Positions 1 to 64,000 of a DNA stretch of 64,000 nucleotides are shown here, piece by piece. Where the stretch lies: the NCBI RefSeq assembly GCF_965641715.1, contig NZ_OZ282453.1; one strand, written 5' to 3'. The DNA is from Escherichia coli (GTDB lineage Bacteria > Pseudomonadota > Gammaproteobacteria > Enterobacterales > Enterobacteriaceae). Both the position numbers and the translations under genes were made by a program. Positions within the stretch are counted from its first letter, which is position 1, and the number at the start of each line of letters is the position of its first letter. Under the pieces are notes generated by a model. That model was not told the DNA's origin, did no database searches, and saw only the letters and a list, made by a program, of their open reading frames with translations.

Positions 1-478
1 GTGGCAACGCTAATTTAGCCGGACGATAGTACAGTTTAATGCGGCTGATAATTGCGAGCTGTAGCGTATTCTCAGTCAATTTTGATTTATCCATTGACGG
101 AATCGCTTTAACGTTCATCCAGAATAAACTTTCCCGGTCCTGTGGCAATTGGTTATTTGTTGCATCAAGAATACGCAAGGTATTCTCTTTTTTTCCCTTC
201 ATCGCAAATAGAGGAGGCGTCACGATAAAACGACCATCCTTTACACCATCGGCATTTTCCACCCATGATTGAATTAAATAGGTACTATTTTCATCATTAT
301 TTGTCACGGCAAGTTGCACTTGTTTTTGCCCTGCCGGATAAATTACGCGAGTCGCACCTAAGGCCACTCCCGCTTCAGCACGTCCGGCAACCATCATTGC
401 CATGAACATCAGGATACCTGCCAGCAAGCAGAATGTTATTTCCTGCGATTTCCTTACATTGACGTTTTTATTACTCAC
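1..478 (-). CDS. fimC: Type 1 fimbrial periplasmic chaperone FimC, N-terminal part (GTG start at 478; 3' end runs off the window)
   Basis: Minus-strand translation from 478 reads [56 protein letters not shown]..., matching FimC; sits downstream of fimI as in the fim operon. Confidence 0.9.
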
Positions 479-514
479 TGTCCTGTTCCTGTTATCACAT
501 TATCTGCTGAACAA

Positions 515-1054
515 TTACTGATAGGTTAAAGAGAACCAGGCCTGGGCATTGGCGATGCCGCCAGTAACCCGACGCCCGGTAGCACGATATTTGGCGATGA
601 AATGTAGCGAAGTAGAGCCTGAGTAAAGCCGTTTCCAGTTTGCTGGAGGACGATTAATCGGTACGAGGTTTCCTTCATCATCAAACAACGCTACGCCAAT
701 ATTGGTGGCTATCCCTGGCCCCTCTCCCACGGAAAGCACATCCGGATTTTTACCATCCGCGACACCGTGAAACGCCACCCCCACACGTTCACTCACCACC
801 GTGCTACATTCCCGTAAATGAATAACAAAAGGCACCGGTGCGCTATCTTCCCCTACCGCATGAAACCGGTTACTGCTGATTTGCCCCATATTGACCGTCA
901 TTTGTTTATCACCGGCTTCAATCCGGCAAGTTTCCGCAATAATGACGCCCTGAAATTGCATATTTCCGCCGGGCAACGTGGTATTCCATTTATTTCCGGC
1001 CAGAGCAAACATTGGCAGCAACGACGCTAATAGAAATAATCTCTTCCTTTTCAT
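515..1054 (-). CDS. fimI: Fimbrin-like protein FimI (179 aa from the internal ATG at 1054; the ORF track extends to 1186)
   Basis: Product [30 protein letters not shown]... ends ...AWFSLTYQ; pilin fold; position between fimA and fimC. Confidence 0.9.
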
Positions 1055-1118
1055 CGTTATTTTTATCGCACAAGGGTGGGCATCCCTGCCCGTAATGACG
1101 TCCCTGAACCTGGGTAGG

Positions 1119-1667
1119 TTATTGATACTGAACCTTGAAGGTCGCATCCGCATTAGCTGCGCCAGGGGTTGCGACACCAATTGCATAATAACGCGCCTGG
1201 AACGGAATGGTGTTGGTTCCGTTATTCAGGGTTGTTTGTGCACTAAATGACGCACCATCCAGCGCCAACGCAGCTCCTGTTTTATCCAGGATCTGCACAC
1301 CAACGTTTGTTGCGCTACCCGCAGCAGAACTCTGCAGAGCCAGTACGTTGGTATGATTCGTGTCAATTGTTGTACCTAAGAAGGCAACAGCAGCTTTGCT
1401 TGCAACATCGGTATCGCAATCATTCAGCTGAATGTTAAAACCGACAGCAGAGCTGGTCGCTCCATCCTGGTCCAGCGAAGCGGTACGAACCTGACCTAAC
1501 TGAACGGTTTGATCAACAGAGCCTGCATCAACTGCGCAAGCGGCGTTAACAACTTCCCCTTTAAAGTGAACGGTCCCACCATTAACCGTCGTGGCAGCGG
1601 CCAGAGCCGCTGTAGAACTGAGGGACAGAGCCGACAGAACAACGATTGCCAGAGTTTTAATTTTCAT
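1119..1667 (-). CDS. fimA: Type 1 fimbrial major subunit FimA (182 aa from the ATG at 1667)
   Basis: [49 protein letters not shown]... ends ...ATFKVQYQ; the ORF-track start at 1724 is an upstream in-frame extension. Confidence 0.95.
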
Positions 1668-1786
1668 GCTGCTTTCCTTTAAAAAAACTATTTCTAAATC
1701 GACATGGGCAGTCGTTCTGTACACTTTGTTTTGTCAACGAGTTTGACTGCCAACACTGCACAGTTTTCCCCCAAAAGATGAAACAT

Positions 1787-1795
1787 TTGGGGCCA
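1787..1795. repeat. fimS 9-bp inverted repeat, fimA-proximal
   Basis: TTGGGGCCA. Confidence 0.9.
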
Positions 1796-2051
1796 TTTTG
1801 ACTCATAGAGGAAAGCATCGCGCACAAACTTTTTCAGTTTATTTGTTGGCTTAATATTCTATTGTTATCTTTATTTATAGATTTTTATATTGCATGAGGT
1901 GGTTTTTGGAGAGAAGAATGAGGAAGATGCGTCGAGCCACAGAAACGTTAGCTTTACATATAGCGGAGGTGATGTGAAATTAATTTACAAGAGAAATAAT
2001 TTACATATCAAACAGTTAGATGGTTTTTGTCGTTTTTTAAAATTTTTATGC

Positions 2052-2081
2052 TTGAGAAAAAATACGTAACTTATTTATGAT
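2052..2081 (+). promoter_or_regulatory. Sigma-70-like promoter inside fimS (TTGAGA-N18-TATGAT), reading toward fimE in this assembly
   Basis: -35-like TTGAGA at 2052-2057 and -10-like TATGAT at 2076-2081; no comparable promoter found reading toward fimA at the other end of the switch. Confidence 0.5.
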
Positions 2082-2091
2082 ATGGACAGTT

Positions 2092-2100
2092 TGGCCCCAA
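2092..2100. repeat. fimS 9-bp inverted repeat, fimE-proximal
   Basis: TGGCCCCAA, the reverse complement of 1787-1795. Confidence 0.9.
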
Positions 2101-2147
2101 TTGTCTTGTATTTATTTTTTTTTTAACTTTATTATCAATAAGTTAAA

Positions 2148-2744
2148 TCAAACCTCTTCTCTTTTTAATTTTTCGTTTATGAGATTATTTCTTTCCCATA
2201 ATCCGGCAAAACGAGCAGCATTACTGGCGGTATAACGTACAGTATGGCGAATATTTCGATGCCCGAGATAATCCTGAATTAAACGAGTATCTGCACCACG
2301 CTCCGCCAGTTCATAACCGCAAGCATGCCTTAACATATGAGGATGAGTCTGCGTTACGGTTCCAGCTTCAATACCGGCATCGCGAATAATGCGATAGGCC
2401 TGCTGGCGAGAAAGCCGACTCCCGCGGCGAGAAATAAATATAGCGTCGGTCCGGTCAGCGCCTTTCCAGTTAGCACGTTCCTGGGTCCAGCGTTCCACAG
2501 CTTCACGCTCATCAAAACGTAACGGGTGAACGGTAGAAAATCCGTTCTTCAGTCGGCGAATATTTATTCGACCTTCATTAAGGTCAAGATCCTGATAATG
2601 CAGATCAAGTAGTTCACTAATACGCATCCCATGCCGATATGCCAACAGAATAAGGCAATAATCTCTGGCTCCCGTTGCCCCGTAACAAACCGCCTGCATC
2701 ATGGCCTGAACTTCTTTACCGGTAAGATAACGACGTTTACTCAC
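2148..2744 (-). CDS. fimE: Tyrosine recombinase FimE (fim switch ON-to-OFF recombinase)
   Basis: 198 aa, MSKRRYLTGKEVQAMMQAVCYGATGARDYCLILLAYRHGMRISELLDL..., with the HxxR...Y recombinase C-terminus (LGHRNIRHTVRYT). Confidence 0.95.
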   Translation of the reverse strand: MSKRRYLTGKEVQAMMQAVCYGATGARDYCLILLAYRHGMRISELLDLHYQDLDLNEGRINIRRLKNGFSTVHPLRFDEREAVERWTQERANWKGADRTDAIFISRRGSRLSRQQAYRIIRDAGIEAGTVTQTHPHMLRHACGYELAERGADTRLIQDYLGHRNIRHTVRYTASNAARFAGLWERNNLINEKLKREEV

Positions 2745-3221
2745 AATAGTAGTACTCCTAACTGAGATATATTTGAATGAATACCTATAGGAAACCTCAA
2801 TCGGTCAAAATTAGCCCAATAGATAAAAAGATAACCACACACGAAGTGATATGGCTATCAGTCAATTACATTAAATATCATACAAAAATAAAATATCACT
2901 GATGTGATAACATCTATTTTCATTGATTTGATTCAATATAACAATAGATTGCAGTGGATTAACTTCCAGTTGCTTAAAAAATAAAGAAAAAAGTGCAGAA
3001 ACAGGAGAATTTAAGTGATGTGTAAATTTATGAATGATTTTGTTTATTTATTTTGAAGAACATAAACCATTGTATTTTGTGTGGATATGGTTAACTTAAT
3101 GTTTATTATGAAAATTAATAATCACACTTACAATAACATCAATTAATAAATGGTTAATCATTTTTGATATATCGTAAGAATAATGTAGTTTTTAACACCA
3201 TCCCTGGTATCTCAACTATCT

Positions 3222-3824
3222 CTATAAAACAGCGTGACGCTGTCGTCCTCTGGCTCTATCCCAGATGCCGTAAAAACGCCCTGCATTGCTGGCGGTATAC
3301 CAGACAGTATGACGAATATTGCGATGCCCAAGATAATCCTGGATAAGTCGCGTATCTATTCCCATATTCGCCAAAGCAAAACCACACGAATGGCGTAACA
3401 TGTGCGGATGAATCTCCAGTGACAACCCGGCATTACCACCGGAAGTCGAGATAATATGGTAAAACTGTTGCCGAGAAAGCGGATTTCCCTTACGTGATAA
3501 AAATACCCACTCGCTCTCAGCATGCGGGTACGAAGTACGGATACTCAACCAGTTTTTTAAAGCCTGAACTTCTTTGTTCAATAGCGGATGCGTTGTTGAA
3601 AAGCCTTTTTTTAATCGATGGATATATATACACTTTGCCTTAAGATCAATATCCGAAATCCTCAATCGACAAATTTCACTCGCCCGGAAACCATGAATAA
3701 AACAAAGCAAAGTCAGACAATAATTACGTGCTGCATGAGGCCCGGTATTTGCTGCTTTAAGGAGTGATTCGATTTCACTATGGGTCAGGAAGTTCCTTTT
3801 TTTGTTATCAGCCTTATTCTTCAT
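3222..3824 (-). CDS. fimB: Tyrosine recombinase FimB (bidirectional fim switch recombinase; 200 aa from the ATG at 3824)
   Basis: MKNKADNKKRNFLTHSEIESLLKAANTGPHAARNYCLTLLCFIHGFRASEICRL...; paralogue of FimE upstream of it. Confidence 0.95.
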   Translation of the reverse strand: MKNKADNKKRNFLTHSEIESLLKAANTGPHAARNYCLTLLCFIHGFRASEICRLRISDIDLKAKCIYIHRLKKGFSTTHPLLNKEVQALKNWLSIRTSYPHAESEWVFLSRKGNPLSRQQFYHIISTSGGNAGLSLEIHPHMLRHSCGFALANMGIDTRLIQDYLGHRNIRHTVWYTASNAGRFYGIWDRARGRQRHAVL

Positions 3825-4834
3825 CGTTTTTCCCTTATAATTACAGACGCGCACTAGCTGTGCTGGGTTAGCAATAATCCAACATTTTTATCCTGATTAT
3901 GTTTATAAAAGCGAACGTTTGCTTAATAACTAACGTAAGTGGACCAGTTCTTCTGAGTGAACTTAAATGGAGTAGCAACAGTTAATTATAATAACGTTGC
4001 CATACAAACGCTATGCTCTTGCATGCTATGTACCTTTATATATTTATCAATCGGATACGAATCTAATAATAACCCTCATCATTAATGCAACTAATCTTAT
4101 CTATATATCATGTGATATGTTCTGTAACAAGTAAAATCAACATAAAAAATTCAGCAAAATTTAATATTCGTTCAACTAGCCGTCTCACATATGACATTAT
4201 TAGTCAACTCCATTTGCCACAAAATGGCTATTTCATGGAACGCAGTAATTTCTTAGTGGCTATTATCATGCTAATTCTTAGGTCCCTAGCGATTATTCCT
4301 GGCTGGTTCGTCAGTTTAGGCCATGAGATTGTTACATTCCTTTTTATCATGGAGATATGGGGGAAAGCAGGAAACGATTTTTTCATCTACATTCGTTGGT
4401 AAATATAGCTTTGGTCACTACGACTTAAACCTTCCTCAATCACAGGTATTCGCCGGGCGATACGGCAAACAAACTAAGTGAAACATCATCCTGAAAACAC
4501 CAACATCAACAAGCCTCTCCAGATCGACTTCAGAAGTGACCAGTTACAAGCCACAAACCAGGAAACATATTTCATGATGAGAATTATGCTCAGCCTGATG
4601 GCGGGTAAACACTGATTTTCACCAAGCTCACTGAGTTAGCTTGCAAAGCTTTCCTTGTTTAGACTCTAAATAAATTATTTATAAAACAAATAGTTAAACG
4701 AAGATCTTTAGTTTTTGAAGACCACCGCAAGTGTTCGTCTGGCTTCACATGGCATCTTCCTCTTAGAAAAAGATCGACATATTTTGTGACACGAATTGCA
4801 AATCTGGTTTTGTTGTATGGATTGCGTGATTTTT

Positions 4835-4858
4835 GATCTGGTATAACAGGTATAAAGG
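4835..4858. promoter_or_regulatory. NanR-type operator (GGTATA hexamer repeats) with an adjacent Dam GATC site in the fimB-nanC intergenic region
   Basis: GATCTGGTATAACAGGTATAAAGG: GATC followed by two GGTATA repeats and a partial third; NanR is known to act on fimB and nanC from this region. Confidence 0.55.
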
Positions 4859-5278
4859 TGAACCACGATAGACAATGAGACAGGGCATCTCGCAATCTAT
4901 GGCAAACATCACTTCAGTTCTTTCTCATCGGGTGATGAAAACGCACTTCAGTCTGAAAGGAATATGAAAATGAGATCAACAGACACTCTATTTTATGACT
5001 CTGGGTAAAATGAATTGAGTAAGTGATCTAGCTTACGAACATTCAAATCAATTAAACATCAGAATAGATTTTATACTCAAGTATTTAATCTGGCTCTCTG
5101 TTTATTTAAATAATGTGGAAAGAGATTTTTCACAGGAGACATTATACAAAAAATATAAAATACAGCTATCGGTTGCCAAAGACACTATAAGCCTGGCAAA
5201 AAATATTACACAACATAAATGCTAATTGTTTATGCGGGCTTTGTATTGCTTTCTGTATCCTACAAATGAGTGAAATTT

Positions 5279-5995
5279 ATGAAAAAGGCTAAAATACTTT
5301 CTGGCGTATTATTACTGTGCTTTTCGTCACCATTAATTTCTCAGGCTGCAACACTTGACGTACGTGGTGGATATCGTAGTGGAAGCCACGCCTATGAGAC
5401 TCGACTCAAAGTCAGTGAGGGATGGCAAAATGGATGGTGGGCAAGCATGGAAAGTAATACCTGGAATACCATTCATGATAATAAAAAGGAAAATGCCGCA
5501 CTCAATGATGTTCAGGTTGAAGTTAATTACGCAATTAAACTTGATGATCAATGGACGGTGCGCCCGGGAATGTTAACGCATTTTAGCAGCAACGGCACAC
5601 GCTACGGACCCTACGTAAAACTGTCCTGGGACGCGACAAAAGATCTTAATTTTGGCATTCGCTATCGTTACGACTGGAAAGCTTACCGACAACAAGACTT
5701 ATCCGGTGATATGTCTCGTGATAACGTTCATCGTTGGGATGGATATGTCACTTACCATATTAATAGTGATTTCACCTTCGCATGGCAAACGACGCTATAC
5801 AGCAAACAGAACGATTATCGCTATGCAAACCATAAGAAATGGGCGACGGAAAATGCATTTGTTCTACAATACCATATGACGCCCGATATTACGCCATACA
5901 TAGAATATGACTACCTGGACCGTCAGGGTGTTTACAACGGCAGAGATAATTTATCGGAAAACAGTTATCGCATTGGTGTGTCATTTAAACTGTAG
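5279..5995 (+). CDS. nanC: N-acetylneuraminic acid outer-membrane channel NanC (238 aa from the ATG at 5279)
   Basis: MKKAKILSGVLLLCFSSPLISQA signal peptide, C-terminal ...YRIGVSFKL beta-barrel signature; divergent from fimB. Confidence 0.9.
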   Translation: MKKAKILSGVLLLCFSSPLISQAATLDVRGGYRSGSHAYETRLKVSEGWQNGWWASMESNTWNTIHDNKKENAALNDVQVEVNYAIKLDDQWTVRPGMLTHFSSNGTRYGPYVKLSWDATKDLNFGIRYRYDWKAYRQQDLSGDMSRDNVHRWDGYVTYHINSDFTFAWQTTLYSKQNDYRYANHKKWATENAFVLQYHMTPDITPYIEYDYLDRQGVYNGRDNLSENSYRIGVSFKL

Positions 5996-6014
5996 TAGAC
6001 AGGAGACAGTCACA

Positions 6015-7121
6015 ATGAATAAAACAATAACGGCGCTTGCTATCATGATGGCTTCATTTGCCGCAAACGCGTCTGTATTACCGGAAACTCCTGTGCCATT
6101 TAAAAGTGGTACCGGAGCAATTGATAACGACACTGTCTACATTGGTTTAGGTAGCGCAGGTACGGCATGGTACAAGCTGGAGACACAGGCCAAAGATAAA
6201 AAATGGACAGCGTTAGCTTCATTCCCTGGCGGACCAAGAGATCAAGCAACCTCGGCATTTATTGATGGTGATCTGTATGTGTTTGGCGGCATTGGCAAAA
6301 ATAGCAAGGGCTTGACTCAGGTATTTAATGACGTACACAAATACAACCCCAAAACCAATAGTTGGGTTAAATTGATGTCGCACGCACCGATGGGCATGGC
6401 GGGTCATGTGACTTTTGTACACAACGGCAAGGCTTATGTTACTGGCGGTGTTAACCAGAATATCTTCAATGGCTATTTTGAAGATCTCAACGAGGCTGGA
6501 AAAGATTCAGCCGCTATAGATAAAATCAACGCTCACTATTTTGACAAAAAAGCAGAAGATTATTTCTTCAATAAGTTTCTGTTGTCTTTTGATCCCTCAA
6601 CCCAGCAATGGAGTTACGCTGGCGAATCTCCCTGGTACGGAACGGCTGGTGCGGCGGTTGTGAATAAAGGTGATAAAACCTGGCTTATTAATGGCGAAGC
6701 CAAACCCGGATTGCGAACGGATGCCGTATTTGAACTTGATTTCACCGGTAATAATTTAAAATGGAATAAGCTTGCTCCCGTCTCATCACCAGATGGCGTC
6801 GCTGGCGGTTTTGCGGGGATAAGCAATGATTCTCTTATATTTGCCGGAGGGGCCGGATTCAAAGGTTCACGAGAAAATTACCAGAACGGTAAGAACTATG
6901 CGCATGAAGGCCTGAAAAAATCATATAGCACTGATATTCATCTTTGGCATAACGGGAAATGGGATAAATCGGGTGAATTATCGCAAGGTCGGGCCTACGG
7001 AGTATCATTGCCCTGGAATAATAGTCTATTGATTATTGGCGGTGAATCTGCAGGCGGCAAAGCGGTGACGGATTCAGTTTTGATCTCTGTGAAGGATAAT
7101 AAAGTTACAGTACAAAACTAA
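6015..7121 (+). CDS. nanM: N-acetylneuraminate mutarotase NanM (Kelch-repeat periplasmic protein)
   Basis: MNKTITALAIMMASFAANA signal peptide, repeated GG/Kelch motifs; AGGAGA ribosome-binding site before the ATG at 6015; the ORF-track start at 5907 is an extension into nanC. Confidence 0.9.
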   Translation: MNKTITALAIMMASFAANASVLPETPVPFKSGTGAIDNDTVYIGLGSAGTAWYKLETQAKDKKWTALASFPGGPRDQATSAFIDGDLYVFGGIGKNSKGLTQVFNDVHKYNPKTNSWVKLMSHAPMGMAGHVTFVHNGKAYVTGGVNQNIFNGYFEDLNEAGKDSAAIDKINAHYFDKKAEDYFFNKFLLSFDPSTQQWSYAGESPWYGTAGAAVVNKGDKTWLINGEAKPGLRTDAVFELDFTGNNLKWNKLAPVSSPDGVAGGFAGISNDSLIFAGGAGFKGSRENYQNGKNYAHEGLKKSYSTDIHLWHNGKWDKSGELSQGRAYGVSLPWNNSLLIIGGESAGGKAVTDSVLISVKDNKVTVQN

Positions 7122-7185
7122 CGCTTCAGGGCCCCAGTAAAGGGGCCCTGCTATCAATTTGTCATTTCAATTACGCGAAATTTAT

Positions 7186-8166
7186 ATGAACGCAATAATA
7201 TCGCCTGATTATTACTATGTTCTTACTGTTGCTGGTCAGTCTAATGCCATGGCGTATGGCGAAGGACTGCCATTACCGGACAGGGAAGATGCGCCTCATC
7301 CCAGAATTAAACAATTAGCGAGATTTGCGCATACGCATCCCGGAGGCCCGTCATGTCACTTTAACGACATTATTCCACTGACTCACTGCCCACACGATGT
7401 TCAGGATATGCAGGGTTATCACCATCCTCTGGCAACGAATCATCAAACACAGTACGGCACCGTTGGCCAGGCACTGCATATTGCACGGAAATTACTGCCC
7501 TTCATTCCTGATAATGCAGGGGTTCTCATCGTTCCATGTTGCCGTGGCGGATCGGCTTTTACCGCGGGCAGCGAGGGGACATATTCAGAACGGCACGGAG
7601 CCAGCCATGATGCTTGTCGTTGGGGAACGGATACTCCGCTGTACCAGGATTTAGTCAGCAGAACGCGAGCCGCACTGGCAAAAAATCCGCAGAACAAATT
7701 CCTCGGCGTATGCTGGATGCAAGGCGAATTTGACTTAATGACCAGTGACTACGCGTCACACCCTCAACACTTTAATCATATGGTTGAAGCCTTTCGTAGG
7801 GATCTAAAACAATACCATTCTCAGCTGAATAATATTACTGACGCGCCGTGGTTTTGCGGCGATACCACCTGGTACTGGAAAGAAAATTTCCCTCATGCGT
7901 ATGAAGCTATTTATGGCAATTATCAAAATAATGTTTTAGCTAATATTATTTTCGTCGACTTCCAGCAACAAGGTGCAAGAGGGCTAACGAACGCGCCTGA
8001 TGAAGATCCGGACGATTTAAGCACGGGATATTACGGTTCAGCGTACCGGTCACCGGAGAACTGGACGACGGCACTGCGAAGCAGTCATTTCAGCTCAGCA
8101 GCCCGTCGGGGGATTATTTCTGACAGGTTTGTAGAAGCAATTTTGCAGTTTTGGCGCGAAAGGTGA
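7186..8166 (+). CDS. nanS: 9-O-acetyl-N-acetylneuraminate esterase NanS
   Basis: MNAIISPDYYYVLTVAGQSNAMAYGEGLPLPD... (SGNH-type GQSN motif); third gene of nanCMS; a hairpin at 7128-7149 separates it from nanM. Confidence 0.9.
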   Translation: MNAIISPDYYYVLTVAGQSNAMAYGEGLPLPDREDAPHPRIKQLARFAHTHPGGPSCHFNDIIPLTHCPHDVQDMQGYHHPLATNHQTQYGTVGQALHIARKLLPFIPDNAGVLIVPCCRGGSAFTAGSEGTYSERHGASHDACRWGTDTPLYQDLVSRTRAALAKNPQNKFLGVCWMQGEFDLMTSDYASHPQHFNHMVEAFRRDLKQYHSQLNNITDAPWFCGDTTWYWKENFPHAYEAIYGNYQNNVLANIIFVDFQQQGARGLTNAPDEDPDDLSTGYYGSAYRSPENWTTALRSSHFSSAARRGIISDRFVEAILQFWRER

Positions 8167-8173
8167 GCGTTCA

Positions 8174-8824
8174 TTAATTTGATTTATTCGCATCCATCAG
8201 CGCTTTTAACTCCTCCGGCGTAAACGGTGGTTTGCGTCGGTGCAACATCGCATGGCAATTAGGGCACACAGGAAGTAAATCATTAACTGGATCCAGCTGG
8301 TAATCCTCTTTAATGGCTGAAAGCGGCACCAGGTGATGCATATGGATAAAACCCTCAGCGATATCGCCATAGATCTTCACCAGATCAACGCCGCATACGT
8401 TGCACTGGCATCCGTGATGTTCGACTGCTTTCTCGCGAGCTTTTTTATCGCGTTCATAGCGGTTTACCGTCACCTTTATCGCCGCACCTTCAACGTAGGT
8501 CCCCTGCGACGGCAACTCATCCGGGAACAGAACATCGGCTATGGGAGCCGCAGCGGCTTTATCCTGATGAATATGAAATCCCTGATCTATAAGTAGCTTG
8601 ACGCATTTAGATTTTATTCCGCCGGTGAAATCCGCAGGGGTAAATTGCGTCCCCGTCATCAATGTCGCTGCGATGCCAGCAATCGCCTTCGAGGGGTAAC
8701 GTCGGCCATGATATTCAATCTCATACAACCGCGCAGGCTGGAACTGATGAGTTTCTCCCGCATCCCATAAATGGATAGCTTCGATGATATACCGCCGCGG
8801 AAGATGGTCGGGAAGTTTATTCAT
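8174..8824 (-). CDS. HNH endonuclease-domain protein (216 aa) with an uncharacterised N-terminal domain
   Basis: C-terminal His-Me finger: HHGCQCNVCGVDLVKIYGDIAEGFIHMHHLVPLS...NDLLPVCPNCHAMLHRR; convergent with nanS, 8 bp apart. Confidence 0.6.
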   Translation of the reverse strand: MNKLPDHLPRRYIIEAIHLWDAGETHQFQPARLYEIEYHGRRYPSKAIAGIAATLMTGTQFTPADFTGGIKSKCVKLLIDQGFHIHQDKAAAAPIADVLFPDELPSQGTYVEGAAIKVTVNRYERDKKAREKAVEHHGCQCNVCGVDLVKIYGDIAEGFIHMHHLVPLSAIKEDYQLDPVNDLLPVCPNCHAMLHRRKPPFTPEELKALMDANKSN

Positions 8825-8903
8825 GGGGAATATCCTTATACGTTCTCAGAACAGGCAGCAAAAAAACAAATGAGATCAAGGTAATATATCTTCACTTGCA
8901 GGC

Positions 8904-9146
8904 TTGAACAGCAGAAAATTTGCGAGCATGATCGCAATTATTTCACTGCCAGGGATATCAATGGCTTCCAGTAAATCGCTACAGCAGGCAATTGCCAATA
9001 TAAAAATCTGGCACAAGGGTGAACAGCGCACGCCGCATAAGCCATTGTTATTGCTATACGTATTAGCGGGATACCTGAATGGACATCCGCACCTTTTCGA
9101 TTATTGTAGTGGAACAGTCTACGAGGATGCAGTTCGAAGTGAGTAA
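8904..9146 (+). pseudogene. Truncated 5' fragment of a gene paralogous to the HNH protein at 40750-41670
   Basis: Fragment ...LQQAIANIKIWHKGEQRTPHKPLLLLYVLAGYLNGHPHLFDYCSG aligns with N-terminal ALKQAISNITIWRKGEQRAPHKPLLLLHVLSHYRQGHGRLFNYGSE of the 306-aa protein; the ORF stops after 80 aa. Confidence 0.55.
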
Positions 9147-9202
9147 GTAAAGGTTGCTGGAAACGATCAATGCCGCCATACAATGATATTTGAGGATCAA
9201 CA

Positions 9203-9388
9203 ATGAGTAATAAAAACTACGAAAGTCACCGCAAAGCGATTGTTAGTAAAGGTATACCACCCGCTCTATTAAATAGGCTCACCAATTCGGATGTTCAGGT
9301 GATCAATACCTTCTTAACACGAGTGAGCAAACTGGAACTATCTCAACAAGAGAAAGACTGGATCATAAAAATCATCTCTATGGTTTAG
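9203..9388 (+). CDS. Small hypothetical protein (61 aa)
   Basis: ORF only; no recognisable motif. Confidence 0.25.
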   Translation: MSNKNYESHRKAIVSKGIPPALLNRLTNSDVQVINTFLTRVSKLELSQQEKDWIIKIISMV

Positions 9389-9406
9389 AGAATTTCAGCC
9401 TTGTAG

Positions 9407-10075
<669 letters not shown>

Positions 10076-10301
10076 GTGGCGGTAACACGGTCTCAACGAT
10101 ATGACGCTGCACACTACGATAAAAAAGAGGAGTTTAAAGATAAGATAAAGGGCGGCTTCAGGGGGATAAAATAGAATGTAATGCGCAGAAAACACGTATA
10201 AATTTCAAACAACGATGGTTAAAAAGTTAGCTGGGTCAACTCCCCCACACTGAGTCGGTGGAGGAGTATTCGTGATTAAGGGACGAAGGTTATAGACCGT
10301 G

Positions 10302-12533
10302 TTAGTTCTCAACCATCAATCGGGAAAGTTTGGCAAAAATCGAACTCTTACTACTTTCGCCACTCCTGAGCATATCCAGGGTGAAGCTATTGAGGTAAGC
10401 ACCAGTTAACGGGTGGTTAAATACATCTACGGCCTTACCTTGGGCGTCCCATATCAGCAGATTTTCTACCAGGTTAGGCCGTGCAATAGTAGGATTTGTA
10501 GGCTGAGCATCGCTTACCAGAACAAACACTCCATTCACATGCGGTTGCAGGTAAATATGGTGATGCTTCATCTTTTGAGTTTTGGTCAACGAGTCGTATT
10601 TCGAGCGGCCCGGTGATATCAGATAGGGCAGTACGTTTTGCTCCAATTTTGCTGAGCGGGTGATGGTATAGCCGTTAAATTTATCACCTTTACGCTCCGC
10701 CAGCGCTTTTTCTTGTTCCTGATAAGCATATGAATCGACGATATTAAATTGCGCTGGGCCAATCAGGCGCGGCACGCGGGAGCTGTTATAGGTGGTAAGC
10801 AGCACATCTGCTGTGTGGTCGTAGAGATAGAAGCTTTTATCGAATAATTTCTTTAGTCGTCCCAGAGCTGGATGATCAACAGATAGATACTCGAATTCAC
10901 CTTCAGCGATCCCGGTATCAACCACCCTAAGTTGGCCGCGCTCTATTTTTAGTTCAACATATCCAAGCAGGGAGAGATAGCTTTTTGTTTTGCGTACTGA
11001 ATAGGCGGTATAGTGCCCATCCGCCAATTCTGGCAGTGGTATGTTATGTTGATTGAGTAAGCTCTCTTTGAACCATAGTTCAGTTTTTGTTCGGCGTACC
11101 TTACTTTTCAATAAGGTAACTGCTGACTTGAGACGACTGTGTGGTTTCGTCAGTTCGATTTCGTATTGTGCAGGGTTGCTTACCAATTGTTCATTAATAA
11201 AATCAATCGCATCCAGCAACTTACGATCAATATTCATTCCTTGTAAAACCACAGGCACCGGTTGCTGATTTAGCCACCCTTGCAAACGATCTAGCTTAAG
11301 CTGGGTATAGGTATCCCAGTTGAGTTCAGGCTGTTTTCGGGCGTCGTCAAAGGCTGCATAGAAATCATTGTACTCAACAGATTCATTCTCTTGCTGCCGG
11401 ATGCTGTTGCTTCGTTCTTCCTCTACCGCATTGAGTACCAGAATAGATGTATTGGCAGGCAGCTCAGCAAATCCGGTTTGTCGGGAATGCTTAAGCGATG
11501 CAAGAGGCCAGAGTTGATACCCAGGGAACTGGTTGGCTAATGCATCAAAGAAATAAGCTTCTTGCGTGACGCTGAATTCGACGCCGTTATTAACCACCAA
11601 CAGCGTATTAGCCAGCTGTTGATCGAGGTCGGTAGCAAACTGATTGACCTCGTGTGTAGCCTGAAATGGGATAGGTTGATGGGGGATCTCTAGTTCACTG
11701 AGGCGCTCGCTGGCAGCATTCATGACCACGTTATAGGTATAGACCTGGCATTCGCCATAGCCGCTGCGCTCACGAAAAAAATCCAGTTTGCTATCACGGG
11801 CATCAAGTTTGCGCCGAGCTTTAAGCCGACGATTATCGATGTTAAACCACACGCTGGTATCATCCAGGGATAGGTGCATCTCATCCGCCGGTTCGACCAG
11901 GAATTTTCGTTTGTGCAAGGTAAAAGCGAGTTCATTATATTCTGAGGCATAAATGTCGAGCTCAAAGGCTTCCATCACCCCGATGCCTTTTTTTTGTGTG
12001 ACGGGCTGACTCAGACGAGCGTTAAGGTAAAGCGTTGAGTTGAAGTAAGTCGGCGATACCGAAAAGCGCTCACTGGCTTTTTCCAGCATTACCATTTTCA
12101 AATGCAGGCTAAATAATCCCTGAATCAGGCGAGATAGGTCATGATTTTCAGCGGTGAGTTGCTGACAAAGCGTTTCAATACGTTCTGCCAACGTCCTATG
12201 AGCCTGACTGTTCGGGTTAGTTGCAGGCGCCAGGAAAAAAAAGACGTGATGGTAATTTGGTAAGCAATGCAGTTCATATTTTACCTCCTGCCCGGCCTCC
12301 AGCCCAAGCTTCTGCCGCACGCAAGATTTTACCTCCTGATGAATTCGCGCATAGTAATCAGCGGATTTTTCTTTTCGCTCTTTAGTAAAGCGCTGAACCA
12401 TAAAGTCTATCGTATAGATATTAGATACAGGGGCCAATAGACGCTGGATGGTCGTCAGCTGATCTTCTTCAAGCTTGATCAAATTGGTTCGGGCAATCGG
12501 AGCATCCGTCAGTTCATTCAAATTAGGGATCAT
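10302..12533 (-). CDS. Uncharacterised 743-aa protein, downstream partner of the helicase-like gene
   Basis: Long ORF whose ATG overlaps the stop of the upstream gene (ATGA at 12530-12533); no nucleotide-binding or methyltransferase motif recognised by eye. Confidence 0.7.
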   Translation of the reverse strand: MIPNLNELTDAPIARTNLIKLEEDQLTTIQRLLAPVSNIYTIDFMVQRFTKERKEKSADYYARIHQEVKSCVRQKLGLEAGQEVKYELHCLPNYHHVFFFLAPATNPNSQAHRTLAERIETLCQQLTAENHDLSRLIQGLFSLHLKMVMLEKASERFSVSPTYFNSTLYLNARLSQPVTQKKGIGVMEAFELDIYASEYNELAFTLHKRKFLVEPADEMHLSLDDTSVWFNIDNRRLKARRKLDARDSKLDFFRERSGYGECQVYTYNVVMNAASERLSELEIPHQPIPFQATHEVNQFATDLDQQLANTLLVVNNGVEFSVTQEAYFFDALANQFPGYQLWPLASLKHSRQTGFAELPANTSILVLNAVEEERSNSIRQQENESVEYNDFYAAFDDARKQPELNWDTYTQLKLDRLQGWLNQQPVPVVLQGMNIDRKLLDAIDFINEQLVSNPAQYEIELTKPHSRLKSAVTLLKSKVRRTKTELWFKESLLNQHNIPLPELADGHYTAYSVRKTKSYLSLLGYVELKIERGQLRVVDTGIAEGEFEYLSVDHPALGRLKKLFDKSFYLYDHTADVLLTTYNSSRVPRLIGPAQFNIVDSYAYQEQEKALAERKGDKFNGYTITRSAKLEQNVLPYLISPGRSKYDSLTKTQKMKHHHIYLQPHVNGVFVLVSDAQPTNPTIARPNLVENLLIWDAQGKAVDVFNHPLTGAYLNSFTLDMLRSGESSKSSIFAKLSRLMVEN

Positions 12534-15500
12534 GAGACTTTTCCTTTAGTCGGCAACTTTTCTACACCCAGCAGGGTTAGTAACATTGGGTTAATGTTCA
12601 ATGTCATGCTCAGTTTCGAATTTTCCAGAGCTCGTCCGCTCTCTCGATTTTTGGGCTGATAGTACTGATAGTCGGTTTGCAACAGGTTAAGGTAGTGGAT
12701 CGTGTGATCCACGTTATCTTGCCACATCAGATTATTGGGGTTCTGGCTGTAGGCGACGTTCAGATAGACAAATCGAATGCGTTCGTAACGGCCTGACAGC
12801 ACAGCCTGAAGCTGTTTCTGTCCCTCTGTATCCGCCTTTTGGCTGGTGATATTACGGATCTGGCGAATCTTGTTGTTGCTTTTCTCAAGCGTTTCTTCTG
12901 CCCGCGTTAAATCATCCAACTGCGTCGCCCAGCGTTTAACGTCGATGCAGAGCAGGTCGTTACCCACTTCAATAAAGCGGTCAAAAAACTCATATACTAG
13001 CGGTTCAAGGCGTTCAAACACCTGTTGATCAGAAAGTGGGGTAACGCCATAGCTTTTTAGCACTTTATCGAAGAGATATTCACCGACATTGCCTTTGAGC
13101 AACGGAACTAGCCTGGGGTTGGGTACCCATTTTTTGAATGCCGTTTCCTGGATGTTGTCACATTCACGAATCAACTCGCCGACCAGGTTGCCGGGGGTAA
13201 AATCGACATCGTTTCTATACTGCGGAAAGAGGGTGAGCTCAGGCCGGTACTCTCTTGCGCCGCCAGCGAAATCCGACAGGGCGGAATAATCTCTGTGGAC
13301 AAGTCCATCCGGGCCGCGTTTGTGGCAAAGTAAAATAGTTTGATTGCCCTGATGGCGGTCGATAAACAGGGCGTGGTGGATTGATTGCATTTGCCGATTG
13401 GCGGCATACAAGGAATTAGCCTGAAGTTTTTCCAGCCAACGCATGGGATTGGTAAAGGAGTCAGAATCGCGGAATAAATTACACAATTCGAGATATTCAA
13501 GGTTGCCGGCGCGTACCTGATTTATCCAGTCGGTTTTCAGGACTCGCTTATGAACAGCATCGATGCGGCGACCATTTTCTACGATAGCCTGTTCAAACGC
13601 ATACCGCTGTTCTGCATCTCTAAATGACTGGTTCTGACTCAGCTTTTCGCACTCCTCCATTAGGCGGTGGTTAAGCAAGGACATGCTTTCTGATACTACC
13701 TCGTTACCGCTATCTTCACTGAGAGCGGCGAACTGGAATGCAACATTACGGAACACATCGCGGGGTAAAAAGATTTCTGTTTTCAATAGAGTGTCGCGAC
13801 GCTCGACTCGCCCTACGGCCTGCACGACGACTTTGAATAAGCTCATATCATGTTCGGCCATTAACAGGCGATAGTTTTCGCCGTGGGCGAAATTAACGTT
13901 GAAATCGGCCAGCTTGTGGACGGTAATATCGTCATCAGCGTAGTGTTTAAGCACGGTAACGTAGTTAGGTAATGTATTAAGATTGCCGCTGTTGTCCTTT
14001 ACTTCGCTGTAAAACGAGGAGTTGATGAGCACTAAGCGCTCAAAATCGACATCCAGACGTGGTGCATTGATATCATTAATATCGCCGTCATGGTATTTCA
14101 CAAAGTAGTTGAGGCCAGTGCCTGCACTTTTGTAGCTGCTCATAAATACCAGTACGGTATTGCTGTTCTTGAGATAGGTTTCTTGCCTAATATCTTCGAC
14201 ATTAGCCAGTGGTGAATCGAAAAAGACCAAATGGACTGTGTGACGCCCTTTGAATGGGGTAAAGGTCAGGATCTGGTCATGTTTCTTATCGTTATCCGTT
14301 TTATCATCGCACCGGGAGTGCATACCGTACTGCTGACGCCAGGCTGATTGATGAGTGCGCCAGGCGCTGATAAAGGCCCGCTTAAATGTCCCTGAAAGGG
14401 ACAAAATCAGGCTGTTTTTACCCTCGTAGGCGGCAAGCAATAACGCTTCAAGCTCCCGCTGGTACTGACGCCGTTTATAGGTATTTTTCAGGTCGTACTC
14501 CAGCGGTTTCTTCAGCGCGTCGAAAAAGTTGTCATACGTCCTGCGATAGATCTCACAATTTTGGTAGATATCGGTCAATTTTAACTGCTTATCATCGAAC
14601 ACCCTGAAGTCGACGTTGCGGATACTGGCTCTCAACGCGCGTAGTGCTCTAAGCGTATCGATATCTGTTTTTTTACGTTCAATGACTCGATAGCCAAGGT
14701 CACGGCTATAGCGCTCCAGGAAGTGACGATTGAAGTTACCGTTTTTGGTGTGGCTAAAACCACTGGTGGCGCTAAATCCAATCACTTTATTGTGCGTGCC
14801 CGTTAATAAACGTAGCAGCATGGCTTCAGGCAACTCTTGTACCAGATCCATCTCAAACGCCAGAATAATTGTACGCTCGGCTCCACTGTTCACGTAATTG
14901 AGTTCAACTATCGGCGTCATCGTGAATACGGTTTTGGGTTGCAGATAAGTGTAGAAATGATCAATCAACAAGTTTTTATCGGTGGTGCGATCGAAGATAT
15001 GTCGCACCACTCCAGCTACATTATTGGCTGCGTCAACAAATTGGCCCAAAGGTGTATTCTGGCTGCTGGAGTTATCCTGGCCACCATTTTTTACCCAGCG
15101 CTTAAAGTGTCGGTTGGTGATATCAGAACAGGCGGCGAGGATGACGGAGACCAATTGGAACAGATCGTGCAGTGTGGGATTGGTGTCGCTGGCATCATTT
15201 TCGACTTCGTAATATAGCTCGGTGCGCGTTATGTCGCCTTCGCTGTTGCGCATACGAATGCGTTTCAGCCCCTCTTCATTAACGTACATTTTGGGGTTAA
15301 AACTGAACACATTCCGGGTAATGGAAATGATGCGTTCGGCGGCGTCGCCGTTAACTTCGAATGCTCCTAACTGGTCGCGAAACATCTCCAGGATCGAGCC
15401 CAGCGTCGTACCGGGTGATAATTCGCACTTTTTCGCCAGTAGGTCTCGAAGGATGGTGATGAATTTGACCATCTCTTGCTCAAAGGTCGTTTGCGCTTCT

Positions 15501-17239
15501 TTGGGCTTTTTCCGGCGCTCCAGGCTGAGTACCGCATTGTGAATACGTCCCGCGACAGAGATAACATGCGCCAGATTATTTTCCTGTGTGATTAGCTTTA
15601 CATGGCATGTTTCTTCAAGACGGGTGTAGGCTTCATGTAGTTCATCAATGATTACCGTAAAGCGAATATTTTTCTGGCGAAAAGGGCAGTCTGGATTACG
15701 TCTGAAGTGTTCATCACGAAGATAAGCAACCTGCCCGGAATGGCCAGCTGCCGCAACGGTGCTGATCTGTGGATCTTTGGGAGCCAGCTTGCCACCAATC
15801 AGCAAGTCGAAACCTACGGACTCAAAATGCACGCCTTCACCTCGCTGACGAGGCGCCAGTCGGTAAGTTGATGTGTCGAACTTATTTGTAGTCATTAATA
15901 GCACCGACGGGCGGTACTGGCAAACTTCGAAAGGCAATACCTGTTTGATAAGCTCGAAGTAGACTTCGTGTACGCTTAGTTCAGACTTGCTTGGTTTTCG
16001 TGCTGTCTCCGCGTGTTGCATTCGCTCTTGGCGCGCCTGGAGCCCGCGACGAATGTACTCTTTAATGGAAGCTTTTTCACTATCTGGTCCAAATAGTAAT
16101 TTACAGGCTGACTCAATCGTATTGCGGATACTATGACGACAGTTTTTTAGCTGCTCTTCAAGAATTTCTCTTTCGTAGTTGTTATCCTGAGAACCGTATG
16201 TTGTCAGCTTTTTTAACTGCTCTTCACAGCGATCAATTTGTGAGACATGGTAATTGAGCGAACGCATTGCGCTGCCAATATATTTGCTACCTTTCGCCCC
16301 TTCGTACCACTGAATATAGCGGTCGCGATTTTTCAGGCCCGTGGCCCAGTCCATAAAGTCGAGATCGGCAATATCCTTACGAGAGAGAACGCAAATGAAT
16401 TCGCCGCCAGAAGCCAGAATTTTATCTTTCTGGCTGCTATCCAGGTCGATTTGTGATTTTTGCGGCGACATGAACAGCAGGTTGGTAAAGCCACCTTCGG
16501 GAAACAGATCATCTGACTTTTGTTTTTTGGCGAAACACTCCAGATATTCGACATACCCTTGAATTACGCCATAACTTTTGCCAAACCCCGTGCCATCGGA
16601 ACTGAAGATGACCTCCGCGCCATCACGTTCATGCACGTGGTAAAGTTGAGAAACTTGGGCGCGGCAAGCGTTAATATCTTCAACCAGCGTTATGTCAGGA
16701 ATTTGCCTGGAGATGAGATCTTGCAGATTATTATTGATAGTTATCTCTCCCACACGCTCACACTCACGGTAACTATTGATGGTTATTTGGCTGCTTTCGA
16801 GCAGAATCTTTTCCACTTGCATGGGAGCAAGATGCAAGGCTGTTGCAATTTCATTGATAGTATCTGATAGAGGTTCGTGTGGATTGCTAATCGTGAAGTG
16901 GTTTAGTACTGCTGCAACGGTATCTGGATGCAATGCTTTTCTGAGAGTGGGGAAGGTGAGGCTGTAATCGTATAGCGCCAAATCATTGTTTATCAGACAG
17001 CGAAACAGCTGTTTAGTGGGATCGCCTCCAGGACGGCTGGCAAATCCCAGGATTTTTGCCTGTTCGAGTCGATACAACAATGCTGCAGCATCGCGATCAG
17101 GTGAGTCAAATGCATCGTGAAGCTGCTGGCTAAATGGCATTGTGGCATTCAGCCGGTTATGGCTGACCAACGCGGAAAAGTGCTGACGTACCAAGGTAAG
17201 CAGCTTACAATCTTCCTTTATAGTCCAGTTTTTTCTCAT
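12530..17239 (-). CDS. Large SF2-helicase-like NTPase (about 1570 aa from the ATG at 17239; the ORF track begins at a GTG at 17275)
   Basis: Walker A DGTGFGKSYG, DExH-like Walker B VIIDELHEAY, motif III-like GFSATSGF, motif V-like SSYKSAGTGLNYF, motif VI-like QAVGRVERR, then about 400 aa of C-terminal sequence without recognisable motifs; GGGGAAG ribosome-binding site before the ATG at 17239. Confidence 0.7.
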   Translation of the reverse strand: MRKNWTIKEDCKLLTLVRQHFSALVSHNRLNATMPFSQQLHDAFDSPDRDAAALLYRLEQAKILGFASRPGGDPTKQLFRCLINNDLALYDYSLTFPTLRKALHPDTVAAVLNHFTISNPHEPLSDTINEIATALHLAPMQVEKILLESSQITINSYRECERVGEITINNNLQDLISRQIPDITLVEDINACRAQVSQLYHVHERDGAEVIFSSDGTGFGKSYGVIQGYVEYLECFAKKQKSDDLFPEGGFTNLLFMSPQKSQIDLDSSQKDKILASGGEFICVLSRKDIADLDFMDWATGLKNRDRYIQWYEGAKGSKYIGSAMRSLNYHVSQIDRCEEQLKKLTTYGSQDNNYEREILEEQLKNCRHSIRNTIESACKLLFGPDSEKASIKEYIRRGLQARQERMQHAETARKPSKSELSVHEVYFELIKQVLPFEVCQYRPSVLLMTTNKFDTSTYRLAPRQRGEGVHFESVGFDLLIGGKLAPKDPQISTVAAAGHSGQVAYLRDEHFRRNPDCPFRQKNIRFTVIIDELHEAYTRLEETCHVKLITQENNLAHVISVAGRIHNAVLSLERRKKPKEAQTTFEQEMVKFITILRDLLAKKCELSPGTTLGSILEMFRDQLGAFEVNGDAAERIISITRNVFSFNPKMYVNEEGLKRIRMRNSEGDITRTELYYEVENDASDTNPTLHDLFQLVSVILAACSDITNRHFKRWVKNGGQDNSSSQNTPLGQFVDAANNVAGVVRHIFDRTTDKNLLIDHFYTYLQPKTVFTMTPIVELNYVNSGAERTIILAFEMDLVQELPEAMLLRLLTGTHNKVIGFSATSGFSHTKNGNFNRHFLERYSRDLGYRVIERKKTDIDTLRALRALRASIRNVDFRVFDDKQLKLTDIYQNCEIYRRTYDNFFDALKKPLEYDLKNTYKRRQYQRELEALLLAAYEGKNSLILSLSGTFKRAFISAWRTHQSAWRQQYGMHSRCDDKTDNDKKHDQILTFTPFKGRHTVHLVFFDSPLANVEDIRQETYLKNSNTVLVFMSSYKSAGTGLNYFVKYHDGDINDINAPRLDVDFERLVLINSSFYSEVKDNSGNLNTLPNYVTVLKHYADDDITVHKLADFNVNFAHGENYRLLMAEHDMSLFKVVVQAVGRVERRDTLLKTEIFLPRDVFRNVAFQFAALSEDSGNEVVSESMSLLNHRLMEECEKLSQNQSFRDAEQRYAFEQAIVENGRRIDAVHKRVLKTDWINQVRAGNLEYLELCNLFRDSDSFTNPMRWLEKLQANSLYAANRQMQSIHHALFIDRHQGNQTILLCHKRGPDGLVHRDYSALSDFAGGAREYRPELTLFPQYRNDVDFTPGNLVGELIRECDNIQETAFKKWVPNPRLVPLLKGNVGEYLFDKVLKSYGVTPLSDQQVFERLEPLVYEFFDRFIEVGNDLLCIDVKRWATQLDDLTRAEETLEKSNNKIRQIRNITSQKADTEGQKQLQAVLSGRYERIRFVYLNVAYSQNPNNLMWQDNVDHTIHYLNLLQTDYQYYQPKNRESGRALENSKLSMTLNINPMLLTLLGVEKLPTKGKVS

Positions 17240-18364
17240 TCTTCTTCCCCTTAATATAAATGCACCTGCAACCACTCAGCCAAACGCTCAACGTCAAAAC
17301 CCGTAATCCATACTCCCACGCCAAAAACGTCTTCGATAAATATTCATCATATTTTCGAGGCACTTTTCAGAGATGCTCTTGGCAAGACGGGACTCAGGGG
17401 GTAAACCTTCCTGTAGTAAATTGCTTAGCGTCTGCTTAACTTTCCCGAGCGTATTTTTTCAACTACGGCAGCAAATGAGACGGTCTTAAAACCGTGCAGG
17501 ATAGGCCATATCTACAACGTGTTTACTACTTGAGCACACATTGTGATATGGCAGTCACCTTTCCGACAAATGGTGAACCGTCCCTGACGAACAACAACAT
17601 TAACGCATATCTCTTCATCGCCTGATCAAAGTAGCTGCCAACTATTATTCGCCTCAACAATGAGTTTTTTTACTAACGATTTCTACTACCTTCCCAAAGC
17701 GACCACAACAATCAAAAATATTGTTTACACATCAGTCTCATATCACCGGAGTAAGTTGACTATTGATAAACCATTTCAAGATATTAATAGCTGATCATAC
17801 TTCCCCAAAGTGCTTATTTATAGCGAAGGCAAATAGCATAAACTGAAGGGCGAATTGTTAAATCATACCGTGAATGAGCTGAAGAACAAGCATAAAAATT
17901 ATATCATTTACATGACTTATGTGTTTTAGTTAAATGATAAATAGGCAGTATAAAATCCAATTCAACAGCCGAGTTCAAGCGATTAATTTTTTGATGAGCT
18001 TATCAAGCACGAGCAGCGATACCAGCAAATCCACTTGGTTGCTTGAAGAATATGACTCCTTCAACACATAGCAGATTATCTCCGCCGTTGGTAGAGAACC
18101 GTTCACCGTTGTTAGTCAACAGTTATAAATTTATATTAATGATTAGAAGAATCTATCTCGGGGTAGATCATCAACATTACTTATTCTAAACCACGTTACA
18201 CATGATCTCCGGGGCAGCGAAGTCATCAAAAAAGAGTATTATAAAACTCCGCCCTTAAGGAGAAAGGTTTCCTGGCGGTTGTAATGCCGTTGACGATACA
18301 GCGCACAACACGGATATAAACAACCATTTGATTGATTAATATCTGAAGGGCTGTTTATATTTAA

Positions 18365-18635
18365 TCAAGCTAACGATTCATTAATCTTTACATAGAGATG
18401 AGGTAATGTGGCCTCATTGCGATTCACATCCAGATAATCCGCCCCCCACTGCAGCATCTGCCGCTCTACCGCATCTCTCGGCCATAGCCCCGACTCAATC
18501 AACGACCTACACGCCATTGCCCTGAAACCATGCCCACAAAAAGCAGCTCTCAATTTCCATTCATGCTTTATACCTTTTCTAATAGGCTTTTGCTTCAGGC
18601 TTAGCCGAACGAACCTTCACATCACTCAAAGCCAT
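18365..18635 (-). pseudogene. Internally deleted P4-type integrase remnant
   Basis: N-terminal piece MALSDVKVRSAKPEAKAY-stop (18579-18635) and C-terminal piece ...GHGFRAMACRSLIESGLWPRDAVERQMLQWGADYLDVNR (18365-18553), both matching the intact integrase at 41841-43109. Confidence 0.7.
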
Positions 18636-18766
18636 GATGAATACCCTTTCAAGGGTTTTGTGTGGGTACAAACATTATCCAATCGGGATATACCCGCAGC
18701 TGTAGCTGTACCCGCATCAGTAAGTTGATGTAGATTCGAAAAATAGCGGAAACCCTGTGTGACACT

Positions 18767-18821
18767 GATTTCAGGCACAAAAAAAGACGTCTGTTGACGT
18801 CTATTGATGGTGCGAAGGCCG
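18767..18821. repeat. Degenerate copy of the leuX terminator and tRNA 3' end (attachment-site remnant)
   Basis: GATTTCAGGCACAAAAAAAGACGTCTGTTGACGTCTAT...TGGTGCGAAGGCCG compared with 43261-43325 GATTTCAGGCATAAAAAAAGACCTCAGTTGAGGTCTAT...TGGTGCCGAAGGCCGG; the hairpin keeps pairing through compensatory changes. Confidence 0.65.
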
Positions 18822-18937
18822 CACCGCGATTCCAGACTCAACAATATGAAATCAATGGATTTTTAAAAATGCGAAGTTACTTTGTATACTCACATGTATA
18901 CTCAGTACCATTTCTTAAGAAATCAATTCATTCAATA

Positions 18938-19744
18938 CTACTCATCATCGTCTTCCACTGGTTCCAGCACATCAAGCGCAACTCGCACCATAGCGATAGA
19001 ACCAATACGAATGAAAGCATCTTCTCCATCTTCGTCGGTTATCATAAAACGATCCGTGGTTTCAGGCTCGCAATCCAGCGCGTCAAAAAAAGCATTCAAC
19101 TGGCCGATATCATCCGTCTCTTCGTTTTGCGGCGCATCTGGCTCAACACTCAGTGGAATCACTGGTCCGCCGTTTACCAGCGTGATATGGACATTAAAAT
19201 AATCGTCTTCGTAGGCATCATCCTCTTCGTCAACGATTGGCCGCAGACCATCAGAAAGGAACTGATGAAATACCACTTCACGCATATTTAACGCATAACG
19301 ATACTCGGAAGAATCAAAAACGAAGAAGCGTTCTATGTTTGGGGCGTTTTTTTCCTGAAAATAATAATAAAACCTCCGCTTATCCGCTGCTGAAATGGGC
19401 AACAGCAAATAGTCCCTCTGCCCCTGTAGCCAAAGTTTTACGGTCCAGAGACCGCTATCCATTTCAATGCCGCTTGTGGCTATAGCCTCAAGATCTTCAT
19501 CAGTTTTACGACGCTTTTTGCGGAAGTCGTTTATCAACCGATCGCTTTCCGGGAACACTACGTTTAGAGGCTTATCCAGAGCATTACATATCGCCTGTGC
19601 GAGACCCAGCTTTGCAGCAACCTTCCCGGTTTCGATACGCTGAATTTGTTGCTGGCTGGTGCCGACCATAAACGCCAGCTCGCGCTGGGTGATAGATAGC
19701 TGGGTACGGAGCTGTTTGATGTTGTTCTGTAACATGGCATCCAT
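18938..19744 (-). CDS. XRE-family helix-turn-helix protein with a long acidic C-terminal region
   Basis: N-terminal HTH (LSITQRELAFMVGTSQQQIQRIETGK); C-terminus ends ...LDVLEPVEDDDE. Confidence 0.55.
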   Translation of the reverse strand: MDAMLQNNIKQLRTQLSITQRELAFMVGTSQQQIQRIETGKVAAKLGLAQAICNALDKPLNVVFPESDRLINDFRKKRRKTDEDLEAIATSGIEMDSGLWTVKLWLQGQRDYLLLPISAADKRRFYYYFQEKNAPNIERFFVFDSSEYRYALNMREVVFHQFLSDGLRPIVDEEDDAYEDDYFNVHITLVNGGPVIPLSVEPDAPQNEETDDIGQLNAFFDALDCEPETTDRFMITDEDGEDAFIRIGSIAMVRVALDVLEPVEDDDE

Positions 19745-19849
19745 CCTTCAGAAGGAATAGAAAGTGCCATTAAAACACAAAATTGAGTATAAACACATAA
19801 TCGTGTTTACACTCACTAATCAACACCCTTGAACGAAAAGAAAATCTCT

Positions 19850-20125
19850 TCATCGTTCTTCTCTGGTATGCCAGAGATCAACTATATAAATGTCATTGTC
19901 ACGAAGTTCGTAGTGAACCTCATAGTCATCAAATAACACTTTTCGGACTTCCCGAGGTTCATACCGAGTCTGCTGTACACCAATTGCCGGATGTGCTGTA
20001 AGACCAGCACAACCAGTAATCAGGCGATCCAAAACGTCATCGGCGTGCTGGCGGCTATACTGAAGGGCGAAACGATAGATACGCTCAAGGTCATCCTGAG
20101 CTTTAAGCGTCCAGTAAATTTCCAT
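19850..20125 (-). CDS. ParE/RelE-superfamily toxin (91 aa)
   Basis: Small protein directly downstream of a ribbon-helix-helix-type antitoxin gene with a 3-bp gap; ParE-like size and sequence character. Confidence 0.6.
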   Translation of the reverse strand: MEIYWTLKAQDDLERIYRFALQYSRQHADDVLDRLITGCAGLTAHPAIGVQQTRYEPREVRKVLFDDYEVHYELRDNDIYIVDLWHTREER

Positions 20126-20128
20126 TTA

Positions 20129-20377
20129 TCAGGATTTCTTTAAGCGATTAGCAAAATCCACCATGTCCGAGTGGCTCATCACACGACCGGCATCCACATC
20201 ATCAAGACCGGCCTGGATGCTCTGGTGACGCCGTTCTCTTTCGGCCAGCATACTGGTCAACGCTTCCTTAATAATCCAGCTCTTAGAACGGTCCAACTCA
20301 ATTGCCAGATTCTCAACAGCAGCGGCCAATTCAATAGGTATCTGTGCGCTGATGGTTTGTTTAGTAAGCGAACCCAT
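20129..20377 (-). CDS. ParD/CopG-type antitoxin (from the ATG at 20377; the ORF track starts at 20401)
   Basis: MGSLTKQTISAQIPIELAAAVENLAIELDRSKSWIIKEALTSML...; GAGG ribosome-binding site before 20377. Confidence 0.6.
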   Translation of the reverse strand: MGSLTKQTISAQIPIELAAAVENLAIELDRSKSWIIKEALTSMLAERERRHQSIQAGLDDVDAGRVMSHSDMVDFANRLKKS

Positions 20378-20453
20378 AGGGATTACCTCGTTTAATAACA
20401 TTTAATAACTCCTATTAATATTAGCATAGAGGTGCCTATAAAAACATCACATC

Positions 20454-21311
20454 TCATTTTGCAGGCAACATCCCGGGAAAGTGCTTCGCCACGATATCAT
20501 TCATCTTCTCCACCAGATCCAAACGTTTGAAAGTGATATGCCCACTGCCCTTCTGAAAGTAGCGAATAGTGAACAACTCATCTTCGAAAATCTGCTGATG
20601 CGGATTATCGCGCACAAAATCCATAAACCGGATGGAGACATCATGCCGGTTATCGGGAATGGCCTTCCCATCCAGCAGATAGAACATCCGTTCCAGATCG
20701 GCAAGCTGATCGCGCCGCCAGCCCCAGTTCAGGCTGTAGCCCCATCTGTCATGCTTCACCAGATTGTTAACGATAATCTTCTTACCGAAATAACAGGGAT
20801 TATTGGTTTTGTAGTCCCAGCTCAATCCCTTAAATACATTGATAATCCCACGTTCGAAAACATCCTGCTTATTGTGGTGAAGTTGTTCAAAGGTACTCAG
20901 GATGTTGGCTTCGCTAATCGCCGGGGGATCGCCCTCCTCCAGATTCTTTGCCCACTGACTGCGAGCTTCGGCATCCATCAGAGTCAACATACCGGACTTC
21001 AGCATGAGATCGCGCCAGATGCTGCGGTCGATATTGCGGGTGATCACCGGCATCGCTTTGTCGGTTGGCTGCATCAGCCAGCAGTCAAAGGCATATCCAT
21101 TCCGCATTGCCCAGGTTCCAGCCATATCACCGCCAATACTGGATGTCAGGCTGGAGATATCATCCAGTTTTTGGATTAACGTCGCTATCTGGTTCAGTGC
21201 ACTATCACGTCCTGTGACGATGCGCTCAATACTGGTCGAGCAAATTAGTTCGTTATGATCGGTTAAGACTTCAGCTTCTGTTTGCATAATCTTTTGTCCG
21301 TATAAAAGCAA
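20454..21311 (-). CDS. Hypothetical protein in the YeeW-like position downstream of the CbtA-like toxin
   Basis: ORF and position in the cryptic-prophage backbone only. Confidence 0.45.
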   Translation of the reverse strand: MLLYGQKIMQTEAEVLTDHNELICSTSIERIVTGRDSALNQIATLIQKLDDISSLTSSIGGDMAGTWAMRNGYAFDCWLMQPTDKAMPVITRNIDRSIWRDLMLKSGMLTLMDAEARSQWAKNLEEGDPPAISEANILSTFEQLHHNKQDVFERGIINVFKGLSWDYKTNNPCYFGKKIIVNNLVKHDRWGYSLNWGWRRDQLADLERMFYLLDGKAIPDNRHDVSIRFMDFVRDNPHQQIFEDELFTIRYFQKGSGHITFKRLDLVEKMNDIVAKHFPGMLPAK

Positions 21312-21401
21312 ATGCGCCAGCCATGAACAGCAGGCGCATTATGCAGGGAGTTATGAGGGAAGTAATTTTGGCGATGTAAATCGGGAAGGAGACTCGCAGA
21401 T

Positions 21402-21743
21402 TCACCGTGCCGTGGTGTTATGGCAGCGACGCAGCAGACCTGTAGCCTGCCTCGCCCGCAAAATATCGACCGCACGAAGATAAGGCATCTGTTCCTGCCA
21501 GCTAAATCCTTTCCTGTCGATACGGATCAATTCGTACTTCTCTACCAGAAAATTGACGGCATCGACCAGAGTGATCCCGGCGTCTATGTGTTCCTGAATC
21601 ACCTTTTCATTGTTGAATGGTGTGTCATTAAGATTCAGCCCGTAGTGCTGCTCCAGCAGGCGGGCCAGTAATATTTGCCAGACCACGACGGGCGACAGAT
21701 AAGACGTCGTCGCCCGCAGCGTCGTTGCAGGAATAATTTTCAT
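21402..21743 (-). CDS. CbtA/YeeV-family toxin (cytoskeleton-binding type IV toxin)
   Basis: ...[56 protein letters not shown]... resembles CbtA/YkfI/YpjF. Confidence 0.8.
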
Positions 21744-21773
21744 AACGATGTTCCGTATTAAGGAGGTTAAAAC

Positions 21774-22109
21774 TCAGCGTTGAGTGGGATAAATAGCGAT
21801 ATAGACGTAACCACAGGAACCCAGCGTATCGGCTTCGCAGGTTAGTCCTTTGGCGTATAGCGTGACGGTACGTTTTTGGCAGGCGGAGAGTTCACCGTCA
21901 GCCAGTTTCAGCTCCAGTTGTTTCATCAGCACCGGAAAAGCCTGGTCGATATGCAGCAGATCCGGGGAGCTGAATTTCCCGGTGATTGCGGCCCGATCAG
22001 CCAGGTAATGCAGGTTATGTCTTTCCTGTACCAGTCGAGCAGTGAAGCGTGGTGTTACGGTACAGGGAAGCCCCCATTCTTGTTGCATGACCTTGTCCTT
22101 TTGCAGCAT
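21774..22109 (-). CDS. CbeA/YeeU-family antitoxin
   Basis: ...WGLPCTVTPRFTARLVQERHNLHYLADRAAITGKFS...TVTLYAKGLTCEADTLGSCGYVYIAIYP resembles YeeU/YfjZ. Confidence 0.8.
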   Translation of the reverse strand: MLQKDKVMQQEWGLPCTVTPRFTARLVQERHNLHYLADRAAITGKFSSPDLLHIDQAFPVLMKQLELKLADGELSACQKRTVTLYAKGLTCEADTLGSCGYVYIAIYPTQR

Positions 22110-22582
22110 TACAGCCAGCCCCGTTCGGCAAAAGAGAGGACATCCCCCGCCCCAATAATGAAATGATCCAGCACTCTCACTTTCACCAAATCCAGTGTCT
22201 TAACAATATTCGTTGTAATAAGTCTGTCGGCCCGACTGGGTTCCGTCACGCCGGAGGGATGGTTATGCGCAAGGATCACTGCTGCGGCATTGTGCCGTAG
22301 CGCTGATTTCACAATCTCACGGGGATGTACTTCTGTGCTGTTAATCGTGCCGAGAAATAGCGTTTCGTGTTCCAGCAGTCGGTTCTGGTTATCGAGGTAG
22401 AGCACAACAAACATTTCCCGCTCCTGTCGTACCAGATTCAGTTGCAGCCAGGTTTTTGTGGCGTCAGAGGAAAGAAAAGATTCGCCAGGATTGCGTTGAT
22501 ATTTCTCCAGCAGACGCATCGCACGGCGGATAACGCGTTGTTCACTCACCGAAAATACCGGTGTTAGCATCAGTTCAGACAT
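22109..22582 (-). CDS. RadC-like JAB-domain protein (YeeS/YkfG/YfjY family)
   Basis: JAMM-like motif AAAVILAHNHPSGVTEPSRADRLIT. Confidence 0.85.
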   Translation of the reverse strand: MSELMLTPVFSVSEQRVIRRAMRLLEKYQRNPGESFLSSDATKTWLQLNLVRQEREMFVVLYLDNQNRLLEHETLFLGTINSTEVHPREIVKSALRHNAAAVILAHNHPSGVTEPSRADRLITTNIVKTLDLVKVRVLDHFIIGAGDVLSFAERGWL

Positions 22583-22611
22583 CGTGTTTCCTTTACCATT
22601 AATAGCGTTGT

Positions 22612-23430
22612 TTATGAGGCCAGTTGCAACATGTTTTCAGCCATCACCCACAGGGCGCGGTTGAGTTTGATATCGCCGTCGATGCCTTTAATGGCGCGGG
22701 TGTTCGTGCGACCACCTTTTGCCGTGCGCCCGTTTAACCCGCCTTTGATCAGGTTCTCCTGAATACGCTGGTAGGTCGTCCACAGATCGCCGGATTCATC
22801 CTGCCAGCGGCGCGGAGCCAGCAACTGGGATTCCGTCACTGGCTGGTGCTCTTCGCCAAAGCGGTAAGTCAGCGCCGCCTTTGCCAGCGCCTGTTGCGCA
22901 GGGGGAGGCAGCATCAGCGACTGCATGGCATCGAGTTTCTCTTCAACCTGGTCAAAAACACTGAGGACTTCAAAAGCGCCTTCAATCACTCTCTCCACCA
23001 CATTGCCTTTATGCGGTACCCGTACTTCACCAAACGACTCGCCGCAGACCAGTCCGTTACAACAAACAGATCGAAACAGCCCTGGCAGCATCTGATAAGA
23101 ACTGGAACCGTCATGGCTGTTGAGCAGAATAATTTCCGGCACCTGGTTGCGATTGATCTGGTCTTCCCGGCGCAGACGCAGCATGTGTTTTGTATGCTCA
23201 CGTTTACCCACATCACGAACGCGGGTCTGGCAGGCAAAGAAAGGATGAAATCCTTCACGCTGGAGGTTATCGAGCAGGGTAATGGTGGGAATATAGGTAT
23301 AGCGTTCGCTGCGTGATTCGTGCTTATTTTCCCCGAATACGCTGGGGACATACTGCATCAGTTCGTCATGCGTTAATGGGCGATCGCGACGGATTTGATA
23401 TACGCGACCAAAGCGGCTGGCTAATTTCAT
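22612..23430 (-). CDS. DUF932-like protein (YfjQ-like, cryptic-prophage backbone)
   Basis: 272-aa ORF in the conserved backbone position; family assignment from memory. Confidence 0.6.
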   Translation of the reverse strand: MKLASRFGRVYQIRRDRPLTHDELMQYVPSVFGENKHESRSERYTYIPTITLLDNLQREGFHPFFACQTRVRDVGKREHTKHMLRLRREDQINRNQVPEIILLNSHDGSSSYQMLPGLFRSVCCNGLVCGESFGEVRVPHKGNVVERVIEGAFEVLSVFDQVEEKLDAMQSLMLPPPAQQALAKAALTYRFGEEHQPVTESQLLAPRRWQDESGDLWTTYQRIQENLIKGGLNGRTAKGGRTNTRAIKGIDGDIKLNRALWVMAENMLQLAS

Positions 23431-23666
23431 GGTAAATTCCTTTATAAAGAATATAAAAAAACAGACCGCATCTTCTGAAAAATTGCGGTTAATTTAATGC
23501 GTGATTAAAACGGGTGGCAGTATGGGCGGGATTAAATAATAGGTGCGTGCAGATATTAAATTACATCCCGGCAGTGCATATATGAGCGTGATATAGTGCT
23601 GAAATAATACATATCTGAATTCTCCCGGTGATTATTACCGGGAGAATTTAAGTTTGAAATGACACC

Positions 23667-24620
23667 TCAACCACGGGATAATCTTGTTTCTATTCCCTGA
23701 ACCCTTTCATCTATTAGTCTTTCAATAACGGATATTTTATCTGACTTGTAAAATTTAACCAGAAAATCCAGACGTTCCTTATGCATATCACTGATAGACT
23801 CCCGTTCCCGTTTTTCAGAAAGTTTACGTCTGAAGTTTTTTTGGTAAAACGCTTTATTTATTTTCTTTACAGCATTCTGCTGGAGATCATCATCCGCTGA
23901 CCATAAATCCAGCATGGCATAAACTGCGTGATAGGTTTCTACACTATTCAGTGGTTCCGGAATCTGAACGGGGTCTAAATGGTTTCCTGTATTACCGCCG
24001 TGCTCTTTCTGGAATTTATTAATGTAATTATAAGCCCATGTACAGACTTCGCTATTATCCTCAGTAAGCCAGCGTAATTTTATTCTCTGATGTTCATTTG
24101 CTCTCCAGAATACAAGCCTCTCATATAGCCACTGTCTCATCAACGGTGCCTGATTAGTCTCAATATTAATATAGTCCAGTAATGCAACGATGAGTGAGTA
24201 TCTTTCGCTATGGCTTGCAGGAGAATCTGTTATTCCGGCTTTCTGATACCAGTTAGTGTTTAAATTCGTGCCCAGCTTATTGTTAATTGACTCCATACAG
24301 CGGTAATCAAGACACATCACACCCCATAGCCAGAACGTCGCTCTTTCATTTTCTTTTAACCAACTAAAATATTTCTCCGGCAGAAGTGTCGTATTAATTG
24401 CCAGTTCCAGTGAGCGAATAAAATTGCTCCGCTGAATGGGGTCGGGATACCCGGCCTCGAGTGCTGTATTAATAATTCTCTCCGAAAGGGATGTATCTGG
24501 ATTGTTCCCGTCAAACGCGAATTGATTTGCTCCCTGAATGTTTTTCCTGATGTACCAGAAGAGGAACCTGCTGGTTCGGATGTCCTTCACTGCTATTGAT
24601 GAGCGCACATTAACGGCCAT
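23667..24620 (-). CDS. Hypothetical protein (317 aa)
   Basis: ORF only; Trp/Tyr-rich, no motif recognised. Confidence 0.45.
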   Translation of the reverse strand: MAVNVRSSIAVKDIRTSRFLFWYIRKNIQGANQFAFDGNNPDTSLSERIINTALEAGYPDPIQRSNFIRSLELAINTTLLPEKYFSWLKENERATFWLWGVMCLDYRCMESINNKLGTNLNTNWYQKAGITDSPASHSERYSLIVALLDYINIETNQAPLMRQWLYERLVFWRANEHQRIKLRWLTEDNSEVCTWAYNYINKFQKEHGGNTGNHLDPVQIPEPLNSVETYHAVYAMLDLWSADDDLQQNAVKKINKAFYQKNFRRKLSEKRERESISDMHKERLDFLVKFYKSDKISVIERLIDERVQGIETRLSRG

Positions 24621-25213
24621 TGTTCTACCTCGTCATCCTTGTTAAATCAGTCGAAATCAATAGCGTAATTATGACGTGTTTTCGAAGTAAAACCGTAGCA
24701 ATAAATCAATAAAAGTGGAAAACACGTAGTAATATCGTGTTATTCCATAGTAATAGAGTACCATTAACGTAGTTTTTTATTTATCACCATACTCACAGAT
24801 CCCGCCTGTAGAAAATGGCTGGATAGACTTAAATTTATTGCACTTATAGACCTGGTGGCTTTACGGGTGAAACCTCCCAGGATAACGAGTTGACATCTGG
24901 AAGATGTCATTCATGACCGCAACTCATAGATTAAATCAATGTATTAATTATAACTTAAGAGTAAAACTCTTTGTCTTCAAGAACAGATAATTAACTACGA
25001 ACACCAGTAAATACCGGGCTTCTACTCTTTTTATCACCCTTTCTTTATGAATCAACATTGCCGGTATTAATATTATGTTTATCACTCATTCATTAGATTC
25101 AGCATATAGAGGGATGACACCAGAGACAGGGAAAAGTAATCCAGATCGGCATAGCTCAGTGAAAAGTTACTACAGCACTTATGGATATGTAACCAACCAC
25201 AAGGAACTGAAGC

Positions 25214-25828
25214 ATGAAACTGAATGAACGATATGGCAAGCCTAATGCACACTATATGAAACGTCTGGAAGAGATTACTCGCTATGCGATGGAGGATTAC
25301 GCCAGAATACTGGCTTTCAGAGTGGATTTATTACTGCCAGTGGATAATAGCCATAAAGGGTATGACTCTGCGGTTATTACCCGTTTTATAGCCTCACTGA
25401 AAGCACAGATAGCCGCATATTTACAACGTCGCAGGAGAGACGGTAAACGTGTTTATCCCTGTAAGCTGCGATATGCATGGGTAAGAGAATTTGGTGAACT
25501 GAATGGCAACAAGCATTATCACATGCTGTTGTTGGTTAATCGGGAAGTATTCAGAAACACCATGCTGAATACGGAGAATTCAGCGCAACCTCGCGGATTG
25601 CTGGTGGGAATGGTAGCGCGGGCATGGGCTGTGGCGCTTAGGCGTACCGGAGATATGGCAAATAAAGTCCCCTTTCATTTACCAGGCGTCTCTTATGAAC
25701 TTGATCGCAGAAATGGCACAAATACGGACTTTTTCCGCAGCTACATATACCACATCAGTTATCTGGCGAAGGAGTACACCAAAAACCACGATGACGGTGA
25801 ACGTAACTTTGGTTGTAGTCAGGGATAA
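25214..25828 (+). CDS. YfjJ/YagK-family protein (inovirus Gp2-like)
   Basis: 204-aa ORF upstream of the alpA-like gene; family assignment from recalled YagK/YfjJ similarity (NGNKHYHMLLLVN region). Confidence 0.55.
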   Translation: MKLNERYGKPNAHYMKRLEEITRYAMEDYARILAFRVDLLLPVDNSHKGYDSAVITRFIASLKAQIAAYLQRRRRDGKRVYPCKLRYAWVREFGELNGNKHYHMLLLVNREVFRNTMLNTENSAQPRGLLVGMVARAWAVALRRTGDMANKVPFHLPGVSYELDRRNGTNTDFFRSYIYHISYLAKEYTKNHDDGERNFGCSQG

Positions 25829-25945
25829 GTAATTTATTACCGGAGAAGTGATTGTAATGGCGGAGTATGTAACATCATCTTAAATCAAAGGGTTAGTGTT
25901 GCTGCTCCTGTCTTTTATCAACGTAAAGACAGAAGGACAATCGTC

Positions 25946-26164
25946 ATGAACAATCAACCGAATACCGATACTGACCTGATGAATGACAAACTGGTGACGA
26001 TGGCATTTATTACCACGTTTACTGGCCTGACCGACAAATGGTTTTATAAACTGATTAGTGAAGGCAAGTTTCCAAAGCCTATCAAACTGGGGCGTAGTTC
26101 CCGCTGGCGGGAAAGTGAAGTTAAACGCTGGCTGACGGAACGTATTGCAGAATCCCGCTATTAA
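25946..26164 (+). CDS. alpA: AlpA-family phage transcriptional regulator / excisionase-like protein
   Basis: Small HTH protein ...FITTFTGLTDKWFYKLISEGKFPKPIKLGRSSRWRESEVKRWL... Confidence 0.7.
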   Translation: MNNQPNTDTDLMNDKLVTMAFITTFTGLTDKWFYKLISEGKFPKPIKLGRSSRWRESEVKRWLTERIAESRY

Positions 26165-26366
26165 TCCCCCTGACACTATCTCTACACGCTTTACCCATAA
26201 CGCTATATCAGTGAGCGCCTGACAGGGCCGTTGCTGTGCATCTATCGACGTGTAACTTCATTATGCCCGGATGAAATACGTTTCGTTTAACGTTGTCGAA
26301 AAATAATTAACCGGGGAATAGCCTGCTTATTTAGCAGGAATTCCCCGGATGCTGCTACAGGTAAAA

Positions 26367-27152
26367 TTAGGAATTAAATGTCCAGCTCCCCGTATCGGTC
26401 ACAATGTCAGCTTCAATGATACGGTCACACTTCATATATTTGAACGTAGCCACATCACCGAATTTATATTTAGCTGGCAGGGTTCTGTTACCGACGCTCT
26501 CCATTTTACAGTTCCCTCTGTTTACCCGAATGGATTTCAGCACCACGTTGTCATCAGTGATAGTGAGCTGAATAACACCATATCTGGTATTCCAGCCTTC
26601 ATTGCTGACAGAGCTGCCGAACTGAACTTTAAACGGTGGTGTCGTAGATTGCTGTGCCTGCTGTTGTTGAGAGGGAGCAGGTTTATTAGCCTGCTGGCTA
26701 CCAACGCCATTAATGCCATTCTGAAGGAGGCTCCTGGAAACCTTAATGGTACCCGGCTTGCATGATACTGTGCTGGTTTCCTGCCCCATTGCATTCATGG
26801 CAGTGTAATAAGCATCACCTGTACCATCATATTCTGAGTAATTGACGGCAACCGCGCCTTCGATATCTTCATTTTCTCCACGTAATGTGAAAGAAGCAGT
26901 TCCTGCTCCCGGATTAGCCGCCAGAGTCTGTTTCGCTTCGCCGGAAGGAATATCCAGTTTGATAACGGAACCACCTTCTTCGGAGTCACCACCTGGCGTT
27001 TCAAAACTGATATAAACGGTATTGCTGACGTGGCTGAGTGTCATTTGCTCACCGTTATCAAGCAGACATTGCAGGTCATAGGCCCCGACAGCATAAGCAG
27101 GGTGGAATGCAAATAAAAATACAAACAATACAGGTATAATGATTGGTTTCAT
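26367..27152 (-). CDS. Secreted hypothetical protein (261 aa)
   Basis: Signal peptide MKPIIIPVLFVFLFAFHPAYA; Gln/Ser-rich linker; no enzymatic motif. Confidence 0.5.
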   Translation of the reverse strand: MKPIIIPVLFVFLFAFHPAYAVGAYDLQCLLDNGEQMTLSHVSNTVYISFETPGGDSEEGGSVIKLDIPSGEAKQTLAANPGAGTASFTLRGENEDIEGAVAVNYSEYDGTGDAYYTAMNAMGQETSTVSCKPGTIKVSRSLLQNGINGVGSQQANKPAPSQQQQAQQSTTPPFKVQFGSSVSNEGWNTRYGVIQLTITDDNVVLKSIRVNRGNCKMESVGNRTLPAKYKFGDVATFKYMKCDRIIEADIVTDTGSWTFNS

Positions 27153-27164
27153 TAAGCACTTTCC

Positions 27165-28178
27165 CTATCCAAAAAAATGGTCCCAGGCATTACCAGCCCA
27201 CTCGATAAGTTTGTCTTTCCCCTTACGGGTAAGCTCTTTGACAGGCTTTGGTAACGGAAAAGAATCAATAACGTCGTCGAGTATCCCGGAGATTACGCTG
27301 CCGAAGCCGTTTTTTGCTTCCGTCTTGACCTCTTCGGTTTTGAACTCATCCTTAAACTGCGAAGCCGTGCTACTTTTAGCCCGATCAGGCAAAGCCCGAA
27401 TAATAGTCTCTACCAGACGAAGAATGTTGTAGCCCTCATCGGCGGAGACAGGTGTCACCGGATAGTGCGTAAAACCAAATCGTTCAGTAATGTAGGCTTC
27501 TTTCTTTTCGATGTTGATGCGCTGTGCAGGAGATGGCTGATGCAGATGAGTATCCCACTCGCGGAATGGCTCAATTTTATCAACCTGGTTAAGGACGAAT
27601 AAAACGCGCTCACCCCCACCAGCAGGGAGCAGAACATTGTTGTAGAAATGCTCATCCGCAGAAAAGGCCCGATCGTCTCCTTTTATTACCCACAGGATAA
27701 GATCCAGGGAGGGAAGCAAATTGCGGTATAAATCTTCATACTCCTTATCCCGCCGGGCATTCTCACCGACACCAGGTATATCAATGATCTTTAGCGAATG
27801 TTTGCCGAAGCGTATACGCAATTCCTGAACTTCGCGAGTACATGCCTCAACGTCGCTAACTGCACAAACCTCCCCTTTAAACAGCGCATTACATACGCTG
27901 CTTTTCCCCGCGCCTGTTTTTCCCATGACACCAATCACAGGTTCATAGTCGATGGCTTCACTGATTTTGTTCAACAGCTTTTCCCGCAGTGGCTGAGGGA
28001 AAATATCAAGAATATCCCTGATGTCGGGTATGTGCGGTTTGCTATCACCTTTTTGCTCGTTGCTACCATTACGTTCTGGAAATATATTGCCCCACATTCC
28101 AAAAATCCCGCCTTCCCTTCTGGTGACGCCACTGGCATCAGTAATCATCCGGCCTTCGCCCTTTACCGGGTCATCCAT
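27165..28178 (-). CDS. YfjP/YeeP-family GTPase
   Basis: P-loop GVMGKTGAGKSS and G3-like DIPGVGE. Confidence 0.75.
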   Translation of the reverse strand: MDDPVKGEGRMITDASGVTRREGGIFGMWGNIFPERNGSNEQKGDSKPHIPDIRDILDIFPQPLREKLLNKISEAIDYEPVIGVMGKTGAGKSSVCNALFKGEVCAVSDVEACTREVQELRIRFGKHSLKIIDIPGVGENARRDKEYEDLYRNLLPSLDLILWVIKGDDRAFSADEHFYNNVLLPAGGGERVLFVLNQVDKIEPFREWDTHLHQPSPAQRINIEKKEAYITERFGFTHYPVTPVSADEGYNILRLVETIIRALPDRAKSSTASQFKDEFKTEEVKTEAKNGFGSVISGILDDVIDSFPLPKPVKELTRKGKDKLIEWAGNAWDHFFG

Positions 28179-28217
28179 ACGAGGTCTCCTTTTTTAATTT
28201 GAAATAAACGTTGTCTG

Positions 28218-28901
28218 TTACTCTCTGAAGGTCTGAATTACGTCACTTATGAAACGAAAGTGTGGGAGGGCTGAAATGAACTCTTCACTGGCAGTCAGAG
28301 CATCAAGTTCAGGCTTTCTGCGAAAAGAGGTATCCAGAACGGTTACGGCGTTAACGTCTTCCATCCGAAACACCTGTAAATTTCTGGTGCGGGTAGCAAC
28401 AAGAAACCAGTTTTTGGACTGAAATATCAGACGGCGGGGAGCTACTGCTTCGTAGCTTTTACCGTTAACTAATAATGTAACGGCGCGGTAGTCGCGGATA
28501 GCTTCCGCCAGTTCCAGAAAACAGGCGGTTTGTGTAACTGGAGATGGCAGCCCTCCATGCCCTATAAGGCACGGCGAGCTTCCGGAGTTACTGGTAATCA
28601 GTCGAATTAACCTGCGATTCTGAGCCGGAATAATCCCTGAAATCCCGGAATTACGGATAAACGCAAAGGTGTTGGGTGAGTGCTCCCGGCCCGTTCGGCG
28701 GGTAAGTCGATAGCTTCCGCTGGAATGCTCAAGATCCAGATGGATTAGGCGTTGCTGAAAATCCCTCTGTAGGGTGCGTTCTGAGACACCAAATTCATCA
28801 GCTAACGCTTTAAGCTCCAGAGATTCGCCAGCTAGTAAGCGGGTGATAATGACCGATAGCCTGACAGACAGGCGGTCATAATGATCATGCTGTGTTTTCA
28901 T
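28218..28901 (-). CDS. HTH/WYL-domain transcriptional regulator (YfjR-like; from the ATG at 28901, the ORF track starts at 28988)
   Basis: N-terminal HTH LKALADEFGVSERTLQRDFQQ...; C-terminal WYL-like region. Confidence 0.6.
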   Translation of the reverse strand: MKTQHDHYDRLSVRLSVIITRLLAGESLELKALADEFGVSERTLQRDFQQRLIHLDLEHSSGSYRLTRRTGREHSPNTFAFIRNSGISGIIPAQNRRLIRLITSNSGSSPCLIGHGGLPSPVTQTACFLELAEAIRDYRAVTLLVNGKSYEAVAPRRLIFQSKNWFLVATRTRNLQVFRMEDVNAVTVLDTSFRRKPELDALTASEEFISALPHFRFISDVIQTFRE

Positions 28902-29216
28902 GGTGGGGACAGTCCTGTTCTCCCAAAATATCATGGTATTGATACGAGAGATTATGCCGTACAGGTACGACACGTTATGTCGTAGCAAAGGGGAGTGGAT
29001 AGAAAAAATGGCGAAGATGTGAAGAGTTGATTAATTCATTGAAACAAAATGAATTAATAATAATTTTGGGTAAAAGCGACGTCAAAATACGACATAACCT
29101 GTCGTATTTTGTTTTAGCCGGGAAAGGATAACTGCTACTTACTAAAATGATTTAGTGCTGAAAATATTTATAAGCCAATAAATAGACCGGTATTACGGAG
29201 TAACGCCCCGGCTATG

Positions 29217-30194
29217 TTAACGTGCCCGCTGTTTTATCGGCTCAAAAAACATATCCCAGAGATGTTCAGCCATACCCTCGTTAGTGAGCAAGGTATCCCT
29301 TGAGTAGCCAGGGCTGAAGACGCCCATTGATGGGCGAAAACCAAGGTTCTGGCCGTTATTGTCAATGGTTAAGATTTCATTGTAAGCATTGCCAATCACG
29401 CCATCCTGGCTATAACCAATATCGCCCATCCCCATATTTCGCCCGCTATTACGCCAGATTGCACATTGACCTACTTTGCTTCCCCCAATGTAGATCGCAC
29501 AAGTGAAGGCATCTGCGTCACGCTTATTAAAATCGACCTCTAACCCGGCATGGCGTTTTTTGAGTTCAGTCAGCGAGCCTTCAAAATAACGGGCGACATA
29601 TTCAAAACCGTCACGGCAGGCACGATCCTTATCAAGATCGGTAAAACGTTTTGGCAGTGAAAGGTTGCTCGAGCGTGGTGTAAAAACGGTATCCGTCGCC
29701 TGAAGCATTGGATTAGCCGGAGCTGGGGCGTGCACAATCTGTTGCGGCTTTTTCGCTTCCAAATTGGCAATAGCGCGGGAAACGGCATCGACAACCTGAA
29801 CATAGCCTTCATCATGGCTGGCAAATTTATCAATTGGCTTACCGTCAACAGTTGCCGCCAGAATGCGGCCAAACGGTAACATCTTCCACGCGCATTCTCT
29901 TAAGATCACCGGAATGACCACCGCCTCGCCCCGGCTATGTCGCTCCAGAGCGTTGGTCATTTCTACCTGATAGCAATAATCAGAAGCGATAAAATCACTG
30001 CTAATCAGCAACAGGATGATGTCTGCCTGAGAAAAGTAATGATCTATTTGGTTCTCAAACTCTTGTCCTGGAATGATGCGACGATCATGCCATGTCGTGA
30101 TCTTGCCCATGCGTTTCAGGGGGGAAAGATGCTTCTCAAGCTCATTGCGCAGAGCTTCGTCTGCATGAGAATAGGAAAAAACAAGAGAGGTCAT
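29217..30194 (-). CDS. TIR-domain protein with an uncharacterised C-terminal domain (325 aa)
   Basis: N-terminal TIR signature LVFSYSHADEALRNELEKHL...IILLLISSDFIASDYCYQVEMTNALER...VVIPVILREC; divergent from hsdM. Confidence 0.65.
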   Translation of the reverse strand: MTSLVFSYSHADEALRNELEKHLSPLKRMGKITTWHDRRIIPGQEFENQIDHYFSQADIILLLISSDFIASDYCYQVEMTNALERHSRGEAVVIPVILRECAWKMLPFGRILAATVDGKPIDKFASHDEGYVQVVDAVSRAIANLEAKKPQQIVHAPAPANPMLQATDTVFTPRSSNLSLPKRFTDLDKDRACRDGFEYVARYFEGSLTELKKRHAGLEVDFNKRDADAFTCAIYIGGSKVGQCAIWRNSGRNMGMGDIGYSQDGVIGNAYNEILTIDNNGQNLGFRPSMGVFSPGYSRDTLLTNEGMAEHLWDMFFEPIKQRAR

Positions 30195-30409
30195 AGTGCG
30201 TAAGATGCTCCGATAGGGATGTGGAAAATACCGTTATTCTGCGCCGATAAGTGTAAAAGAGTTATCCCCCCTTACCACAAGGTATTGATGCGGAAATCAG
30301 TCCTACATCTTGGTATCGCTCTGACGTCAGGGTATGATCTCTAACAATTTCCCCGATTTTACACAACCTAGACACCAAACCAGGATCAGATGATTTTTTT
30401 GAGGTTTTA

Positions 30410-32116
30410 ATGGACAACGCTGAACAGCAATTTCTGAACGATCTGGATACTAAGTTCTGGAAAGCCGCAGACAAGCTACGCGCCAATATGGACGCAGCCA
30501 ACTACAAGCATGTGGTACTTGGGCTTATCTTTCTGAAGTATGTTTCAGATGCCTTTGACGCACGCCAGAAGGAACTGAAAGGACTGTTTGAAGACAAGTC
30601 CAACCCGGACAACATTTACGCGCTGTCTCGTGACGATTACGACACAGAAGAGGCGTACCAGCAGGCGATCGCAGAAGAGCTGGAAGTTCAGGATTACTAC
30701 ACTGAGAAAAACGTCTTCTGGGTACCCAAACTGGCTCGCTGGGAAACGCTTAAAACCAATGCTGCTCTACCTGTAGGGACGGTTCTGGGGAAAGACGATA
30801 GCGGCAAAGATATCGTCATGACGTCAGTATCGAAGCTGATTGATATCGCTCTGGATACTATCGAAAACAGCAACCCGAAACTGAAAAACATCCTTAACTG
30901 TATCGGACACTATCAGCTTGGTAACGACCTGCTAATTAGCCTGATTAACGTTTTCTCCGATACCAGTTTCAGCGAACCCAAATACAATGGCGTGAAGCTC
31001 AATTTGAAGAGCAAAGATATTCTCGGCCACGTTTACGAATACTTCCTTGGTCAGTTTGCACTGGCGGAAGGCAAACAGGGCGGCCAGTATTACACGCCGA
31101 AAAGCATCGTTACGCTGATTGTTGAAATGCTCCAGCCCTACAATGGCCGCGTGTATGACCCGGCGATGGGATCTGGCGGTTTCTTCGTTTCCAGCGATCG
31201 CTTTATCGAAGCACACGCTGATGAAAAGCATTACAACGCCGCTGAACAAAAACGCAATATCTCCGTTTACGGGCAGGAGTCCAACCCTACCACCTGGCGT
31301 CTGGCTGCGATGAATATGGTGATTCGCGGTATTGATTTTAACTTCGGTAAACAAAACGCCGATACGTTCCTGAACGACCAGCACCCGGATTTACGTGCCG
31401 ATTTTGTTATGGCGAACCCGCCATTCAACATGAAGGAGTGGTGGAACGCCAAGCTGGAAAACGACGTGCGCTGGAAATACGGCACGCCGCCTCAGGGCAA
31501 CGCCAACTTTGCGTGGATGCAGCACATGATCCACCACCTGGCGCCAAAAGGCTCGATGGCGCTGCTGCTGGCGAACGGTTCGATGAGCTCTAACACCAAC
31601 AACGAAGGCGAGATCCGCCGCAACCTGATCGAAGCCGATCTGGTCGAGTGCATGGTCGCGCTGCCAGGTCAGTTGTTTACCAACACCCAAATCCCGGCCT
31701 GTATCTGGTTCCTGACCAAAGACAAATCCGGCGGTAACGGCAAAGCACACCGTAAAGGCGAAGTGTTGTTTATCGACGCGCGTCAGATTGGCTTTATGAA
31801 AGACCGCGTGCTGCGTGATTTTAGCCGTGAAGATATCGCCAGAATTGCTGATATCTTCCACGCCTGGCAGACGGATAAAGGCTATGAAGACGAAGCTGGA
31901 TTCTGTTTCTCCGCAACGCTGGAAGATATCCAGAAAAACGACTTTGTGTTGACCCCTGGGCGCTATGTCGGTGCGGCCGAGCAAGACGAAGACGATGAGC
32001 CTTTTGCCGAGAAGATGGCACGACTGACGGCGCAGCTGAAAGATCAGCTGGAAGAGAGCGCGAAGCTGGAAGCACAGATTAAGGCGAATCTGGGGGGGCT
32101 GGGTTATGAGTTCTAA
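30410..32116 (+). CDS. hsdM: Type I restriction-modification methyltransferase subunit HsdM
   Basis: N6-adenine methyltransferase motifs: DPAMGSGGFF (AdoMet binding) and NPPF (MANPPFNM). Confidence 0.9.
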   Translation: MDNAEQQFLNDLDTKFWKAADKLRANMDAANYKHVVLGLIFLKYVSDAFDARQKELKGLFEDKSNPDNIYALSRDDYDTEEAYQQAIAEELEVQDYYTEKNVFWVPKLARWETLKTNAALPVGTVLGKDDSGKDIVMTSVSKLIDIALDTIENSNPKLKNILNCIGHYQLGNDLLISLINVFSDTSFSEPKYNGVKLNLKSKDILGHVYEYFLGQFALAEGKQGGQYYTPKSIVTLIVEMLQPYNGRVYDPAMGSGGFFVSSDRFIEAHADEKHYNAAEQKRNISVYGQESNPTTWRLAAMNMVIRGIDFNFGKQNADTFLNDQHPDLRADFVMANPPFNMKEWWNAKLENDVRWKYGTPPQGNANFAWMQHMIHHLAPKGSMALLLANGSMSSNTNNEGEIRRNLIEADLVECMVALPGQLFTNTQIPACIWFLTKDKSGGNGKAHRKGEVLFIDARQIGFMKDRVLRDFSREDIARIADIFHAWQTDKGYEDEAGFCFSATLEDIQKNDFVLTPGRYVGAAEQDEDDEPFAEKMARLTAQLKDQLEESAKLEAQIKANLGGLGYEF

Positions 32117-33461
32117 GTTTCGGAAAGTAAAACTATGTGAAATCCTCTCATTTAAGACAGGTAAACTCGACTCGAATGCAGCAGTAGATAATGGTTGTTA
32201 TCCTTTTTTTACTTGCTCGCCAGTTACACTTTCGATTAATACGCATGCTTTTGACACTGAAGCAGTATTATTAGCTGGTAATAACGCAAATGGGGTATTT
32301 TCAGTAAAATACCACAATGGTAAGTTTAATGCTTACCAAAGAACATATGTTATTACTCCTCTGGATAATTCAGCGGTCAATGTGAAATGGCTTTATTTTA
32401 GAATAAAATATGTTACGTCAGAATTACAATCAATGTCAGTTGGCACTGCAACAAAATTCTTAACAAAAAAGATTTTGGATTCATTTGAGATTGAACTGCC
32501 AACTTTTGAAGAGCAAACATATCAAGCTCAGATTTTATGGGCGTTACAGGATAAATTAGCTAATAATGAAGCTATAAACCAAACTCTCGAACAAATGGCG
32601 CAAGCCCTGTTCAAAAGCTGGTTTGTCGATTTTGAACCGGTAAAAGCCAAAATGGCAGCGTTGGAAGCGGGCGGTTCGCAGGAAGACGCGACACGTGCCG
32701 CCATGACGGCAATTTCCGGGAAAGATGCTGATGCGTTGGTGGTTTTTGCGCGTGAACATCCTGAGCAATATGCCGAGTTAAAAGCCACGGCAGAACTGTT
32801 TCCGTCTGCGGTGCAGGAAAGTGAGTTGGGGGCGATTCCTAAAGGATGGGGGGTGGCGTCAATTAGTGAGATGGGGAAGATTACTTGTGGCAAAACTCCG
32901 TCAAAAAAAGAACCAAAGTATTACGGTGGTGATGTTCCATTCATAAAGATACCAGATATGCATGGGCAACTCTTTGTGCTTAAAACTAATGAATATTTAA
33001 GCGAAGTCGGTTCAAAGTCGCAACTAAAAAAACTTGTGCCCGCTAACTCTATCTGTGTTAGTTGTATAGCTACTATTGGTGTTGTTTCTATCACCAATGA
33101 ACCATCTCATACCAATCAGCAAATAAATTCGGTTACACCTTATAAGAGTTCATTACTTTATTATCTTTATTTTTGTATATTGGGATTGAAAGATCATCTT
33201 CACGTTTTAGGTAGCGCAGGTAGTGCAACCTTAAATGTCAATACGTCTACTTTCTCAGGAATTAAAATCGCTCAGCCTGATGCTAAAGTATTGGAGTTAT
33301 TTCATGCCAAATGTACACAATTATTTAATGAGATTAAATCGCTCTGTGTACAAACTGAATCACTTGCACAACTACGAGACACCCTCCTCCCCAAACTCCT
33401 CTCCGGAGAAATTACGTTACCGGATGCCGAGGAAATAGCCAAGGAAGCTGACTATGTTTAA
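32106..33461 (+). CDS. hsdS: Type I restriction-modification specificity subunit HsdS
   Basis: Overlaps the hsdM stop; two AT-rich variable segments alternating with GC-richer conserved segments, as expected for two target-recognition domains. Confidence 0.85.
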   Translation: MSSKFRKVKLCEILSFKTGKLDSNAAVDNGCYPFFTCSPVTLSINTHAFDTEAVLLAGNNANGVFSVKYHNGKFNAYQRTYVITPLDNSAVNVKWLYFRIKYVTSELQSMSVGTATKFLTKKILDSFEIELPTFEEQTYQAQILWALQDKLANNEAINQTLEQMAQALFKSWFVDFEPVKAKMAALEAGGSQEDATRAAMTAISGKDADALVVFAREHPEQYAELKATAELFPSAVQESELGAIPKGWGVASISEMGKITCGKTPSKKEPKYYGGDVPFIKIPDMHGQLFVLKTNEYLSEVGSKSQLKKLVPANSICVSCIATIGVVSITNEPSHTNQQINSVTPYKSSLLYYLYFCILGLKDHLHVLGSAGSATLNVNTSTFSGIKIAQPDAKVLELFHAKCTQLFNEIKSLCVQTESLAQLRDTLLPKLLSGEITLPDAEEIAKEADYV

Positions 33462-34647
33462 AGTCGATCAGCCCAGTAATAGCCTGCAACCGCTTCAGGA
33501 AACCACCTTCACTAACGCGGGTTTCACCGAGCGCTACCACTTACAGGAGTGGCTGGCAAAGCATCCGCAAGCATTGACTCGCAACAGCGATGACGAACTA
33601 CTTATCATCCAGAAAGAGTTTGCCGGGTTTGACGACACCAAAGAGCGGTTAGATCTGCTGGCGATCGACAAAGACGGCAATCTGGTGATCATCGAGAACA
33701 AGCTCGATGATTCCGGGCGTGATGTCGTATGGCAGGCGCTGAAGTACGCGGGCTACTGCGCGAATCTACGCAAAGAACATATTGTTGAGATCTTCCAGCG
33801 TTACCTCGATCAGAACGATCCAGAAGAAACACGCCCAGCCTCTGATGTGCTCGCAGAATTCCTCGAACATGAAAGCCTGGATGAAGTGCAAATTAACCAA
33901 AGCCGTTCCCAGCGTGTGATGATGGTTGCGGCAAATTTCCGCAAGGAAGTTACCAATACTGCGCTCTGGCTGATGCAGTTCAACATCCGTGTCCAATGCT
34001 TTAAGGTCACGCCTTACCGTTATGGAAATGATGTATTCATCGACATCCGCCAGGTTATTCCCACACCGGAAGCCGAATCCTACATGATCGGTATGGCGCA
34101 GAAGGAAGCAGAAGAACAATCAACCAGCGGTGAACTGAAACAGAGCCAACGCCTGCGCAAGGCGTTCTGGACGCAGATGCTGGAGAAATTTCATGCCAGC
34201 GACTGTACGCTGTATAACAACATCAGCCCGTCTATGGATCACTGGTTATGTGCAGGCTCTGGCATAAGTGGTATGCCTTATAGCCTAATATTCAGCAAGA
34301 AGGAAATCCGCGTAGAATTATGGATTTCGCGAGCATCGGCAGACATCAACACCATGGCGTTGAACTGGCTTGAACAACACCGCACATCTGTCGAAGAGGT
34401 ATTCGGCAACCCACTGGAGTGGCTATCGCTACCTGGTAAAAAAGCCTGCCGTATTCAATACCGCCAAAAAATAGATGGCTTCCAGCAGGAAAATTGGCCG
34501 CAAATGATCGACTGGCTGGTGGAACATATGACCCGTTTTGAGAATGCGCTTTCGCCGTATCTGCCACAGCTTAACCAGTTGATCAAGCAGACCTTTAACG
34601 GGCATGATGAAGCTGAAAATACAACAGAAGAAGCCGAACACGTATAA
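33454..34647 (+). CDS. Uncharacterised 397-aa protein inside the RM operon, with a PD-(D/E)xK-like motif
   Basis: Start overlaps the hsdS stop; 16 bp before hsdR; RLDLLAIDKDGNLVIIENKLDD resembles a D...E-x-K nuclease core; no Walker A. Confidence 0.6.
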   Translation: MFKVDQPSNSLQPLQETTFTNAGFTERYHLQEWLAKHPQALTRNSDDELLIIQKEFAGFDDTKERLDLLAIDKDGNLVIIENKLDDSGRDVVWQALKYAGYCANLRKEHIVEIFQRYLDQNDPEETRPASDVLAEFLEHESLDEVQINQSRSQRVMMVAANFRKEVTNTALWLMQFNIRVQCFKVTPYRYGNDVFIDIRQVIPTPEAESYMIGMAQKEAEEQSTSGELKQSQRLRKAFWTQMLEKFHASDCTLYNNISPSMDHWLCAGSGISGMPYSLIFSKKEIRVELWISRASADINTMALNWLEQHRTSVEEVFGNPLEWLSLPGKKACRIQYRQKIDGFQQENWPQMIDWLVEHMTRFENALSPYLPQLNQLIKQTFNGHDEAENTTEEAEHV

Positions 34648-34662
34648 CACAGGACGTTACCG

Positions 34663-37600
34663 ATGCTTACCGAAGACGACTTAGAACAGCTTTGCCAGGG
34701 CTGGTTTGCCGAACAAGGTTGGGAAATCCATCATGGGCCAGATATTGCCCCCGATGGCTGTAACCCGCAACGCGCCAGCTATCATGATGTATTCCTGACG
34801 CCCGTGTTGAACGCCTGCCTGCAAAAAATCAACCCGCACCTGCCCACTGACGTCTTCGAACAGGTCATCTCCCGTATTACTCGCGCTGAAAGCCCGGATC
34901 TGATTGCCAGTAACAAAGCCTTTCATCACTGGTTGCTGGAAGGGGTTCCGGTACAGTACCGTCGCGACGAAGAACTTATCCACGACCACGCCCTGCTGGT
35001 GGATTTTAGCCAGCCGCAAAACAACCGTTTTATGGTGGTCAATCAAATGACTATCAGCGGAACGAAACAGCCTCGCCGCCCGGATATCATCTGCTTTATT
35101 AACGGAATACCACTGGCGGTTGTGGAACTAAAAAGCCCTGTCGATGACAAGGTAGATATCTGGGATGCGTACCACCAGTTACAGACCTATAAAGATGAAA
35201 TACGCGACCTGTTTATCAGCAATGAAGCGTTGATTGTCAGTGATGGTTATCTGGCGCGTGTGGGGTCCCTGACCGCCACGGAAGAACGTTTTATGCCGTG
35301 GAAGACCATCAGCAATGAAAATGACAAGCCGTTGCTGGAATGGCAACTGGAAACTATGGTACGGGGTTTCTTCAACCGGGAATTGCTGCTCGACTATATC
35401 CGCTATTTCGTTCTGTTTGAAAATAACGATGAAAGGCTAATTAAGAAAATAGCTGGTTATCACCAGTTCCACGCGGTGCGTGAGGCCGTGCAGGCGACGA
35501 TCGTTGCTTCGACCGGTAAGCAACTGGTACTGCACAGTAATATTCAGCCAGGCAGTAAGAAAGCAGGCGTGGTCTGGCATACGCAGGGTTCCGGTAAAAG
35601 CATCTCCATGTGTTGCTATGTCGGCAAACTGTTGCAACAGCCGGAGATGGGCAACCCGACGATTGTTGTTGTGACCGATCGTAACGATCTGGACGGCCAG
35701 CTTTATGGTACATTCTGCCAGGCACAGGAGCTGCTCAAGCAAATGCCGGTACAGGCAGATGATCGTGAAACATTGCGTGATCTGCTTGCAACTCGCGATG
35801 CTGGCGGCATTATCTTTACCACCGTGCAGAAATTCTCCCCGGAAGAAGGGGAAAACGCCCATCCGATTCTCAATGGACGCAGCAATATCGTTGTTATTTC
35901 CGATGAAGCGCACCGCAGCCAGTACGGCATGAAAGCCAACCTGGATCGTAAAACCGGCGTCTATAAATACGGTTACGCTAAACATATGCGCGACGCGCTA
36001 CCTAACGCCTCGTTTCTGGGATTTACCGGTACACCGGTTTCGGCAGAGGATCGCGATACTCGCGCTGTATTTGGCGATTACGTCTCAATTTATGATATTC
36101 AGGACGCTGTGGACGATGGCGCAACGGTGCCTATTCACTATGAATCCCGGCTGGCAAAACTCGATCTCAATCATGAAGAGCTGGCGGCGCTGTCCGATCA
36201 GGTTGAAGAACTGATTGAGGACGATGAGCTGGATCAGAGAGAAAAAACCAAAGGTGAATGGAGCCGTCTGGAGAAACTAGTTGGTGCTAAACCACGTCTT
36301 CAGCAGATCGCTGCCGATCTGATTTCTCACTTTGAGAAGCGCAATACCGTAATGGACGGCAAGGCGATGATTGTCGCCATGAGCCGTGAAATCTGCGTCC
36401 ATCTTTACGATGAAATTATTGCGTTGCGTCCGGAGTGGCACGATGACGATCCTGAAAAAGGGCAAATCAAAATCGTGATGACCGGTACAGCATCTGATAA
36501 GGCAATGCTGCAACCGCATATCTACAACAAACGGACTAAAAAACGGCTGGAATCCCGCTTCAAGAATGTGAACGACCCGCTGAAGCTGGTGATAGTGCGT
36601 GATATGTGGCTGACCGGCTTTGATGCCCCATGCTGTCACACTATGTATATCGACAAACCGATGCGCGGCCATAACCTGATGCAGGCTATTGCCCGTGTCA
36701 ACCGGGTATTCAAAGACAAGCCCGGCGGGCTGGTGGTGGATTATATTGGTATCGCCAATGAGCTGAAACTGGCGCTGAAAACTTATACCGATGCAAACGG
36801 TAAAGGTGATGCGACCGTCAACGCTGAAGAAGCACTGGCAATCATGCTGGAAAAGCTGGACATCATCCACGGTATGTTTGCCAAAACGGCAACGTCAGCG
36901 GGTTTTGATTACACCGGCTTTGAAGCTCATGCGCAGAAGTTGCTAGTACCAGTTGCAAACTATGTGCTCGGCCTTGAAGACGGTAAGAAGCGTTTTCTCG
37001 ATAACGTACTGGCAATTACTAAAGCCTGGTCGCTTTGCTGTACGCTGGATGCGGCGCAGCCTTATAAACTAGAGATTGCTTTCTTGTCGGCGGTAAAAGC
37101 TGCTATCAGCAAATTCACCAGTGTGGACAAAAAAATAAGCCAGGCTGAGAAGAACTCCGCGCTGAAACAGATTCTGGATAATGCCGTAATTGCTAACGGC
37201 GTGGATGATATTTTCACGCTGGCTGGTCTGGATAAACCGAATATTGGCTTGCTTTCAGATGAATTCTTGCAGGAAGTCCGCGATATGCCATATCGAAATC
37301 TGGCGGTAGAGCTGCTGGAAAAACTGATTAATGACGGTATCCAGTCCCGTACAAAAAACAATGTAGTGCAGGAGAGGAAATATTCAGAACGTCTTCAGGC
37401 TGTATTGATTAAATACAACAACCGGGCTATTGAGACGGCGCAGGTGATTGAAGAGCTGATCCAGATGGCGAAGGATTTTCAGTCTGCAATGGCGCGTGAT
37501 GATGCGCTTGGCCTGAATCCTGACGAGATCGCTTTCTACGATGCACTGGCAGAAAACGAAAGCGCCGTCCGGGAGTTAGGAGATGAGGTACTTAAGAAAC

Positions 37601-37797
37601 TGGCGATAGAAGTGACGCTGAAGCTGCGCCAATCCACTACCGTTGACTGGCAGGTACGGGAAAGCGTTCGTGCAAGGCTGCGTATCCTGGTTCGCCAGAC
37701 TCTGCGTCGGTATAAGTATCCGCCAGATAAAACGCCGGGTGCGGTGGAGTTAATTTTGAAACAAGCGGAAGTTATTTCGAATCATTGGACGATGTGA
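34663..37797 (+). CDS. hsdR: Type I restriction-modification endonuclease/helicase subunit HsdR
   Basis: 1044 aa; Walker A TQGSGKS, DEAH box [11 protein letters not shown], and further helicase motifs. Confidence 0.9.
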
Positions 37798-37861
37798 ATT
37801 TTAGGCTGGCTGTATCAACTGCCAGCCATATTTAAATTATCATCAGTTAAAAGGCACAATT

Positions 37862-39604
37862 GTGAGTAAATATAGCGAAATACAACGTCAATTAGATGAA
37901 GTAAGCCCAATACCGAAAGGTATTCCTAAAGTATACCTTTTAGGGGACACTGGAGCAGGAAAGACGACTTTTATTCGAAAAATATTAGGAACTGAAAATA
38001 CCAAATTCCCTACCACCAGACAAAGTAGAACAACCGTTGCACCAACTGAGTATGTAATATGTAAATCATCCAATTATGAATTAACGATTCTGTTAAAATC
38101 TTTTGATGAGATTAATGGATATGTCAGAGAAATTCTAAAAGAAGCATTAGAGAAATCATTGAAAGGTGAAGATGTTAAAAGAAGCTTACGTCAAACAAAT
38201 GATCAGCGGTTTCGTTTATACTATCTTCTTGACGTCAGTGATATTGCAAATTTTGCTGAAGAAGTTATCTCTCTTACACCTCTTCTTTCCGAAAAAATTG
38301 ACGAATTAAAAGAAATTTTTACCGATGATATAACGGATCAAGATGAGTATATTAGTTTTGCTATTGATGAATTAAATGATAAAGTTGAATGTATCCAAAA
38401 TAAGATTATGGACTCCATTCAGAGTAATGTAATGTCCATTTGTAATGGAAGTATGTTAAGTAATGAATCACAGATATTTAAATACATTTCAACCGAAAAA
38501 GAAGACTTTATCAAAAAATGTAAAAAAATATTATCAAGTGATAAAGAGTCTATATCACCTGTTGTCGAGTATGCGAGACTGAGTGGAGAACTCAAATCAG
38601 AATGGGTGAATAGTTGTGCAGAAATAGTTATTATTGATGGTGAAGGTATTGGGCATAATACAAAAGAAACGGCACAACTAGACTCCAGGCATTATGATTT
38701 CTTTTATGATGTTAACTCAATCTTGCTTATCGAAGAGTCAAAAAAACCTTTTATTGCTGGGGGCAAAAATGCATTAAAAAGTATTTTTCAGCGTGGATAT
38801 GGTGATAAATTAAAACTAATCTTCACTAAGCTGGATGAAGTTATACCTTATGATTCAGACGAATCAACAGATGAAGATAGAATTGATTATGTAAAAGATG
38901 GTCTCAATAATGTTCTGGATGCATTAAAAAAAGAAGAGGTGAAGTGTAACATTGATATCGAGGATATTTATTTCATCGGAGATCTTGATAAACCTGAGCA
39001 TAACGCAAGACTTGAATTGGCTTTTAATTCCATATATGAAAACACAGTTTCCATGATAAATAATGATGAGGTTTTCATTGAGCCTAAGTATGACTTTGAG
39101 TTATTGGCCTTGCATATAAATTCTACTTCTAATGATTTTAAAACATACTATAGAAAATTATTAGATAGAGAACATTGGAAAACAATAGAAGCATTTAATC
39201 GACGGATGTATTCAAATATAGATGGGTTTAGGATGTTTATGCCTATTACCGATTTTGAGGAAACTGTGAGTAAATATATTGGTGGTTTTTTGACCTCGCC
39301 AATGGATTGGAAATATGAAGCGGTTGATAACTTGAAGCAAAAAAGTATTAATAAAATCAAGAGGGAATTCAACAAGCTTATTCTTAGCTTTATTCGCAAT
39401 AAGTTAATTATGGAACCATATGAAAAATGGAAAGAATCCTATTTCTTAGCTGGCACTGGTTCAACGATTAGTAGAAAACGTGAGATAACTACTATTTTTA
39501 GTGACACAATTATTGATGCCTCCCAAACTGAACGCTTTAAGGTGTTCAAGGATCAAATTAAAGAGATTGTTGTCAAGTCAATAGAGAACTGTAAGTCAAT
39601 ATAA
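37862..39604 (+). CDS. AT-rich P-loop GTPase-like protein (580 aa, GTG start)
   Basis: G1 GDTGAGKTT, G3-like DGEGIG, G4-like TKLD; much more AT-rich than the flanking hsdR. Confidence 0.6.
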   Translation: MSKYSEIQRQLDEVSPIPKGIPKVYLLGDTGAGKTTFIRKILGTENTKFPTTRQSRTTVAPTEYVICKSSNYELTILLKSFDEINGYVREILKEALEKSLKGEDVKRSLRQTNDQRFRLYYLLDVSDIANFAEEVISLTPLLSEKIDELKEIFTDDITDQDEYISFAIDELNDKVECIQNKIMDSIQSNVMSICNGSMLSNESQIFKYISTEKEDFIKKCKKILSSDKESISPVVEYARLSGELKSEWVNSCAEIVIIDGEGIGHNTKETAQLDSRHYDFFYDVNSILLIEESKKPFIAGGKNALKSIFQRGYGDKLKLIFTKLDEVIPYDSDESTDEDRIDYVKDGLNNVLDALKKEEVKCNIDIEDIYFIGDLDKPEHNARLELAFNSIYENTVSMINNDEVFIEPKYDFELLALHINSTSNDFKTYYRKLLDREHWKTIEAFNRRMYSNIDGFRMFMPITDFEETVSKYIGGFLTSPMDWKYEAVDNLKQKSINKIKREFNKLILSFIRNKLIMEPYEKWKESYFLAGTGSTISRKREITTIFSDTIIDASQTERFKVFKDQIKEIVVKSIENCKSI

Positions 39605-39706
39605 TAAGATAGAACAGTCCCGGATAATATTCGGGACTCATACACTTACAGATGGAGCTATGAATTTAGCAGTAAGAGTATTTGTGATTATTTAAGGAAA
39701 GTAACA

Positions 39707-40672
39707 ATGCCTTTAGATTTAAGTAACACTTTAGTTATTGGCATTAGCGCGACTGCGCTTTTTGACATGAGCGAATCCGACCATATGTTTCGGGAAACCT
39801 TTGCGACTGATCCTGATAGCGCCATTGAAAAATACCGCGCTTATATGCTAGAACACGAAAACCAACCTTTACAGCCCGGAACAGGCTACCCCTTAGTCAA
39901 AGCGTTGCTGGGTCTGAACCAGTACCGTCAACCGGATGATAAATCGCCGTTGGTTGAGGTTGTTGTGATGTCACGTAACAGCCCTGATACAGGTATCCGC
40001 GTTCTCAATACCATTCGCCATGACAAACTCGATATTACACGTTCAGCTTTTACCGCAGGCGAAACCGTTGCCGATTACCTTGATGCCTTTGATGTGGATC
40101 TGTTTTTAACGACCAACGTTGAAGATGCGCAAAAGGTGATTGATTCCCGATTCTGCGCCGCTGCAATCCTGAAAGATCCACCTTCTGACGCATCTGATAT
40201 CCCAGAAGGGCAAGTGCGCATTGCTTTTGATGGCGACGCGGTACTTTTTTCCGATCAAAGCGAACTGGTTTATAAGACCCAAGGAATGGCTGCCTTCCAT
40301 GCTCAGGAAGACGCGCAGCAGGATATCCCTATGGAAGAGGGGCCTTATGCCACTTTGCTAAAAAAAATAGCCAAGCTTCAGGAACGATTGCCGACCCGCG
40401 TTGAGTATTCTCCTGTTCGTATTGCGCTGGTGACAGCCCGAAATAGCCCTTCGGAAATGCGCGTTATTAAAACGCTAAGAAGCTGGGGGGTATATGTCGA
40501 TGAAGCTTTTTTTCTTGGCGGTGTAGAGAAAACAAAAGTTCTGAAGGCGTTTAGGCCACACATTTTCTTTGACGATCAGGATGTGCATTTGATCGCGGCT
40601 GCAAAGGTAGTACCTTCTGGTAAAGTACCTTATGCCAGTAACTCCGAACTTGCAGAACGTGAAGCATCGTGA
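39707..40672 (+). CDS. 5'-nucleotidase-family protein (HAD-like)
   Basis: HAD-type motif IAFDGDAVLFSD and C-terminal FFDDQDVH; family assignment from memory. Confidence 0.5.
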   Translation: MPLDLSNTLVIGISATALFDMSESDHMFRETFATDPDSAIEKYRAYMLEHENQPLQPGTGYPLVKALLGLNQYRQPDDKSPLVEVVVMSRNSPDTGIRVLNTIRHDKLDITRSAFTAGETVADYLDAFDVDLFLTTNVEDAQKVIDSRFCAAAILKDPPSDASDIPEGQVRIAFDGDAVLFSDQSELVYKTQGMAAFHAQEDAQQDIPMEEGPYATLLKKIAKLQERLPTRVEYSPVRIALVTARNSPSEMRVIKTLRSWGVYVDEAFFLGGVEKTKVLKAFRPHIFFDDQDVHLIAAAKVVPSGKVPYASNSELAEREAS

Positions 40673-40749
40673 TTATCGCTGACAAACCATTTAGTCATTA
40701 AGACTGAATGGTTTGTATGCCACTCGCAAAATATCTGCCCTACCTCAAA

Positions 40750-41670
40750 TCAATGCTCTCCTCTGAACACCTCTTTTCTGTGCCATTCCACAAACTGCTC
40801 GCCCGGATAATTTTCTTTAACCGGTGGCAACGCAATCGCCTTTCCCGCAAAATCCCAGAACAGTCGCTGTACCACTCCACCACCATTTACCGCGCCGGAA
40901 ACCACCACACGCATATTTTCATCCAAGCCAATCGAACCGCGATCAAACGCTTTATGATGGATTGCGCACAATGCCAGGCCATTAGGTACTTCACAAGGGC
41001 CATGGTGCTGCTTCCATCTGATATGAGCAGCTTCCAGAGCAATTGGCGCATTGTCGTGGCGCATGTTGAAGCCGCAGATCGCACACTGATAATTGTAAGC
41101 ACGTAGCACCATCTGGCGGAACTTCGGATCGCGTTGACGGAGAGAGGTGCGAATATCAAAACCCATCTCGTCAGCTATCTCTTCCTGAATACTGGCCGGG
41201 AAATGCGCCTCCAGGAGCTGCTGCGCCAGCGTATCAATTAACCTGTGATTTTTTGCCACCAACGCAAAATTATCGGCATCAAATCCACCAGCGACATTAT
41301 ATTCAATGAGTTCACGTCGGGGCGGCTGGCGGCTACCACTGGTTGAGCACAGTTGTGCGTTTTGTAGTTCCCAGAAGCCATCGCCCTTCAGACGCCAGAA
41401 CGGCATGTCCGGGCGCTGGTCACGGCGCTGCGGTCCATAACGTTCCAGAAGATCCAACAGGGGCTCGTAGATTTCAGAACCATAGTTAAACAGGCGACCA
41501 TGACCCTGCCGATAGTGTGAGAGGACGTGCAGCAGCAATAATGGCTTATGTGGCGCACGTTGTTCGCCTTTGCGCCAGATGGTGATATTTGATATCGCTT
41601 GCTTTAGGGCTTTGTCAGAGGTCATTGCGTTGAAGAATCCATGAGCACATATTTGCGATGATGCTCGCAA
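40750..41670 (-). CDS. HNH-nuclease-domain protein (306 aa) beside the integrase
   Basis: C-terminal His-Me finger YQCAICGFNMRHDNAPIALEAAHIRWKQHHGPCEVPNGLALCAIHHKAFDRG; N-terminal region shares the KPLLLL motif with the fragment at 8904-9146. Confidence 0.6.
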   Translation of the reverse strand: MRASSQICAHGFFNAMTSDKALKQAISNITIWRKGEQRAPHKPLLLLHVLSHYRQGHGRLFNYGSEIYEPLLDLLERYGPQRRDQRPDMPFWRLKGDGFWELQNAQLCSTSGSRQPPRRELIEYNVAGGFDADNFALVAKNHRLIDTLAQQLLEAHFPASIQEEIADEMGFDIRTSLRQRDPKFRQMVLRAYNYQCAICGFNMRHDNAPIALEAAHIRWKQHHGPCEVPNGLALCAIHHKAFDRGSIGLDENMRVVVSGAVNGGGVVQRLFWDFAGKAIALPPVKENYPGEQFVEWHRKEVFRGEH

Positions 41671-41840
41671 CTATATGTACATTCAAGGCATTATTGCAGA
41701 CATCCTTTTTGCCTGACTGCTCTGTACCTGGCAGATGAAATTCTGATAACAACGGTAAAAAATACAGCGACCAACCAGTCCTAAGCGGGCTGGTTGGTCT
41801 TTTAAATTTAAACATCAGCCGAGGAATAACGGCATTCAAC

Positions 41841-43109
41841 TCACTCGCCATTACCCCGATTGATCTTCGCATAGTCAAACGGCGTAATCGCTCTCTCCCG
41901 ATTGGCATCCAGAAAATCAGCCCACCACTGCAACATCAGCTTGCGCTCATCCAGGTGTTCCGCTTTATGGATATACGCCGCCCTCACCGAGCTGCGTTCC
42001 ATATGGCTCATCTGCCTTTCCACCGCATCCTTCGACCATAACCCTGACTCAATCAATGAGCTACAGGCCATTGTGCGGAAGCCGTGGCCGCAAACTTCAA
42101 CCTTAGTGTCATAACCCATCACCCGTAGCGCACTGTTTACCGTGTTCTCGCTCATGGGCTTACGCGGATCGTGATCGCCAATAAAAATCAGCTCATGTTC
42201 GCCACAGAACTGTTTTATCTGCTTCAGGATCGCCAGCGCCTGCTTTGAAAGCGGCACCAGATGCGGTGTACGCATCTTTGAACCTCGCTGAGAATGTTTC
42301 ACACCGGGAATCGGTTCTCGCTCAGGCGGGATGGTCCACATTGACGTTTCAAAATCGATTTCTGACCAGCGAGCAAAACGTAGCTCACTGGATCGAATAA
42401 AGATAAGCAGAGTGAGTTCTGTCGCCCAGCGGGTTAGCGGCCTGCCTGTATAGCTATCTATTTTCTCAAGTAACTCAGGGATACGCTTTAATTCCAGCGC
42501 CGGGCGATGCTGTCGATTGCCAGAGGCGACTGCTCCAGCCATCTCCTGCGCTGGGTTGTAATCAATCAGCCCACTTTGCACTGCATAACGCATAATGGCC
42601 GTGGTACGCTGTTGGAGACGAGAAGCCACCTCAAGACGTCCAGACAGTTCCACCGCTTTAATGGGTGCCAGTAAGTCACGAGTGCCCAATTCGGCAATAT
42701 TGCGAGAACCAATTGCCGGGAAGATATTGTCCTCCAGGCTCTTTTTTACACGATTAGCATGATCTTCTGACCATTTTTGGTTGGTTACGAGCCACTCTCT
42801 GGCAACCTTCTCGAAAGTAATAATCTCTTTCGCCTGCTCTTCTTTCACAGCACGCTTATGCTCACGAGGATCGATACCAGCAGCTACCAGCTTTCTGGCC
42901 TCTTCCCTTTTCTTCCTGGCATCTGCCAGCGAAACATCCGGGTAAACGCCGAACGCCATCAAATGTTGTTTACCGCCAAAACGGAAACGAAATCGCCAAT
43001 ACTTTGAACCGCCAGGTTTTACAAGTAAGGACATGCCATCGCCGTCAACAAGTGAATACTCTTTCTCCTCAGGTTTCGCAGAGCGAACTTTAGTATCCGT
43101 TAGGGCCAT
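41841..43109 (-). CDS. intB: P4-type tyrosine integrase (from the ATG at 43109; the ORF track starts at 43187)
   Basis: MALTDTKVRSAKPEEKEYSLVDGDG...; C-terminal ...HGFRTMACSSLIESG... catalytic region; about 200 bp from the leuX 3' end. Confidence 0.9.
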   Translation of the reverse strand: MALTDTKVRSAKPEEKEYSLVDGDGMSLLVKPGGSKYWRFRFRFGGKQHLMAFGVYPDVSLADARKKREEARKLVAAGIDPREHKRAVKEEQAKEIITFEKVAREWLVTNQKWSEDHANRVKKSLEDNIFPAIGSRNIAELGTRDLLAPIKAVELSGRLEVASRLQQRTTAIMRYAVQSGLIDYNPAQEMAGAVASGNRQHRPALELKRIPELLEKIDSYTGRPLTRWATELTLLIFIRSSELRFARWSEIDFETSMWTIPPEREPIPGVKHSQRGSKMRTPHLVPLSKQALAILKQIKQFCGEHELIFIGDHDPRKPMSENTVNSALRVMGYDTKVEVCGHGFRTMACSSLIESGLWSKDAVERQMSHMERSSVRAAYIHKAEHLDERKLMLQWWADFLDANRERAITPFDYAKINRGNGE

Positions 43110-43270
43110 AATGGTCTTCCTTCCATTGGTATCTCGTGAGTATACAAGCAATATCGAATCGGCAAATATACTCATTAGTATACTCACAAGCCTGTTGATG
43201 TGGGTTGGTTCAGGTTGACTTCAGTTGAGGAGAAAAGCTGGAAAAGCCTTGCGTGGCGCGGATTTCAGGC

Positions 43271-43298
43271 ATAAAAAAAGACCTCAGTTGAGGTCTAT
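43271..43298 (-). terminator. Rho-independent terminator downstream of leuX
   Basis: Hairpin AGACCTCAGTTGAGGTCT followed by a T-run on the tRNA strand. Confidence 0.6.
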
Positions 43299-43309
43299 TT
43301 ACATACTTT

Positions 43310-43394
43310 TGGTGCCGAAGGCCGGACTCGAACCGGCACGTATTTCTACGGTTGATTTTGAATCAACTGCGTCTACCGATTTCGCCACTTCGGC
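43310..43394 (-). tRNA. leuX: tRNA-Leu (leuX), intact with CCA end
   Basis: Reverse complement GCCGAAGTGGCGAAATCGGTAGACGCAGTTGATTCAAAATCAACCGTAGAAATACGTGCCGGTTCGAGTCCGGCCTTCGGCACCA; 85 nt. Confidence 0.95.
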
Positions 43395-43589
43395 ACTGAA
43401 GAGGTATGCGGAAAACGTTGTGGATTATACCTGTCGCACGCCACCATGCAAGCGCCAGCTTGCTCGCACCTCGCTAAGTGCTGAAATTTTCAGCATTGCA
43501 TACAGCGATGTGTAACCTTTGTCACACTCCAGGCACCCCGCCCTGCCATGCTCTACACTTCCCAGACAACACCAGAGAAGGACCAAAAA

Positions 43590-44609
43590 ATGTCGATGAT
43601 AAGAAGCTATGCCGCAAAAGAAGCGGGCGGCGAACTGGAAGTTTATGAGTACGATCCCGGTGAGCTGAAGCCACAAGATGTTGAAGTGCAGGTGGATTAC
43701 TGCGGGATCTGCCATTCCGATCTGACGATGATCGATAACGAATGGGGATTTTCACAATATCCGCTGGTTGCCGGGCATGAGGTGATTGGGCGCGTGGTGG
43801 CACTCGGGAGCGCCGCGCAGGATAAAGGTTTGCAGGTCGGTCAGCGTGTCGGGATTGGCTGGACGGCGCGTAGCTGTGGTCACTGCGACGCCTGTATTAG
43901 CGGTAATCAGATCAACTGCGAGCAAGGTGCGGTGCCGACGATTATGAATCGCGGCGGTTTTGCCGAGAAGTTGCGTGCAGACTGGCAATGGGTGATTCCA
44001 CTGCCAGAAAATATTGATATCGAGTCCGCCGGGCCGCTGCTGTGTGGTGGTATCACGGTCTTTAAACCACTGTTGATGCACCATATCACTGCTACCAGCC
44101 GCGTTGGGGTAATTGGTATTGGCGGGCTGGGGCATATCGCTATAAAACTTCTGCACGCAATGGGATGCGAGGTGACAGCCTTTAGTTCTAATCCGGCGAA
44201 AGAGCAGGAAGTACTGGCGATGGGTGCCGATAAAGTGGTGAATAGCCGCGATCCGCAGGCACTGAAAGCCCTGTCGGGGCAGTTTGATCTCATTATCAAT
44301 ACTGTGAACGTCAGCCTCGACTGGCAGCCTTATTTTGAGGCGCTGGCCTATGGCGGTAATTTCCATACGGTCGGTGCGGTTCTCACGCCGCTATCTGTTC
44401 CGGCCTTTACGTTAATTGCGGGCGACCGCAGCATCTCTGGTTCTGCTACCGGCACGCCTTATGAGCTGCGAAAGCTGATGCGCTTTGCCGCCCGTAGCAA
44501 GGTTGCGCCGACCACCGAACTGTTCCCGATGTCGAAAATTAACGACGCCATCCAGCATGTGCGCGACGGTAAGGCGCGTTACCGCGTGGTGTTGAAAGCC
44601 GATTTTTGA
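43590..44609 (+). CDS. ahr: NADPH-dependent aldehyde reductase Ahr (YjgB; 339 aa from the ATG at 43590)
   Basis: [24 protein letters not shown]...; zinc-ADH motifs GHEVIGRV and CGICHSD. Confidence 0.9.
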
Positions 44610-44612
44610 AAA

Positions 44613-45176
44613 TCATTCGCAGCGCTGATCTGAGGCGCTGCCCTCTTTCGCACATATTCTGTTTTGTCGTATCGCCAGCACAGCCTGCCGACATTGTTCG
44701 GTGACATTGGCAATATCATGGTTGATATCAATGCGCACAATATCCTGTTCATCTGCTTGTGGACGCTCCAGCGCCTCAAACTGACTTTTTAGTAACGCTA
44801 CCGGCATAAAATGCCCAGCCCGACGCTGCATTCGCGCGAGGATAGTTTCATAGTCGCCATCTAACCAGAGGAAATGAACATGGGGGCTACCCTTGCGTAA
44901 AATATCACGATACTGTTTTTTTAATGATGAACAGACAATAAATCCTGTTTCATTCTTTTTATAAAGACTGTATGAAGCATCATTTAAGCGTTCCAGCCAG
45001 GGAAGTCGATCTTCATCAGATAATGGAATACCCTGCGACATTTTATCTATATTTTTGGCTGGATGAAGATCGTCACCATCAATAAATTTAGCAGATAATA
45101 ACGCGGCAACCTTGCTACCAATTAATGTTTTACCACTCCCTGAAACGCCCATCAAAATAAAGCTTTCACCCGCCAT
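44613..45176 (-). CDS. idnK: Gluconokinase IdnK
   Basis: MAGESFILMGVSGSGKTLIGSKVAALLSAKFIDGDDLHP...; divergent from idnD. Confidence 0.9.
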   Translation of the reverse strand: MAGESFILMGVSGSGKTLIGSKVAALLSAKFIDGDDLHPAKNIDKMSQGIPLSDEDRLPWLERLNDASYSLYKKNETGFIVCSSLKKQYRDILRKGSPHVHFLWLDGDYETILARMQRRAGHFMPVALLKSQFEALERPQADEQDIVRIDINHDIANVTEQCRQAVLAIRQNRICAKEGSASDQRCE

Positions 45177-45276
45177 TTAAAATCTCCTGAATCATCTTAC
45201 CTGCTGCGATACTACGCCTGGTGGCATAATAATTTCACGTTTTTTTATTTCTGCTGATAAGAATTACAAGGCACAT

Positions 45277-45293
45277 CACGTTATGCGTAACAT
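45277..45293. promoter_or_regulatory. GntR/IdnR-type operator in the idnK-idnD divergent promoter region
   Basis: CACGTTATGCGTAACAT, fitting the GTTA-N4-TAACAT half-palindrome. Confidence 0.45.
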
Positions 45294-45392
45294 AGTAATG
45301 TAACAATTTTCTGACGTGATCTTCATCACAAATAATGACAATTAAAACCGCTTAAATGCTTCCGAGGTGTCTACCTGACCAGTGAGGAATTT

Positions 45393-46424
45393 ATGCAAGT
45401 GAAAACACAGTCCTGCGTTGTTGCGGGCAAGAAAACTGTTGCCGTTACCGAGCAGACGATAGATTGGAATAATAATGGAACATTAGTACAAATAACCCGA
45501 GGTGGAATTTGCGGTTCCGATTTACATTATTATCAGGAAGGAAAAGTAGGTAATTTCATGATAAAGGCACCGATGGTGTTAGGTCATGAAGTTATCGGTA
45601 AAGTTATTCATAGCGACTCATCAGAATTACATGAAGGGCAAACGGTAGCCATTAATCCGTCTAAACCGTGCGGTCACTGCAAATACTGCATTGAACATAA
45701 CGAGAATCAGTGTACAGAGATGCGTTTTTTTGGCAGTGCCATGTATTTCCCTCATGTTGATGGTGGCTTTACCCGTTATAAAATGGTCGAAACGTCGCAA
45801 TGTGTCCCTTATCCGGCCAAAGCTGACGAAAAGGTTATGGCTTTTGCCGAACCTTTAGCCGTCGCGATTCATGCCGCACATCAGGCCGGCGAGTTACAGG
45901 GCAAGCGAGTATTTATTTCTGGTGTTGGGCCCATTGGCTGCCTGATTGTCAGTGCTGTGAAAACACTGGGGGCCGCGGAAATTGTCTGTGCCGATGTGAG
46001 TCCCCGTTCCCTTTCGCTGGGCAAAGAGATGGGGGCGGATGTGCTCGTAAACCCACAAAACGACGACATGGATCACTGGAAAGCGGAAAAAGGCTATTTC
46101 GATGTCAGCTTTGAAGTGTCCGGTCATCCTTCATCAGTGAATACCTGTCTGGAGGTCACTCGTGCACGCGGCGTAATGGTGCAGGTAGGTATGGGAGGCG
46201 CGATGGCAGAATTCCCAATGATGGCATTGATTGGTAAGGAGATTTCACTCAAAGGCTCTTTCCGTTTTACCAGCGAATTTAATACCGCAGTGTCATGGCT
46301 GGCGAATGGCGTTATCAATCCACTGCCTTTACTGAGTGCTGAATATCCCTTCACTGACCTGGAAGAGGCGCTACGTTTCGCCGGTGATAAAACCCAGGCA
46401 GCAAAAGTCCAGCTTGTTTTCTAA
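45393..46424 (+). CDS. idnD: L-idonate 5-dehydrogenase IdnD
   Basis: Zinc-dependent dehydrogenase (GICGSDLHYY, GHEVIGKV); first gene of idnDOTR. Confidence 0.9.
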   Translation: MQVKTQSCVVAGKKTVAVTEQTIDWNNNGTLVQITRGGICGSDLHYYQEGKVGNFMIKAPMVLGHEVIGKVIHSDSSELHEGQTVAINPSKPCGHCKYCIEHNENQCTEMRFFGSAMYFPHVDGGFTRYKMVETSQCVPYPAKADEKVMAFAEPLAVAIHAAHQAGELQGKRVFISGVGPIGCLIVSAVKTLGAAEIVCADVSPRSLSLGKEMGADVLVNPQNDDMDHWKAEKGYFDVSFEVSGHPSSVNTCLEVTRARGVMVQVGMGGAMAEFPMMALIGKEISLKGSFRFTSEFNTAVSWLANGVINPLPLLSAEYPFTDLEEALRFAGDKTQAAKVQLVF

Positions 46425-46447
46425 GAGATAAATAAAGGAATAATACA

Positions 46448-47212
46448 ATGAACGATCTATTTTCACTGGCAGGAAAAAATATCTTGATTACCGGTTCAGC
46501 ACAGGGCATTGGCTTTTTACTGGCAACCGGCCTGGGTAAATATGGCGCACAAATAATTATTAATGATATTACTGCCGAACGCGCAGAACTTGCTGTAGAA
46601 AAACTCCACCAGGAGGGTATTCAGGCCGTTGCCGCACCTTTTAATGTTACTCATAAACATGAAATTGATGCCGCCGTTGAACATATCGAAAAGGACATCG
46701 GCCCCATTGATGTGCTGGTGAATAACGCCGGTATCCAGCGCCGTCATCCTTTTACTGAGTTCCCTGAACAAGAGTGGAATGATGTGATCGCAGTAAACCA
46801 GACCGCCGTGTTCCTGGTATCGCAAGCGGTAACTCGTCACATGGTTGAACGCAAGGCAGGTAAAGTTATTAATATTTGCTCGATGCAAAGCGAACTGGGA
46901 CGTGACACCATCACCCCTTATGCCGCATCGAAAGGGGCGGTAAAAATGCTCACCCGCGGCATGTGCGTCGAGCTGGCGCGCCACAATATTCAGGTCAACG
47001 GTATTGCGCCGGGCTATTTCAAAACAGAAATGACTAAAGCACTGGTTGAGGACGAAGCCTTCACCGCCTGGTTGTGCAAACGGACCCCCGCCGCACGCTG
47101 GGGAGATCCGCAGGAACTGATTGGTGCTGCGGTGTTCCTTTCTTCAAAAGCCTCTGATTTCGTAAACGGCCACCTGTTGTTTGTTGATGGCGGCATGTTA
47201 GTGGCTGTTTAA
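46448..47212 (+). CDS. idnO: 5-keto-D-gluconate 5-reductase IdnO (short-chain dehydrogenase)
   Basis: SDR motifs TGSAQGIG and YAASKGA. Confidence 0.9.
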   Translation: MNDLFSLAGKNILITGSAQGIGFLLATGLGKYGAQIIINDITAERAELAVEKLHQEGIQAVAAPFNVTHKHEIDAAVEHIEKDIGPIDVLVNNAGIQRRHPFTEFPEQEWNDVIAVNQTAVFLVSQAVTRHMVERKAGKVINICSMQSELGRDTITPYAASKGAVKMLTRGMCVELARHNIQVNGIAPGYFKTEMTKALVEDEAFTAWLCKRTPAARWGDPQELIGAAVFLSSKASDFVNGHLLFVDGGMLVAV

Positions 47213-47274
47213 CAGCCCCCCCTACGTGCAGCGCGAAAGCGCTGCTTTTCTGGCACTAATAAGAGATAAAGACT

Positions 47275-48594
47275 ATGCCATTAATCATTATTGCGGCAGG
47301 CGTCGCGCTGCTTCTTATCCTGATGATCGGCTTTAAAGTTAACGGCTTTATTGCCCTCGTTCTGGTAGCTGCCGTCGTCGGATTTGCCGAAGGGATGGAT
47401 GCACAGGCCGTCCTGCACTCTATACAAAATGGTATCGGCAGCACGCTCGGCGGGCTGGCAATGATCCTCGGTTTCGGGGCCATGTTAGGCAAGCTGATTT
47501 CTGATACGGGTGCGGCACAACGTATCGCCACTACGCTGATTGCTACTTTTGGTAAAAAACGCGTGCAATGGGCGCTAGTGATCACCGGTCTGGTTGTGGG
47601 CCTCGCCATGTTTTTTGAAGTGGGTTTTGTCCTGCTGTTGCCGTTGGTATTTACCATCGTAGCATCATCAGGATTACCCCTGTTGTATGTTGGCGTACCA
47701 ATGGTAGCAGCGCTCTCTGTAACCCACTGTTTTCTGCCGCCACATCCAGGGCCTACTGCCATCGCGACTATCTTTGAGGCTAATCTCGGAACGACTTTAC
47801 TGTATGGATTTATCATTACCATTCCGACAGTTATTGTCGCAGGACCGCTGTTTTCTAAACTGCTAACTCGCTTTGAGAAAGCACCACCGGAAGGCTTATT
47901 TAATCCTCATCTGTTTAGCGAAGAGGAGATGCCCTCCTTCTGGAACAGTATTTTCGCTGCCGTGATCCCGGTCATCCTGATGGCTATCGCCGCCGTTTGT
48001 GAAATTACGTTACCGAAAACTAACACCGTGCGCCTCTTCTTTGAATTTGTCGGTAACCCTGCCGTTGCGCTGTTTATTGCCATTGTTATTGCGATGTTCA
48101 CACTGGGCCGACGTAATGGACGCACCATCGAGCAAATCATGGATATCATTGGGGATTCTATAGGCGCTATCGCGATGATTGTGTTTATTATCGCTGGCGG
48201 CGGCGCGTTTAAGCAGGTATTAGTAGATAGCGGTGTCGGGCACTATATTTCACACTTAATGACCGGAACTACGCTTTCGCCGTTATTGATGTGCTGGACT
48301 GTTGCGGCGCTGTTGCGTATCGCTCTGGGCTCTGCCACCGTCGCGGCCATTACCACCGCGGGTGTGGTGTTGCCGATTATCAACGTTACCCATGCCGATC
48401 CCGCTTTAATGGTACTGGCAACCGGTGCGGGCAGCGTGATCGCGTCACACGTAAACGACCCTGGCTTCTGGCTATTTAAAGGGTATTTTAATCTGACGGT
48501 TGGTGAAACGTTGCGTACCTGGACGGTGATGGAAACCCTTATTTCTATTATGGGTTTGCTGGGCGTGTTAGCCATTAACGCCGTATTGCACTGA
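47275..48594 (+). CDS. idnT: L-idonate/gluconate transporter IdnT (GntP family)
   Basis: 439-aa polytopic membrane protein in the idn operon. Confidence 0.9.
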   Translation: MPLIIIAAGVALLLILMIGFKVNGFIALVLVAAVVGFAEGMDAQAVLHSIQNGIGSTLGGLAMILGFGAMLGKLISDTGAAQRIATTLIATFGKKRVQWALVITGLVVGLAMFFEVGFVLLLPLVFTIVASSGLPLLYVGVPMVAALSVTHCFLPPHPGPTAIATIFEANLGTTLLYGFIITIPTVIVAGPLFSKLLTRFEKAPPEGLFNPHLFSEEEMPSFWNSIFAAVIPVILMAIAAVCEITLPKTNTVRLFFEFVGNPAVALFIAIVIAMFTLGRRNGRTIEQIMDIIGDSIGAIAMIVFIIAGGGAFKQVLVDSGVGHYISHLMTGTTLSPLLMCWTVAALLRIALGSATVAAITTAGVVLPIINVTHADPALMVLATGAGSVIASHVNDPGFWLFKGYFNLTVGETLRTWTVMETLISIMGLLGVLAINAVLH

Positions 48595-48660
48595 AAGAAT
48601 AAAATATTGTGATGTAGTTTCGGGGGAAGATTGAAGATTCCCCCGACGTTGGGAGAAGTT

Positions 48661-49659
48661 ATGCGCAATCACAGAATTTCTTTACAGGATATCGCTACGC
48701 TGGCTGGCGTAACAAAAATGACCGTGAGTCGTTATATCCGCTCGCCGAAAAAGGTGGCAAAGGAAACAGGCGAGCGCATCGCCAAAATTATGGAAGAGAT
48801 CAATTATATCCCTAATCGCGCTCCCGGCATGTTGTTGAATGCACAAAGTTATACCCTCGGTATCTTGATTCCGTCATTTCAAAATCAACTCTTCGCTGAC
48901 ATTCTCGCGGGAATAGAATCCGTCACCTCTGAGCATAATTATCAGACCCTTATTGCTAATTACAATTACGATCGCGATTCCGAAGAAGAGTCGGTGATTA
49001 ACCTGCTCTCTTATAACATTGACGGGATTATACTTTCGGAAAAATATCACACCATCAGGACGGTGAAATTTCTGCGTTCAGCCACCATTCCGGTCGTGGA
49101 ATTGATGGATGTACAGGGAGAACGGCTGGATATGGAGGTCGGTTTTGATAATCGGCAGGCCGCTTTTGACATGGTGTGTACCATGCTGGAGAAGCGAGTC
49201 AGGCACAAAATTCTGTATCTCGGTTCCAAAGATGACACCCGCGATGAACAGCGTTATCAGGGGTATTGCGATGCGATGATGCTGCATAATCTTTCCCCAT
49301 TACGCATGAATCCACGCGCCATCTCATCCATTCATTTAGGAATGCAGTTAATGCGTGATGCCCTTAGCGCAAACCCGGATTTAGACGGTGTATTTTGCAC
49401 CAATGACGATATTGCGATGGGTGCGCTTCTGCTGTGCCGCGAGCGAAACCTCGCCGTGCCAGAACAAATTTCCATTGCGGGTTTTCATGGGCTGGAGATT
49501 GGCAGGCAAATGATCCCAAGCCTCGCCAGCGTAATTACTCCCCGTTTTGATATTGGTCGGATGGCCGCCCAAATGTTGCTGAGCAAAATTAAAAATAACG
49601 ATCACAACCACAACACTGTTGACCTCGGGTATCAGATTTATCACGGCAACACGCTTTAG
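48661..49659 (+). CDS. idnR: LacI-family regulator IdnR (332 aa from the ATG at 48661)
   Basis: [29 protein letters not shown]... HTH. Confidence 0.85.
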
Positions 49660-49736
49660 GTTATTTTCTCTTCATTACACGTATTCTCTTTGCCGGACGT
49701 TGCCTATACTCCAGGCAGGAAACTGGAGGATATCTC

Positions 49737-51239
49737 ATGAGCGAACCCCTGTTAATTGCCCGCACGCCGGACACAGAACTATTTTTACTGCCGGGAATGG
49801 CTAACCGTCACGGGCTGATTACTGGCGCAACGGGGACGGGTAAAACTGTCACGCTGCAAAAACTGGCGGAGTCTCTATCGGAAATCGGTGTTCCGGTGTT
49901 TATGGCTGATGTGAAAGGCGATCTGACCGGTATCGCGCAGGCAGGAACGGCGTCGGAAAAACTGCTCACAAGGCTTAAAAATATCGGCGTCAATGACTGG
50001 CAACCGCATGCCAATCCGGTGGTGGTGTGGGATATCTTTGGCGAGAAAGGCCACCCGGTGCGGGCGACGGTTTCGGATCTGGGGCCGCTGTTGCTGGCGC
50101 GGCTGTTGAATCTCAACGATGTGCAATCTGGCGTGCTGAATATCATCTTCCGCATTGCTGACGATCAGGGGCTGTTACTGCTCGACTTTAAAGATCTGCG
50201 GGCAATTACCCAGTACATCGGCGATAACGCCAAATCCTTCCAGAATCAGTACGGAAATATCAGTAGCGCATCGGTTGGTGCCATCCAGCGCGGGCTGTTG
50301 TCGCTGGAACAGCAAGGCGCAGCACACTTCTTTGGTGAGCCGATGCTGGATATCAAAGACTGGATGCGCACCGATGCCAACGGTAAAGGCGTTATCAATA
50401 TCCTCAGCGCCGAGAAACTTTATCAGATGCCGAAACTGTACGCCGCCAGCCTGCTGTGGATGCTTTCAGAGTTGTATGAACAATTGCCGGAAGCGGGCGA
50501 TCTGGAGAAACCAAAACTGGTGTTTTTCTTCGACGAGGCACATCTGCTGTTTAACGATGCCCCGCAGGTACTGCTGGATAAGATTGAGCAGGTGATAAGG
50601 CTTATTCGCTCAAAAGGCGTGGGCGTCTGGTTCGTTTCGCAAAACCCGTCTGATATTCCAGATAATGTGCTCGGCCAGCTCGGTAATCGCGTTCAACACG
50701 CTTTGCGTGCTTTTACGCCCAAAGATCAGAAAGCGGTAAAAGCTGCGGCGCAAACCATGCGCCCCAACCCTGCATTTGATACGGAAAAGGCAATCCAGGA
50801 ACTGGGGACCGGCGAGGCGTTAATCTCGTTTCTCGATGCAAAAGGAAGTCCTTCTGTGGTGGAACGGGCGATGGTGATTGCGCCTTGTTCGCGGATGGGA
50901 CCGGTGACGGAAGATGAGCGTAATGGCTTGATTAATCACTCTCCGGTGTATGGCAAGTACGAGGATGACGTGGACCGGGAATCCGCCTATGAGATGTTGC
51001 AAAAAGGCTTTCAGGCCAGTAACGAGCAGCAAAATAATCCCCCCGCGAAAGGGAAAGAGGTAGCGGTAGATGACGGCATTCTTGGTGGATTGAAGGATAT
51101 TTTGTTCGGCACTACCGGACCACGCGGCGGGAAGAAAGATGGTGTTGTGCAAACAATGGCGAAAAGCGCCGCCCGCCAGGTGACGAATCAGATTGTACGC
51201 GGGATGTTGGGGAGTTTGCTGGGGGGGAGAAAAAGGTAA
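49737..51239 (+). CDS. yjgR: DUF853-family P-loop NTPase YjgR
   Basis: 500 aa; Walker A GATGTGKT. Confidence 0.85.
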
Positions 51240-51259
51240 GCCAAGTGCGATTTGTCTTT

Positions 51260-51296
51260 GCCTGATGCGACGCTGGCGCGTCTTATCATGCCTACA
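51260..51296. repeat. REP (repetitive extragenic palindromic) element
   Basis: GCCTGATGCGACGCTGGCGCGTCTTATCATGCCTACA. Confidence 0.55.
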
Positions 51297-51363
51297 CCAC
51301 TGCAATATATTGGATTTTCATAATTTTTCAGTAATGAACGAAGCACACTTTGCTAATAATAAT

Positions 51364-51385
51364 AAAGGGAGCTTTCGCTCCCTTT
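51364..51385. terminator. Hairpin between convergent yjgR and lptG (possible bidirectional terminator)
   Basis: AAAGGGAGCTTTCGCTCCCTTT. Confidence 0.45.
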
Positions 51386-51399
51386 ATGCGTTCATTAGA

Positions 51400-64000: not shown

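Follow-up and report, generated by a model that had tools for sequence, protein, structure and literature searches.

The fim switch of Escherichia coli is a textbook case of promoter inversion. In K-12, FimB inverts the fimS element in both directions at a rate of about 1e-2 per cell per generation (PMC2647292). FimE is strongly biased towards inversion from ON to OFF and is dominant, and the opposite inversion from OFF to ON requires FimB or unlinked FimB-like recombinases (PMC2647292, PMC11316696). In addition, fimS carries a Rho-dependent terminator (Dorman and Corcoran, PMC2647292). In the OFF orientation in K-12, this terminator is placed such that the fimE transcript is shortened and destabilised, and in the ON orientation transcription of fimE continues across the switch into fimA (PMC2647292).

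Several published assays and sequences allow the orientation of fimS to be read. Digestion of the 726-bp OL4/OL20 amplicon with BstUI yields fragments of 539 and 187 bp in the OFF state and of 433 and 293 bp in the ON state (Conway et al., PMC9993118). In the phase assay used for UPEC, the Phase_L/Phase_R product is digested with HinfI, and the diagnostic band has 359 bp for OFF and 489 bp for ON (PMC4349694). A Fis site located at the promoter-distal end of fimS has been probed with a 135-bp product of the primers BSFORBIO and BSREVBIO (PMC9993118). Finally, fimS of the UTI89 reference genome is stated to be OFF (PMC6458436).

The locus described here lies in a 64-kb stretch of E. coli DNA, which is referred to as the window. 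With a probability of about 0.96, positions 1787-2100 of the window are the canonical invertible promoter element fimS of E. coli, assembled in phase OFF.

Anatomy of the fim region

On the minus strand, the window encodes fimB, fimE, fimS, fimA, fimI, and the start of fimC in this order, and the later genes of the fim operon fall outside the window (Table 1). RefSeq matches carry the same gene annotations as the fim region of the window. The spacer between fimE and fimA comprises 480 intergenic nucleotides and contains a 314-bp segment, which is delimited by a pair of 9-bp repeats. In this pair, TGGCCCCAA is the exact reverse complement of TTGGGGCCA, and further copies of the repeat were not found in the 64-kb window. 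The boundaries that a preliminary description of this DNA had assigned to the element are exact. In the output of a repeat finder the pair is longer, with 22 nt and a complementarity of 77%, and this imperfect extension would fit the non-identical recombinase half-sites that surround the core repeats in K-12. Size, repeats, location, an outward-directed sigma-70-like promoter, and the natural occurrence of both orientations all agree with a fimS switch of the FimB/FimE tyrosine-recombinase type.

A consensus scan of positions 1600-2300 returned TTGAGA-N18-TATGAT as the top sigma-70 match with 10 of 12 positions. The -10 hexamer of this site stops 10 bp short of the fimE-proximal repeat inside fimS, and the direction is toward fimE and away from fimA. 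Hexamers, spacer, strand, direction, and fimE-proximal position had been given correctly in the preliminary description, and the site is accompanied by two weaker 9/12 matches within fimS, at 1862-1891 (+) and 2011-1982 (-). The three promoter-like sites in the scanned region are not above chance, as shuffled sequences give 1.9 +/- 1.2, and therefore the fimA promoter PfimA is not callable by statistics. Its putative identity is based on sequence identity to the characterised K-12 switch, with the fimE-proximal repeat, both hexamers, and all bases between them being identical to MG1655, and on the published assays. A full-text literature search on the promoter hexamers gave irrelevant matches only. 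In the RefSeq annotation of MG1655, neither fimS nor its promoter is entered as a feature, so that the orientation is not decidable by annotation alone.

Transcription from PfimA is predicted to start near 2086-2088 on the plus strand. Such transcripts would begin just inside fimS, cross the repeat, and enter fimE at its 3' end, with fimA being encoded on the other strand. A terminator scan found no intrinsic terminator in 1600-2300, which is expected because the terminator of fimS is Rho-dependent and not definable by sequence here.

Apart from FimB and FimE, no additional Fim-type recombinases, i.e. paralogs of these two proteins, are encoded in the 64-kb window. While these two recombinases match K-12 with 100% identity, many residues of FimA deviate from the K-12 protein. 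As fimA has been described to be under strong positive selection (PMC6458436), the divergence of FimA is consistent with such a selection. Between fimA and fimI, the window contains the 35-nt sequence of the sRNA FimR2, which is unchanged from MG1655. FimR2 arises by processing of the transcript of the fim operon (PMC9723502) and, for this reason, would also depend on the ON orientation.

Table 1. Coordinates of the fim switch and of adjacent features in the window
Feature	Position	Strand	Basis or remark
fimC, 5' part	1-478	-	by position, from gene order and spacing in MG1655 and A30
fimI	515-1054	-	ORF end at 515; start by analogy with the 540-nt fimI of MG1655 and A30
FimR2 sRNA sequence, fimA 3' region	1074-1108	-	exact match to the fimR2 feature of MG1655
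fimA, major fimbrial subunit, cut off from its promoter here	1119-1667	-	ORF, alignment with MG1655 fimA, annotation of RefSeq matches
fimS invertible element, 314 bp	1787-2100		perfect 9-bp inverted repeats at both ends
fimA-proximal inverted repeat IRR, 9 bp, TTGGGGCCA	1787-1795	+	copy unique in the 64-kb window
HinfI site (GACTC), sole one in 1600-2200	1800-1804		yields 358 + 201 bp, OFF pattern
BstUI site (CGCG), sole one in fimS	1819-1822		188 bp from the OL4 end, OFF pattern
Fis-binding region, promoter-distal end of fimS	1829-1864	-	identical to the wild-type sequence that corresponds to mutagenesis oligo FBSFOR2
Putative PfimA promoter: -35 TTGAGA 2052-2057, 18-nt spacer, -10 TATGAT 2076-2081	2052-2081	+	10/12 sigma-70 match
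fimE-proximal inverted repeat IRL, 9 bp, TGGCCCCAA	2092-2100	+	copy unique in the 64-kb window
fimE, tyrosine recombinase (ON-to-OFF), 198 aa	2148-2744	-	100% identical to MG1655 FimE
fimB, tyrosine recombinase (both directions), 200 aa	3222-3824	-	100% identical to MG1655 FimB

Orientation of the switch

In-silico PCR of the window with the primers OL4 and OL20 results in a product of 727 bp, which is cleaved by BstUI into fragments of 188 and 539 bp, corresponding to OFF. When positions 1787-2100 are inverted in silico, fragments of 434 and 293 bp are obtained, which are within 1 bp of the published ON pattern. The same digest of the MG1655 reference sequence yields 188 and 540 bp. With the primers Phase_L and Phase_R, the window gives a product of 559 bp, and its predicted HinfI fragments of 358 and 201 bp again correspond to OFF; after inversion, the fragments have 75 and 484 bp and are thus 5 bp off the quoted ON sizes of 489 and 70 bp. 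The UTI89 reference sequence yields 358 and 201 bp in this digest.

The primers BSFORBIO and BSREVBIO are convergent at 1768-1902 in the window and delimit exactly 135 bp. This is the case in the window orientation only, and in-silico inversion puts both primers on the same strand. Therefore, the promoter-distal end of fimS adjoins fimA, and the promoter end adjoins fimE. Across the region, the window is collinear with UTI89 (NC_007946.1) and MG1655 (NC_000913.3).

Thus, four independent tests, namely BstUI digestion, HinfI digestion, the primers of the 135-bp probe, and the reference genomes, agree and support phase OFF for the sequence as given. This is the reading at which the preliminary description had arrived from the position of the promoter. 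Of the checks it had suggested, the orientation-specific PCR with asymmetric digestion comes out in its favor in silico, as both enzymes give OFF sizes for the window and, to within 1 bp (BstUI) and 5 bp (HinfI), ON sizes for the inverted construct. The window is also collinear with a genome published as OFF.

Orientation among complete genomes

To determine the frequency of each orientation, positions 1500-2400 (901 nt) were compared with the complete RefSeq genomes of E. coli, both in the form found in the window and with fimS inverted in silico, and a collinear match over at least 80% of the query was required. The window (OFF) orientation was found in 4458 complete genomes and the inverted orientation in 251. 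Of 4725 genomes that matched the query at all, 4709 were scorable for orientation, and about 95% are OFF. Copies whose inversion breakpoints coincide exactly with the repeats occur in close relatives and in several laboratory derivatives of K-12. An example is strain A16, to which the inverted query aligns without interruption along its entire 901 nt at 99.7% identity, the value of the best inverted match. Both orientations are present among the assemblies, including different assemblies of K-12 MG1655 and of the DH series. OFF is the expected default orientation, also in reference genomes, and contains little information on the strain, because it is shared by 4458 of the 4709 scorable genomes.

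Function of the switch and alternative readings

What the promoter and the terminator do in this strain, and how fast its switch flips, is adopted from the literature, and the following sequence of events is proposed accordingly. In the OFF orientation, PfimA adjoining the fimE-proximal repeat would fire toward fimE, leaving the fimAICDFGH operon with its start at 1667 (-) without a promoter. The Rho-dependent terminator of fimS would shorten and destabilise the fimE transcript, as suggested by the K-12 literature. Recombination of the two 9-bp repeats by FimB would then flip the 314 bp. The -10 hexamer would thereby be moved to 1811-1806 on the minus strand and, by prediction, would precede the fimA start codon by about 130 nt, and fimbriae would be expressed. 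FimE would return ON cells to OFF.

This scheme agrees in part with the preliminary description, according to which the genome would not express type 1 fimbriae until FimB or FimE inverts the element. The role of FimB stands, while that of FimE has to be withdrawn, as FimE acts almost exclusively from ON to OFF (PMC2647292, PMC11316696). Similarly, the sequence is OFF, as had been proposed, but a silent genome does not follow from it, since an assembly represents the consensus of a culture, and a culture normally contains cells of both states. It is indeed likely that the assembled orientation is such a consensus or a choice of the assembler, and that the culture was a mixture of ON and OFF cells which conveys no strain-specific information on fimbriation. 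As FimB, FimE, and both repeats are intact, switching is to be expected, and the inversion rate known for FimB of K-12 (PMC2647292) as well as the occurrence of both orientations among complete assemblies, including those of MG1655 and the DH series, point in the same direction. A mixed culture complements the OFF call on the given sequence and does not contradict it.

Different conclusions would have to be drawn if the switch were locked OFF by mutation, either through a regulatory mutation as in O157:H7 or by disruption of fimB, so that the strain never makes type 1 fimbriae. The OFF orientation itself would fit, and, compared with MG1655, fimS carries five substitutions and the A-run to the left of the fimE-proximal repeat differs by 1 nt. 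However, fimS is complete with 314 bp, its repeats are perfect, its alignment with K-12 is gap-free, the products of fimB and fimE are 100% identical to those of K-12, and neither the repeats nor the promoter hexamers carry a substitution; in addition, the nearly identical fimS (99.7%) of strain A16 is inverted. Locking of the O157:H7 type is not indicated for these reasons and is very unlikely; this explanation was rejected on account of the full-length fimS, the perfect repeats, and the K-12-identical recombinases. The switch rather looks functional, judging from its intact repeats, from FimB and FimE, and from the lack of an O157-type deletion. The same differences from K-12, i.e. the five substitutions in fimS and the A-run shortened by one base in a flank bound by the recombinases and IHF, could shift the bias or rate of switching, although the chance of this is small. 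In that case, OFF would be a strain-specific set-point and not the usual FimE-dominated default. It is even harder to maintain that the orientation is actually ON and that the true fimA promoter lies elsewhere, for example at TTGATA-18-TAAATT (2011-1982, minus strand), which reads toward fimA. This site is a 9/12 sigma-70-like match within fimS, but in DNA this rich in AT, promoter-like matches are no more frequent than expected by chance (3 vs 1.9 +/- 1.2). Moreover, all three published orientation tests and the comparison with UTI89 indicate OFF, and the Fis site, which is promoter-distal according to the literature, is on the fimA side here. An ON orientation of the sequence is therefore extremely improbable.

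With fimS assembled in phase OFF, the locus is an already known system in its usual state, and the finding is correct but ordinary. Its importance beyond correct annotation is small. As a caution, the orientation in an assembly reflects the state that prevailed in the sequenced culture at that time and should not be regarded as a stable genotype, and an assembled OFF orientation should not be taken to mean that a strain lacks type 1 fimbriae.

Other features of the window

A genomic island at about 8170-43400 separates the nan genes (nanC/nanM/nanS region, 5270-8166) from leuX. The leuX gene for tRNA-Leu(CAA) is located at 43310-43394 (-) and adjoined by a P4-type integrase gene at 41841-43187 (-). 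Positions 8001-33000 are covered to at least 80% in only 43 of 5426 complete genomes. The island encodes a restriction endonuclease for phosphorothioated DNA at 40750-41670 (-), and it also has CbtA/YeeU and RelE/CopG toxin-antitoxin pairs as well as RadC, DUF932, and GTPase genes. A type I restriction-modification locus at 30410-37797 (+) consists of hsdM (30410-32116), hsdS (32106-33461), and hsdR (34663-37797). The gene for a 397-aa protein at 33454-34647, between hsdS and hsdR, matches the PADLOC candidate defence family PDC-S11 (E=1e-177), and a 580-aa ORF following hsdR at 37862-39604 has no family match.

Two large ORFs at 10302-12533 (-) and 12530-17275 (-), encoding 743 and 1581 aa, respectively, overlap by 4 bp at their stop and start codons. 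Neither has a match in PADLOC, NCBIfam, or Pfam, and both are annotated as 'hypothetical protein' in E. coli A30. They lie among defence-type genes in the leuX-associated island, and the pair could be an uncharacterised two-gene system. Outside the island, a full-length match to the Rfam family Ysr276 (RF02850; 179.6 bits, E=7e-54) is located at 54407-54601 (-), antisense within a 503-aa ORF at 53849-55360 (+).

Comparison with known fim switches

The fimS element of MG1655 (NC_000913.3), located between fimE (b4313) and fimA (b4314), has the same position, 314-bp length, and orientation as that of the window. The 9-bp repeats and the promoter region are identical, as are the FimB and FimE proteins (100%). 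The two elements are collinear and differ by 5 substitutions in a gap-free alignment of 314 bp (about 98% identity). Outside the element, the A-run left of the fimE-proximal repeat is one base shorter in the window, and the stretch from the fimA-proximal repeat to the fimA start codon has two substitutions. As a whole, the 600-bp region from fimE to fimA aligns to MG1655 with 99% identity and without rearrangement.

The switch of the UPEC strain UTI89 (NC_007946.1) has a collinear arrangement of fimE, fimS, and fimA with about 98% identity and the same HinfI fragments of 358 and 201 bp. UTI89 has unlinked recombinases such as FimX, whereas the window is without an extra FimB/FimE paralog within its 64 kb. 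In EHEC O157:H7 and EPEC E2348/69, the same locus is OFF as in the window (PMC6458436, PMC9096935). In these strains with a locked-OFF switch, however, the OFF state arises through a regulatory mutation of the switch region or through regulatory repression, whereas the window has a full-length fimS with intact repeats and recombinases.

Follow-up and report, generated by a model that had tools for sequence, protein, structure and literature searches.

A site-by-site map of the fimB-nanC intergenic control region in an Escherichia coli strain

What does the long A+T-rich stretch between the divergent genes fimB and nanC hold in this Escherichia coli strain, and is any part of it coding? We analysed the locus within a window of 64 kb, which is the whole stretch of DNA available to us. 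The fimB-nanC spacer occupies positions 3825-5278 and is 1454 bp long, its K-12 counterpart being 1455 bp. Its G+C content is 35.7% as compared to 46.5% across the whole window, and a value as low or lower was seen in 20 of the 626 windows of equal size. The initial annotation had described an AT-rich region of about 1.45 kb at this place, and these figures bear it out.

The left boundary is set by the coding sequence of fimB, the type 1 fimbria switch recombinase (3222-3824, minus strand; NCBIfam PRK09870, 2.5e-138). Positions 1-200 of the PRK09870 invertase profile align to residues 11-210 of the open reading frame 3222-3854, and fimB is annotated at matching coordinates in the collinear strain A30. 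The right boundary is the coding sequence of nanC, a sialic-acid outer-membrane channel (5279-5995, plus strand; Pfam KdgM, 1.2e-28), with nanC annotated at the equivalent coding sequence in both A30 and K-12. It is followed by nanM (NCBIfam match, 1.7e-181) and nanS (match to the SASA esterase domain). The genes for the regulators themselves, nanR and nagC, are absent from the window, and an Rfam search of 2700-6100 at a permissive threshold gave no match.

The spacer is 97.8% identical to that of K-12, from which it differs by 32 changes, 29 of them substitutions and the other 3 single-base indels. They include a C to A change at 4861 and an A to C change at 5028, the latter creating an additional GATC. 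Of the 5426 complete E. coli genomes in the collection, 5020 contain the bulk of the spacer, and none has the exact haplotype of the window. For comparison of individual sites we used a panel of 14 diverse E. coli strains including K-12, together with A30 and a divergent Escherichia allele, E69. A search of the complete-genome collection for deeper alleles returned full-length matches no lower than approximately 94.7% identity, and the sole deeply divergent comparison is therefore the single E69-type allele, taken from the species collection. This allele is 78.7% identical to the window over the whole alignment; its locus is 1084 bp long and stops short of the fimB promoter.

Taken together with the sites described below, these data identify the region, with a probability of about 93%, as the E. 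coli fimB-nanC intergenic control region, a regulatory spacer shared by the genes on both sides. No evidence contradicting this identification was met. The flanking genes and their orientation are those of the K-12 nanC-fimB region characterized by the Blomfield and Plumbridge laboratories, for which the operators ONR, ONC1 and ONC2, an IHF site and the operators OSA1/OSA2 have been described. K-12 and the window have identical sequences for the core of the NanR operator and for the two NagC and two SlyA operators, and the spacings of 212 bp and 57 bp between these elements are equal. The alignment to K-12 proposed in the initial annotation thus finds the NanR operator core and both NagC sites identical to the characterized sequence.

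The sequence GATCTGGTATAACAGGTATAAAGG, which the initial annotation had reported, is present exactly at 4835-4858 with zero mismatches and reads the same in K-12. No other match occurs in the 64 kb when up to 3 mismatches are tolerated, and none was found in 100 shuffles. The motif GGTATA-N2-3-GGTATA likewise occurs once in the window, at 4840-4854, with an expectation of 0.01. Read against the repeat architecture published for NanR operators (PMC8012715, PMC3658417), the operator spans 4840-4862 and consists of GGTATA at 4840-4845, the spacer aca, a second GGTATA at 4849-4854, the spacer aa and a degenerate GGTGAA at 4857-4862. A single GGTATA repeat is poorly bound by NanR and at least two repeats are needed, according to work on how the NanR-(GGTATA) complex functions (PMC8012715); two perfect repeats are present here as GGTATA-aca-GGTATA. 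Three perfect repeats, as at nanA, were not found, the third repeat being degenerate in the window, in K-12 and in E69. It reads GGTGCA in K-12 and 13 other E. coli strains, GGTACA in E69 and GGTGAA in the window only, which makes the C to A change at 4861 private to the window. Judged by sequence, a degenerate third repeat is a general trait of the nanC operator and is not peculiar to the window.

Loss of the operator on alignment, named in the initial annotation as an outcome that would speak against it, was not seen, since the operator is kept in K-12, in all 14 E. coli strains and in E69. The NanR operator together with its GATC is constant across the 14 strains except for one spacer base in one strain, and the operator core with the GATC is identical in the E69 allele. 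The operator is located upstream of nanC-nanM-nanS, i.e. the sialic-acid operon, and in genomic SELEX experiments NanR bound the nanC/fimB spacer (PMC4797297, PMC5934670).

A Dam site (GATC, 4835-4838) lies 1 bp from the first NanR repeat, as the initial annotation had claimed, and is invariant in the 14 E. coli strains, A30 and E69. This is in agreement with an earlier study in which every NanR site was found to have a GATC within 5 bp, the K-12 GATC site changed its methylation with growth phase, and mutation of dam lowered nanC expression 3- to 5-fold at 72 h (PMC5155068). GATCT and GGTATA stand in the same register at the nanX operator, as they do in 49 of 90 enterobacterial operators. A second GATC (4772-4775) lies 2 bp from the NagC operator ONC1 and is replaced by TATC in 3 of the 14 strains and in E69. 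A GATC within a few base pairs of the regulator site, as expected for a Dam-sensitive operator, is thus present at both 4835-4838 and 4772-4775, and the two operators would on this sequence criterion be candidates for such sensitivity.

Comparison with the other NanR operators places the site in a wider family. The nanATEK-yhcH operator is (GGTATA)3 and binds three NanR dimers; its 20-nt core GGTATAACAGGTATAAAGGT and its GATCT prefix are identical to the window. However, the third repeat of the E. coli nanA operator is a perfect GGTATA as compared to GGTGAA in the window and GGTGCA in K-12 nanC, and the nanA operator is located 39 nt before the start codon, whereas the operator in the window is 420 nt before nanC. 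By analogy with K-12, the nanC operator would also differ from that of nanA in acting at long range on fimB. The nanXY (yjhBC) locus, which is absent from the window, shares approximately 53-65 bp around the operator and a weaker similarity over a leader of approximately 190 nt, and both nanXY and nanC have a gap of approximately 300 nt ahead of the coding sequence. In contrast, nanXY has other downstream genes, no adjacent fimB and no NagC pair that we could see. One locus considered as a nanX context (L096) was rejected, since it turned out to be a divergent nanC-fimB spacer.

Both NagC operator sequences listed for fimB in FITBAR Table 1 (PMC3098098) match exactly in the window. ONC2, published as 'fimB2', is found at 4566-4588 (CATAATTCTCATCATGAAATATG on the fimB strand) and ONC1, published as 'fimB1', at 4778-4800 (TGCAATTCGTGTCACAAAATATG on the fimB strand). 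Both are A/T-rich sites of 23 bp and nearly palindromic. A NagC matrix built from 8 non-fim sites only was used to score approximately 64,000 positions, and it ranked ONC2 first (19.3 bits) and ONC1 sixth (11.5 bits) in the 64 kb. ONC1 is identical in all 14 E. coli strains and A30 and conserved at 22 of 23 positions in E69, while ONC2 is conserved at 21 of 23 positions in E69. Counted from start to start, ONC2 and ONC1 lie 212 bp apart in 15 of 16 sequences, a distance that Sohanpal et al. in 2007 reportedly gave for the NagC operators, and the spacing from ONC1 to the NanR operator is 57 bp in all 16. Two other candidates were discarded: an A+T-rich site at 4678-4700 was considered as ONC1 and rejected because the published sequences put ONC1 at 4778-4800, and an inverted match to ONC2 at 4069-4085 fell outside the top 15 matches of the NagC matrix and was set aside as chance.

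Polymorphism in the region is highest in the spacer of approximately 120 bp between the two NagC operators (4600-4724), where 35 columns per 100 bp vary among the 14 strains. The NagC-NagC length is nonetheless kept at 212 bp in the divergent allele despite indels, which compensate each other. Within this spacer an A+T-rich near-palindrome at 4667-4696 is a candidate IHF region, on the strength of its palindromic form and of matches to the consensus WATCAANNNNTTR, each with 1 mismatch, at 4669-4681, 4671-4683 and 4684-4696, all within a highly polymorphic stretch. Position 4683 lies halfway between the centres of the two NagC sites, and IHF is said, in the 2007 work of Sohanpal et al., to bind midway between the NagC operators. 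We found no published description of this polymorphic and length-held spacer; it could suggest that the NagC-IHF loop, and with it fimbrial switching, is tuned differently from lineage to lineage, an idea that we hold with little confidence.

In the NagC loops formed by two operators at nagE-nagB, glmU and chb, two 23-bp sites act together (PMC5401889). The NagC sites of fimB resemble them in scoring well with a matrix derived from other operons. Unlike at nagE-nagB, glmU and chb, NagC at fimB activates, and does so from sites hundreds of base pairs ahead of the promoter.

Closer to fimB, the SlyA operator OSA1 (TTAGCATGATAA, 4263-4274, minus strand) is an exact match, unique in the window, to the sequence published in PMC3173223, and overlaps the H-NS site H-NS2. 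OSA2 (CTAGGGACCTAA, 4278-4289, minus strand), read in the sequence following the same study, adjoins H-NS3 with a 1-bp overlap and lies 3 bp upstream of OSA1, the gap being as published (PMC3173223). OSA2 has been placed at -194 to -183 of the fimB start, with OSA1 and OSA2 together spanning -194 to -167 (PMC3173223), and since OSA2 falls at 4278-4289 the fimB +1 is expected near 4095. Coordinate arithmetic from this K-12 site gives a putative 5' untranslated leader of approximately 271 nt from +1 to the ATG (3825-4095, minus strand). At the corresponding distance we read a probable fimB sigma-70 promoter at 4102-4130 on the minus strand, with a -35 element TTGTTA (4125-4130), a 17-bp spacer and a -10 element TATATA (4102-4107). 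A single column is variable between 4075 and 4174 in the 14 strains. A scan for consensus promoters and terminators returned fewer promoter-like sites than shuffled sequences and none at the NanR operator or the fimB promoter; the promoter assignment rests on the published coordinates because the scan did not report it.

NanR and NagC have been reported to activate fimB, independently of SlyA, from operators approximately 470-760 bp upstream of its promoter (PMC3173223). The claim of the initial annotation that both proteins bind far upstream of fimB agrees with this literature and with the exact presence of the published NagC sites. It may be argued instead that the NanR/NagC cluster is a local module for repression of nanCMS, and that any effect on fimB in this strain is absent or indirect, for example through divergent transcription or supercoiling from nanC. 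The cluster is approximately 745 bp from the fimB start and yet beside nanC. The module recurs at nanX, and many Enterobacterales carry its core at nanA, with no fim gene nearby; moreover, the third NanR repeat carries a private change in the window. Strains differ in how far ONC2 lies from the fimB promoter (465 to 477 bp), which indicates that strict helical phasing to fimB is not maintained. However, ONC2 is located 212 bp further from nanC, towards fimB, and its sequence and spacing are kept even in the divergent allele, a conservation and position that are hard to explain by repression of nanC alone. Sohanpal et al. reportedly found in 2007 that the DNA upstream of the NanR site, towards nanC, is dispensable for fimB activation, which also counts against a purely local role. 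In K-12 genetics, NanR, NagC and their inducers alter FimB-LacZ expression (PMC3173223). We therefore consider a local module very unlikely and retain the reading of a control region shared by fimB and nanC.

The presence, sequence, spacing and conservation of the sites are direct observations, and experiments in K-12 suggest how they would be bound and used for regulation in this strain. In the absence of sialic acid, NanR would occupy the GGTATA-repeat operator at 4840-4862 and repress the adjacent nanCMS promoter, with NagC occupying ONC1 (4778-4800) beside it. The same bound NanR, together with NagC at ONC1 and ONC2, would increase transcription of fimB from a promoter approximately 470-760 bp away, the two NagC sites, held 212 bp apart, being probably looped with the help of IHF. 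SlyA, bound at 4263-4289, would independently counter H-NS silencing of the A+T-rich DNA. Sialic acid would release NanR and GlcNAc-6-P would release NagC; fimB expression would then fall, and with it the FimB-driven OFF-to-ON switching of type 1 fimbriae, while nanCMS would be induced. As GATC sites flank both the NanR and the NagC operators, protein occupancy and Dam methylation may compete at these sites.

A similar arrangement is known from the pap operon, where a GATC directly beside the site of the regulator Lrp allows occupancy to block methylation (PMC5155068, PMC11316696). Unlike at pap, phase variation here proceeds via inversion of fimS by FimB and FimE and not via methylation, and fimB-nanC is not known to carry a heritable ON/OFF pattern of methylation.

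Two open reading frames predicted within the spacer raise the question of whether the region is wholly non-coding. The first encodes 105 amino acids (4085-4402, plus strand) and covers the SlyA/H-NS sites as well as the fimB promoter; the second encodes 78 amino acids from a TTG start (4659-4895, minus strand) and lies antisense over the NanR and NagC operators. Were one or both of them real protein-coding genes, the spacer would not be free of coding sequence. Both are open in the window, and the first is at the upper edge of chance length, a frame of at least 105 aa arising in 5% of dinucleotide shuffles. None of the 14 strains has an interruption in its first 72-73 codons, and its SNPs tend to fall on third codon positions (8:7:17). 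Yet this frame is disrupted in 9 of the 14 strains (a frameshift in K-12, truncation by a stop at codon 74 in two strains and, in six more, a C-terminus shifted out of frame), and it lacks a Shine-Dalgarno ribosome-binding site. In 11 of the 14 strains, K-12 included, the second frame is cut short by a stop at codon 8; its SNPs show no bias by codon position (15:13:15), and a frame as long as 78 aa arises in 30% of shuffles.

Neither frame matches NCBIfam or Pfam. Neither is annotated in NC_000913.3, A30 or the other RefSeq records inspected, the exception among the approximately 120 matches listed being one 'hypothetical protein' in TOE17. Both frames overlie experimentally mapped regulatory sites, which accounts for the conservation of the DNA beneath them. 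A coding role for either is thus extremely improbable; 4085-4402 and 4659-4895 are mechanical reading frames and not genes, as the initial annotation had suspected, and they should come out of the annotation.

The most conserved non-coding block of the spacer, at 4773-4859, comprises ONC1, a 34-bp spacer, the GATC and two NanR repeats, and is identical to E69 at 86 of 87 positions. Approximately 53-65 bp of it are common to the nanX (yjhB) promoter-operator, and it presumably holds the nanC promoter. A transcription start for nanC could neither be located from the sequence nor found in the open literature. A second conserved block at 4927-4981 (plus strand), identical to E69 at 52 of 55 positions, lies at a constant offset of 128 bp from the operator in 16 sequences, is partly homologous to the nanX leader and is presumed to belong to the leader of nanC.

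This second block is joined by an upstream open reading frame of 14 codons (MKMRSTDTLFYDSG, 4964-5008, plus strand), a candidate only, with an AAGGA at 4957-4961, which is 8 nt ahead of the second ATG of the frame. All 14 E. coli strains keep the frame open and end it at the same stop after the same number of codons, and manual reading of the alignment shows 14 open codons in E69 as well; A30 and the window do not differ across 4964-5008. Its start GAAAATGAG has a homologue in the nanX leader, and the frame is unannotated in NC_000913.3. It is conceivable that the nanC leader holds an unrecognised post-transcriptional element, in which this frame of 12-14 codons within the 55-nt block would tune nanCMS. 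However, changes in the frame are mostly non-synonymous (3 of 4 within E. coli and 4 of 5 against E69) and therefore give no evidence of selection on the peptide, and the homologous nanX frame has 43 codons of unrelated sequence. Folding of the presumed leader (4860-5290) is no better than that of shuffled sequences (z = 0.31), and the Rfam search gave no match here. Moreover, the block is only presumed to be leader and may just as well contain DNA sites bound by CRP, OmpR or CpxR, all three of which reportedly activate nanC according to Condemine et al. in 2005. We consider such an element unlikely. We found no published description of the 55-nt block and its 14-codon frame among the known operators, and that they could control nanCMS after transcription start is, like the tuning of the NagC-IHF loop, a doubtful proposal.

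The region as a whole is already known and explained, and with the published NagC and SlyA operators and the NanR operator core intact it adds no new biology. The value of the present analysis is a clean site-by-site map in the coordinates of the window, together with small leads, namely the polymorphic NagC spacer, the leader frame and the private change in the third NanR repeat. Type 1 fimbriae are a major adhesin in colonisation of the urinary tract and gut, and this region ties their production to host sugars, sialic acid and GlcNAc, that are released by inflammation. Since every mapped site is intact, the strain most likely keeps this sugar-sensing circuit.

The initial annotation described the DNA between the divergent fimB and nanC genes as about 1.45 kb of AT-rich, non-coding sequence, and this is borne out by a length of 1454 bp (3825-5278), a G+C content of 35.7% as compared to 46.5% in the window (within the lowest 20 of 626 windows of equal size) and profile matches of the flanking genes. 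The fimB product aligns with the entire FimB-type tyrosine DNA invertase profile (2.5e-138); its true start is residue 11 of the mechanical ORF, which gives a coding sequence of 3222-3824 on the minus strand. The right edge of the spacer is set by nanC, which belongs by family match to the KdgM-family porin genes and starts at 5279 on the plus strand; it is followed by nanM (sialate epimerase profile, 1.7e-181) and by a SASA-domain esterase gene at the nanS position (7159-8166, plus strand). The most similar complete E. coli genome, A30 (99.2% identity over 25 kb), is annotated at the equivalent coordinates with fimB, nanC, nanM and a truncated sialate O-acetylesterase pseudogene. The ORF at the nanS position is open in the window (335 aa, TTG start, SASA esterase domain), whereas a truncated pseudogene is annotated there in A30 and also in one K-12 record.

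Alignment with the fimB-nanC spacer of K-12 MG1655 runs end to end at 97.8% identity with the operator retained, and the differences are ordinary polymorphism only. The bulk of the spacer is found in 5020 of the 5426 complete E. coli genomes. No feature is annotated between nanC and fimB in the curated K-12 reference record, and among approximately 120 RefSeq matches listed, the features lying under the match are limited to transposases of IS elements and a single 'hypothetical protein'. In other strains insertion sequences have repeatedly targeted the spacer: an IS5-family element lies within it in JMF1 (L004), an IS1 abuts window position ~4088 in AJ5 (L003), where fimB and its promoter are missing, and another IS1 occupies the nanC-proximal portion in HN68 (H52).

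Variation was followed in an alignment of the window with K-12 and with 12 further genomes chosen to span identities from 98.6% down to ~95%. The two mechanical ORFs of the spacer, at 4085-4402 (plus) and 4659-4895 (minus), exist as predicted but are not genes, in line with the doubt already expressed about them. The former is frameshifted in K-12 and terminates at codon 74 in two strains, and in six more its C-terminus is shifted; the latter terminates at codon 8 in 11 of the 14 strains, K-12 included, and is open in the window through the single base 4872 only, with polymorphisms spread evenly over its codon positions (15:13:15). Searches of NCBIfam and Pfam gave no match for either, and dinucleotide shuffles of the spacer produce such lengths in 5% (4085-4402) and 30% (4659-4895) of cases. 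Conservation of their DNA is accounted for by the experimentally mapped regulatory DNA which both overlie.

The NanR-type operator proposed beside a GATC site is present exactly where it had been placed: GATCTGGTATAACAGGTATAAAGG occupies 4835-4858, has no second match in 64 kb when up to three mismatches are tolerated and is absent from shuffles, and its core, GGTATA-N2-3-GGTATA, occurs once in the window against 0.01 expected. The operator itself (4840-4862) consists of two GGTATA repeats separated by aca and followed, after aa, by GGTGAA, with the GATC one base ahead. In the 14 aligned E. coli the GATC at 4835 is invariant and the repeats show a single change, in the spacer, in one strain. 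A strict definition of the NanR operator has a perfect third repeat; the third repeat of the window is imperfect, and those of K-12 and of E69, a divergent allele of the fimB-nanC spacer, are likewise degenerate. An imperfect third repeat is a general property of the nanC operator. The GGTATA repeats support cooperative assembly of NanR dimers, whose binding is weakened by Neu5Ac (PMC8012715), the NanR regulon includes nanCMS (PMC3658417), and the nanC/fimB spacer was bound by NanR in genomic SELEX (PMC4797297, PMC5934670). Each NanR site has a GATC no more than 5 bp away, methylation of which varies by growth phase, and a dam mutant at 72 h expresses nanC at a 3- to 5-fold lower level (PMC5155068).

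As compared to 15 comparators, some bases are private to the window, namely 4861 (C>A, by which the degenerate third repeat GGTGCA becomes GGTGAA), 5028 (A>C, adding a GATC at 5025-5028), 5080 and 5169. The 70-nt haplotype at 4826-4895 is found in no complete E. coli genome, the best match being 97.1%. A30, of baboon source, is overall the closest genome; its spacer has 36 differences from the window, suggesting a mosaic ancestry of this region.

Both fimB sites of the published NagC operator table, CATAATTCTCATCATGAAATATG and TGCAATTCGTGTCACAAAATATG (PMC3098098), are found as reverse complements with zero mismatches at 4566-4588 (ONC2) and 4778-4800 (ONC1), 212 bp apart, and also form the top direct repeat of an unprompted repeat finder. 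A weight matrix built from the 8 non-fim sites of the same table, to avoid circularity, ranked ONC2 first (19.3 bits) and ONC1 sixth (11.5 bits) over the 64-kb window. Among the 14 aligned E. coli ONC1 is invariant, and ONC2 departs only at its last base in a single strain. The two are spaced 212 bp apart in 15 of the 16 sequences compared, a value that E69 keeps through one deletion and one insertion; the distance from ONC1 to the GATC and operator is 57 bp in all 16. Such fixed spacings are what a NagC-NagC loop of fixed geometry would predict, and NagC usually requires two looped sites (PMC5401889). ONC2 and the fimB promoter, in contrast, are 465 to 477 bp apart depending on the strain, which argues against any need for strict helical phasing with that promoter. 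The most polymorphic part of the spacer lies between the NagC operators (4600-4724); among 14 strains it has 35 variable columns in every 100 bp, and it takes in a GATC at 4703 and IHF-like matches. The IHF consensus matches three times within 4669-4696 with one mismatch each, halfway between the two NagC sites and in this most variable stretch. Sohanpal et al., in 2004 and 2007, are said to have described NagC operators 212 bp apart with IHF bound midway between them.

On the fimB side, the SlyA operators OSA1 (TTAGCATGATAA) and OSA2 (CTAGGGACCTAA, published at -194 to -183; PMC3173223) are located on the minus strand at 4263-4274, by sequence match, and 4278-4289, as read in the sequence. 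The published position of OSA2 thus puts the fimB transcription start at ~4095. A plausible promoter can be read at 4125-4102 (-35 TTGTTA, 17-bp spacer, -10 TATATA), which a simple promoter scan did not report; the core promoter region (4075-4174) has one variable column in the 14 aligned E. coli. Counted from this start, the positions are about -745 to -767 for the NanR operator and about -471 to -493 for ONC2, far upstream of fimB as had been anticipated and in agreement with the published ~760 to 470 bp (PMC3173223). NanR and NagC activate fimB, whose expression is lowered by the inducers Neu5Ac and GlcNAc; their effect is independent of SlyA, which counteracts H-NS (PMC3173223).

Scanning the 20-nt operator core against one genome per bacterial species gave 90 loci, the majority being nanA-type promoters within the Enterobacterales. 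Among the loci is the E69 copy of the spacer, from a separate species representative that bears the label E. coli; it is 78.7% identical to the window over 1028 aligned positions. The block 4773-4859 covers ONC1, 34 bp of spacer, the GATC and both perfect NanR repeats; 86 of its 87 positions are kept in E69, as are 21 of the 23 of ONC2, and conservation ends sharply once the GGT that opens the third repeat is passed. Sohanpal et al. (2004 and 2007) reportedly found that fimB activation does not depend on DNA to the nanC side of the NanR site. The core is identical at nanA-type promoters of many genera (loci L017-L106), including Citrobacter, Enterobacter, Kluyvera, Raoultella, Buttiauxella, Rahnella, Hafnia, Salmonella arizonae and Atlantibacter, and a GATC stands in the same register at 49 of the 90 loci. 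Three operator contigs under unrelated organism names appear to be mislabelled or to stem from enterobacterial contamination: a 'Bacteroides' MAG contig of 3.3 kb with K-12-type nanC operator context (L021), a 265-bp 'Methylobacterium' contig with nanX-type context (L087) and a 'Chryseobacterium sp. 18061' contig near-identical to Citrobacter sp. 18056 (L090).

A consensus promoter scan found no convincing -35/-10 pair for nanC; the operator-proximal DNA resembles the promoter-operators of nanX and nanA, which suggests that the nanC promoter overlaps the operator. With the nanX operon, nanC shares an extended promoter-operator-leader module (window 4795-5050 against 1440-1750 of the nanX upstream locus L002), in which ~53-65 bp around the operator are 90-100% identical and weaker similarity continues ~190 nt downstream, and both operons have ~300 nt ahead of the coding sequence. 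In contrast, nanA (L029/L077) has only the operator and some upstream bases in common with nanC, and its start codon is 39 nt past the operator. Condemine et al. (2005) reportedly found nanC to be activated by CRP, OmpR and CpxR. The presumed nanC leader contains an upstream ORF of 14 codons (4964-5008, plus strand; MKMRSTDTLFYDSG) with AAGGA at 4957-4961. It is open and of equal length in 14 E. coli, without any difference in A30 over this interval, and by our own reading of the alignment it is open with 14 codons in E69 (79% identical), where the surrounding block 4927-4981 keeps 52 of 55 nt. Its substitutions are mainly non-synonymous, and the homologous nanX leader ORF has 43 codons.

Beyond the nan genes, two adjacent large minus-strand ORFs (10302-12533, 743 aa; 12530-17239, 1569 aa) overlap by 4 nt and are annotated merely as hypothetical proteins in A30; Pfam and PADLOC gave no match for them. 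They belong to an island in which an HNH / type IV restriction-like gene (8174-8824) occurs together with integrase remnants and several toxin-antitoxin pairs; this may be a defence or mobile-element module that has yet to be characterised.

The spacer is the K-12-type fimB-nanC control region proper and not a relative of it. The known NanR, NagC and SlyA operators are present, intact, correctly spaced and under visible constraint, and we infer that the strain behaves like K-12.

Follow-up and report, generated by a model that had tools for sequence, protein, structure and literature searches.

A half-decayed two-gene restriction cassette very probably marks the boundary of the leuX defence hotspot next to nanS in Escherichia coli

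EcoWI of Escherichia coli, a protein in which a sulfur-binding domain (SBD) is followed by an HNH domain, was described by Lutz et al. (2020) as a phosphorothioate-dependent Type IIM/IV restriction endonuclease with a published mass of 33.4 kDa, and it dimerises and restricts phosphorothioate (PT)-modified plasmids in vivo on its own (PMC7461809). ScoMcrA of Streptomyces coelicolor (PDB 5zmm) has the architecture head-SBD-SRA-HNH, and the function of its head domain was given as unknown by the authors of its structure (PMC6224610). EcoKMcrA (PDB 6ghc) depends on 5mC or 5hmC and consists of an NEco domain and an HNH domain. The region at leuX is defence hotspot #37 of E. coli (PMC12707154), the KpLE2 region of K-12, and the literature that we consulted on this hotspot does not describe a nanS-side cassette and its decay series as a boundary feature.

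Here we analysed a stretch of 64,000 nucleotides from E. coli (contig NZ_OZ282453.1; hereafter the window) that contains this hotspot, with leuX, an integrase gene and variable defence cargo up to nanS. The tRNA-Leu(CAA) gene leuX, the attachment site of the island, was located by ARAGORN at 43310-43394 on the minus strand, and next to it lies the tyrosine integrase gene of the leuX island (41841-43187, minus strand), annotated as a tyrosine-type recombinase/integrase in the equivalent module. At the other side the ORF list gives nanM and nanS (5907-8166, plus strand), with the sialate O-acetylesterase nanS being a backbone gene (7186-8166) that is 98% identical to nanS of K-12 and is annotated at the equivalent position in E. 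coli NRZ14408. In the close relatives E. coli A30 and 97.3, nanS is annotated by RefSeq as a pseudogene and incomplete; in the window its reading frame is uninterrupted. No RNA family was found by Rfam between 7000 and 10500. We explain positions 8174-9146, with considerable confidence, as a half-decayed two-gene restriction cassette that is chromosomal in E. coli and lies where the leuX defence hotspot borders on nanS. When intact, the cassette encodes two divergent nucleases, each made of a predicted sensor domain and an HNH domain. One is a 290-aa protein of the EcoWI type, whose SBD, by homology, would recognise phosphorothioate-modified foreign DNA and whose HNH domain would cut nearby; the other is a 216-aa enzyme in which the head domain of ScoMcrA is joined to an HNH domain. 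Incoming leuX-island DNA (9105-43260) would then have replaced the SBD-HNH gene beyond codon 48, leaving of it a putative promoter, a conserved palindrome and a presumably non-functional stub.

The gene for the 216-aa protein (8174-8824, minus strand), labelled 'HNH endonuclease' in RefSeq, is convergent with nanS, as the first-pass annotation had stated, with 7 nt separating the two stops. The HNH C-terminus that had also been proposed there is borne out by PF01844, which covers residues 141-197 with a score barely above the cutoff (21.9 versus 21.4 bits), and by residues C141, C144, C187, C190, H163, H164, N189, H191 and H195, which are invariant in 24 homologues and present in this protein; its HNH catalytic motif and Cys4 zinc site are intact. 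The N-terminal domain had been left unassigned, and it can in fact be identified as the ScoMcrA_N head domain: it matches residues 29-93 of ScoMcrA, which belong to the head, in a sequence comparison with the PDB (E 8e-5), its homologues bear the precomputed Pfam label PF26345 (ScoMcrA_N), and ScoMcrA was the sole strong match in a structural search with a model of the head only. A Pfam scan of the N-terminal 94 aa gave no match at E≤10, and no model of the local Pfam copy matched this domain even in the homologues with the precomputed PF26345 label, so that the head assignment rests on the PDB sequence match, the structural matches and the precomputed annotations. The protein comprises the head (about residues 1-88), a linker of about 25 residues predicted with low confidence (about 91-116) and the HNH domain with its Cys4 site (about 120-200).

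Compared with the described enzymes, the 216-aa protein has its nearest structural relatives among the Type IV enzymes ScoMcrA, EcoKMcrA and TagI. Unlike ScoMcrA, it carries only head and HNH within its polypeptide, the SBD and SRA domains being absent; in E. coli the head belongs to one small protein and the SBD to another, both have an HNH domain and neither has an SRA, and the two HNH domains of the cassette come from different Pfam families, PF01844 and PF13391. With EcoKMcrA it shares the combination of a small N-terminal reader domain, here a putative one, and a C-terminal zinc-site HNH; the HNH domains of the two align (E 1.2e-3), and some databases name its homologues 'restriction enzyme A'. 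The N-terminal domain is however not the 5mC/5hmC-binding NEco domain, and no sequence similarity to EcoKMcrA was seen beyond the HNH domain. Truncated variants of 161 aa and 123 aa also occur. The dN/dS values of the head-HNH gene ranged between 0.04 and 0.12, including those between alleles without an SBD-HNH partner, and the 216-aa gene is intact and still under purifying selection. From its architecture and its defence-island context, the protein is most likely a stand-alone nuclease of Type IV that depends on DNA modification, and its head domain is the putative reader of DNA or of a modification.

On the far side of this gene from nanS, an ORF of 80 aa at 8904-9146 (plus strand) had been reported to align with the N-terminus of the HNH protein encoded at 40750-41670 near the integrase. 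The similarity is real, with 35 of 56 residues identical (E 2e-22), and we reject chance as its source, the fragment being moreover identical in 46 of 48 residues to the native nanS-linked gene described below. The start positions of both genes did not stand: the real start of the fragment is ATG 8961 and not TTG 8904, and that of the integrase-side gene is ATG 41625, which gives a protein of 291 aa and not 306. The 80-aa ORF matches positions 2-45 of the 284 positions of family NF045808 (55.7 bits against a cutoff of 180; E 3.9e-15), as expected of a truncated pseudogene of a family member and not of a full-length one. The shared motif noticed in the first-pass annotation, KPLLLL, is also real and corresponds to the published SBD signature KPzzLL (PMC7461809). 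Besides this motif the fragment keeps only H26-K27, whereas a complete sulfur-binding domain (HK/HR, [Y/M]P-F-W) followed by HNH_2 is missing, the PFW region of the sulfur pocket and the entire HNH domain being absent; a tblastn search found no further pieces of the native SBD-HNH gene anywhere in the window. With 48 of about 160 SBD residues, the stub is predicted to be non-functional and incapable of activity, and RefSeq labels it 'phosphorothioated DNA-binding restriction endonuclease, incomplete, missing C-terminus'.

Comparison of the nanS boundary with other E. coli genomes shows where this piece comes from. The gene order in NRZ14408 is SBD-HNH, head-HNH, 7 nt and nanS, with both nuclease genes intact and divergent and leuX 3.3 kb away. 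Positions 2203-9104 of the window are collinear with this genome at 97.3% nucleotide identity, and the homology ends at 9104, 48 codons from ATG 8961. The stretch 8961-9104 (plus strand) thus represents codons 1-48 of the native EcoWI-type gene, an identification in which collinearity, NF045808 and RefSeq agree. Its residues are identical to the native gene of NRZ14408 and E. coli W in 46 of 48 positions, as against 32 of 48 for the integrase-side gene. The earlier description of a truncated paralogue is consequently correct in that this is a dead 5' piece of the same family, and incorrect in that it is not a copy of the integrase-side gene. Because the native gene stands intact, divergent and at exactly the same place in NRZ14408, the fragment is, judged from alignment and position, a truncated allele of the resident nanS-linked SBD-HNH gene and the decayed neighbour of the 216-aa gene. 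It is accordingly not a remnant of yet another element, as had been proposed.

As the first-pass annotation implied, the fragment stands where the variable island ends on the side of nanS. Backbone sequence common with a near-empty strain stops at 9104 on the nanS side and resumes at 43261 on the leuX side, so that 9105-43260 (34 kb) is the variable island content of this strain. Past 9104, a junction patch (9105-9146, plus strand) shows degenerate similarity to about 9128, with a tblastn match that extends to 9125 with a 1-codon indel, and beyond that only unrelated codons before the stop (9144-9146). The first segment of what would be the replacing island DNA (9105-9406, plus strand) is shared with strains whose next genes differ; the segment around its 61-aa ORF is common to about 880 E. 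coli genomes. This ORF (9203-9388, plus strand), of unknown function, matches phrog_25874 from end to end (E 3.7e-47), and a comparison of 9105-9420 with a phage genome collection gave no match. We found no direct repeat of the leuX 3' end of at least 12 nt (att) in 8800-43000, and the distal junction is therefore not explicable as attR. Remnants of IS3-family transposases follow at 9424-10027 (minus strand), seen in the ORF translations and annotated in RefSeq as 'integrase core domain... frameshifted; internal stop' or 'IS3 family transposase'. Adjoining them just inside the island are two overlapping large ORFs of 743 and 1581 aa (10302-17275, minus strand), which gave no Pfam match at E≤0.001 and may be an uncharacterised system within the defence hotspot. 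Other cargo of the island includes a TIR-domain protein (29217-30194, minus strand), a type I restriction-modification (R-M) operon with an inserted DUF4268 gene (30410-37797) and a 580-aa protein without Pfam match (37862-39604).

The SBD-HNH gene on the integrase side (40750-41625, minus strand) is full length and belongs to the cargo of the leuX island. Its 291-aa product matches NF045808 over positions 2-284 with 442.6 bits (cutoff 180), contains HNH_2 (PF13391, E 4e-10) and matched the SBDs of ScoMcrA (E 2.5e-5) and SprMcrA in the PDB. It is a diverged paralogue of the native gene, with identities of 76% at the amino acid and 71% at the nucleotide level. The likeness of both genes to EcoWI lies in the family NF045808, the KPzzLL motif and the architecture of SBD followed by HNH_2; a native allele occupies the same locus in E. 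coli W, while the native copy of the window is only the 48-codon stub. The genes leuX, integrase, SBD-HNH and 5'-nucleotidase form a recurrent integrase-proximal module, the distal cargo being different in other strains; in the window the 5'-nucleotidase, which accompanies the integrase-side SBD-HNH gene in other strains too, lies at 39707-40672. Because the island carries this diverged SBD-HNH gene of its own, the cell probably still restricts phosphorothioated DNA.

The divergent intergenic region of the cassette (8825-8960), which includes the putative promoter region of the dead SBD-HNH gene, contains one strongly conserved block. When seven cassette loci were aligned, the sole invariant intergenic block from Escherichia to Klebsiella was CTTGA(A/T)C...TTTTGCGAGCAT(G/C)ATCGCAATTATTT, the rest being divergent. 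Within it lies an 18-bp palindrome, TTGCGAGCATGATCGCAA at 8920-8937 in the window, with a second copy, TTGCGAGCATCATCGCAA, upstream of the integrase-side gene (41653-41670, minus strand); two copies in the window compare with 0.01 expected. In the general form TTGCGAGCAT(G/C)ATCGCAA the palindrome was matched exactly in all 15 fetched loci with a complete SBD-HNH gene or just the 5' end of one, and in none of the 85 others; its distance to the SBD-HNH ATG downstream is 23-25 nt. A hexamer TTGAAC or TTGAAT stands 10 nt upstream of the palindrome, whose loop, CATGAT or CATCAT, follows 17 nt after the hexamer. The block resembles a promoter overlapped by an operator, or else a hairpin in the 5'-UTR; consensus and spacing suggest a -35-like TTGAAC (8904-8909) and a -10-like CATGAT (8927-8932), and the TTG starts at 8904 and 41670 both fall inside these conserved putative promoter elements. 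A sigma-70 consensus scan did not call TTGAAC-N17-CATGAT, its only promoter-like call being at 9080-9107, fewer than shuffled sequences gave.

Outside E. coli the divergent pair was found in Citrobacter farmeri, two other Citrobacter species, Klebsiella sp. and K. aerogenes, with 136-180 bp between the genes, full partner SBD-HNH genes (289-290 aa) and unrelated flanks (T6SS genes, Wadjet-like genes, a type I R-M system). In K. aerogenes a third small sensor-HNH gene (4260-4919), annotated as Mrr_N plus HNH and of about 200-220 aa, lies directly downstream of SBD-HNH, and a third small HNH gene takes the same place in Enterobacter and Raoultella, which points to groups of two or three mini Type IV nucleases that differ in their reader domains. 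Counting among 5426 complete E. coli genomes was done by BLAST at a query coverage of at least 80% with the reading frames unchecked, so that some of the copies counted may carry frameshifts, and gave 1238 genomes with the head-HNH gene, 1707 with the native SBD-HNH gene, about 337 with the whole cassette of both genes and 186 with the integrase-side paralogue. On the same basis, the junction at 9104 occurs in about 968 genomes and the state of the window in about 950, the reciprocal state, that of E. coli W, in roughly 1370, and the remainder have both genes decayed, as has K-12. E. coli W (NC_017635.1, 4797973-4799049) has an intact SBD-HNH gene of 290 aa and 33.3 kDa (WP_000168572.1), whereas its head-HNH gene is reduced to a 105-nt 3' relic; McrBC and a type I system come directly after. 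Going by the enzyme name and the mass (33.3 versus 33.4 kDa), this nanS-linked gene is probably EcoWI. In K-12 (NC_000913.3, about 4536268-4536620, between yjhR and nanS) the head-HNH gene is deleted, and the relics of the cassette are about 250 nt of the SBD-HNH 5' region (91% identity; SBD codons about 7-89) and about 120 nt of the intergenic region (86%). No annotated feature covers the SBD relic, and the intergenic relic is overlapped at its end only by ythB and the 3' end of nanS. Since the breakpoints of K-12 and of the window differ, the losses were independent.

A more ambitious reading joins several roles at once, and we regard it as speculative and, taken as a whole, rather improbable. 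The head domain may read a specific DNA modification or structure; the 216-aa protein may be a minimal member of an uncharacterised and widespread Type IV nuclease family with more than 2600 homologues; in the cassette of Escherichia, Citrobacter and Klebsiella it may be co-regulated or cooperate with the SBD-HNH enzyme; and the invariant 18-bp palindrome astride the putative -10 region of every SBD-HNH gene may be an operator that tightly restrains a self-toxic SBD-HNH nuclease.

Whether the two proteins could be obligate partners, ScoMcrA being split into a heteromer and the 216-aa gene of the window being a decaying orphan, deserves separate consideration. In ScoMcrA the head and the SBD are fused within a single polypeptide, which hints that they are functionally connected, and the divergent pairing is conserved in three genera despite the unrelated flanks. 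Against this, no SBD-HNH gene adjoins the head-HNH gene in eight more distant loci, among them those of Pantoea, Pseudescherichia, Escherichia sp. ESNIH1, an ICE paralogue of E. coli and Shewanella; conversely, SBD-HNH occurs without head-HNH in the integrase-side gene of the window and in the Enterobacter and Raoultella loci. The family-alignment scan of genome contigs ran on peptide patterns of the HNH domain and returned mostly HNH proteins with other N-terminal domains, true head-HNH genes making up about 10 of 80 loci, a small sample and not a statistic. In E. coli both single-gene states are present at high frequency, the low dN/dS given above holds between partner-less head-HNH alleles, and EcoWI is active alone. 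The single-gene loci elsewhere, the commonness of both single states in E. coli and the low dN/dS make mutual need improbable; the two nucleases probably do not require each other, and obligate partnership appears unlikely.

It is less likely still that the 216-aa protein is a selfish HNH endonuclease of the homing or phage type and not a defence nuclease. Many phage HNH families are matched in PHROGs, with E values down to 4e-9, but these matches span the HNH domain alone (about 120-200), and the closest structural relatives of the protein are the Type IV enzymes named above. The gene shows no intron, intein or terminase context, it sits at one constant place in the chromosome of more than 1200 genomes, and elsewhere head-HNH genes stand in defence contexts, adjoining R-M, Wadjet-like, GmrSD and NACHT genes.

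Finally, the first-pass annotation had suggested, as one of two options, that the homologous sequences at the island ends are a substrate for recombination. For RecA-dependent exchange an uninterrupted identical stretch of at least about 25 nt is required, and the longest exact run between the fragment and the integrase-side gene, which are about 70% identical over about 165 nt, is 11 nt, well below this, making recombination between the copies implausible. The variable region does have homologous sequence at its two ends or close to them, and entire gene clusters are known to be replaced in the hotspot (PMC12707154), yet inversion, excision or replacement of the island through these copies is hardly credible, since the inverted orientation of the two would make an exchange invert the island and not excise it, and the occurrence of the 9104 junction in about 968 genomes, against only 186 with the integrase-side gene, makes the junction independent of that gene.

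The half-decayed cassette is best read as the remainder of two autonomous Type IV nucleases, each predicted to join a sensor to an HNH domain, that travel as a small cassette within one enterobacterial clade. Its parts are already annotated in RefSeq, and the decay state of the window is a common one in a variable defence region that is itself well known. The gene families have been described before, the hotspot at leuX is textbook knowledge, and little changes in this respect. What our results add is that the nanS-side boundary of the hotspot in this strain is located inside a resident restriction gene, that the palindrome is a candidate control element for SBD-HNH genes, and that EcoWI, an enzyme used in biotechnology, probably comes from the nanS-linked locus, where the SBD-HNH gene would have had a head-HNH neighbour in the ancestral state. 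The four decay states of the cassette in E. coli offer a natural series for asking whether its two nucleases are interdependent, and apparently they are not.

Follow-up and report, generated by a model that had tools for sequence, protein, structure and literature searches.

What accounts for more than a kilobase of apparently empty DNA directly upstream of a large, intact operon in an Escherichia coli genomic island? Within the 64,000-nucleotide E. coli sequence analyzed here (the window), positions 17276-18364 form the longest run devoid of any open reading frame (ORF) of at least 60 amino acids on either strand; the run measures 1089 nt and the next in length 593 nt. The run is AT-rich as well, with a GC content of 39.2% overall and a minimum of 32.7% at 17700-17999, compared with 0.45-0.50 in the flanking genes. 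An initial reading made from the letters alone (the sequence-only reading) had pointed to both properties, and both hold. The longest ORF within the stretch has 59 amino acids (17260-17439, plus strand). Since 36% of 2000 shuffled sequences of the same composition likewise lack a 60-amino-acid ORF, the stretch behaves simply as non-coding DNA, and its unusual feature is the presence of 1.1 kb of such sequence amid a gene-dense E. coli island.

Both limits of the run are artefacts of the ORF definition. The true start of the large gene on its left, apsA, is the ATG at 17239 and not the GTG at 17275; this ATG is preceded by a ribosome-binding site (RBS), is kept in all homologues, and is also where RefSeq begins the gene in strain A30, which is 99.8% identical to the window over 17100-18900. 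On the right, the 62-amino-acid ORF at 18365-18553 is just part of a larger integrase remnant. A 24-nt inverted repeat was also noted in this region, with its arms at 17238-17261 and 18129-18152.

Our analysis indicates that the stretch is very probably a compound deletion scar, located at the end nearest the integrase in an old leuX genomic island. We take it for an ordinary product of decay, formed from known systems and lying beside a known system, and not for a new element. The features on which this reading is based are collected in Table 1.

Table 1. Features of the apsAB locus and of the scar upstream of it, in window coordinates.
Feature	Position	Strand	Basis or remark
apsB, Argonaute-like partner, 743 aa, intact	10302-12533	-	92% to ST38 ApsB
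apsA, SF2 helicase + PD-(D/E)xK nuclease, 1569 aa, intact	12530-17239	-	92% to ST38 ApsA
apsA RBS GGGGAAGAAGA	17240-17250	-	Directly after the former sngC stop
sngC stop TAA	17251-17253	-	Stop + RBS (17240-17253): 13/13 aligned positions match the consensus of intact relatives
Proximal tail of sngC (final ~65 codons), frameshifted	17254-17445	-	79-89% identity to intact sngC
Distal remnant of sngC (roughly codons 516-665 of 732)	17446-17750	-	66-72% identity to sngC where intact (five relatives)
Junction of the ~5.2 kb deletion (approximate)	17751-17771		Alignment blocks jump from 15744 to 20934 in the R32_14_1F locus (L007)
sngA start codon, retained	17772-17774	-	Alignment; reads ATG GTT TAT CAA TAG, a stop after three codons
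abiEii-sngA intergenic spacer remnant	17775-17950	-	Aligns with the 183-nt spacer of intact relatives
64-nt conserved core upstream of sngA	17835-17898	-	80% to intact consensus vs 57-62% in flanks
abiEii remnant encoding the C terminus (final ~85-90 codons), strongly decayed	17951-18226	-	tblastn, blastn, colinear blocks
~160-nt residue	18227-18385		Between the abiEii and integrase remnants
Tyrosine integrase, internally deleted, leuX-type	18386-18635	-	tblastn; RefSeq pseudogene annotation
Fossil leuX junction: terminator copy + 18 nt of leuX 3' end	18756-18825	-	Aligns with 43250-43327

The intact operon beside the stretch

The operon downstream of the stretch, which the sequence-only reading had called helicase-like, is ApsAB, a published antiplasmid system. 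Its two genes overlap by 4 nt. Searches of Pfam, PADLOC v2, NCBIfam and the PDB (by sequence and by profile) returned no match for either the 1569-aa or the 743-aa protein, and these null results had at one point led to the view that the helicase-like label was unsupported. That view was overturned by the conservation of motifs, by fold matches and by the ApsAB paper. Across 24 homologues, SF2 motifs I, II, III and VI of ApsA are invariant (GFGKS218-222, DELH532-535, SAT823-825 and QAVGRVER1140-1147 being the invariant segments), as is its C-terminal PD-(D/E)xK motif (D1420..D1433-V-K1435), and the motif residues carry the same numbers as in the published protein (PMC11096173). An AlphaFold2 (AF2) model of the ApsA helicase core (pLDDT 78.4) matched DdmD at 7.5e-18, followed by DinG and XPD, so that the earlier label is borne out at the level of both motif and fold. 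In ApsB, K413 (the MID-like 5'-end binding lysine) and the C-terminal N743 are invariant, as in the prototype (PMC11096173), and Foldseek with an AF2 model (pLDDT 71.8) found DdmE at 1e-10 and then long Argonautes (pAgos). In its architecture ApsAB is related to DdmDE of Vibrio cholerae.

The protein family is small, with about 55 clusters, all in the Gammaproteobacteria. The ST38 prototype, which has the same motif residues as the window proteins and matches them at 92% identity in both ApsA and ApsB, resides natively on an island at tRNA-Leu and destabilizes pOXA-48 as well as p15A, ColE1 and pMB1 plasmids; a homologue from ST219 (92/92%) was active against plasmids too (Zongo et al., 2024, Nat Commun; PMC11096173). 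The same paper records that some apsAB islands also bear SngABC and AbiEi/AbiEii (its Fig. 8b legend) and makes no mention of remnants or of a native promoter (PMC11096173). Beyond about 200 nt upstream of the operon, the DNA of the ST38 island differs from that of the window and consists of an integrase fragment and an Rpn pseudogene. The apsAB pair also occurs in Vibrio toranzoniae and Oceanisphaera without Shango, which argues that it is an autonomous module; the Vibrio pair adjoins a divergent BrxR/WYL regulator. A practical warning follows, as apsAB goes unrecognized by Pfam, PADLOC v2 and NCBIfam.

Remnants of Shango, AbiE and a leuX-type integrase

Two pieces of the stretch found matches in distant DNA searches, its first ~250 nt at the 3' end of annotated DEAD/DEAH helicase genes and a piece at ~17784-17922 in non-coding DNA upstream of a TerB-N gene. 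In relatives these lie within an intact block, abiEi-abiEii-sngA-sngB-sngC-apsA-apsB, which is present in E. coli R32_14_1F (L007), Salmonella (L013/L014) and Brenneria (L015), and without AbiE in Xenorhabdus bovienii (L016). Along one strand of the R32_14_1F locus the order reads tRNA-Phe, integrase, Old-family nuclease, AbiEi, AbiEii, TerB protein, ATPase, DEAD/DEAH helicase, 1565-aa protein and 743-aa protein. PADLOC identified the intact genes as SngA (1e-96), SngB (7e-187) and SngC (2.5e-277) with AbiEi and AbiEii as the upstream pair, and Pfam assigned TerB_N/TerB/TerB_C, BrxC_BrxD and DEAD/Helicase_C domains to the three sng products. They make up the Shango anti-phage system, whose defining components are a TerB-like protein, an ATPase and a DEAD/DEAH helicase (Millman et al., 2022, preprint, 10.1101/2022.05.11.491447; Johnson et al., 10.1101/2022.11.11.516204).

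Colinearity of 17254-18226 with the intact loci of R32_14_1F, Salmonella, Brenneria and X. bovienii was established by blastn, tblastn, and pairwise and multiple alignments, and about 85-90% of the stretch aligns with the block in the same order and orientation. Because intact genes occupy the same position in relatives, the stretch is pseudogene debris and not an ancestral regulatory spacer. The eroded gene remnants that the sequence-only reading had suspected can now be named as sngC, abiEii and the integrase. That reading would have been contradicted by an intact gene of related islands that is simply frameshifted in this strain. This applies in part: five intact genes (abiEi, abiEii, sngA, sngB and sngC) do stand there in relatives, but here they are for the most part deleted rather than simply frameshifted.

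The segment 17254-17950 descends from the 3' end of sngC together with the sngA start codon and upstream spacer. The sngC portion (17254-17750) matched SngC amino acids 544-732 by tblastn, with the proximal tail alone matching amino acids 664-698 at 69% identity, and it is interrupted by frameshifts of 1 bp and by deletions of 7 nt and 138 nt. The longer deletion is internal to the distal remnant, which carries several small indels in addition. The frameshifted tail ends 11 nt short of apsA; the sngC stop and the start of apsA are 10-12 nt apart in intact islands. Upstream of the sngC remnant, the alignment jumps by ~5.2 kb, a jump that recurs in the alignments to Salmonella, Brenneria and Xenorhabdus. 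The missing segment corresponds to 15745-20933 of the R32_14_1F locus and takes in sngA from about codon 2-4, the whole of sngB, and sngC codons 1 to ~515. Consistent with this, no tblastn match to SngA/TerB_N in the stretch fell below E 4.9, the sngA start codon and its upstream spacer (17772-17950) being all that is left, and SngB, the BrxC/BrxD-like ATPase whose gene falls wholly within the deletion, gave none better than E 8. Of SngC only amino acids ~516-732 are represented, and the helicase core (DEAD + Helicase_C, amino acids 26-363) is gone. With no intact gene here, sngA and sngB lost, and only a frameshifted sngC tail of ~215 codons left, Shango cannot function in this strain.

The AbiE toxin-antitoxin or abortive infection system, which pairs the antitoxin and regulator AbiEi with the nucleotidyltransferase toxin AbiEii, has fared similarly. 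The abiEii remnant was recognized by tblastn (AbiEii amino acids 306-348, 44-46% identity, E 1e-5 to 1e-6) and by blastn (235 nt, 68% to X. bovienii, E 9e-15); its overall DNA identity is only 57-58%. It keeps the position and orientation upstream of sngA that abiEii has in Salmonella, Brenneria and E. coli R32; unlike in those islands, abiEi and three quarters of abiEii are missing, and AbiEi/DUF6088 gave no significant tblastn match (the best spanning 11 amino acids, E 0.08). The residue at 18227-18385 had no match in the fetched loci, in the rest of the window, or in E. coli genomes outside the same locus.

Beyond this residue lies what is left of the integrase, whose amino acids 333-415 and 1-18 were found by tblastn at 18559-18386 and 18635-18582, respectively. 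In other E. coli, a leuX-adjacent integrase matches the segment 18579-18740 at 90.7% identity with its 5' end and upstream spacer. Further upstream, a copy of the leuX terminator (18756-18805, with its stem-loop at 18802-18785) is followed by 18 nt of the leuX 3' end (18808-18825). This arrangement aligned with the flank of the intact leuX with a score of 73, against a shuffle maximum of 30, and 16 of the 18 nt in the tRNA part are identical. The fossil leuX junction marks a former island boundary. The intact leuX (tRNA-Leu CAA; 43310-43394, minus strand) was the only tRNA gene detected by a scan of the window, and a full-length P4-type integrase next to a tRNA 3' end is absent from the fossil site, where only amino acids 1-18 and 333-415 and the 18-nt leuX fragment persist. 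As in other tRNA-linked islands with a P4-type integrase at leuX, we thus find a deleted integrase and a fossil leuX end, here 24.5 kb from the intact leuX. Such a layout is the usual signature of a second island having entered the same tRNA gene while the older island decays, and as a case of tRNA-linked island decay the present one shows nothing unusual.

Deletion, decay and descent of the scar

On the favoured reading, the ancestral island read, on the minus strand, leuX - integrase - ... - abiEi - abiEii - sngA - sngB - sngC - apsA - apsB. At least three deletions then produced the present arrangement, with a minimum loss of ~7.7 kb as the sum of coordinates. One removed the middle of the integrase, another abiEi and most of abiEii, and a third the ~5.2 kb from the first sngA codons to approximately sngC codon 515. 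The leftovers, being unselected, decayed by frameshifts, small indels and GC-to-AT biased substitution until they took on their AT-rich, ORF-free look, and only apsAB stayed intact under purifying selection.

The substitution pattern is informative about the composition of the stretch. At sites invariant in the intact relatives, the sngC remnant has 63 GC-to-AT changes (208 GC sites) and 26 AT-to-GC changes (218 AT sites), and the abiEii remnant with the spacer has 68 (163 GC sites) and 27 (187 AT sites), respectively. The GC content of the remnants is 0.36-0.42, compared with 0.47-0.50 in intact relatives. The AT-richness of the stretch is thus not ancestral and stems from a GC-to-AT bias in the substitutions of this lineage.

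Among 5426 complete E. coli genomes, 47 carry at least 80% of the stretch; five genomes are at 99% identity or more and 45 at ~94.5%, SA186 among the latter. Counts by junction type in complete E. coli genomes were 22 for an intact sngC-apsA junction, ~50 for the window-type scar and ~75 for the ST38-type tail. SA186, an ST131-like strain, shares all junctions of the window. Homology to ST38 stops at window position 17445 and gives way there to the unrelated integrase fragment and Rpn pseudogene. A 1-bp deletion and a cluster of derived substitutions are common to the sngC tails in the window, in SA186 and in ST38, which therefore come from one pseudogenized sngC. The shared changes rule out independent scars in the window and ST38. 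The leuX-island copies of apsAB (window, ST131-like SA186 and ST38 types) consequently trace to one ancestral sngC pseudogenization. An IS-bounded sngC tail in Xenorhabdus griffiniae is independent.

ApsA of the window and SA186 is 95.5% identical in protein, and the two genes are 88.9% identical at fourfold sites. This excess of amino acid over fourfold identity (95% vs 89%) indicates that apsAB was kept by purifying selection after the loss of Shango. The locus therefore offers a concrete case of defence island erosion, in which Shango, AbiE and the integrase were lost and ApsAB was kept.

One aspect of the divergence fits a single history less neatly. The remnants show 26-34% lineage-specific change, whereas comparable fourfold sites in apsA show 12.7%, and the excess in the distal remnants suggests that part of the scar may have another history, such as recombination. 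It may be that synonymous sites are not fully neutral, or that the scar is a recombination mosaic. In the latter case, apsAB and ~200 nt of sngC tail would have entered an island by homologous recombination, next to DNA from a much more divergent or much older Shango/AbiE copy, with the joint at ~17445-17540. The identity to intact relatives does fall in steps, from 79-89% over 17254-17445 to 66-72% and then to 57-62% further upstream, the homology to ST38 ends at the same point, and SA186 has a deletion of its own at ~17463-17590. Against this, the order and orientation of the remnants are exactly those of the intact block, so that any donor must have had the same architecture; relaxed selection with AT-biased mutation could itself raise divergence above that of synonymous sites; and no closer Shango/AbiE source was found in the E. 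coli genomes or plasmids searched, the plasmid collection yielding in distant mode a single 170-nt match, on a 1 Mb 'plasmid' record. We consider such a mosaic unlikely, if the most serious of the competing accounts, and retain the compound deletion scar as the preferred reading.

Candidate start sites for apsAB transcription

The short distance between sngC and apsA in intact islands suggests that apsAB was originally co-transcribed with sngABC. In the window, the sole terminator-like site on the minus strand is the leuX terminator copy at 18802-18785, and its position upstream makes a start for apsAB inside the scar likely. Promoter scans did not single out a site. A strict sigma-70 scan returned none on the minus strand and six on the plus strand, within shuffle expectation, and the best minus-strand score in a position weight matrix (PWM) scan was 7.8 bits, against a median best of 9.8 in shuffles.

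Two segments nevertheless merit attention. The first-ranked candidate, which we favour tentatively, is a weak promoter within the ~200-nt sngC tail (17254-17445), the only upstream DNA that the window has in common with the ST38 apsAB island, where apsAB is active. The conservation of this tail was examined as a sign of constraint and dismissed, as its 79-89% identity equals the identity of apsA fourfold sites (80-82%). The second candidate, possible but with a lesser claim, is the retained sngA upstream core at 17835-17898, from which transcription would run through a pseudogene leader of ~600 nt. Read-through or something else makes up the remainder.

The core stands out from its surroundings. 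It is 77-82% identical to the corresponding DNA of Salmonella, Brenneria and Xenorhabdus, many of its columns are invariant in 7 sequences, and it includes TTGTTC-16-TATGAT (PWM score 7.1). The first of two TTTTATGCTT repeats lies inside it and the second mostly just downstream, at ~17829-17838. The core is a candidate promoter or operator of the former Shango system. Between the window and SA186, 1 of 56 positions in the core differs, against 3.8 expected (a manual count), which is not significant, and the core is missing from ST38. A bolder version of this proposal holds that the deletion was non-random, took away sngA-sngC beginning with the first sngA codons, and kept a Shango control core with its TTTTATGCTT repeats, which would still be selected and would have been captured to drive and regulate apsAB through the ~600-nt leader. 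We regard this as rather improbable; if true, the 64-nt core would be an undescribed Shango regulatory site.

A version of the sequence-only reading places regulation at the centre. It takes the stretch to be mainly intergenic DNA that holds the promoter and operators of the operon and whose AT-richness goes with silencing by H-NS, gene remnants being a minor component. The GC content is indeed low, at 0.33-0.41, one 64-nt block of former sngA upstream DNA is better conserved than its surroundings, and apsAB does need a promoter downstream of the terminator copy. Yet the great majority of the stretch aligns to coding and spacer DNA of genes that are intact in relatives, its AT-richness was derived on the present lineage, and no promoter-like site rises above chance. 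ST38, moreover, has nothing homologous past 17445, and its native apsAB is active (PMC11096173), which argues that the operon is not generally silent. Regulation as the principal content of the stretch is therefore doubtful, appreciably more so than a mosaic origin. That it hides a functional gene, whether for a short protein or for an RNA that is small or structured, is very improbable: several ORFs of 30-59 amino acids are present and the 64-nt core could in principle belong to an RNA, but the ORFs cross frameshifted pseudogene sequence, Rfam at permissive thresholds over 15000-21000 returned nothing relevant (the top match, E 0.51, falls outside the region), the putative 661-nt leader has a fold that is not distinctive and no better than that of shuffles (z -1.43), and the stretch is missing in ST38 and interrupted by IS3 in near-identical strains.

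With the stretch read as a compound deletion scar, the search for the native apsAB promoter narrows to the two short segments described above. This narrowing is useful because ApsAB has an influence on the persistence or integration of resistance plasmids, for example pOXA-48.

Identity and neighbourhood of the two large genes

The two large 'hypothetical' genes adjoining the Shango and AbiE remnants are apsA and apsB of the published ApsAB antiplasmid system (PMC11096173). Searches of Pfam, PADLOC v2, NCBIfam and PDB sequences returned no match to either protein, and the genes were recognisable only through their invariant motifs, a fold search (DdmD, DdmE/Argonaute) and the ApsAB paper. In Vibrio toranzoniae (L008 8984-9907), a divergent gene for a BrxR/WYL-family regulator precedes apsAB at a distance of only 93 nt from apsA, and it may be a dedicated ApsAB regulator in the Vibrio lineage.

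In Xenorhabdus griffiniae (L010 9481-9986), the tail of the Shango gene sngC (aa 562-732) lies directly upstream of apsAB and is adjoined by an IS (rve transposase, 8720-9745). This tail is without the frameshift common to the E. coli scars, and the loss of Shango in X. griffiniae is an independent event.

Divergence and continuing decay

Upstream of ~17445 there is a step down in identity to the intact relatives. Beyond this point, the distal remnants (17446-18260) carry 26-34% lineage-specific divergence at sites invariant in those relatives, which is 2-2.7 times the 12.7% found at comparable fourfold sites of apsA (12530-17239). The excess may reflect a recombination mosaic, or else the synonymous sites may be non-neutral. 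Within these remnants, a block of ~64 nt upstream of sngA is almost unchanged among E. coli, Salmonella, Brenneria and Xenorhabdus. The conserved region of which it is part has two TTTTATGCTT repeats, ~50 nt apart; the block is a candidate Shango promoter or operator, apparently undescribed.

Three near-identical E. coli strains share an IS3 insertion in the sngC remnant, and apsA of one of them, A29, additionally carries a frameshift by annotation, which indicates that decay of the locus is still under way. In the ST38-type island of WP5-S18-ESBL-07 (L004 2452-6970), a fragment annotated rbbA splits apsA, so that this apsAB copy too is inactivated.

Probable layering of islands at leuX

The partial second copy of leuX lies 24.5 kb from the intact gene, and the ~24 kb between them holds an HTH regulator, RelE/ParE, CbtA/YeeU, RadC and others. 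This arrangement implies that the intervening DNA is a younger island, whose insertion into leuX displaced the older one that carries ApsAB. Downstream of apsB, three features annotated in the near-identical strain A30 are additional remains of defence-related genes, at the edge of the older island that lies farthest from the scar. An inverted repeat may be a coincidence of AT-rich sequence, or it may mark a past rearrangement.

Coordinates of features in and around the ApsAB island (window positions unless a locus is named)
Feature	Position	Remarks
apsA and apsB	10302-17239	Minus strand; 92%/92% identity to ST38 ApsAB
Partial leuX: 3' end (18 nt, 16/18) and downstream terminator	18756-18825	Comparison with 43250-43327
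IS3 in sngC remnant	17554/17555; L019 (A29) 7874-9038	A29, 1218KP, AREA_C483
~64-nt block upstream of sngA	17835-17898; L007 (E. coli R32_14_1F) ~20998-21062; L013 (Salmonella) 4021-4085; L015 (Brenneria)/L016 (Xenorhabdus bovienii) 4022-4086	
24-nt inverted repeat, 83% complementary	17238-17261 / 18129-18152	Pairs apsA RBS/start region with abiEii-remnant site
HNH endonuclease, truncated phosphorothioated-DNA-binding restriction endonuclease, integrase-core pseudogene	L001 (A30) 2987-4617 = window ~8086-9716	RefSeq annotation

Follow-up and report, generated by a model that had tools for sequence, protein, structure and literature searches.

Genomic islands that integrate at tRNA genes restore the gene they enter and leave a displaced fragment of it behind, and tandem arrays of such islands are recognised, with 125 arrays of two or more islands recorded in the Islander database (PMC4383910). 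The tRNA gene leuX is a classic hotspot for integration, at which one expects to find tandem arrays that have decayed. For the island PAI II536 it has been established by experiment that the integrase excises and reintegrates the element specifically at leuX, and that excision leaves an incomplete leuX while reintegration restores the complete tRNA gene (PMC3202238). Satellite phage P4 and a cryptic element of K-12 are further described systems at this site.

Here we analyse a 64-kb stretch of Escherichia coli DNA, referred to as the window, in which two modules of island DNA lie between nanS and leuX. We hold it very probable that positions 18366-18821 are the fossil leuX-side junction of module 1 and hence the seam between two tandem leuX islands, of which module 1 cannot excise site-specifically and module 2 possibly can.

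Results

Organization of the nanS-leuX region

The gene order of the window, taken from the open reading frame list and the annotation of near-identical genomes, runs from fimE/fimB and nanC-nanM-nanS through ~35 kb of island DNA to leuX, ahr, the idn genes, yjgR, lptG/F, pepA and valS. The sole tRNA gene in the window is leuX, which is complete and lies on the minus strand, and the island DNA therefore sits downstream of the tRNA 3' end (Table 1). No complete RefSeq genome was identical to the window; strain A30 matches it at 99.3-99.9% identity as far as ~29.4 kb, beyond which its cargo is different.

Table 1. Coordinates of the junction features, the two modules and leuX in the window
Feature	Position	Strand	Basis
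Module 1 remainder	8170-18365	.	left end without core copy or arm repeats
int1' C-terminal fragment; HGFR kept, 25-codon deletion removing the catalytic Tyr region, TGA end	18366-18540	-	blastx against Int2
int1' internal fragment, 51 bp, ~residues 214-223, frame differs from the other pieces	18532-18582	-	86% nt identity to D4/NDM3 integrase
int1' N-terminal 19 codons (MALSDVKVRSAKPEAKAY), then stop	18579-18638	-	18579-18699 is 93.4% identical to D4/NDM3
Upstream region of the former int1, the old element's P' arm; GTACCCGCA-like repeats (three) at 18661, 18690, 18708	18639-18777	-	homologous to D4 integrase-leuX interval
Relic intrinsic terminator; 7-bp stem, AACA loop, T run	18778-18802	-	terminator prediction
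Displaced leuX 3' end TGGTGCGAAGGCCG; recombination core, one base shorter than the tRNA	18808-18821	-	alignment; breakpoint with other proximal elements
Module 2 distal arm (P arm); two exact GTATACTCA repeats at 18884, 18896	18822-18910	.	exact copies elsewhere only upstream of int2
Module 2 body	18911-41840	.	annotation of near-identical genomes; PADLOC, NCBIfam
int2, intact P4-family tyrosine integrase, 422 aa	41841-43109	-	three integrase domains
int2 upstream region (P' arm); GTATACTCA at 43137, 43178; current leuX terminator at 43279-43296	43110-43309	-	
leuX, tRNA-Leu(CAA), complete	43310-43394	-	

A relic of the leuX 3' region at the seam

A sequence-only reading of this DNA had described 18767-18821 as a degraded duplicate of 43261-43325. 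Local alignment paired 18742-18824 with 43233-43327 at a score of 70, against a mean of 14.7 (sd 2.0) and a maximum of 24 in 500 shuffles, so the claimed similarity to the leuX 3' region is significant. By BLAST, the relic was also 82% identical over 56 nt to the equivalent leuX-proximal copy in two other strains. An Rfam search of 18000-19300 returned nothing relevant.

Each copy contains a predicted minus-strand intrinsic terminator with a 7-bp stem, AGACGTCAACAGACGTCT followed by TTTTTT in the relic (18802->18785) and AGACCTCAACTGAGGTCT followed by TTTTTT on the leuX side (43296->43279). The two hairpins are one compensatory pair (C:G versus G:C) and one loop base apart, which agrees with the stem-keeping change proposed earlier, and the relic terminator would formerly have served leuX while module 1 was proximal. 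The tRNA piece beside it corresponds to the final 15 nt of leuX (TGGTGCCGAAGGCCG) less one base. Thus 14 nt of the tRNA end are present where a degenerate stretch of ~15 nt had been reported, but the missing base proved to be a recurrent signature, considered below, rather than random decay. Measured against the functional junction of strain D4, the relic has a deletion of ~8-9 nt between hairpin and core as well as indels further upstream, and these, from their sequence, look like ordinary decay.

The dead integrase derives from a lineage distinct from Int2

Adjoining the relic are the remains of an integrase gene, int1', whose reading frame opens with an ATG at 18635 and encodes MALSDVKVRSAKPEAKAY up to a stop codon. 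The N-terminal piece (codons 1-19, 18638-18582) shares 79% identity with Int2, the integrase of module 2, and the C-terminal piece (18540-18380) matches Int2 residues 341-367 and 393-418 (blastx, E 2.7e-20), such that homology over the surviving pieces places int1' in the P4 family. Of the catalytic set (R, K, HxxR, Y), HGFR alone remains, deletion having taken the Tyr region together with most of the catalytic domain. The gene had been read as an N- and a C-terminal piece of a P4-type integrase with ~1 kb lost internally; the family and the extent of the loss hold, but there are three fragments, and the ~1 kb was removed overall by at least three deletions rather than by a single internal one.

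The nearest relatives of these fragments lie outside the window. In strain D4 an integrase of this type, a pseudogene there, directly abuts a complete leuX and shares the upstream region and the GACGTC-type terminator of the relic, and this D4 junction is the closest relative of the relic (93% nucleotide identity over the integrase start and upstream region). The C-terminal piece of int1' alone has 89.5% nucleotide identity to the D4/NDM3 integrase. In strain NDM3 the D4-type junction has been displaced by a P4-like satellite carrying a retron. The K-12 gene intB was considered as the source lineage of int1' and rejected, as the K-12 leuX junction is of the GACCTC type and just 45 nt of the relic match K-12. 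Judged by these comparisons, the relic is a former leuX junction of an integrase lineage distinct from Int2, and its description as a duplicate of the present leuX side is right as to the similarity and mistaken as to the origin.

We also weighed whether the region could be a single composite island whose leuX-integrase end was duplicated internally, with later decay of the inner copy. Such a duplication would give both junctions the same architecture of tRNA end, terminator and integrase, as is seen; however, the inner integrase fragments are nearer to the D4-type gene (86-93% nucleotide identity) than to int2 (79-83% where alignable), the D4-type protein is just 78% identical to Int2 in amino acid sequence, and the upstream arm repeats differ, being GTACCCGCA-like at the inner junction and GTATACTCA at the outer. 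The inner junction also occurs with three different proximal elements, as detailed below, and we regard internal duplication as in practice refuted and exceedingly improbable.

Module 2 retains both ends of a P4-family island

Module 2 spans 18822-43309 and carries an HTH regulator, RelE/CopG, a DUF4942/CbtA/YeeU/RadC/DUF932 backbone, a GTPase, WYL, a ThsB-like TIR protein, a type I R-M system and a phosphorothioate-dependent restriction endonuclease. Its integrase gene starts 200 bp from leuX, and the full-length Int2 has the Arm-DNA-bind_3, Phage_int_M and Phage_integrase domains, in keeping with the intact integrase ascribed to the newer module; the protein is 82% identical in amino acid sequence to the PAI II536 integrase and 57% to P4 Int.

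The exact 9-mer GTATACTCA occurs four times in the 64 kb, at 18884, 18896, 43137 (minus strand) and 43178, one pair lying 63-83 bp right of the relic core and the other between int2 and the terminator. Since these copies are limited to the two ends of module 2, they tie 18822-18910 to int2 as the two arms of one attachment site. A displaced tRNA 3' fragment is present at the far end in direct orientation, one base short, and module 2 is thus a P4-family island by its integrase, its displaced tRNA fragment and its matching arm repeats. At one and the same core, members of the module 2 family adjoin three left flanks, namely those of the window, of WL297 (a yjhR helicase flank) and of MS1266 (a flank of the strain 536 type). 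Even diverged members of the family keep G(C/G)ACCG(C/T)GATT on the right-hand side of the core, which marks this sequence as a family trait and not as damage. On these sequence features, module 2 is the sole candidate for site-specific mobility in the island region.

Module 1 is a mosaic with changing proximal neighbours

Module 1, at ~8.2-18.8 kb, is probably an older P4-family genomic island. It contains an HNH endonuclease gene (8174-8824), fragments of a phosphorothioate-dependent restriction endonuclease (~8796-9104), IS3-family remnants (~9400-10060), a DdmDE-like cassette (10302-17275) and ~0.9 kb of unannotated DNA (17445-18365). The module is a mosaic, in that the nanS-side remnants (the HNH endonuclease and the phosphorothioate-dependent endonuclease fragments) are shared even with K-12, and IS3-family remnants flank the 7.2-kb cassette (10200-17445).

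Searches of the 64-kb window with a 25-mer, a 15-mer (up to 3 mismatches) and exact short cores matched only 18808 and 43310 and gave no third core copy or leftmost att site for module 1, nor was a distal cluster of its own GTACCCGCA-like repeats found. With neither integrase nor distal core nor distal arm, module 1 therefore has no means of site-specific excision on its own, as had been claimed from its lost integrase. The past of module 1 as a free-standing element is read from the integrase-side junction only, there being no detectable distal att site.

The accompanying suggestion that the helicase operon, as the cassette was called, is fixed in place applies to site-specific excision and no further. 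The same cassette is found at 91.7% identity in another island, beside a pef-like fimbrial operon (ten among the matches listed; the context was read in one genome, L009), and the region has been replaced or deleted in other strains, the whole of 9406-18642 being absent from T16R.

Together with the identical gutted integrase and relic, module 1 joins three leuX-proximal elements. In the window, A30 and SaT040 its proximal neighbour is module 2. A29 has another CP4-like island in that place, and there the int1' remnant is 99.7% identical; AREA_C483 and 1218KP have a third element, which carries HigB, ImmA/IrrE, a P4 beta-like protein and an Hxs system. The 45 nt left of the core are identical in the window, A29, AREA_C483 and 1218KP. 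Homology to the window stops at about 18821-18824 in AREA_C483 and 1218KP, and in A29 the flanks diverge directly past the core, though the BLAST alignment runs to 18869. Among 5426 complete E. coli genomes, a junction-spanning query (17300-19900) was covered at >=80% in 43, the right end of module 1 at >=80% in 49, and the left end of module 2 in 92. The 43 junction-matching genomes may have inherited the array or received it whole by homologous recombination. If the two modules were always inherited as one unit, the notion of separate elements would fail; both occur apart in the compared complete genomes. With alternative partners on both sides and a shared breakpoint at ~18821/18822, the earlier proposal that two elements integrated successively at leuX, and the module boundary that it set, are well supported.

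SaT040, whose lineage differs by ~5% over this region, has the identical int1' deletion pattern. The same decay in a lineage this far diverged, and beside three proximal elements, implies that the integrase was dead before the present proximal occupants were exchanged, and this constitutes the best available evidence for module 1 as the older element. Module 1 thus probably predates module 2, judging by where it lies, by its decay and by the turnover seen in the proximal slot; the labels older and newer given in the sequence-only reading are supported to that extent.

The order of arrival is likewise deduced, and an element could in principle enter a distal site. The reverse history would have module 2 as the resident and module 1 as a later arrival in the distal site of module 2, followed by fast decay. 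Distal junctions do keep a core and are possible secondary targets, such that position alone is no proof of order, and an integrase side facing module 2 is what such an insertion would produce. However, the distal core and arm that module 1 should then have at ~8.2 kb were not found in the window, and the decayed int1' common to lineages 5% apart and to three proximal elements indicates that the proximal slot turned over after int1 had died. We consider this reversal improbable and retain the reading in which module 1 came first.

A model for the crossover and the history of the seam

On the side where the module 2 family was joined to three left flanks, CGAAGGCCG is all that it has in common with leuX, which argues for a crossover within those 9 bp. 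From the sequence of these joints, the exchange probably took place inside CGAAGGCCG, at the acceptor/T stem junction and directly right of the missing base; this stem junction is one recognised crossover subsite of tRNA-targeting integrases (PMC4383910). A crossover in the T loop was judged unlikely, as the T-loop part of the distal core varies (ACTCGAA, ACTCAAA, AATAGAA and ACTCGCA, with CACCGCG in the window) and CGAAGGCCG alone is invariant.

The history that we propose follows the standard model for tRNA-targeting tyrosine integrases. Module 1 would once have abutted leuX, supplying its tRNA 3' end and terminator, and module 2, with a related and distinct integrase lineage, would then have recombined with the rebuilt leuX, its arrival displacing the old junction by ~24.5 kb. 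The core at 18808-18821 would accordingly have a dual nature, as the dead proximal (left) junction of module 1 and as the distal attR-type junction of module 2. Excision of module 2 is predicted to give a circle with the joint ...ACTTTTGGTGCC GAAGGCCG CACCGCGATT... and an empty site of the form ...GTCTATTGA TGGTG-CGAAGGCCGGACTCGAACC..., carrying an 84-nt leuX.

The same base is missing from most displaced leuX ends

The single base absent from the window's tRNA piece was also absent in 10/10 E. coli relics read, which have different flanks on both sides. In strain 536 two bases are absent, giving the published 18-bp repeat CGAAGGCCGGACTCGAAC, and in T16R the core additionally has an 8-nt triplication of GGTGCGAA. 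Among the genuine displaced cores in IMG/VR, which have many different flanks, 37 of 39 were one base short and 2 were perfect, and the P4-like prophages with both ends on one IMG/VR contig had a perfect tRNA-side core and a short distal core in every case (8/8). The short core occurs in at least 18 Enterobacterales species genomes, including Yersinia, Photorhabdus, Xenorhabdus, Proteus, Serratia, Dickeya, Klebsiella and Enterobacter. A search blind to the deletion, with P4 positions 4078-4420 (343 nt) as the query against E. coli, returned matches of which the best 60 comprised 54 that were one base shorter, 5 of equal length and 1 two bases shorter. In the readable P4-arm alignments the core base was the sole indel in 6/7 contigs, the seventh having one more indel in the arm.

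These counts bear on whether the 14-nt tRNA piece could be no more than a repeat in random decay, its missing base without meaning. Small deletions are indeed present nearby, such as the loss of 8-9 nt from the hairpin-core interval in the window and of one arm of the hairpin in SaT040, and strain 536 and T16R depart from the one-base pattern at this very site. Random loss is nonetheless an unlikely account of one base missing from relic after relic, from two-ended prophages and across species, and the NDM3 relic flank is 99.5% identical over 1.3 kb to the functional junction of D4, yet the base is already missing.

Two sources of the defect were rejected. An incoming attP that lacked the base, with crossover to its left, is contradicted by the reference P4 attP, which is perfect, by the natural P4-arm prophages, which differ from P4 over the 343 nt by that base alone, and by strain 536, in which the defect of the distal repeat is on the chromosome side and reintegration of PAI II536 "restores" leuX (PMC3202238). 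A heteroduplex-segregation model predicts no bias towards the defect. The perfect P4 attP, taken with the restoration of a complete leuX by PAI II536 reintegration, indicates that the defect stays with the chromosome-side flank.

We tentatively suggest, as a possibility that may well prove wrong, that the missing base does not reflect decay but systematically accompanies P4-family integration at leuX across the order, and that the proximal island holds the functional tRNA "hostage". The defect lies immediately left of CGAAGGCCG, the one invariant block and the probable place of the crossover, and would so be kept on the chromosome side, and precise excision of the proximal island would leave leuX one base short and defective, as in strain 536. 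A site-specific process may cause the loss, for example one driven by the integrase or by the GCC-GAA-GGC mini-hairpin, which is very stable; or else the defect may have been enriched by survivorship of lysogens whose loss costs leuX. Among 3289 genomes in which a 91-nt junction query was covered at >=80%, a one-base-short leuX at the functional position was very rare, with 2 exact full-length matches (702/18 and BS-04), one of them doubtful in a frameshift-rich region. Because a one-base loss is the normal state of a distal leuX junction, the short tRNA piece alone is no proof that module 2 is immobile.

Module 1 carries a putative DdmDE-like cassette

The cassette at 10302-17275 encodes proteins of 1581 and 743 aa, the second gene overlapping the helicase gene by 4 nt. 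Sequence-profile searches (PADLOC, Pfam, NCBIfam, PHROGs and PDB sequences) gave no match for either protein, although the PADLOC release may not include DdmDE models, and the homologues of both are all "hypothetical" proteins of Gammaproteobacteria. Across 21 homologues of the 1581-aa protein, SF2 motifs I, II, III and VI do not vary. Its AF2 model (pLDDT 82, pTM 0.80) has 14 DdmD chains as the top structural matches, with E down to 9e-18, followed by XPD/DinG, so that the label of helicase given earlier is borne out both by the motifs and by a model nearest to Vibrio cholerae DdmD. A C-terminal nuclease may also be present, judging from a D...(D/E)xK-like pattern only. The AF2 model of the 743-aa protein (pLDDT 73, pTM 0.51) best matches DdmE (E 2.6e-10) and then long prokaryotic Argonautes, with low global TM scores (0.3).

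The pair thus combines a helicase fold with a downstream Argonaute-like partner, while sequence profiles do not recognise it as DdmDE. Gene order is like that of the V. cholerae plasmid-defence system DdmDE, and DdmD and DdmE are the best structural matches; in contrast, sequence identity to the cassette is 9-13%, and the cassette helicase protein has ~400 extra residues. Going by these predicted models, the cassette is most likely a defence module of the DdmDE-like kind (helicase-nuclease plus Argonaute-like), and a very distant one. At least 142 complete E. coli genomes carry it.

Discussion

Collectively, these findings make the seam an ordinary example of a well-known structure, a decayed tandem array of P4-family islands at leuX. 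For annotation, the module boundary is fixed at 18821/18822, the nanS-leuX region consists of two elements of different age and not of one island, and the part that could still move is module 2; module 1 cannot excise site-specifically. Module 1 also appears, from the structural models, to carry a DdmDE-like helicase/Argonaute pair that current profile libraries miss. The near-universal one-base defect of the displaced tRNA end would, if functional, link island stability to tRNA integrity.

The K-12 cryptic element at leuX (intB / PR-Y, KpLE2 region) occupies the same site, has an integrase pseudogene and matches the nanS-side remnants of the window at 7000-8169, 8796-8920 and 8981-9104; its junction is of the GACCTC type, unlike that of int1', and its cargo differs. 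The K-12 segments that were read contained no internal displaced core. Satellite phage P4 uses the same leuX 3' end as its core (TGGTGCCGAAGGCCGGACTC, P4 4078-4097), with arm-type repeats annotated on both sides of the core and the integrase adjoining it, as in module 2. P4 Int is, however, just 57% identical to Int2, P4 has no terminator between integrase and core, and the elements in the window are not satellites.

PAI II536 shares with the window the target leuX, an integrase 82% identical to Int2, the GACCTCAGTTGAGGTC terminator type beside leuX and a distal direct repeat of the tRNA end with its defect at the same position as in the window's core. It differs in its cargo, ~100 kb of virulence genes as opposed to the defence and toxin-antitoxin cargo of the window, in its distal repeat, in which 18 bp (CGAAGGCCGGACTCGAAC) shared with leuX have two bases missing to the left, whereas module 2's distal core shares 9 bp right of one missing base, and in lacking an integrase remnant beside the distal junction.

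The tandem arrays in Islander have the arrangement seen here, in which the island beside the tRNA gene is followed by a displaced tRNA fragment and then by another island. Islander counts as a member an island with its own integrase and its own fragment, and module 1, with an integrase remnant and no distal fragment, falls short of this. The window therefore holds a decayed array, in which it is the formal label that is lowered and not the historical inference of two islands integrated in succession at leuX.

A recurrent one-base defect in displaced leuX 3' ends

We compared the displaced leuX core at the seam between the two tandem islands (18808-18821) with those of loci L001-L005, L008, L010, L100, L226 and L227, IMG/VR loci L012-L095 and genomes L116-L222, and observed that the same single base is nearly always absent (TGGTG-CGAAGGCCG). 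This loss is independent of either flank and is seen across Enterobacterales, with perfect displaced cores being rare (2 of 39 in IMG/VR; about 5 of 60 among the best P4-arm matches in E. coli). In strain T16R (L008, ~3640-3690), the displaced core reads TGGTGCGAAGGTGCGAAGGTGCGAAGGCCG, in which GGTGCGAA is triplicated, and this sequence arrangement suggests slippage at the displaced-core site.

The same base is also gone at the functional position in strains BS-04 (L228) and 702/18 (L229), where leuX is 84 nt long (7038-7121) and adjoined by integrase pseudogenes. These genes could be cured sites remaining after excision; many genes in the BS-04 region are frameshifted, so an assembly error is possible there.

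Junction repeats and island gene content

Exact copies of the 9-mer GTATACTCA within the 64 kb are confined to 18884-18904 and 43137-43186, the two ends of module 2, the island nearest leuX. These repeats are candidate arm-type sites for binding by Int2, the intact integrase of that module. The dead junction, where module 1 formerly met leuX, has a separate repeat type, GTACCCGCA-like, at 18661, 18690 and 18708.

Coding features of the two modules are collected in the table below.

Coding features of the leuX island region
Feature	Position	Strand	Remarks
HNH endonuclease and phosphorothioate-dependent restriction endonuclease fragments	8174-9104		nanS-side end of island region
Overlapping pair of large genes, products of 1581 and 743 aa	10302-17275	-	predicted folds match DdmD/DdmE best
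TIR-domain protein	29217-30194	-	PADLOC ThsB model matched end to end, E 3e-157
580-aa ORF	37862-39604	+	directly after type I restriction subunit R gene
Second phosphorothioate-dependent restriction endonuclease copy, intact	40750-41670		inverted orientation; adjoins int2

The nanS-side phosphorothioate-dependent restriction endonuclease is full length in strains 536 and MS1266, and K-12 too retains fragments of it. Annotations of related genomes show no obvious ThsA partner for the TIR-domain protein. The 580-aa ORF lies within the window's lowest-GC stretch (0.32-0.36) and had no match in PADLOC or NCBIfam; at the equivalent position, the related SaT040 lineage has a shorter hypothetical gene.

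A DdmDE-like cassette in module 1

At least 142 complete E. coli genomes carry the paired large genes of module 1, which lie in at least two island contexts. Between these genes and the integrase remnant, about 0.9 kb (17445-18365) is without a long ORF and is found only in genomes carrying module 1; in strains A29, AREA_C483 and 1218KP, an IS3 copy is inserted at ~17404-17408. Sequence searches of Pfam, PADLOC, NCBIfam, PHROGs and the PDB returned no match for either protein. The predicted fold of one best matches the Vibrio cholerae helicase-nuclease DdmD and that of the other the Argonaute-like DdmE, and the gene order is identical to that of V. cholerae ddmDE.

Follow-up and report, generated by a model that had tools for sequence, protein, structure and literature searches.

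A predicted phage 434-type autoregulated repressor with an acidic C-terminal domain at the attR end of a leuX island of Escherichia coli

The locus at the leuX island

The window, the whole 64-kb stretch of DNA analysed here, corresponds to the Escherichia coli leuX island region, between the fim/nan genes and a tRNA-Leu(CAA) gene (43310-43394). Read from the tRNA, its minus strand exhibits an intact integrase gene, a variable region with a type I restriction-modification system, and then the gene series DUF932-RadC-CbeA-CbtA-DUF4942-CopG-ParE-HTH. The last of these genes, encoding a helix-turn-helix (HTH) protein, is the subject of this study. Past its stop codon lie, in this order, a remnant of leuX, a terminator-like hairpin, the remains of a second P4-type integrase gene, and an older module. 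The features at this end of the island are the following.

18938-19744, minus strand: coding sequence of the HTH gene, an ORF of 268 codons with its stop codon at 18938-18940
18808-18829, minus strand: degenerate attR (TGGTGCGAAGGCCGCACCGCGA), a copy of the 3' end of leuX (43310-43332) with one indel, about 108 bp past the HTH stop codon
18778-18802, minus strand: intrinsic terminator-like hairpin (AGACGTCAACAGACGTCT) followed by T7, just past the att remnant

The att remnant aligns with better-preserved copies found at the same position in orthologous loci, one of which (L002) exhibits a perfect 20-nt leuX repeat 143 nt past the HTH stop codon. Because of its indel, the remnant was missed by leuX searches of the window that allowed mismatches only, and it is visible by alignment with the orthologous loci. 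The hairpin just beyond it likely marks the end of the HTH transcript. In a Serratia locus (L027), the HTH gene is the last gene before one of three tandem att copies. This locus, from Serratia sp. AKBS12, is a tandem island array: the leuX att core occurs at 291-305, 7896-7910 and 10927-10941, each time followed by a repeat of about 276 nt, and the HTH gene lies within the middle unit of about 3 kb.

The order of genes is well conserved. In 24 enterobacterial loci representing about 20 genera, the DUF932-RadC-CbeA-CbtA-DUF4942 block precedes the HTH gene on the same strand, and in about 24 no further gene lies between the HTH gene and attR. DUF4942 is found directly upstream of the HTH gene in 20 of the 24 loci. 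The copG-parE pair (19850-20401 in the window, minus strand) stands between DUF4942 and the HTH gene in eight of them and is absent from 14; from this distribution it behaves as an optional cassette. The first-pass annotation had located the HTH gene at an island junction, right after an attachment-site remnant, as the first gene of a newer module. The junction is confirmed in that the gene lies between two modules and beside the att remnant. Its direction of transcription and the synteny make it the last gene, not the first, of the leuX-proximal CP4-like module. The HTH gene appears to be an optional terminal cargo of a CP4-like island at leuX, carried just inside attR.

Several other features of the region are worth recording. 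Of the second P4-type integrase gene, an internal deletion has left on the minus strand the first 18 codons (MALSDVKVRSAKPEAKAY), which run into a stop codon (18579-18635), and a C-terminal fragment (18365-18553); most of the gene is gone. The older module contains two overlapping minus-strand ORFs, at 10302-12533 (743 aa) and 12530-17275 (1581 aa), which RefSeq lists as hypothetical proteins. Neither exhibits a Pfam match, and the 1581-aa protein has no PADLOC match; the two could form an uncharacterised two-gene system. A 317-aa ORF upstream of DUF932 (23667-24620, minus strand) also gave no Pfam match. Between the conserved block and tRNA-Leu (about 29500-43400), the window differs by about 2.7 kb from E. 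coli A30 (L001), the complete genome nearest to it; the tRNA starts at 43310 in the window, and about 40554 was expected from the A30 annotation.

The HTH gene and its product

The ORF has an ATG at 19744, and translation probably begins at the second ATG (19735), which would yield a product of 265 aa. We prefer the second ATG because a GAAGGA sequence is found 8 nt upstream of it, because RefSeq uses it, and because orthologues begin with MLQNN. The RefSeq entry in question, WP_112826254.1 from E. coli A30, is an identical protein annotated from ATG 19735. Comparison with orthologues from other genera gives dN/dS values of 0.07-0.12 overall, with 0.01-0.05 for the HTH part and 0.08-0.16 for the C-terminal domain. 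The HTH gene is a real gene under purifying selection. Its product comprises two domains, with the following features.

19562-19720, minus strand: XRE/Cro-C1 HTH domain, aa 9-61 (Pfam PF01381, HTH_3)
19631-19660, minus strand: recognition helix TSQQQIQRIE, aa 29-38, near-invariant in the family and paired with TTQQSIEQLE of the phage 434 repressor
18941-19501, minus strand: family-specific C-terminal domain, aa 82-268 (about 185 aa), two tandem beta-beta-alpha-beta-beta-beta repeats with acidic loops and tail
18941-19234, minus strand: most acidic stretch, aa 171-268, containing the invariant D237-x-D239-G-E241 hairpin and the EPVEDDDE tail

Both sequence features that the first-pass annotation had pointed out are borne out by the analysis. 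The XRE-type N-terminus matches Pfam HTH_3 with an E-value of 1.7e-13 (50.8 bits against a gathering cut-off of 23). The C-terminus is indeed rich in aspartate and glutamate up to its final EPVEDDDE: within residues 171-268, 31 are Asp or Glu and three are Lys or Arg, and for the protein as a whole the pI is 4.36 and the net charge about -25.

The DNA-binding domain

An AlphaFold2 (AF2) model of the full-length protein (pLDDT 85.6, pTM 0.82) predicts a compact five-helix fold for the HTH domain (helices at 9-15, 20-27, 31-38, 46-56 and 60-63), most of the domain scoring above 90 in pLDDT. Among proteins of solved structure, the best sequence match to this domain is the phage 434 repressor (E-value = 1.7e-5), and the alignment pairs VGTSQQQIQRIETGK of the HTH protein with VGTTQQSIEQLENGK of the 434 repressor. 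According to this alignment, Gln31 and Gln32 are equivalent to Gln28 and Gln29 of 434, and Arg36 stands in place of Gln33. In the 434 repressor, Gln33 contacts position 4 of the operator. The matches to antitoxin HTH families of NCBIfam all remain below their cut-offs; the best is TIGR03070 (Y4mF), with 38.6 bits against 71.65, and weaker ones are MqsA, PezA and HipB.

The recognition helix is conserved to an unusual degree. In an alignment of 29 sequences, with identities down to about 27-28%, the columns from T29 to E38 are invariant. Among 124 full-length representatives of clusters at 50% identity, 85 exhibit the helix motif when conservative changes are allowed, and the rest are mostly one position off.

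The C-terminal domain

The C-terminal domain modelled alone gives a pLDDT of 81.9 and a pTM of 0.77. Its two halves align in register (hhalign, E-value = 5e-4, probability 31%), weakly supporting an internal duplication. Acidic residues gather in four places: the inter-repeat linker modelled with low confidence (about 165-180), a loop of the second repeat (198-213), the D237-x-D239-G-E241 hairpin, and the C-terminal tail. This acidity is a property of the family, with a median excess of acidic over basic residues of 26 in the last 190 aa of 149 family representatives. The invariant residues of the domain are D96, F143, N153, F162, D237, D239, E241 and R246, with no serine or lysine among them. 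An autocleaving repressor of the S24 type was also considered and rejected, there being no Peptidase_S24 match at E-value≤1 and no conserved Ser/Lys dyad.

Searches with the C-terminal domain region against Pfam, NCBIfam, PHROGs and PADLOC returned matches to the HTH region only. A sequence-profile search of the PDB with the domain gave no match at E-value≤10, and a Foldseek search of the PDB and BFVD gave nothing at E-value≤0.001. A tentative structural match was also noted, to the M. tuberculosis protein Rv3208A/TB9.4 (PDB 7rur and 7rus; DUF3107/TB9.4-like fold). The match spans one repeat only, a sequence relationship is undetectable in PDB-sequence and Pfam searches, and the function of Rv3208A is itself uncharacterised.

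Family and distribution

A profile built from the C-terminal domain alone collects 676 clusters at 50% identity, 426 of them at E-value≤1e-10. In nearly every profile match the protein is about 270 aa long and the domain spans residues 83-270 or so. Practically all of the 150 best representatives, and every member checked at its N-terminus, have it fused to HTH_3. In a database of clusters at 90% identity the full-length protein finds 108 relatives, almost all of them 260-290 aa long and alignable over their entire length. Most short matches begin inside a conserved VFPG motif and resemble truncated gene calls. Alternative domain architectures were sought among ten members of unusual length, for which a Pfam scan gave HTH_3 or nothing. 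A metagenomic member of 464 aa (P0106) continues for about 190 aa beyond the usual C-terminus, and this additional part has a weak, sub-threshold match to DUF6998.

Members are found in Enterobacterales, Xanthomonadales, Sphingomonadales, Acetobacteraceae, Bradyrhizobium, Rickettsiales and Acidobacteria. Among 5426 complete E. coli genomes, 71 carry the gene, always on the chromosome and in a single copy, and the adjoining CP4-like DNA has matches in 1862. A tblastn search for the C-terminal domain in 50,697 phage records gave no match, and one in 72,556 plasmid records gave a single 29-aa fragment.

Outside the enterobacteria, family genes are found in tRNA-linked islands. Their immediate neighbour is usually a recombinase gene, for a tyrosine integrase in L011/L012, L034 and L036 and for a serine recombinase in L008, L040 and L041. 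Restriction-modification, TIR or STAND-like genes are often abundant in these islands. One member, that of L006, seems to be placed among core genes. No toxin-like or other neighbour is conserved across the family loci. A partnership with DUF4942 was considered and rejected, the pairing being limited to Enterobacterales and missing in distant members.

Our search of the literature found nothing on the family, on DUF4942/CbtA islands with this HTH gene, or on the operator motif described below. EnrR, an island-encoded protein of the XRE superfamily found in the literature, proved to be an unrelated protein of 90 aa.

Predicted operators, promoter and terminators

The 105-bp region upstream of the HTH gene contains a perfect palindrome of the form ACAC-N6-GTGT and, 4 bp from it, a second copy with one mismatch. 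We propose these as operators of the HTH protein, and refer to them as O1 and O2.

19793-19806, no strand: predicted operator O1, perfect palindrome ACACGATTATGTGT (ACAC-N6-GTGT), starting 62 nt upstream of ATG 19744
19775-19788, no strand: predicted operator O2, imperfect palindrome ACTCAATTTTGTGT with one mismatch, 4 bp from O1
19769-19777, minus strand: candidate extended -10 element TGTTTTAAT, inferred by reading the sequence
19784-19815, minus strand: palindrome around O1 with 13-bp arms, followed by a U-rich tract (RNA hairpin of -17.2 kcal/mol, z = -5.25)

O1 is the only exact ACAC-N6-GTGT of the 64-kb window, where 0.56 would be expected by chance. The association of this motif with the family gene is clearest across loci: in 30 loci, 27 exact sites fall within the 150 bp upstream of each gene (4.5 kb altogether), versus a single one in the remaining 580 kb. 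The upstream sites come from independent lineages, namely Enterobacterales, Rhodanobacter, Sphingomonas, Bradyrhizobium and metagenomic members at 32-36% identity. Many family promoters exhibit two or three sites, and in several of them the left half-site lies within TTGACAC, that is, in the -35 hexamer. The tandem arrangement of O1 and O2, 18 bp from start to start, recurs in L011. As a negative control, four members whose recognition helix is altered were searched for the operator motif in their upstream regions, which did not contain it. This result, like the enrichment across loci, fits a co-variation of helix and operator. The amino acid difference from the 434 repressor may also bear on specificity: Arg36, if it reads a G:C pair, would account for ACAC instead of ACAA at operator position 4.

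The GTGT half of O2 overlaps the TG of the candidate extended -10. This element is kept in nearly all enterobacterial orthologues, with GTGTTTTAATG as the string shared by their upstream regions. A scan for consensus sigma-70 promoters found none on the minus strand upstream of the HTH gene and left the extended -10 unreported. Operators so placed over a promoter have the layout expected for negative autoregulation. In the ParE-carrying variants, O1 is embedded in the palindrome with 13-bp arms; the O1 palindrome may serve as the terminator of the upstream copG-parE genes, in addition to its operator role or instead of it. An Rfam search over positions 17200-20500 of the window yielded nothing meaningful.

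A proposed mechanism and its alternatives

From the computed domain identities, helix and operator conservation, synteny and purifying selection, we infer DNA binding, repression, an oligomeric state and a function for the C-terminal domain, and propose that the product of the HTH gene is a transcriptional repressor of the phage 434 type under negative autoregulation, with a probability of roughly 0.65. Negative autoregulation through tandem operators is the best supported reading because the conservation of helix and operator, the placement of the operators and the negative control combine in its favour. The XRE HTH domain, probably as a dimer, would bind the 14-bp ACAC-N6-GTGT operators, and the occupancy of O1 and O2 over the gene's own promoter would block RNA polymerase, so holding the protein at a set level. 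For the C-terminal domain, the most likely role is in dimerisation and in cooperativity at the tandem sites, since it is fused to one type of HTH in every checked member and the operators are themselves in tandem. It may also act as a signal sensor, or its acidic loops may damp non-specific DNA binding; the extreme and conserved acidity is not demanded by a simple dimerisation role. Because a repressor of its own promoter only would lack an obvious benefit, this account is missing the protein's true regulon or the true function of the C-terminal domain. Nor does it account for the near-invariance of helix and operator across phyla. The regulator suggested by the first-pass annotation is supported, as an XRE-type HTH regulator. 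Control of the adjoining restriction genes is not supported, the sole exact operator in the window being in the HTH gene's own promoter.

The HTH protein could instead govern the maintenance or excision of the island, having a recombinase or an excision function as its main target and autoregulating only secondarily. After circularisation of the island the HTH gene would lie directly upstream of attP-int, and its promoter, or repression at it, could govern integrase expression. The tyrosine integrase and serine recombinase genes beside the non-enterobacterial members agree with such a role, as does the position of the enterobacterial gene, last before attR. In Bradyrhizobium jicamae (L040, about 5247-5382), three operators fill the 137-bp region between the divergent resolvase and HTH genes, an arrangement that suggests co-regulation of the serine recombinase and the family gene there. 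In our window, however, no exact operator is found near the intact integrase gene or anywhere else except at the HTH gene's own promoter, and a terminator-like hairpin comes after the att remnant. Moreover, the presence of the gene in 71 E. coli genomes versus 1862 for the CP4-like block indicates that the island backbone can do without it. We consider excision control unlikely as the main function of the present protein. As an ancestral or additional role it is plausible; control of an island recombination module may have been the ancestral function, given that family genes elsewhere adjoin recombinase genes and sometimes share an operator-bearing intergenic region with them. A broader and more speculative view, to which we give little weight, takes the family as a widespread set of island-borne repressors of one shared DNA specificity, near-invariant in helix and operator across phyla, with the C-terminal domain as a new sensor/effector module. 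If it were true, the expression of recombinases or defence islands could be coupled to some signal, and unrelated islands could cross-regulate each other, or DNA-binding proteins could be drawn to the family's members as acidic decoys.

The acidity also raises the idea, put forward in the first-pass annotation, of a DNA-mimic or anti-defence protein. The C-terminal domain would then act as a mimic or decoy for restriction enzymes or nucleoid proteins, and the HTH domain would merely set the protein's own level. What speaks for this is charge alone, strong and conserved in the family. No similarity of sequence or fold to known mimics was found, and no HTH-less member was confirmed, the HTH fusion being present in every member checked. 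Anti-restriction genes are usually found in phages and plasmids; the collections of 50,697 phage and 72,556 plasmid records gave, as described above, no match and one short fragment, respectively. Taxa that lack H-NS also have family members, a further point against a mimic. A mimic is improbable on these grounds, and the computational evidence points to a conventional repressor, the outcome that the same annotation had named as contradicting its proposal. The proximity of parE invites yet another explanation, in which the HTH protein is a third, regulatory component of the CopG-ParE system, comparable to PaaR, or is itself an antitoxin. The HTH gene does follow parE in the same orientation, at a distance of 105 bp, and the sub-threshold NCBIfam matches are to HTH domains of antitoxins (Y4mF, MqsA, PezA, HipB). 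Yet copG-parE adjoins the HTH gene in only eight of the 24 enterobacterial loci and in none of the distant family loci, ParE is already paired with its own CopG antitoxin, and the HTH gene has its own predicted operator and promoter, with a candidate terminator separating it from parE. We find this explanation hardly credible.

Under the preferred reading, the HTH protein is an ordinary XRE autoregulated repressor with an uncatalogued, well-conserved C-terminal domain. The interest of the family is threefold. Its C-terminal domain marks a large group of proteins (the 676 clusters at 50% identity) with no Pfam entry, no solved homologue of the whole domain and no literature that we could find. 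The occurrence of one near-invariant helix and operator across bacterial classes is unusual for repressors of mobile elements and offers a ready protein-DNA pair. Where defence-rich islands are integrated at tRNA genes, the family also tracks their ends and recombinase genes, and so may be of use as a marker of island boundaries; its members are candidate regulators of island behaviour.

Comparison with known systems

The closest known counterpart is the cI repressor of phage 434. Both proteins begin their recognition helix with a Gln-Gln pair, and both have, in the case of the HTH protein by in silico prediction, 14-bp operators made of 4-bp half-sites and a 6-bp spacer and arranged in tandem over a promoter. 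The operator of 434 is reportedly ACAA-N6-TTGT (Aggarwal et al. 1988), compared with ACAC-N6-GTGT here, so that the two differ by A to C at position 4, and in the proteins by Gln33 to Arg36. The LexA/S24-like autocleavage domain of 434 cI is absent from the HTH protein. Unlike the cI gene, the HTH gene has no divergent cro-like partner, the family was not found in phages, and its place is by the attR of a CP4-like island, not within the immunity region of a phage.

Mimics of the Ocr and ArdA types have in common with the HTH protein a strong acidity, and similarity of sequence or fold was not found. PaaR, of the PaaR-PaaA-ParE system, is likewise an HTH regulator encoded beside a ParE pair on an E. 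coli mobile element. The gene order there is regulator-antitoxin-toxin, in contrast to copG-parE-HTH here, where the link is facultative (8 of 24 loci).

SetR, ImmR and Stl (of SaPI), master repressors of integrative elements, have an XRE-type HTH joined to a C-terminal domain and are encoded by chromosomally integrated mobile elements, as is the HTH protein. The C-terminal part of the latter exhibits no relationship to theirs in sequence or predicted fold, and, unlike for ImmR, no gene for a partner protease (ImmA) was seen in the loci examined. The HTH gene also differs from those of SetR, ImmR and Stl in its location, which is the att-distal end of the island and not a regulatory module, and in that no exact operator was found ahead of other island genes in the window. 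The likeness to Stl goes somewhat further: the HTH protein is also about 265 aa long, and its non-DNA-binding part could be a sensor.

Follow-up and report, generated by a model that had tools for sequence, protein, structure and literature searches.

Two toxin–antitoxin modules of known families at the integrase-distal end of a leuX island in Escherichia coli

The window analysed here, a stretch of 64,000 nucleotides from an Escherichia coli chromosome (contig NZ_OZ282453.1), contains a 24.5 kb island integrated at the tRNA gene leuX, and it is highly probable that this P4/CP4-type island carries, in the accessory block distal to its integrase, two independent and intact toxin–antitoxin (TA) modules of known families. 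Both are real, ordinary and already catalogued pairs in a common and known arrangement. A first-pass annotation of the same DNA had proposed a ParD-like antitoxin with a ParE-like toxin (module A, 20377 to 19850) and a CbeA-like antitoxin followed by a CbtA-like toxin (module B, 22109 to 21402), all on the minus strand; the corresponding open reading frames are present at exactly these positions (Table 1), and in the profile searches that it had recommended all four proteins score far above the Pfam cutoffs; their genes evolve under purifying selection. RefSeq proteins that are identical to each of the four, or differ from it by one residue, already bear the TA family names 'RelE/ParE family toxin', 'CopG family RHH protein', 'TA system toxin CbtA family' and 'type IV TA system YeeU family antitoxin', and a search of NCBIfam gave no equivalog-level name for any of them. 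The antisense or alternative open reading frames of the region (20481-21179, 21876-22166, 21420-21671, 20171-20395 and 18794-19291) belong to no Pfam family.

Table 1. Features of the leuX island considered in this work, in order of position in the window
Feature	Position	Strand	Basis or details
Inner island junction: copy of the island arm flanking leuX and degenerate leuX 3' end (TGGTGCGAAGGCCG)	18750..18822	.	
XRE-family HTH gene, 265-268 aa, last before the island junction	18938..19744	-	PF01381
Terminator-like hairpin and T-run, 35 nt past the parE stop	19784..19815	-	14-pair stem, then ATTTTGTGTT
parE-like toxin gene, 91 aa, RelE/ParE superfamily, ParE branch (favoured)	19850..20125	-	PF05016; AF2/Foldseek; PDB profile search
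parD/copG-like ribbon-helix-helix antitoxin gene, 82 aa	20129..20377	-	PF01402
parD upstream region, tandem repeat, candidate RHH operator	20378..20453	-	Repeat at 20391-20410
DUF4942 gene (methyltransferase-like), between the two TA pairs	20454..21287	-	PF13708, 235 bits
cbtA-like toxin gene, 113 aa, YeeV/YkfI/YpjF family	21402..21743	-	PF06755
cbeA-like antitoxin gene, 111 aa from the ATG at 22109	21774..22109	-	PF06154
radC-like JAB-domain gene	22109..22582	-	PF04002, 149 bits; TIGR00608 above cutoff
DUF932 gene, head of the co-oriented DUF932-radC-cbeA-cbtA block	22612..23430	-	PF06067, 179 bits
tRNA-Leu(CAA) gene leuX, island integration site	43310..43394	-	ARAGORN; Rfam tRNA; synteny with the E. 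coli A30 annotation

The integrase gene of the island (41841-43187) lies next to leuX. At the opposite end, the segments 18750-18805 and 43244-43299 share 82% identity, two other E. coli islands become homologous again exactly from 18806 on, and a truncated integrase (18365-18553) is situated just outside the inner junction. The TA modules, earlier placed at the distal end of the island, are indeed 1-3.3 kb from this internal junction at ~18806, opposite the integrase of the leuX island module, and an Rfam scan of 8-44 kb for hidden RNA genes returned leuX only. The term 'prophage', applied to such elements by the first-pass annotation, should be understood as a historical label: among 50,697 phage-genome records, the ParE-like toxin had 0 matches in bona fide phage genomes, and the CbtA-like toxin had 1 match, an unannotated 3.2-kb record, and none in a bona fide phage.

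The toxin of module A is identical to RefSeq WP_001683517.1 and reaches 58.2 bits with Pfam family PF05016 (ParE_toxin; cutoff 23, E 1.3e-15, residues 3-90 of 91). Because this family spans the whole RelE/ParE superfamily, the label 'ParE-like' needed a fold comparison, PDB profile matches and a test of the RelE residues. In the AF2 model (pLDDT 94.2) the elements follow in the order strand-helix-helix and then four strands, in agreement with the definition of the ParE fold used here, namely two N-terminal helices on a three- to four-stranded antiparallel sheet and a position nearer ParE than RelE, YoeB or HigB. In a Foldseek comparison with the PDB, the top 22 matches were all ParE or ParE-like proteins (TM 0.80-0.89), while the RelE, HigB and YoeB chains gave TM 0.5-0.73. 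The search of the PDB with the toxin family profile found ParE-type toxin chains only, one of which was deposited as RelE/StbE, with the weakest at E = 1. Solved ParE proteins are weakly matched by sequence, with E 0.37 in the single-sequence search and 4e-4 in the profile search, and identity to solved ParE toxins, including any gyrase-validated one, is ~19-26%. The absence of RelE residues R61, R81 and Y87 was used as a criterion for assignment to ParE, as in PMC6614396. In the hhalign alignment with E. coli RelE, the invariant Glu69 stands opposite R61, the invariant Glu89 opposite R81, and the protein ends before Y87; this test is supportive rather than strong, because the alignment has a low probability (3.4%). 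His86, also invariant in the family, aligns with the C-terminal His of ParE2.

The modelled fold, the PDB profile matches and the absence of the RelE residues favour placing the toxin in the ParE branch. Since PrpT and PfiT, which have the ParE fold and other targets, are among the best structural matches, this placement does not guarantee gyrase poisoning, and no experimental work on this particular ParD/ParE clade was found in the literature. In our opinion, it is nevertheless unlikely that the toxin leaves gyrase alone and acts on another target, as PrpT and PfiT do, or is a RelE-type ribosome-dependent RNase. Such an activity would agree with the coverage of RelE and ParE alike by PF05016, with the high rank of PrpT (7ycs) and PfiT (9w3a) at TM 0.84-0.87, with the low identity to any gyrase-validated ParE, with the precomputed Pfam label 'RelB3_C' on the antitoxins of distant relatives and with a sub-threshold RelB-like match in NCBIfam. 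It is opposed by the clearly worse structural match of RelE-type toxins, by the lack of equivalents of the three RelE residues, by the ParE-type nature of every chain found in the profile search and by the filamentation and SOS response caused by a presumably related plasmid ParDE family (PMC6614396).

The partner of this toxin has an N-terminal ribbon-helix-helix (RHH) domain (PF01402, RHH_1 of the CopG type, 30 bits against a cutoff of 20.5) and differs from WP_024187601.1 by a single residue (D59A). Its nearest solved relatives are ParD antitoxins, namely 6xrw_B (E 4.5e-4), CopA_SO (6iya/7etr) and 5ceg_A; residues 8-71, the C-terminal half included, align with the P. aeruginosa ParD. In an AF2 model of a ParD-linker-ParE fusion, antitoxin residues ~50-80 form a helix-strand-helix at pLDDT 95-97 and the linker is below 50, these figures being confidence values only and not contacts. 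The parD gene is located upstream of parE in the same direction, with 3 nt between its stop and the parE ATG. The antitoxin start at 20377, given by the first-pass annotation, agrees with the RefSeq/PGAP models in near-identical genomes and with the length of 82 aa kept in Serratia and Photorhabdus. A longer parD frame from 20401 was rejected on conservation, as its start falls inside the conserved upstream repeat.

This repeat is a tandem one of 10 nt (TTTAATAACA / TTTAATAACT on the plus strand, which is GTTATTAAA twice on the coding strand). It is likewise present before the homologous gene of Serratia; in Photorhabdus the two copies have co-varied, each reading TTATTGG. From the sequence of this region, the TTATTAA tandem repeats may be regarded as a candidate operator; a scan for the sigma-70 consensus upstream of parD picked no promoter. 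The hairpin beyond parE has 13-nt arms that are 92% complementary; instead of a terminator, it might represent an operator for the HTH gene that follows.

Autonomy of the RHH+ParE unit is evident from its distribution: an RHH gene (82-94 aa) directly precedes the toxin gene in 11 of 11 independent and unrelated contexts sampled, conjugative plasmids included. The clade is present in 91 of 5,426 complete E. coli genomes and is widespread in Enterobacterales, and homologues with 44-48% identity are carried by 1,712 plasmids, mostly conjugative; homologous RHH+ParE pairs in this identity range are found on IncF, IncU and other plasmids. The XRE-family HTH gene adjoins parE in E. coli islands, and its product (268 aa) was considered as a third, PaaR-like partner. 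This was ruled out, since RHH+ParE is found without the HTH gene in Serratia, Photorhabdus, plasmids and metagenomic contigs; thus, the latter is not an obligatory partner.

Module A can be described as a type II ParD/ParE-type pair, for which we infer the following action from its known relatives. The RHH antitoxin dimer would be autoregulatory, probably binding the TTATTAA repeats to shut off its own promoter, and would wrap its C-terminal half around the toxin. Once fresh supply of the labile antitoxin ceased, as it would if the island were lost, free toxin would most likely poison DNA gyrase and arrest growth. The toxin fold (TM 0.80-0.89) and the two-gene layout are shared with the ParD-ParE systems of Mesorhizobium (ParDE3, 5CEG/6X0A), P. 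aeruginosa (6XRW), E. coli O157 (PaaA2-ParE2, 5CW7) and Caulobacter (ParDE1, 3KXE), and the low identity given above separates it from their toxins. ParDE-I of IncI/IncF plasmids (PMC6614396), to which the IncF homologue found here may correspond, is likewise a two-gene RHH+ParE operon without the RelE catalytic residues.

The closest characterized analogue is ParE_SO/CopA_SO of Shewanella oneidensis CP4So (7ETR, 6IYA), a pair on a CP4-type element in which the ParE-fold toxin gene likewise follows immediately after a CopG-type RHH gene. The antitoxin studied here matches CopA_SO with E 2e-3 to 6e-3, and the toxin family profile matches ParE_SO with E 4e-3; the two systems differ in being distant by sequence and in the structural match to 7etr_C, which at TM 0.64 is below those to other ParE toxins. 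According to PMC8706911, the C-terminal H91 of ParE_SO is important for toxicity. The toxin of module A has the invariant His86, a possible counterpart of H91; a search of the PDB with the C-terminal fragment, used to align the two residues, gave chance matches only.

The toxin of module B, identical to WP_112826257.1, matches PF06755 (CbtA_toxin) over almost the whole model (189 bits, E 1.8e-56, model positions 1-110 of 112) and has 77% identity to YkfI, 69% to YpjF and 57-59% to K-12 CbtA. A four-way alignment with the K-12 toxins shows an invariant Phe65, the determinant of FtsZ binding that these three have in common (PMC5624674). Position 15 is occupied by Tyr, in contrast to Arg in CbtA, where Arg15 is the determinant of MreB binding (PMC5624674), and to Cys in YkfI and YpjF. 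Arg15 is not a family-defining residue, because YkfI and YpjF carry Cys15 and still act on MreB (PMC5624674).

The antitoxin of this module matches PF06154 (CbeA_antitoxin) with 158 bits (E 7e-47) and the solved structures 2inw (E 1.6e-46), YeeU 2h28 (E 5.9e-44) and YfjZ 2ea9 (E 7e-36). Its identity is 66-67% to K-12 CbeA and 59-67% across the K-12 proteins. Translation from another ATG, located at 22091 just after an AAGGA, would yield a protein of 105 aa, the length of YfjZ and YafW. The antitoxin gene is downstream of a radC-like gene, as the first-pass annotation had noticed, with the stop of radC and the start of cbeA overlapping (TAATG). Together with the DUF932 gene, 29 nt from radC, and the toxin gene, 30 nt beyond cbeA, these genes form a co-oriented block close to the attachment site, at the end away from the integrase; it has the composition of a CP4-type accessory block without DUF987. 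The 236-nt spacer upstream of the DUF932 gene contains promoter-like sites.

Full-length Pfam families, Phe65 and the degree of identity unite this pair with the K-12 pairs CbtA/CbeA (CP4-44), YkfI/YafW (CP4-6) and YpjF/YfjZ (CP4-57), as does the order of antitoxin and then toxin downstream of radC and DUF932 near an attachment site; the K-12 homologues sit 'near the prophage attachment sites' (PMC5371832). It differs from them as a fourth allele pair, the toxin being nearest to YkfI and the antitoxin to CbeA. Unlike K-12 CP4-6, CP4-44 and CP4-57, this locus lacks a DUF987 (yeeT-type) gene separating radC from the gene of the antitoxin, the two overlapping instead. In K-12, yeeW follows the pair, whereas here a full DUF4942 gene occupies this place. 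Its product matches phrog_6263 'DNA methyltransferase' (1.5e-12); the assumption that it is a full-length YeeW was ruled out by the lack of similarity to K-12 YeeW.

It may be suggested by analogy with K-12 that the CbeA/CbtA (YeeU/YeeV) pair is probably co-expressed with the upstream DUF932 and radC genes, that its toxin would bind FtsZ and MreB and thus block division and elongation, and that its antitoxin would counter the toxin by a type IV mechanism, as has been reported for CbeA. As summarized in PMC5371832, CbeA acts on the targets of the toxin, bundling FtsZ and MreB, and does not bind the toxin itself.

Concerning the biological role, both modules would most likely serve island retention, and effects on stress or phages are possible. 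The first-pass annotation had stated that both families stabilize cryptic prophages. This was shown for one ParE/CopG pair, ParE_SO/CopA_SO, which stabilizes a CP4-type element (PMC8706911); for CbtA/CbeA, the papers considered here describe toxicity affecting cell shape, stress resistance and effects on biofilms, stabilization not being among the phenotypes (PMC5371832, PMC5624674). 

One or both modules might act mainly in abortive infection, as part of the defence payload of the island, rather than in retention, which we consider unlikely. It is known that some TA systems defend against phage. The same island module holds genes for a ThsB-like TIR protein, PDC-S08, an HNH nuclease and a WYL regulator, and long open reading frames stand where type I restriction-modification genes are situated in the related A30 island. 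A preprint of 2025 (PMC12458937) describes 'moron' modules in defence-carrying elements, in which RadC/ArdB antirestriction genes and CbtA/CbeA lie beside a direct repeat opposite the integrase. The present island resembles them in position, gene content and cargo with defence genes and differs from them in its ParDE pair, which that description, as far as consulted, does not mention. Against a role in defence stand the PADLOC search, in which no defence model matched any of the four proteins, the frequent occurrence of parDE beside replication genes of conjugative plasmids, a classic addiction context, and the stabilizing function of the Shewanella pair (PMC8706911).

The same preprint bears on another explanation, by which DUF932-radC-cbeA-cbtA would be an establishment or anti-restriction ('moron') operon and CbtA toxicity an effect of overexpression rather than a property of a true addiction module. 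The common orientation and tight junctions of the four genes, the recurrence of the block with antirestriction genes in other islands and the grouping of RadC/ArdB antirestriction with CbtA/CbeA in PMC12458937 speak for it. It seems improbable, as toxicity and rescue were shown for all three paralogous K-12 pairs, the interaction surfaces with FtsZ and MreB were defined (PMC5624674, PMC5371832), and the toxin considered here has kept F65.

With the otherwise divergent leuX island of strain 2022CK-00450, in which the remaining genes match at 71-79% or not at all, the present island shares its last ~1.8 kb (18806-20586) at 90% identity; this stretch runs from the HTH gene through parE and parD into the 3' end of the DUF4942 gene. 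One could imagine a conserved 'end cassette' swapped between divergent leuX islands, in which the ParE-type pair, possibly with a non-gyrase target, would form together with the CbtA pair a dedicated system deciding which island stays at the leuX hotspot or triggering abortive infection, but this idea is very improbable. Finally, it is exceedingly unlikely that the TA genes are decaying relics without current function, despite the mosaic island with pseudogenes nearby (the truncated integrase, IS fragments, a partial restriction gene) and the missing DUF987 gene usual in such a block, as the open reading frames are full length in comparison with the Pfam models, the proteins are identical or nearly so in many genomes, dN/dS values of 0.09-0.25 across all four genes (0.098 for parE, 0.093 for parD, 0.14 for cbtA against ykfI and 0.19-0.25 for cbeA) indicate purifying selection, and proteins remain 68-76% identical in the comparison with Serratia and Photorhabdus, where synonymous sites are saturated.

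Summarizing the data considered here, it may be concluded that the gain is mainly in correct annotation, with little significance beyond it. Two addiction-type modules are confirmed at the integrase-distal end, and the island boundary is marked at ~18806. The presence of two such modules on a leuX island helps to explain the persistence of defence-carrying islands of this kind.

Both toxin-antitoxin (TA) modules that the first-pass annotation had placed at 19850-22109 are present and intact, and the ORF map returned exactly the coordinates proposed for them. They belong to a run of minus-strand genes that is uninterrupted from 18.9 to 23.4 kb. In profile searches, suggested in that annotation as a check, ParE_toxin, RHH_1/CopG, CbtA_toxin, CbeA_antitoxin and RadC were all matched in Pfam. 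The observation was confirmed and its interpretation supported as to families, coordinates and island position. Antisense and alternative ORFs of the interval matched no family, and no RNA genes were found by Rfam in the TA interval.

Features of the TA interval and of the surrounding island in the window
Feature	Position	Strand	Length	Evidence or description
DUF932	22612-23430	-	272 aa	Pfam 179 bits
RadC	22109-22582	-	157 aa	Pfam 149 bits
CbeA_antitoxin	21774-22109	-	111 aa	Pfam 158 bits, E 7e-47
CbtA_toxin	21402-21743	-	113 aa	Pfam 189 bits, E 2e-56
DUF4942	20454-21311	-	285 aa (277 aa from PGAP start 21287)	Pfam 235 bits
Tandem repeat upstream of parD	20391-20410		10-nt unit	GTTATTAAA twice on the coding strand
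RHH_1/CopG (parD-like)	20129-20377	-	82 aa	Pfam 30 bits
ParE_toxin	19850-20125	-	91 aa	Pfam 58 bits
Terminator-like hairpin after parE	19815-19784			13-nt inverted repeat just upstream of the HTH gene
HTH_3 (XRE type)	18938-19744	-	268 aa	Pfam E 1.7e-13
Copy of leuX-flanking island arm	18750-18805			82% identical
Large ORF	12530-17275	-	1581 aa	
Large ORF	10302-12533	-	743 aa	
Conserved island ORF	23667-24620	-	317 aa	
Conserved island ORF	26367-27152	-	261 aa	
ThsB-like TIR protein	29217-30194			PADLOC ThsB1, E 3e-157
PDC-S08 candidate defence protein	39707-40672			E 5e-134
HNH nuclease	40750-41670			
P4-type integrase	41841-43187			adjoins leuX
leuX, tRNA-Leu(CAA)	43310-43394			sole tRNA of the window

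RefSeq names the same genes RelE/ParE family toxin, CopG family RHH protein, DUF4942, CbtA family toxin, YeeU family antitoxin, RadC and DUF932. Since the ParE, CbtA, CbeA, RadC, DUF932 and HTH proteins are identical to RefSeq entries and ParD differs from its entry by a single residue (D59A), the finding, as annotation, is already in public databases. The 4.6-kb block shares 99.5% identity with the chromosome of E. coli A30, the closest relative, and 81 of 5,426 complete E. coli genomes cover at least 80% of its length. As a feature this is ordinary and was known before: both pairs represent well-described families, and the exact proteins are catalogued and named. Only the candidate parD operator, the missing DUF987 gene, the pairing of a YkfI-nearest toxin with a CbeA-nearest antitoxin and the shared last 1.8 kb of the island, 90% identical in an otherwise divergent leuX island, are mildly new.

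Because PF05016 takes in RelE RNases as well as ParE gyrase poisons, further tests were needed for the ParE assignment. The best solved relatives of the antitoxin all come from ParE systems, namely P. aeruginosa ParD 6xrw_B (E 4.5e-4, residues 8-71 aligned), CopA_SO 6iya/7etr and Mesorhizobium ParD3 5ceg_A. A profile built from a 21-member alignment of the toxin family found only ParE-type toxin chains in the PDB (5ceg_B, 7etr_C, 5cw7/5czf, 6xrw_A, 6x0a, 8c24 and 7ycs), with a modest best E of 4e-4. Fold membership is shown: the AF2 model of the toxin is confident (pLDDT 94.2), and the first 22 PDB matches ranked by Foldseek are ParE or ParE-like toxins (TM 0.80-0.89), with RelE, HigB, YoeB and YafQ ranking lower (TM 0.5-0.73). 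Absence of RelE R61, R81 and Y87 is a published criterion for ParE assignment (PMC6614396). When the family profile is aligned with E. coli RelE, invariant Glu69 and Glu89 stand opposite catalytic R61 and R81 and the toxin stops short of the Y87 position; as this alignment is of low probability, the missing catalytic residues count as supporting evidence only. His86, invariant in the family, was aligned with the C-terminal His of ParE2. Toxicity of ParE_SO is described as requiring a C-terminal His (PMC8706911); a PDB search with a C-terminal fragment of the toxin, meant to align His86 with that residue, gave chance matches only.

The location at the distal end of the newer island module was likewise borne out. 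After the arm copy comes TGGTGCGAAGGCCG, a degenerate leuX 3' end; window 9407-18641 is absent from two other E. coli strains, whose homology resumes exactly at 18806. These features together delimit one island module from 18806 to ~43310, the integrase-distal 3.3 kb of which is filled by the TA genes. The segment left of 18806 is a remnant of an earlier insertion. Two islands accreted in tandem at leuX and left a scar at 18365-18830, which includes, just outside the junction, a truncated integrase sharing 79% identity with a part of the intact one at leuX. Window 18806-20586, which takes in the HTH gene, parE, parD and the DUF4942 3' end, shares 90% identity with the leuX island end of E. coli 2022CK-00450 (locus L004, 6003-7783), whereas elsewhere that island gives matches of 71-79% or none, which suggests that island ends are exchanged by recombination. 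The K-12 homologues sit near attachment sites of P4-like elements (PMC5371832), and a 2025 preprint describes, for mobile elements that carry defence genes, RadC/ArdB plus CbtA/CbeA modules located by the direct repeat on the side away from the integrase (PMC12458937).

The newer module also carries defence cargo (the ThsB-like TIR protein, PDC-S08 and the HNH nuclease). The PADLOC models gave no match to the TA proteins themselves. The window and A30 differ from ~29.4 to 39.7 kb, so the cargo has been swapped. The 317-aa and 261-aa ORFs were unmatched in Pfam, PHROG, NCBIfam and PADLOC. In the older remnant, between IS/HNH fragments and the truncated integrase, two very large ORFs with a stop/start overlap were unmatched in Pfam, NCBIfam and PADLOC; they are 'hypothetical' in A30, are missing from the two strains without window 9407-18641 and may be an uncharacterised defence pair.

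Of the 5,426 E. coli genomes, 91 have the ParD/ParE pair, in each case as one chromosomal copy, and its homologues fall into 106 clusters across Enterobacterales. Its relatives reside on 1,712 plasmids, mostly conjugative, at 44-48% identity (64% in one case), and include a very common IncF/FII-adjacent module. Among 50,697 phage genomes no homologue of the pair was found, and a CbtA-like homologue turned up in only one record, an unannotated 3.2-kb 'phage' sequence. In every context sampled (E. coli islands, Serratia and Photorhabdus chromosomes, IncU, IncF and Ralstonia plasmids, metagenomic contigs), an RHH gene of 82-94 aa lies directly upstream of the toxin, and the DUF4942 and HTH neighbours are not conserved as partners beyond E. 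coli. Modular autonomy and selection are shown, and the pair is an autonomous and apparently functional unit. Against a 90%-identical E. coli allele, dN/dS is 0.098 for parE and 0.093 for parD. For the CbtA-like toxin and the CbeA-like antitoxin it is 0.14 and 0.19-0.25. Synonymous sites of parDE are saturated in comparison with Serratia and Photorhabdus, where toxin identity is 76% and 68%, respectively.

The repeat upstream of parD, conserved in Serratia and with both copies jointly changed to TTATTGG in Photorhabdus, is a probable RHH operator. The inverted repeat after parE could be an operator of the HTH gene. Of the island genes the HTH gene lies closest to the island junction, and it is kept beside parE in E. 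coli islands only; the C-terminal ~200 aa of its product, with an acidic tail, match no family. In a fused ParD-(G4S)5-ParE model from 11 paired sequences, antitoxin residues ~50-80 reach pLDDT 95-97 as helix-strand-helix, with the linker <50 (confidence values only), which would fit a ParD-type antitoxin whose C-terminus folds on binding. A carbonic anhydrase gene was observed directly downstream of RHH+ParE on the chromosome of a Serratia strain (L007, 6407-7042), on a metagenome contig related to it (L009, 905-1540) and on an Aeromonas IncU plasmid (L012, 2826-3554), whose toxin is only 48% identical to that of the window; in a second Serratia-like contig (L008, 6096-6731) it lies one gene further away. 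The genes may travel together as a small unit, or their proximity may be coincidental.

For the CbeA-like antitoxin, solved structures of the YeeU family were retrieved at E 1e-36 to 1e-46, and identity is 66-67% with K-12 CbeA and 59% with YafW and YfjZ. The PDB contains no CbtA-family structure; identity of the toxin is highest with YkfI (77%), followed by YpjF (69%) and CbtA (57-59%). Phe65 is conserved; when it is substituted, none of the three K-12 toxins binds FtsZ any longer (PMC5624674). At position 15 the toxin has Tyr, CbtA has Arg (R15C disrupts its MreB binding) and YkfI and YpjF have Cys (PMC5624674), so this position is not family-defining. In one respect the layout departs from that of K-12 CP4-6, CP4-44 and CP4-57: the DUF987 (yeeT/ykfH/ypjJ-type) gene that separates radC from the antitoxin in those elements is missing, and the stop codon of radC overlaps the ATG of the antitoxin gene (TAATG, 22109-22113). 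An alternative ATG at 22091, preceded by AAGGA, would give a 105-aa product like YfjZ and YafW.

From family knowledge, ParD dimers would repress the operon and sequester ParE, which upon decay of the antitoxin would poison gyrase, as described for ParE of RK2 and others (PMC6614396; PMC11925232). CbtA would bind FtsZ and MreB, blocking division and elongation, and CbeA would oppose it without binding it, in the type IV mode (PMC5371832, PMC5624674). Less likely rivals to this reading are a target other than gyrase, phage defence, a 'moron' function in establishment, and decay. The role of the CbtA/CbeA pair is less clear than that of the ParDE pair. In our opinion, the latter would most likely serve the retention of the island after excision, by analogy with its plasmid relatives and with ParE_SO/CopA_SO on CP4So, as described in PMC8706911.
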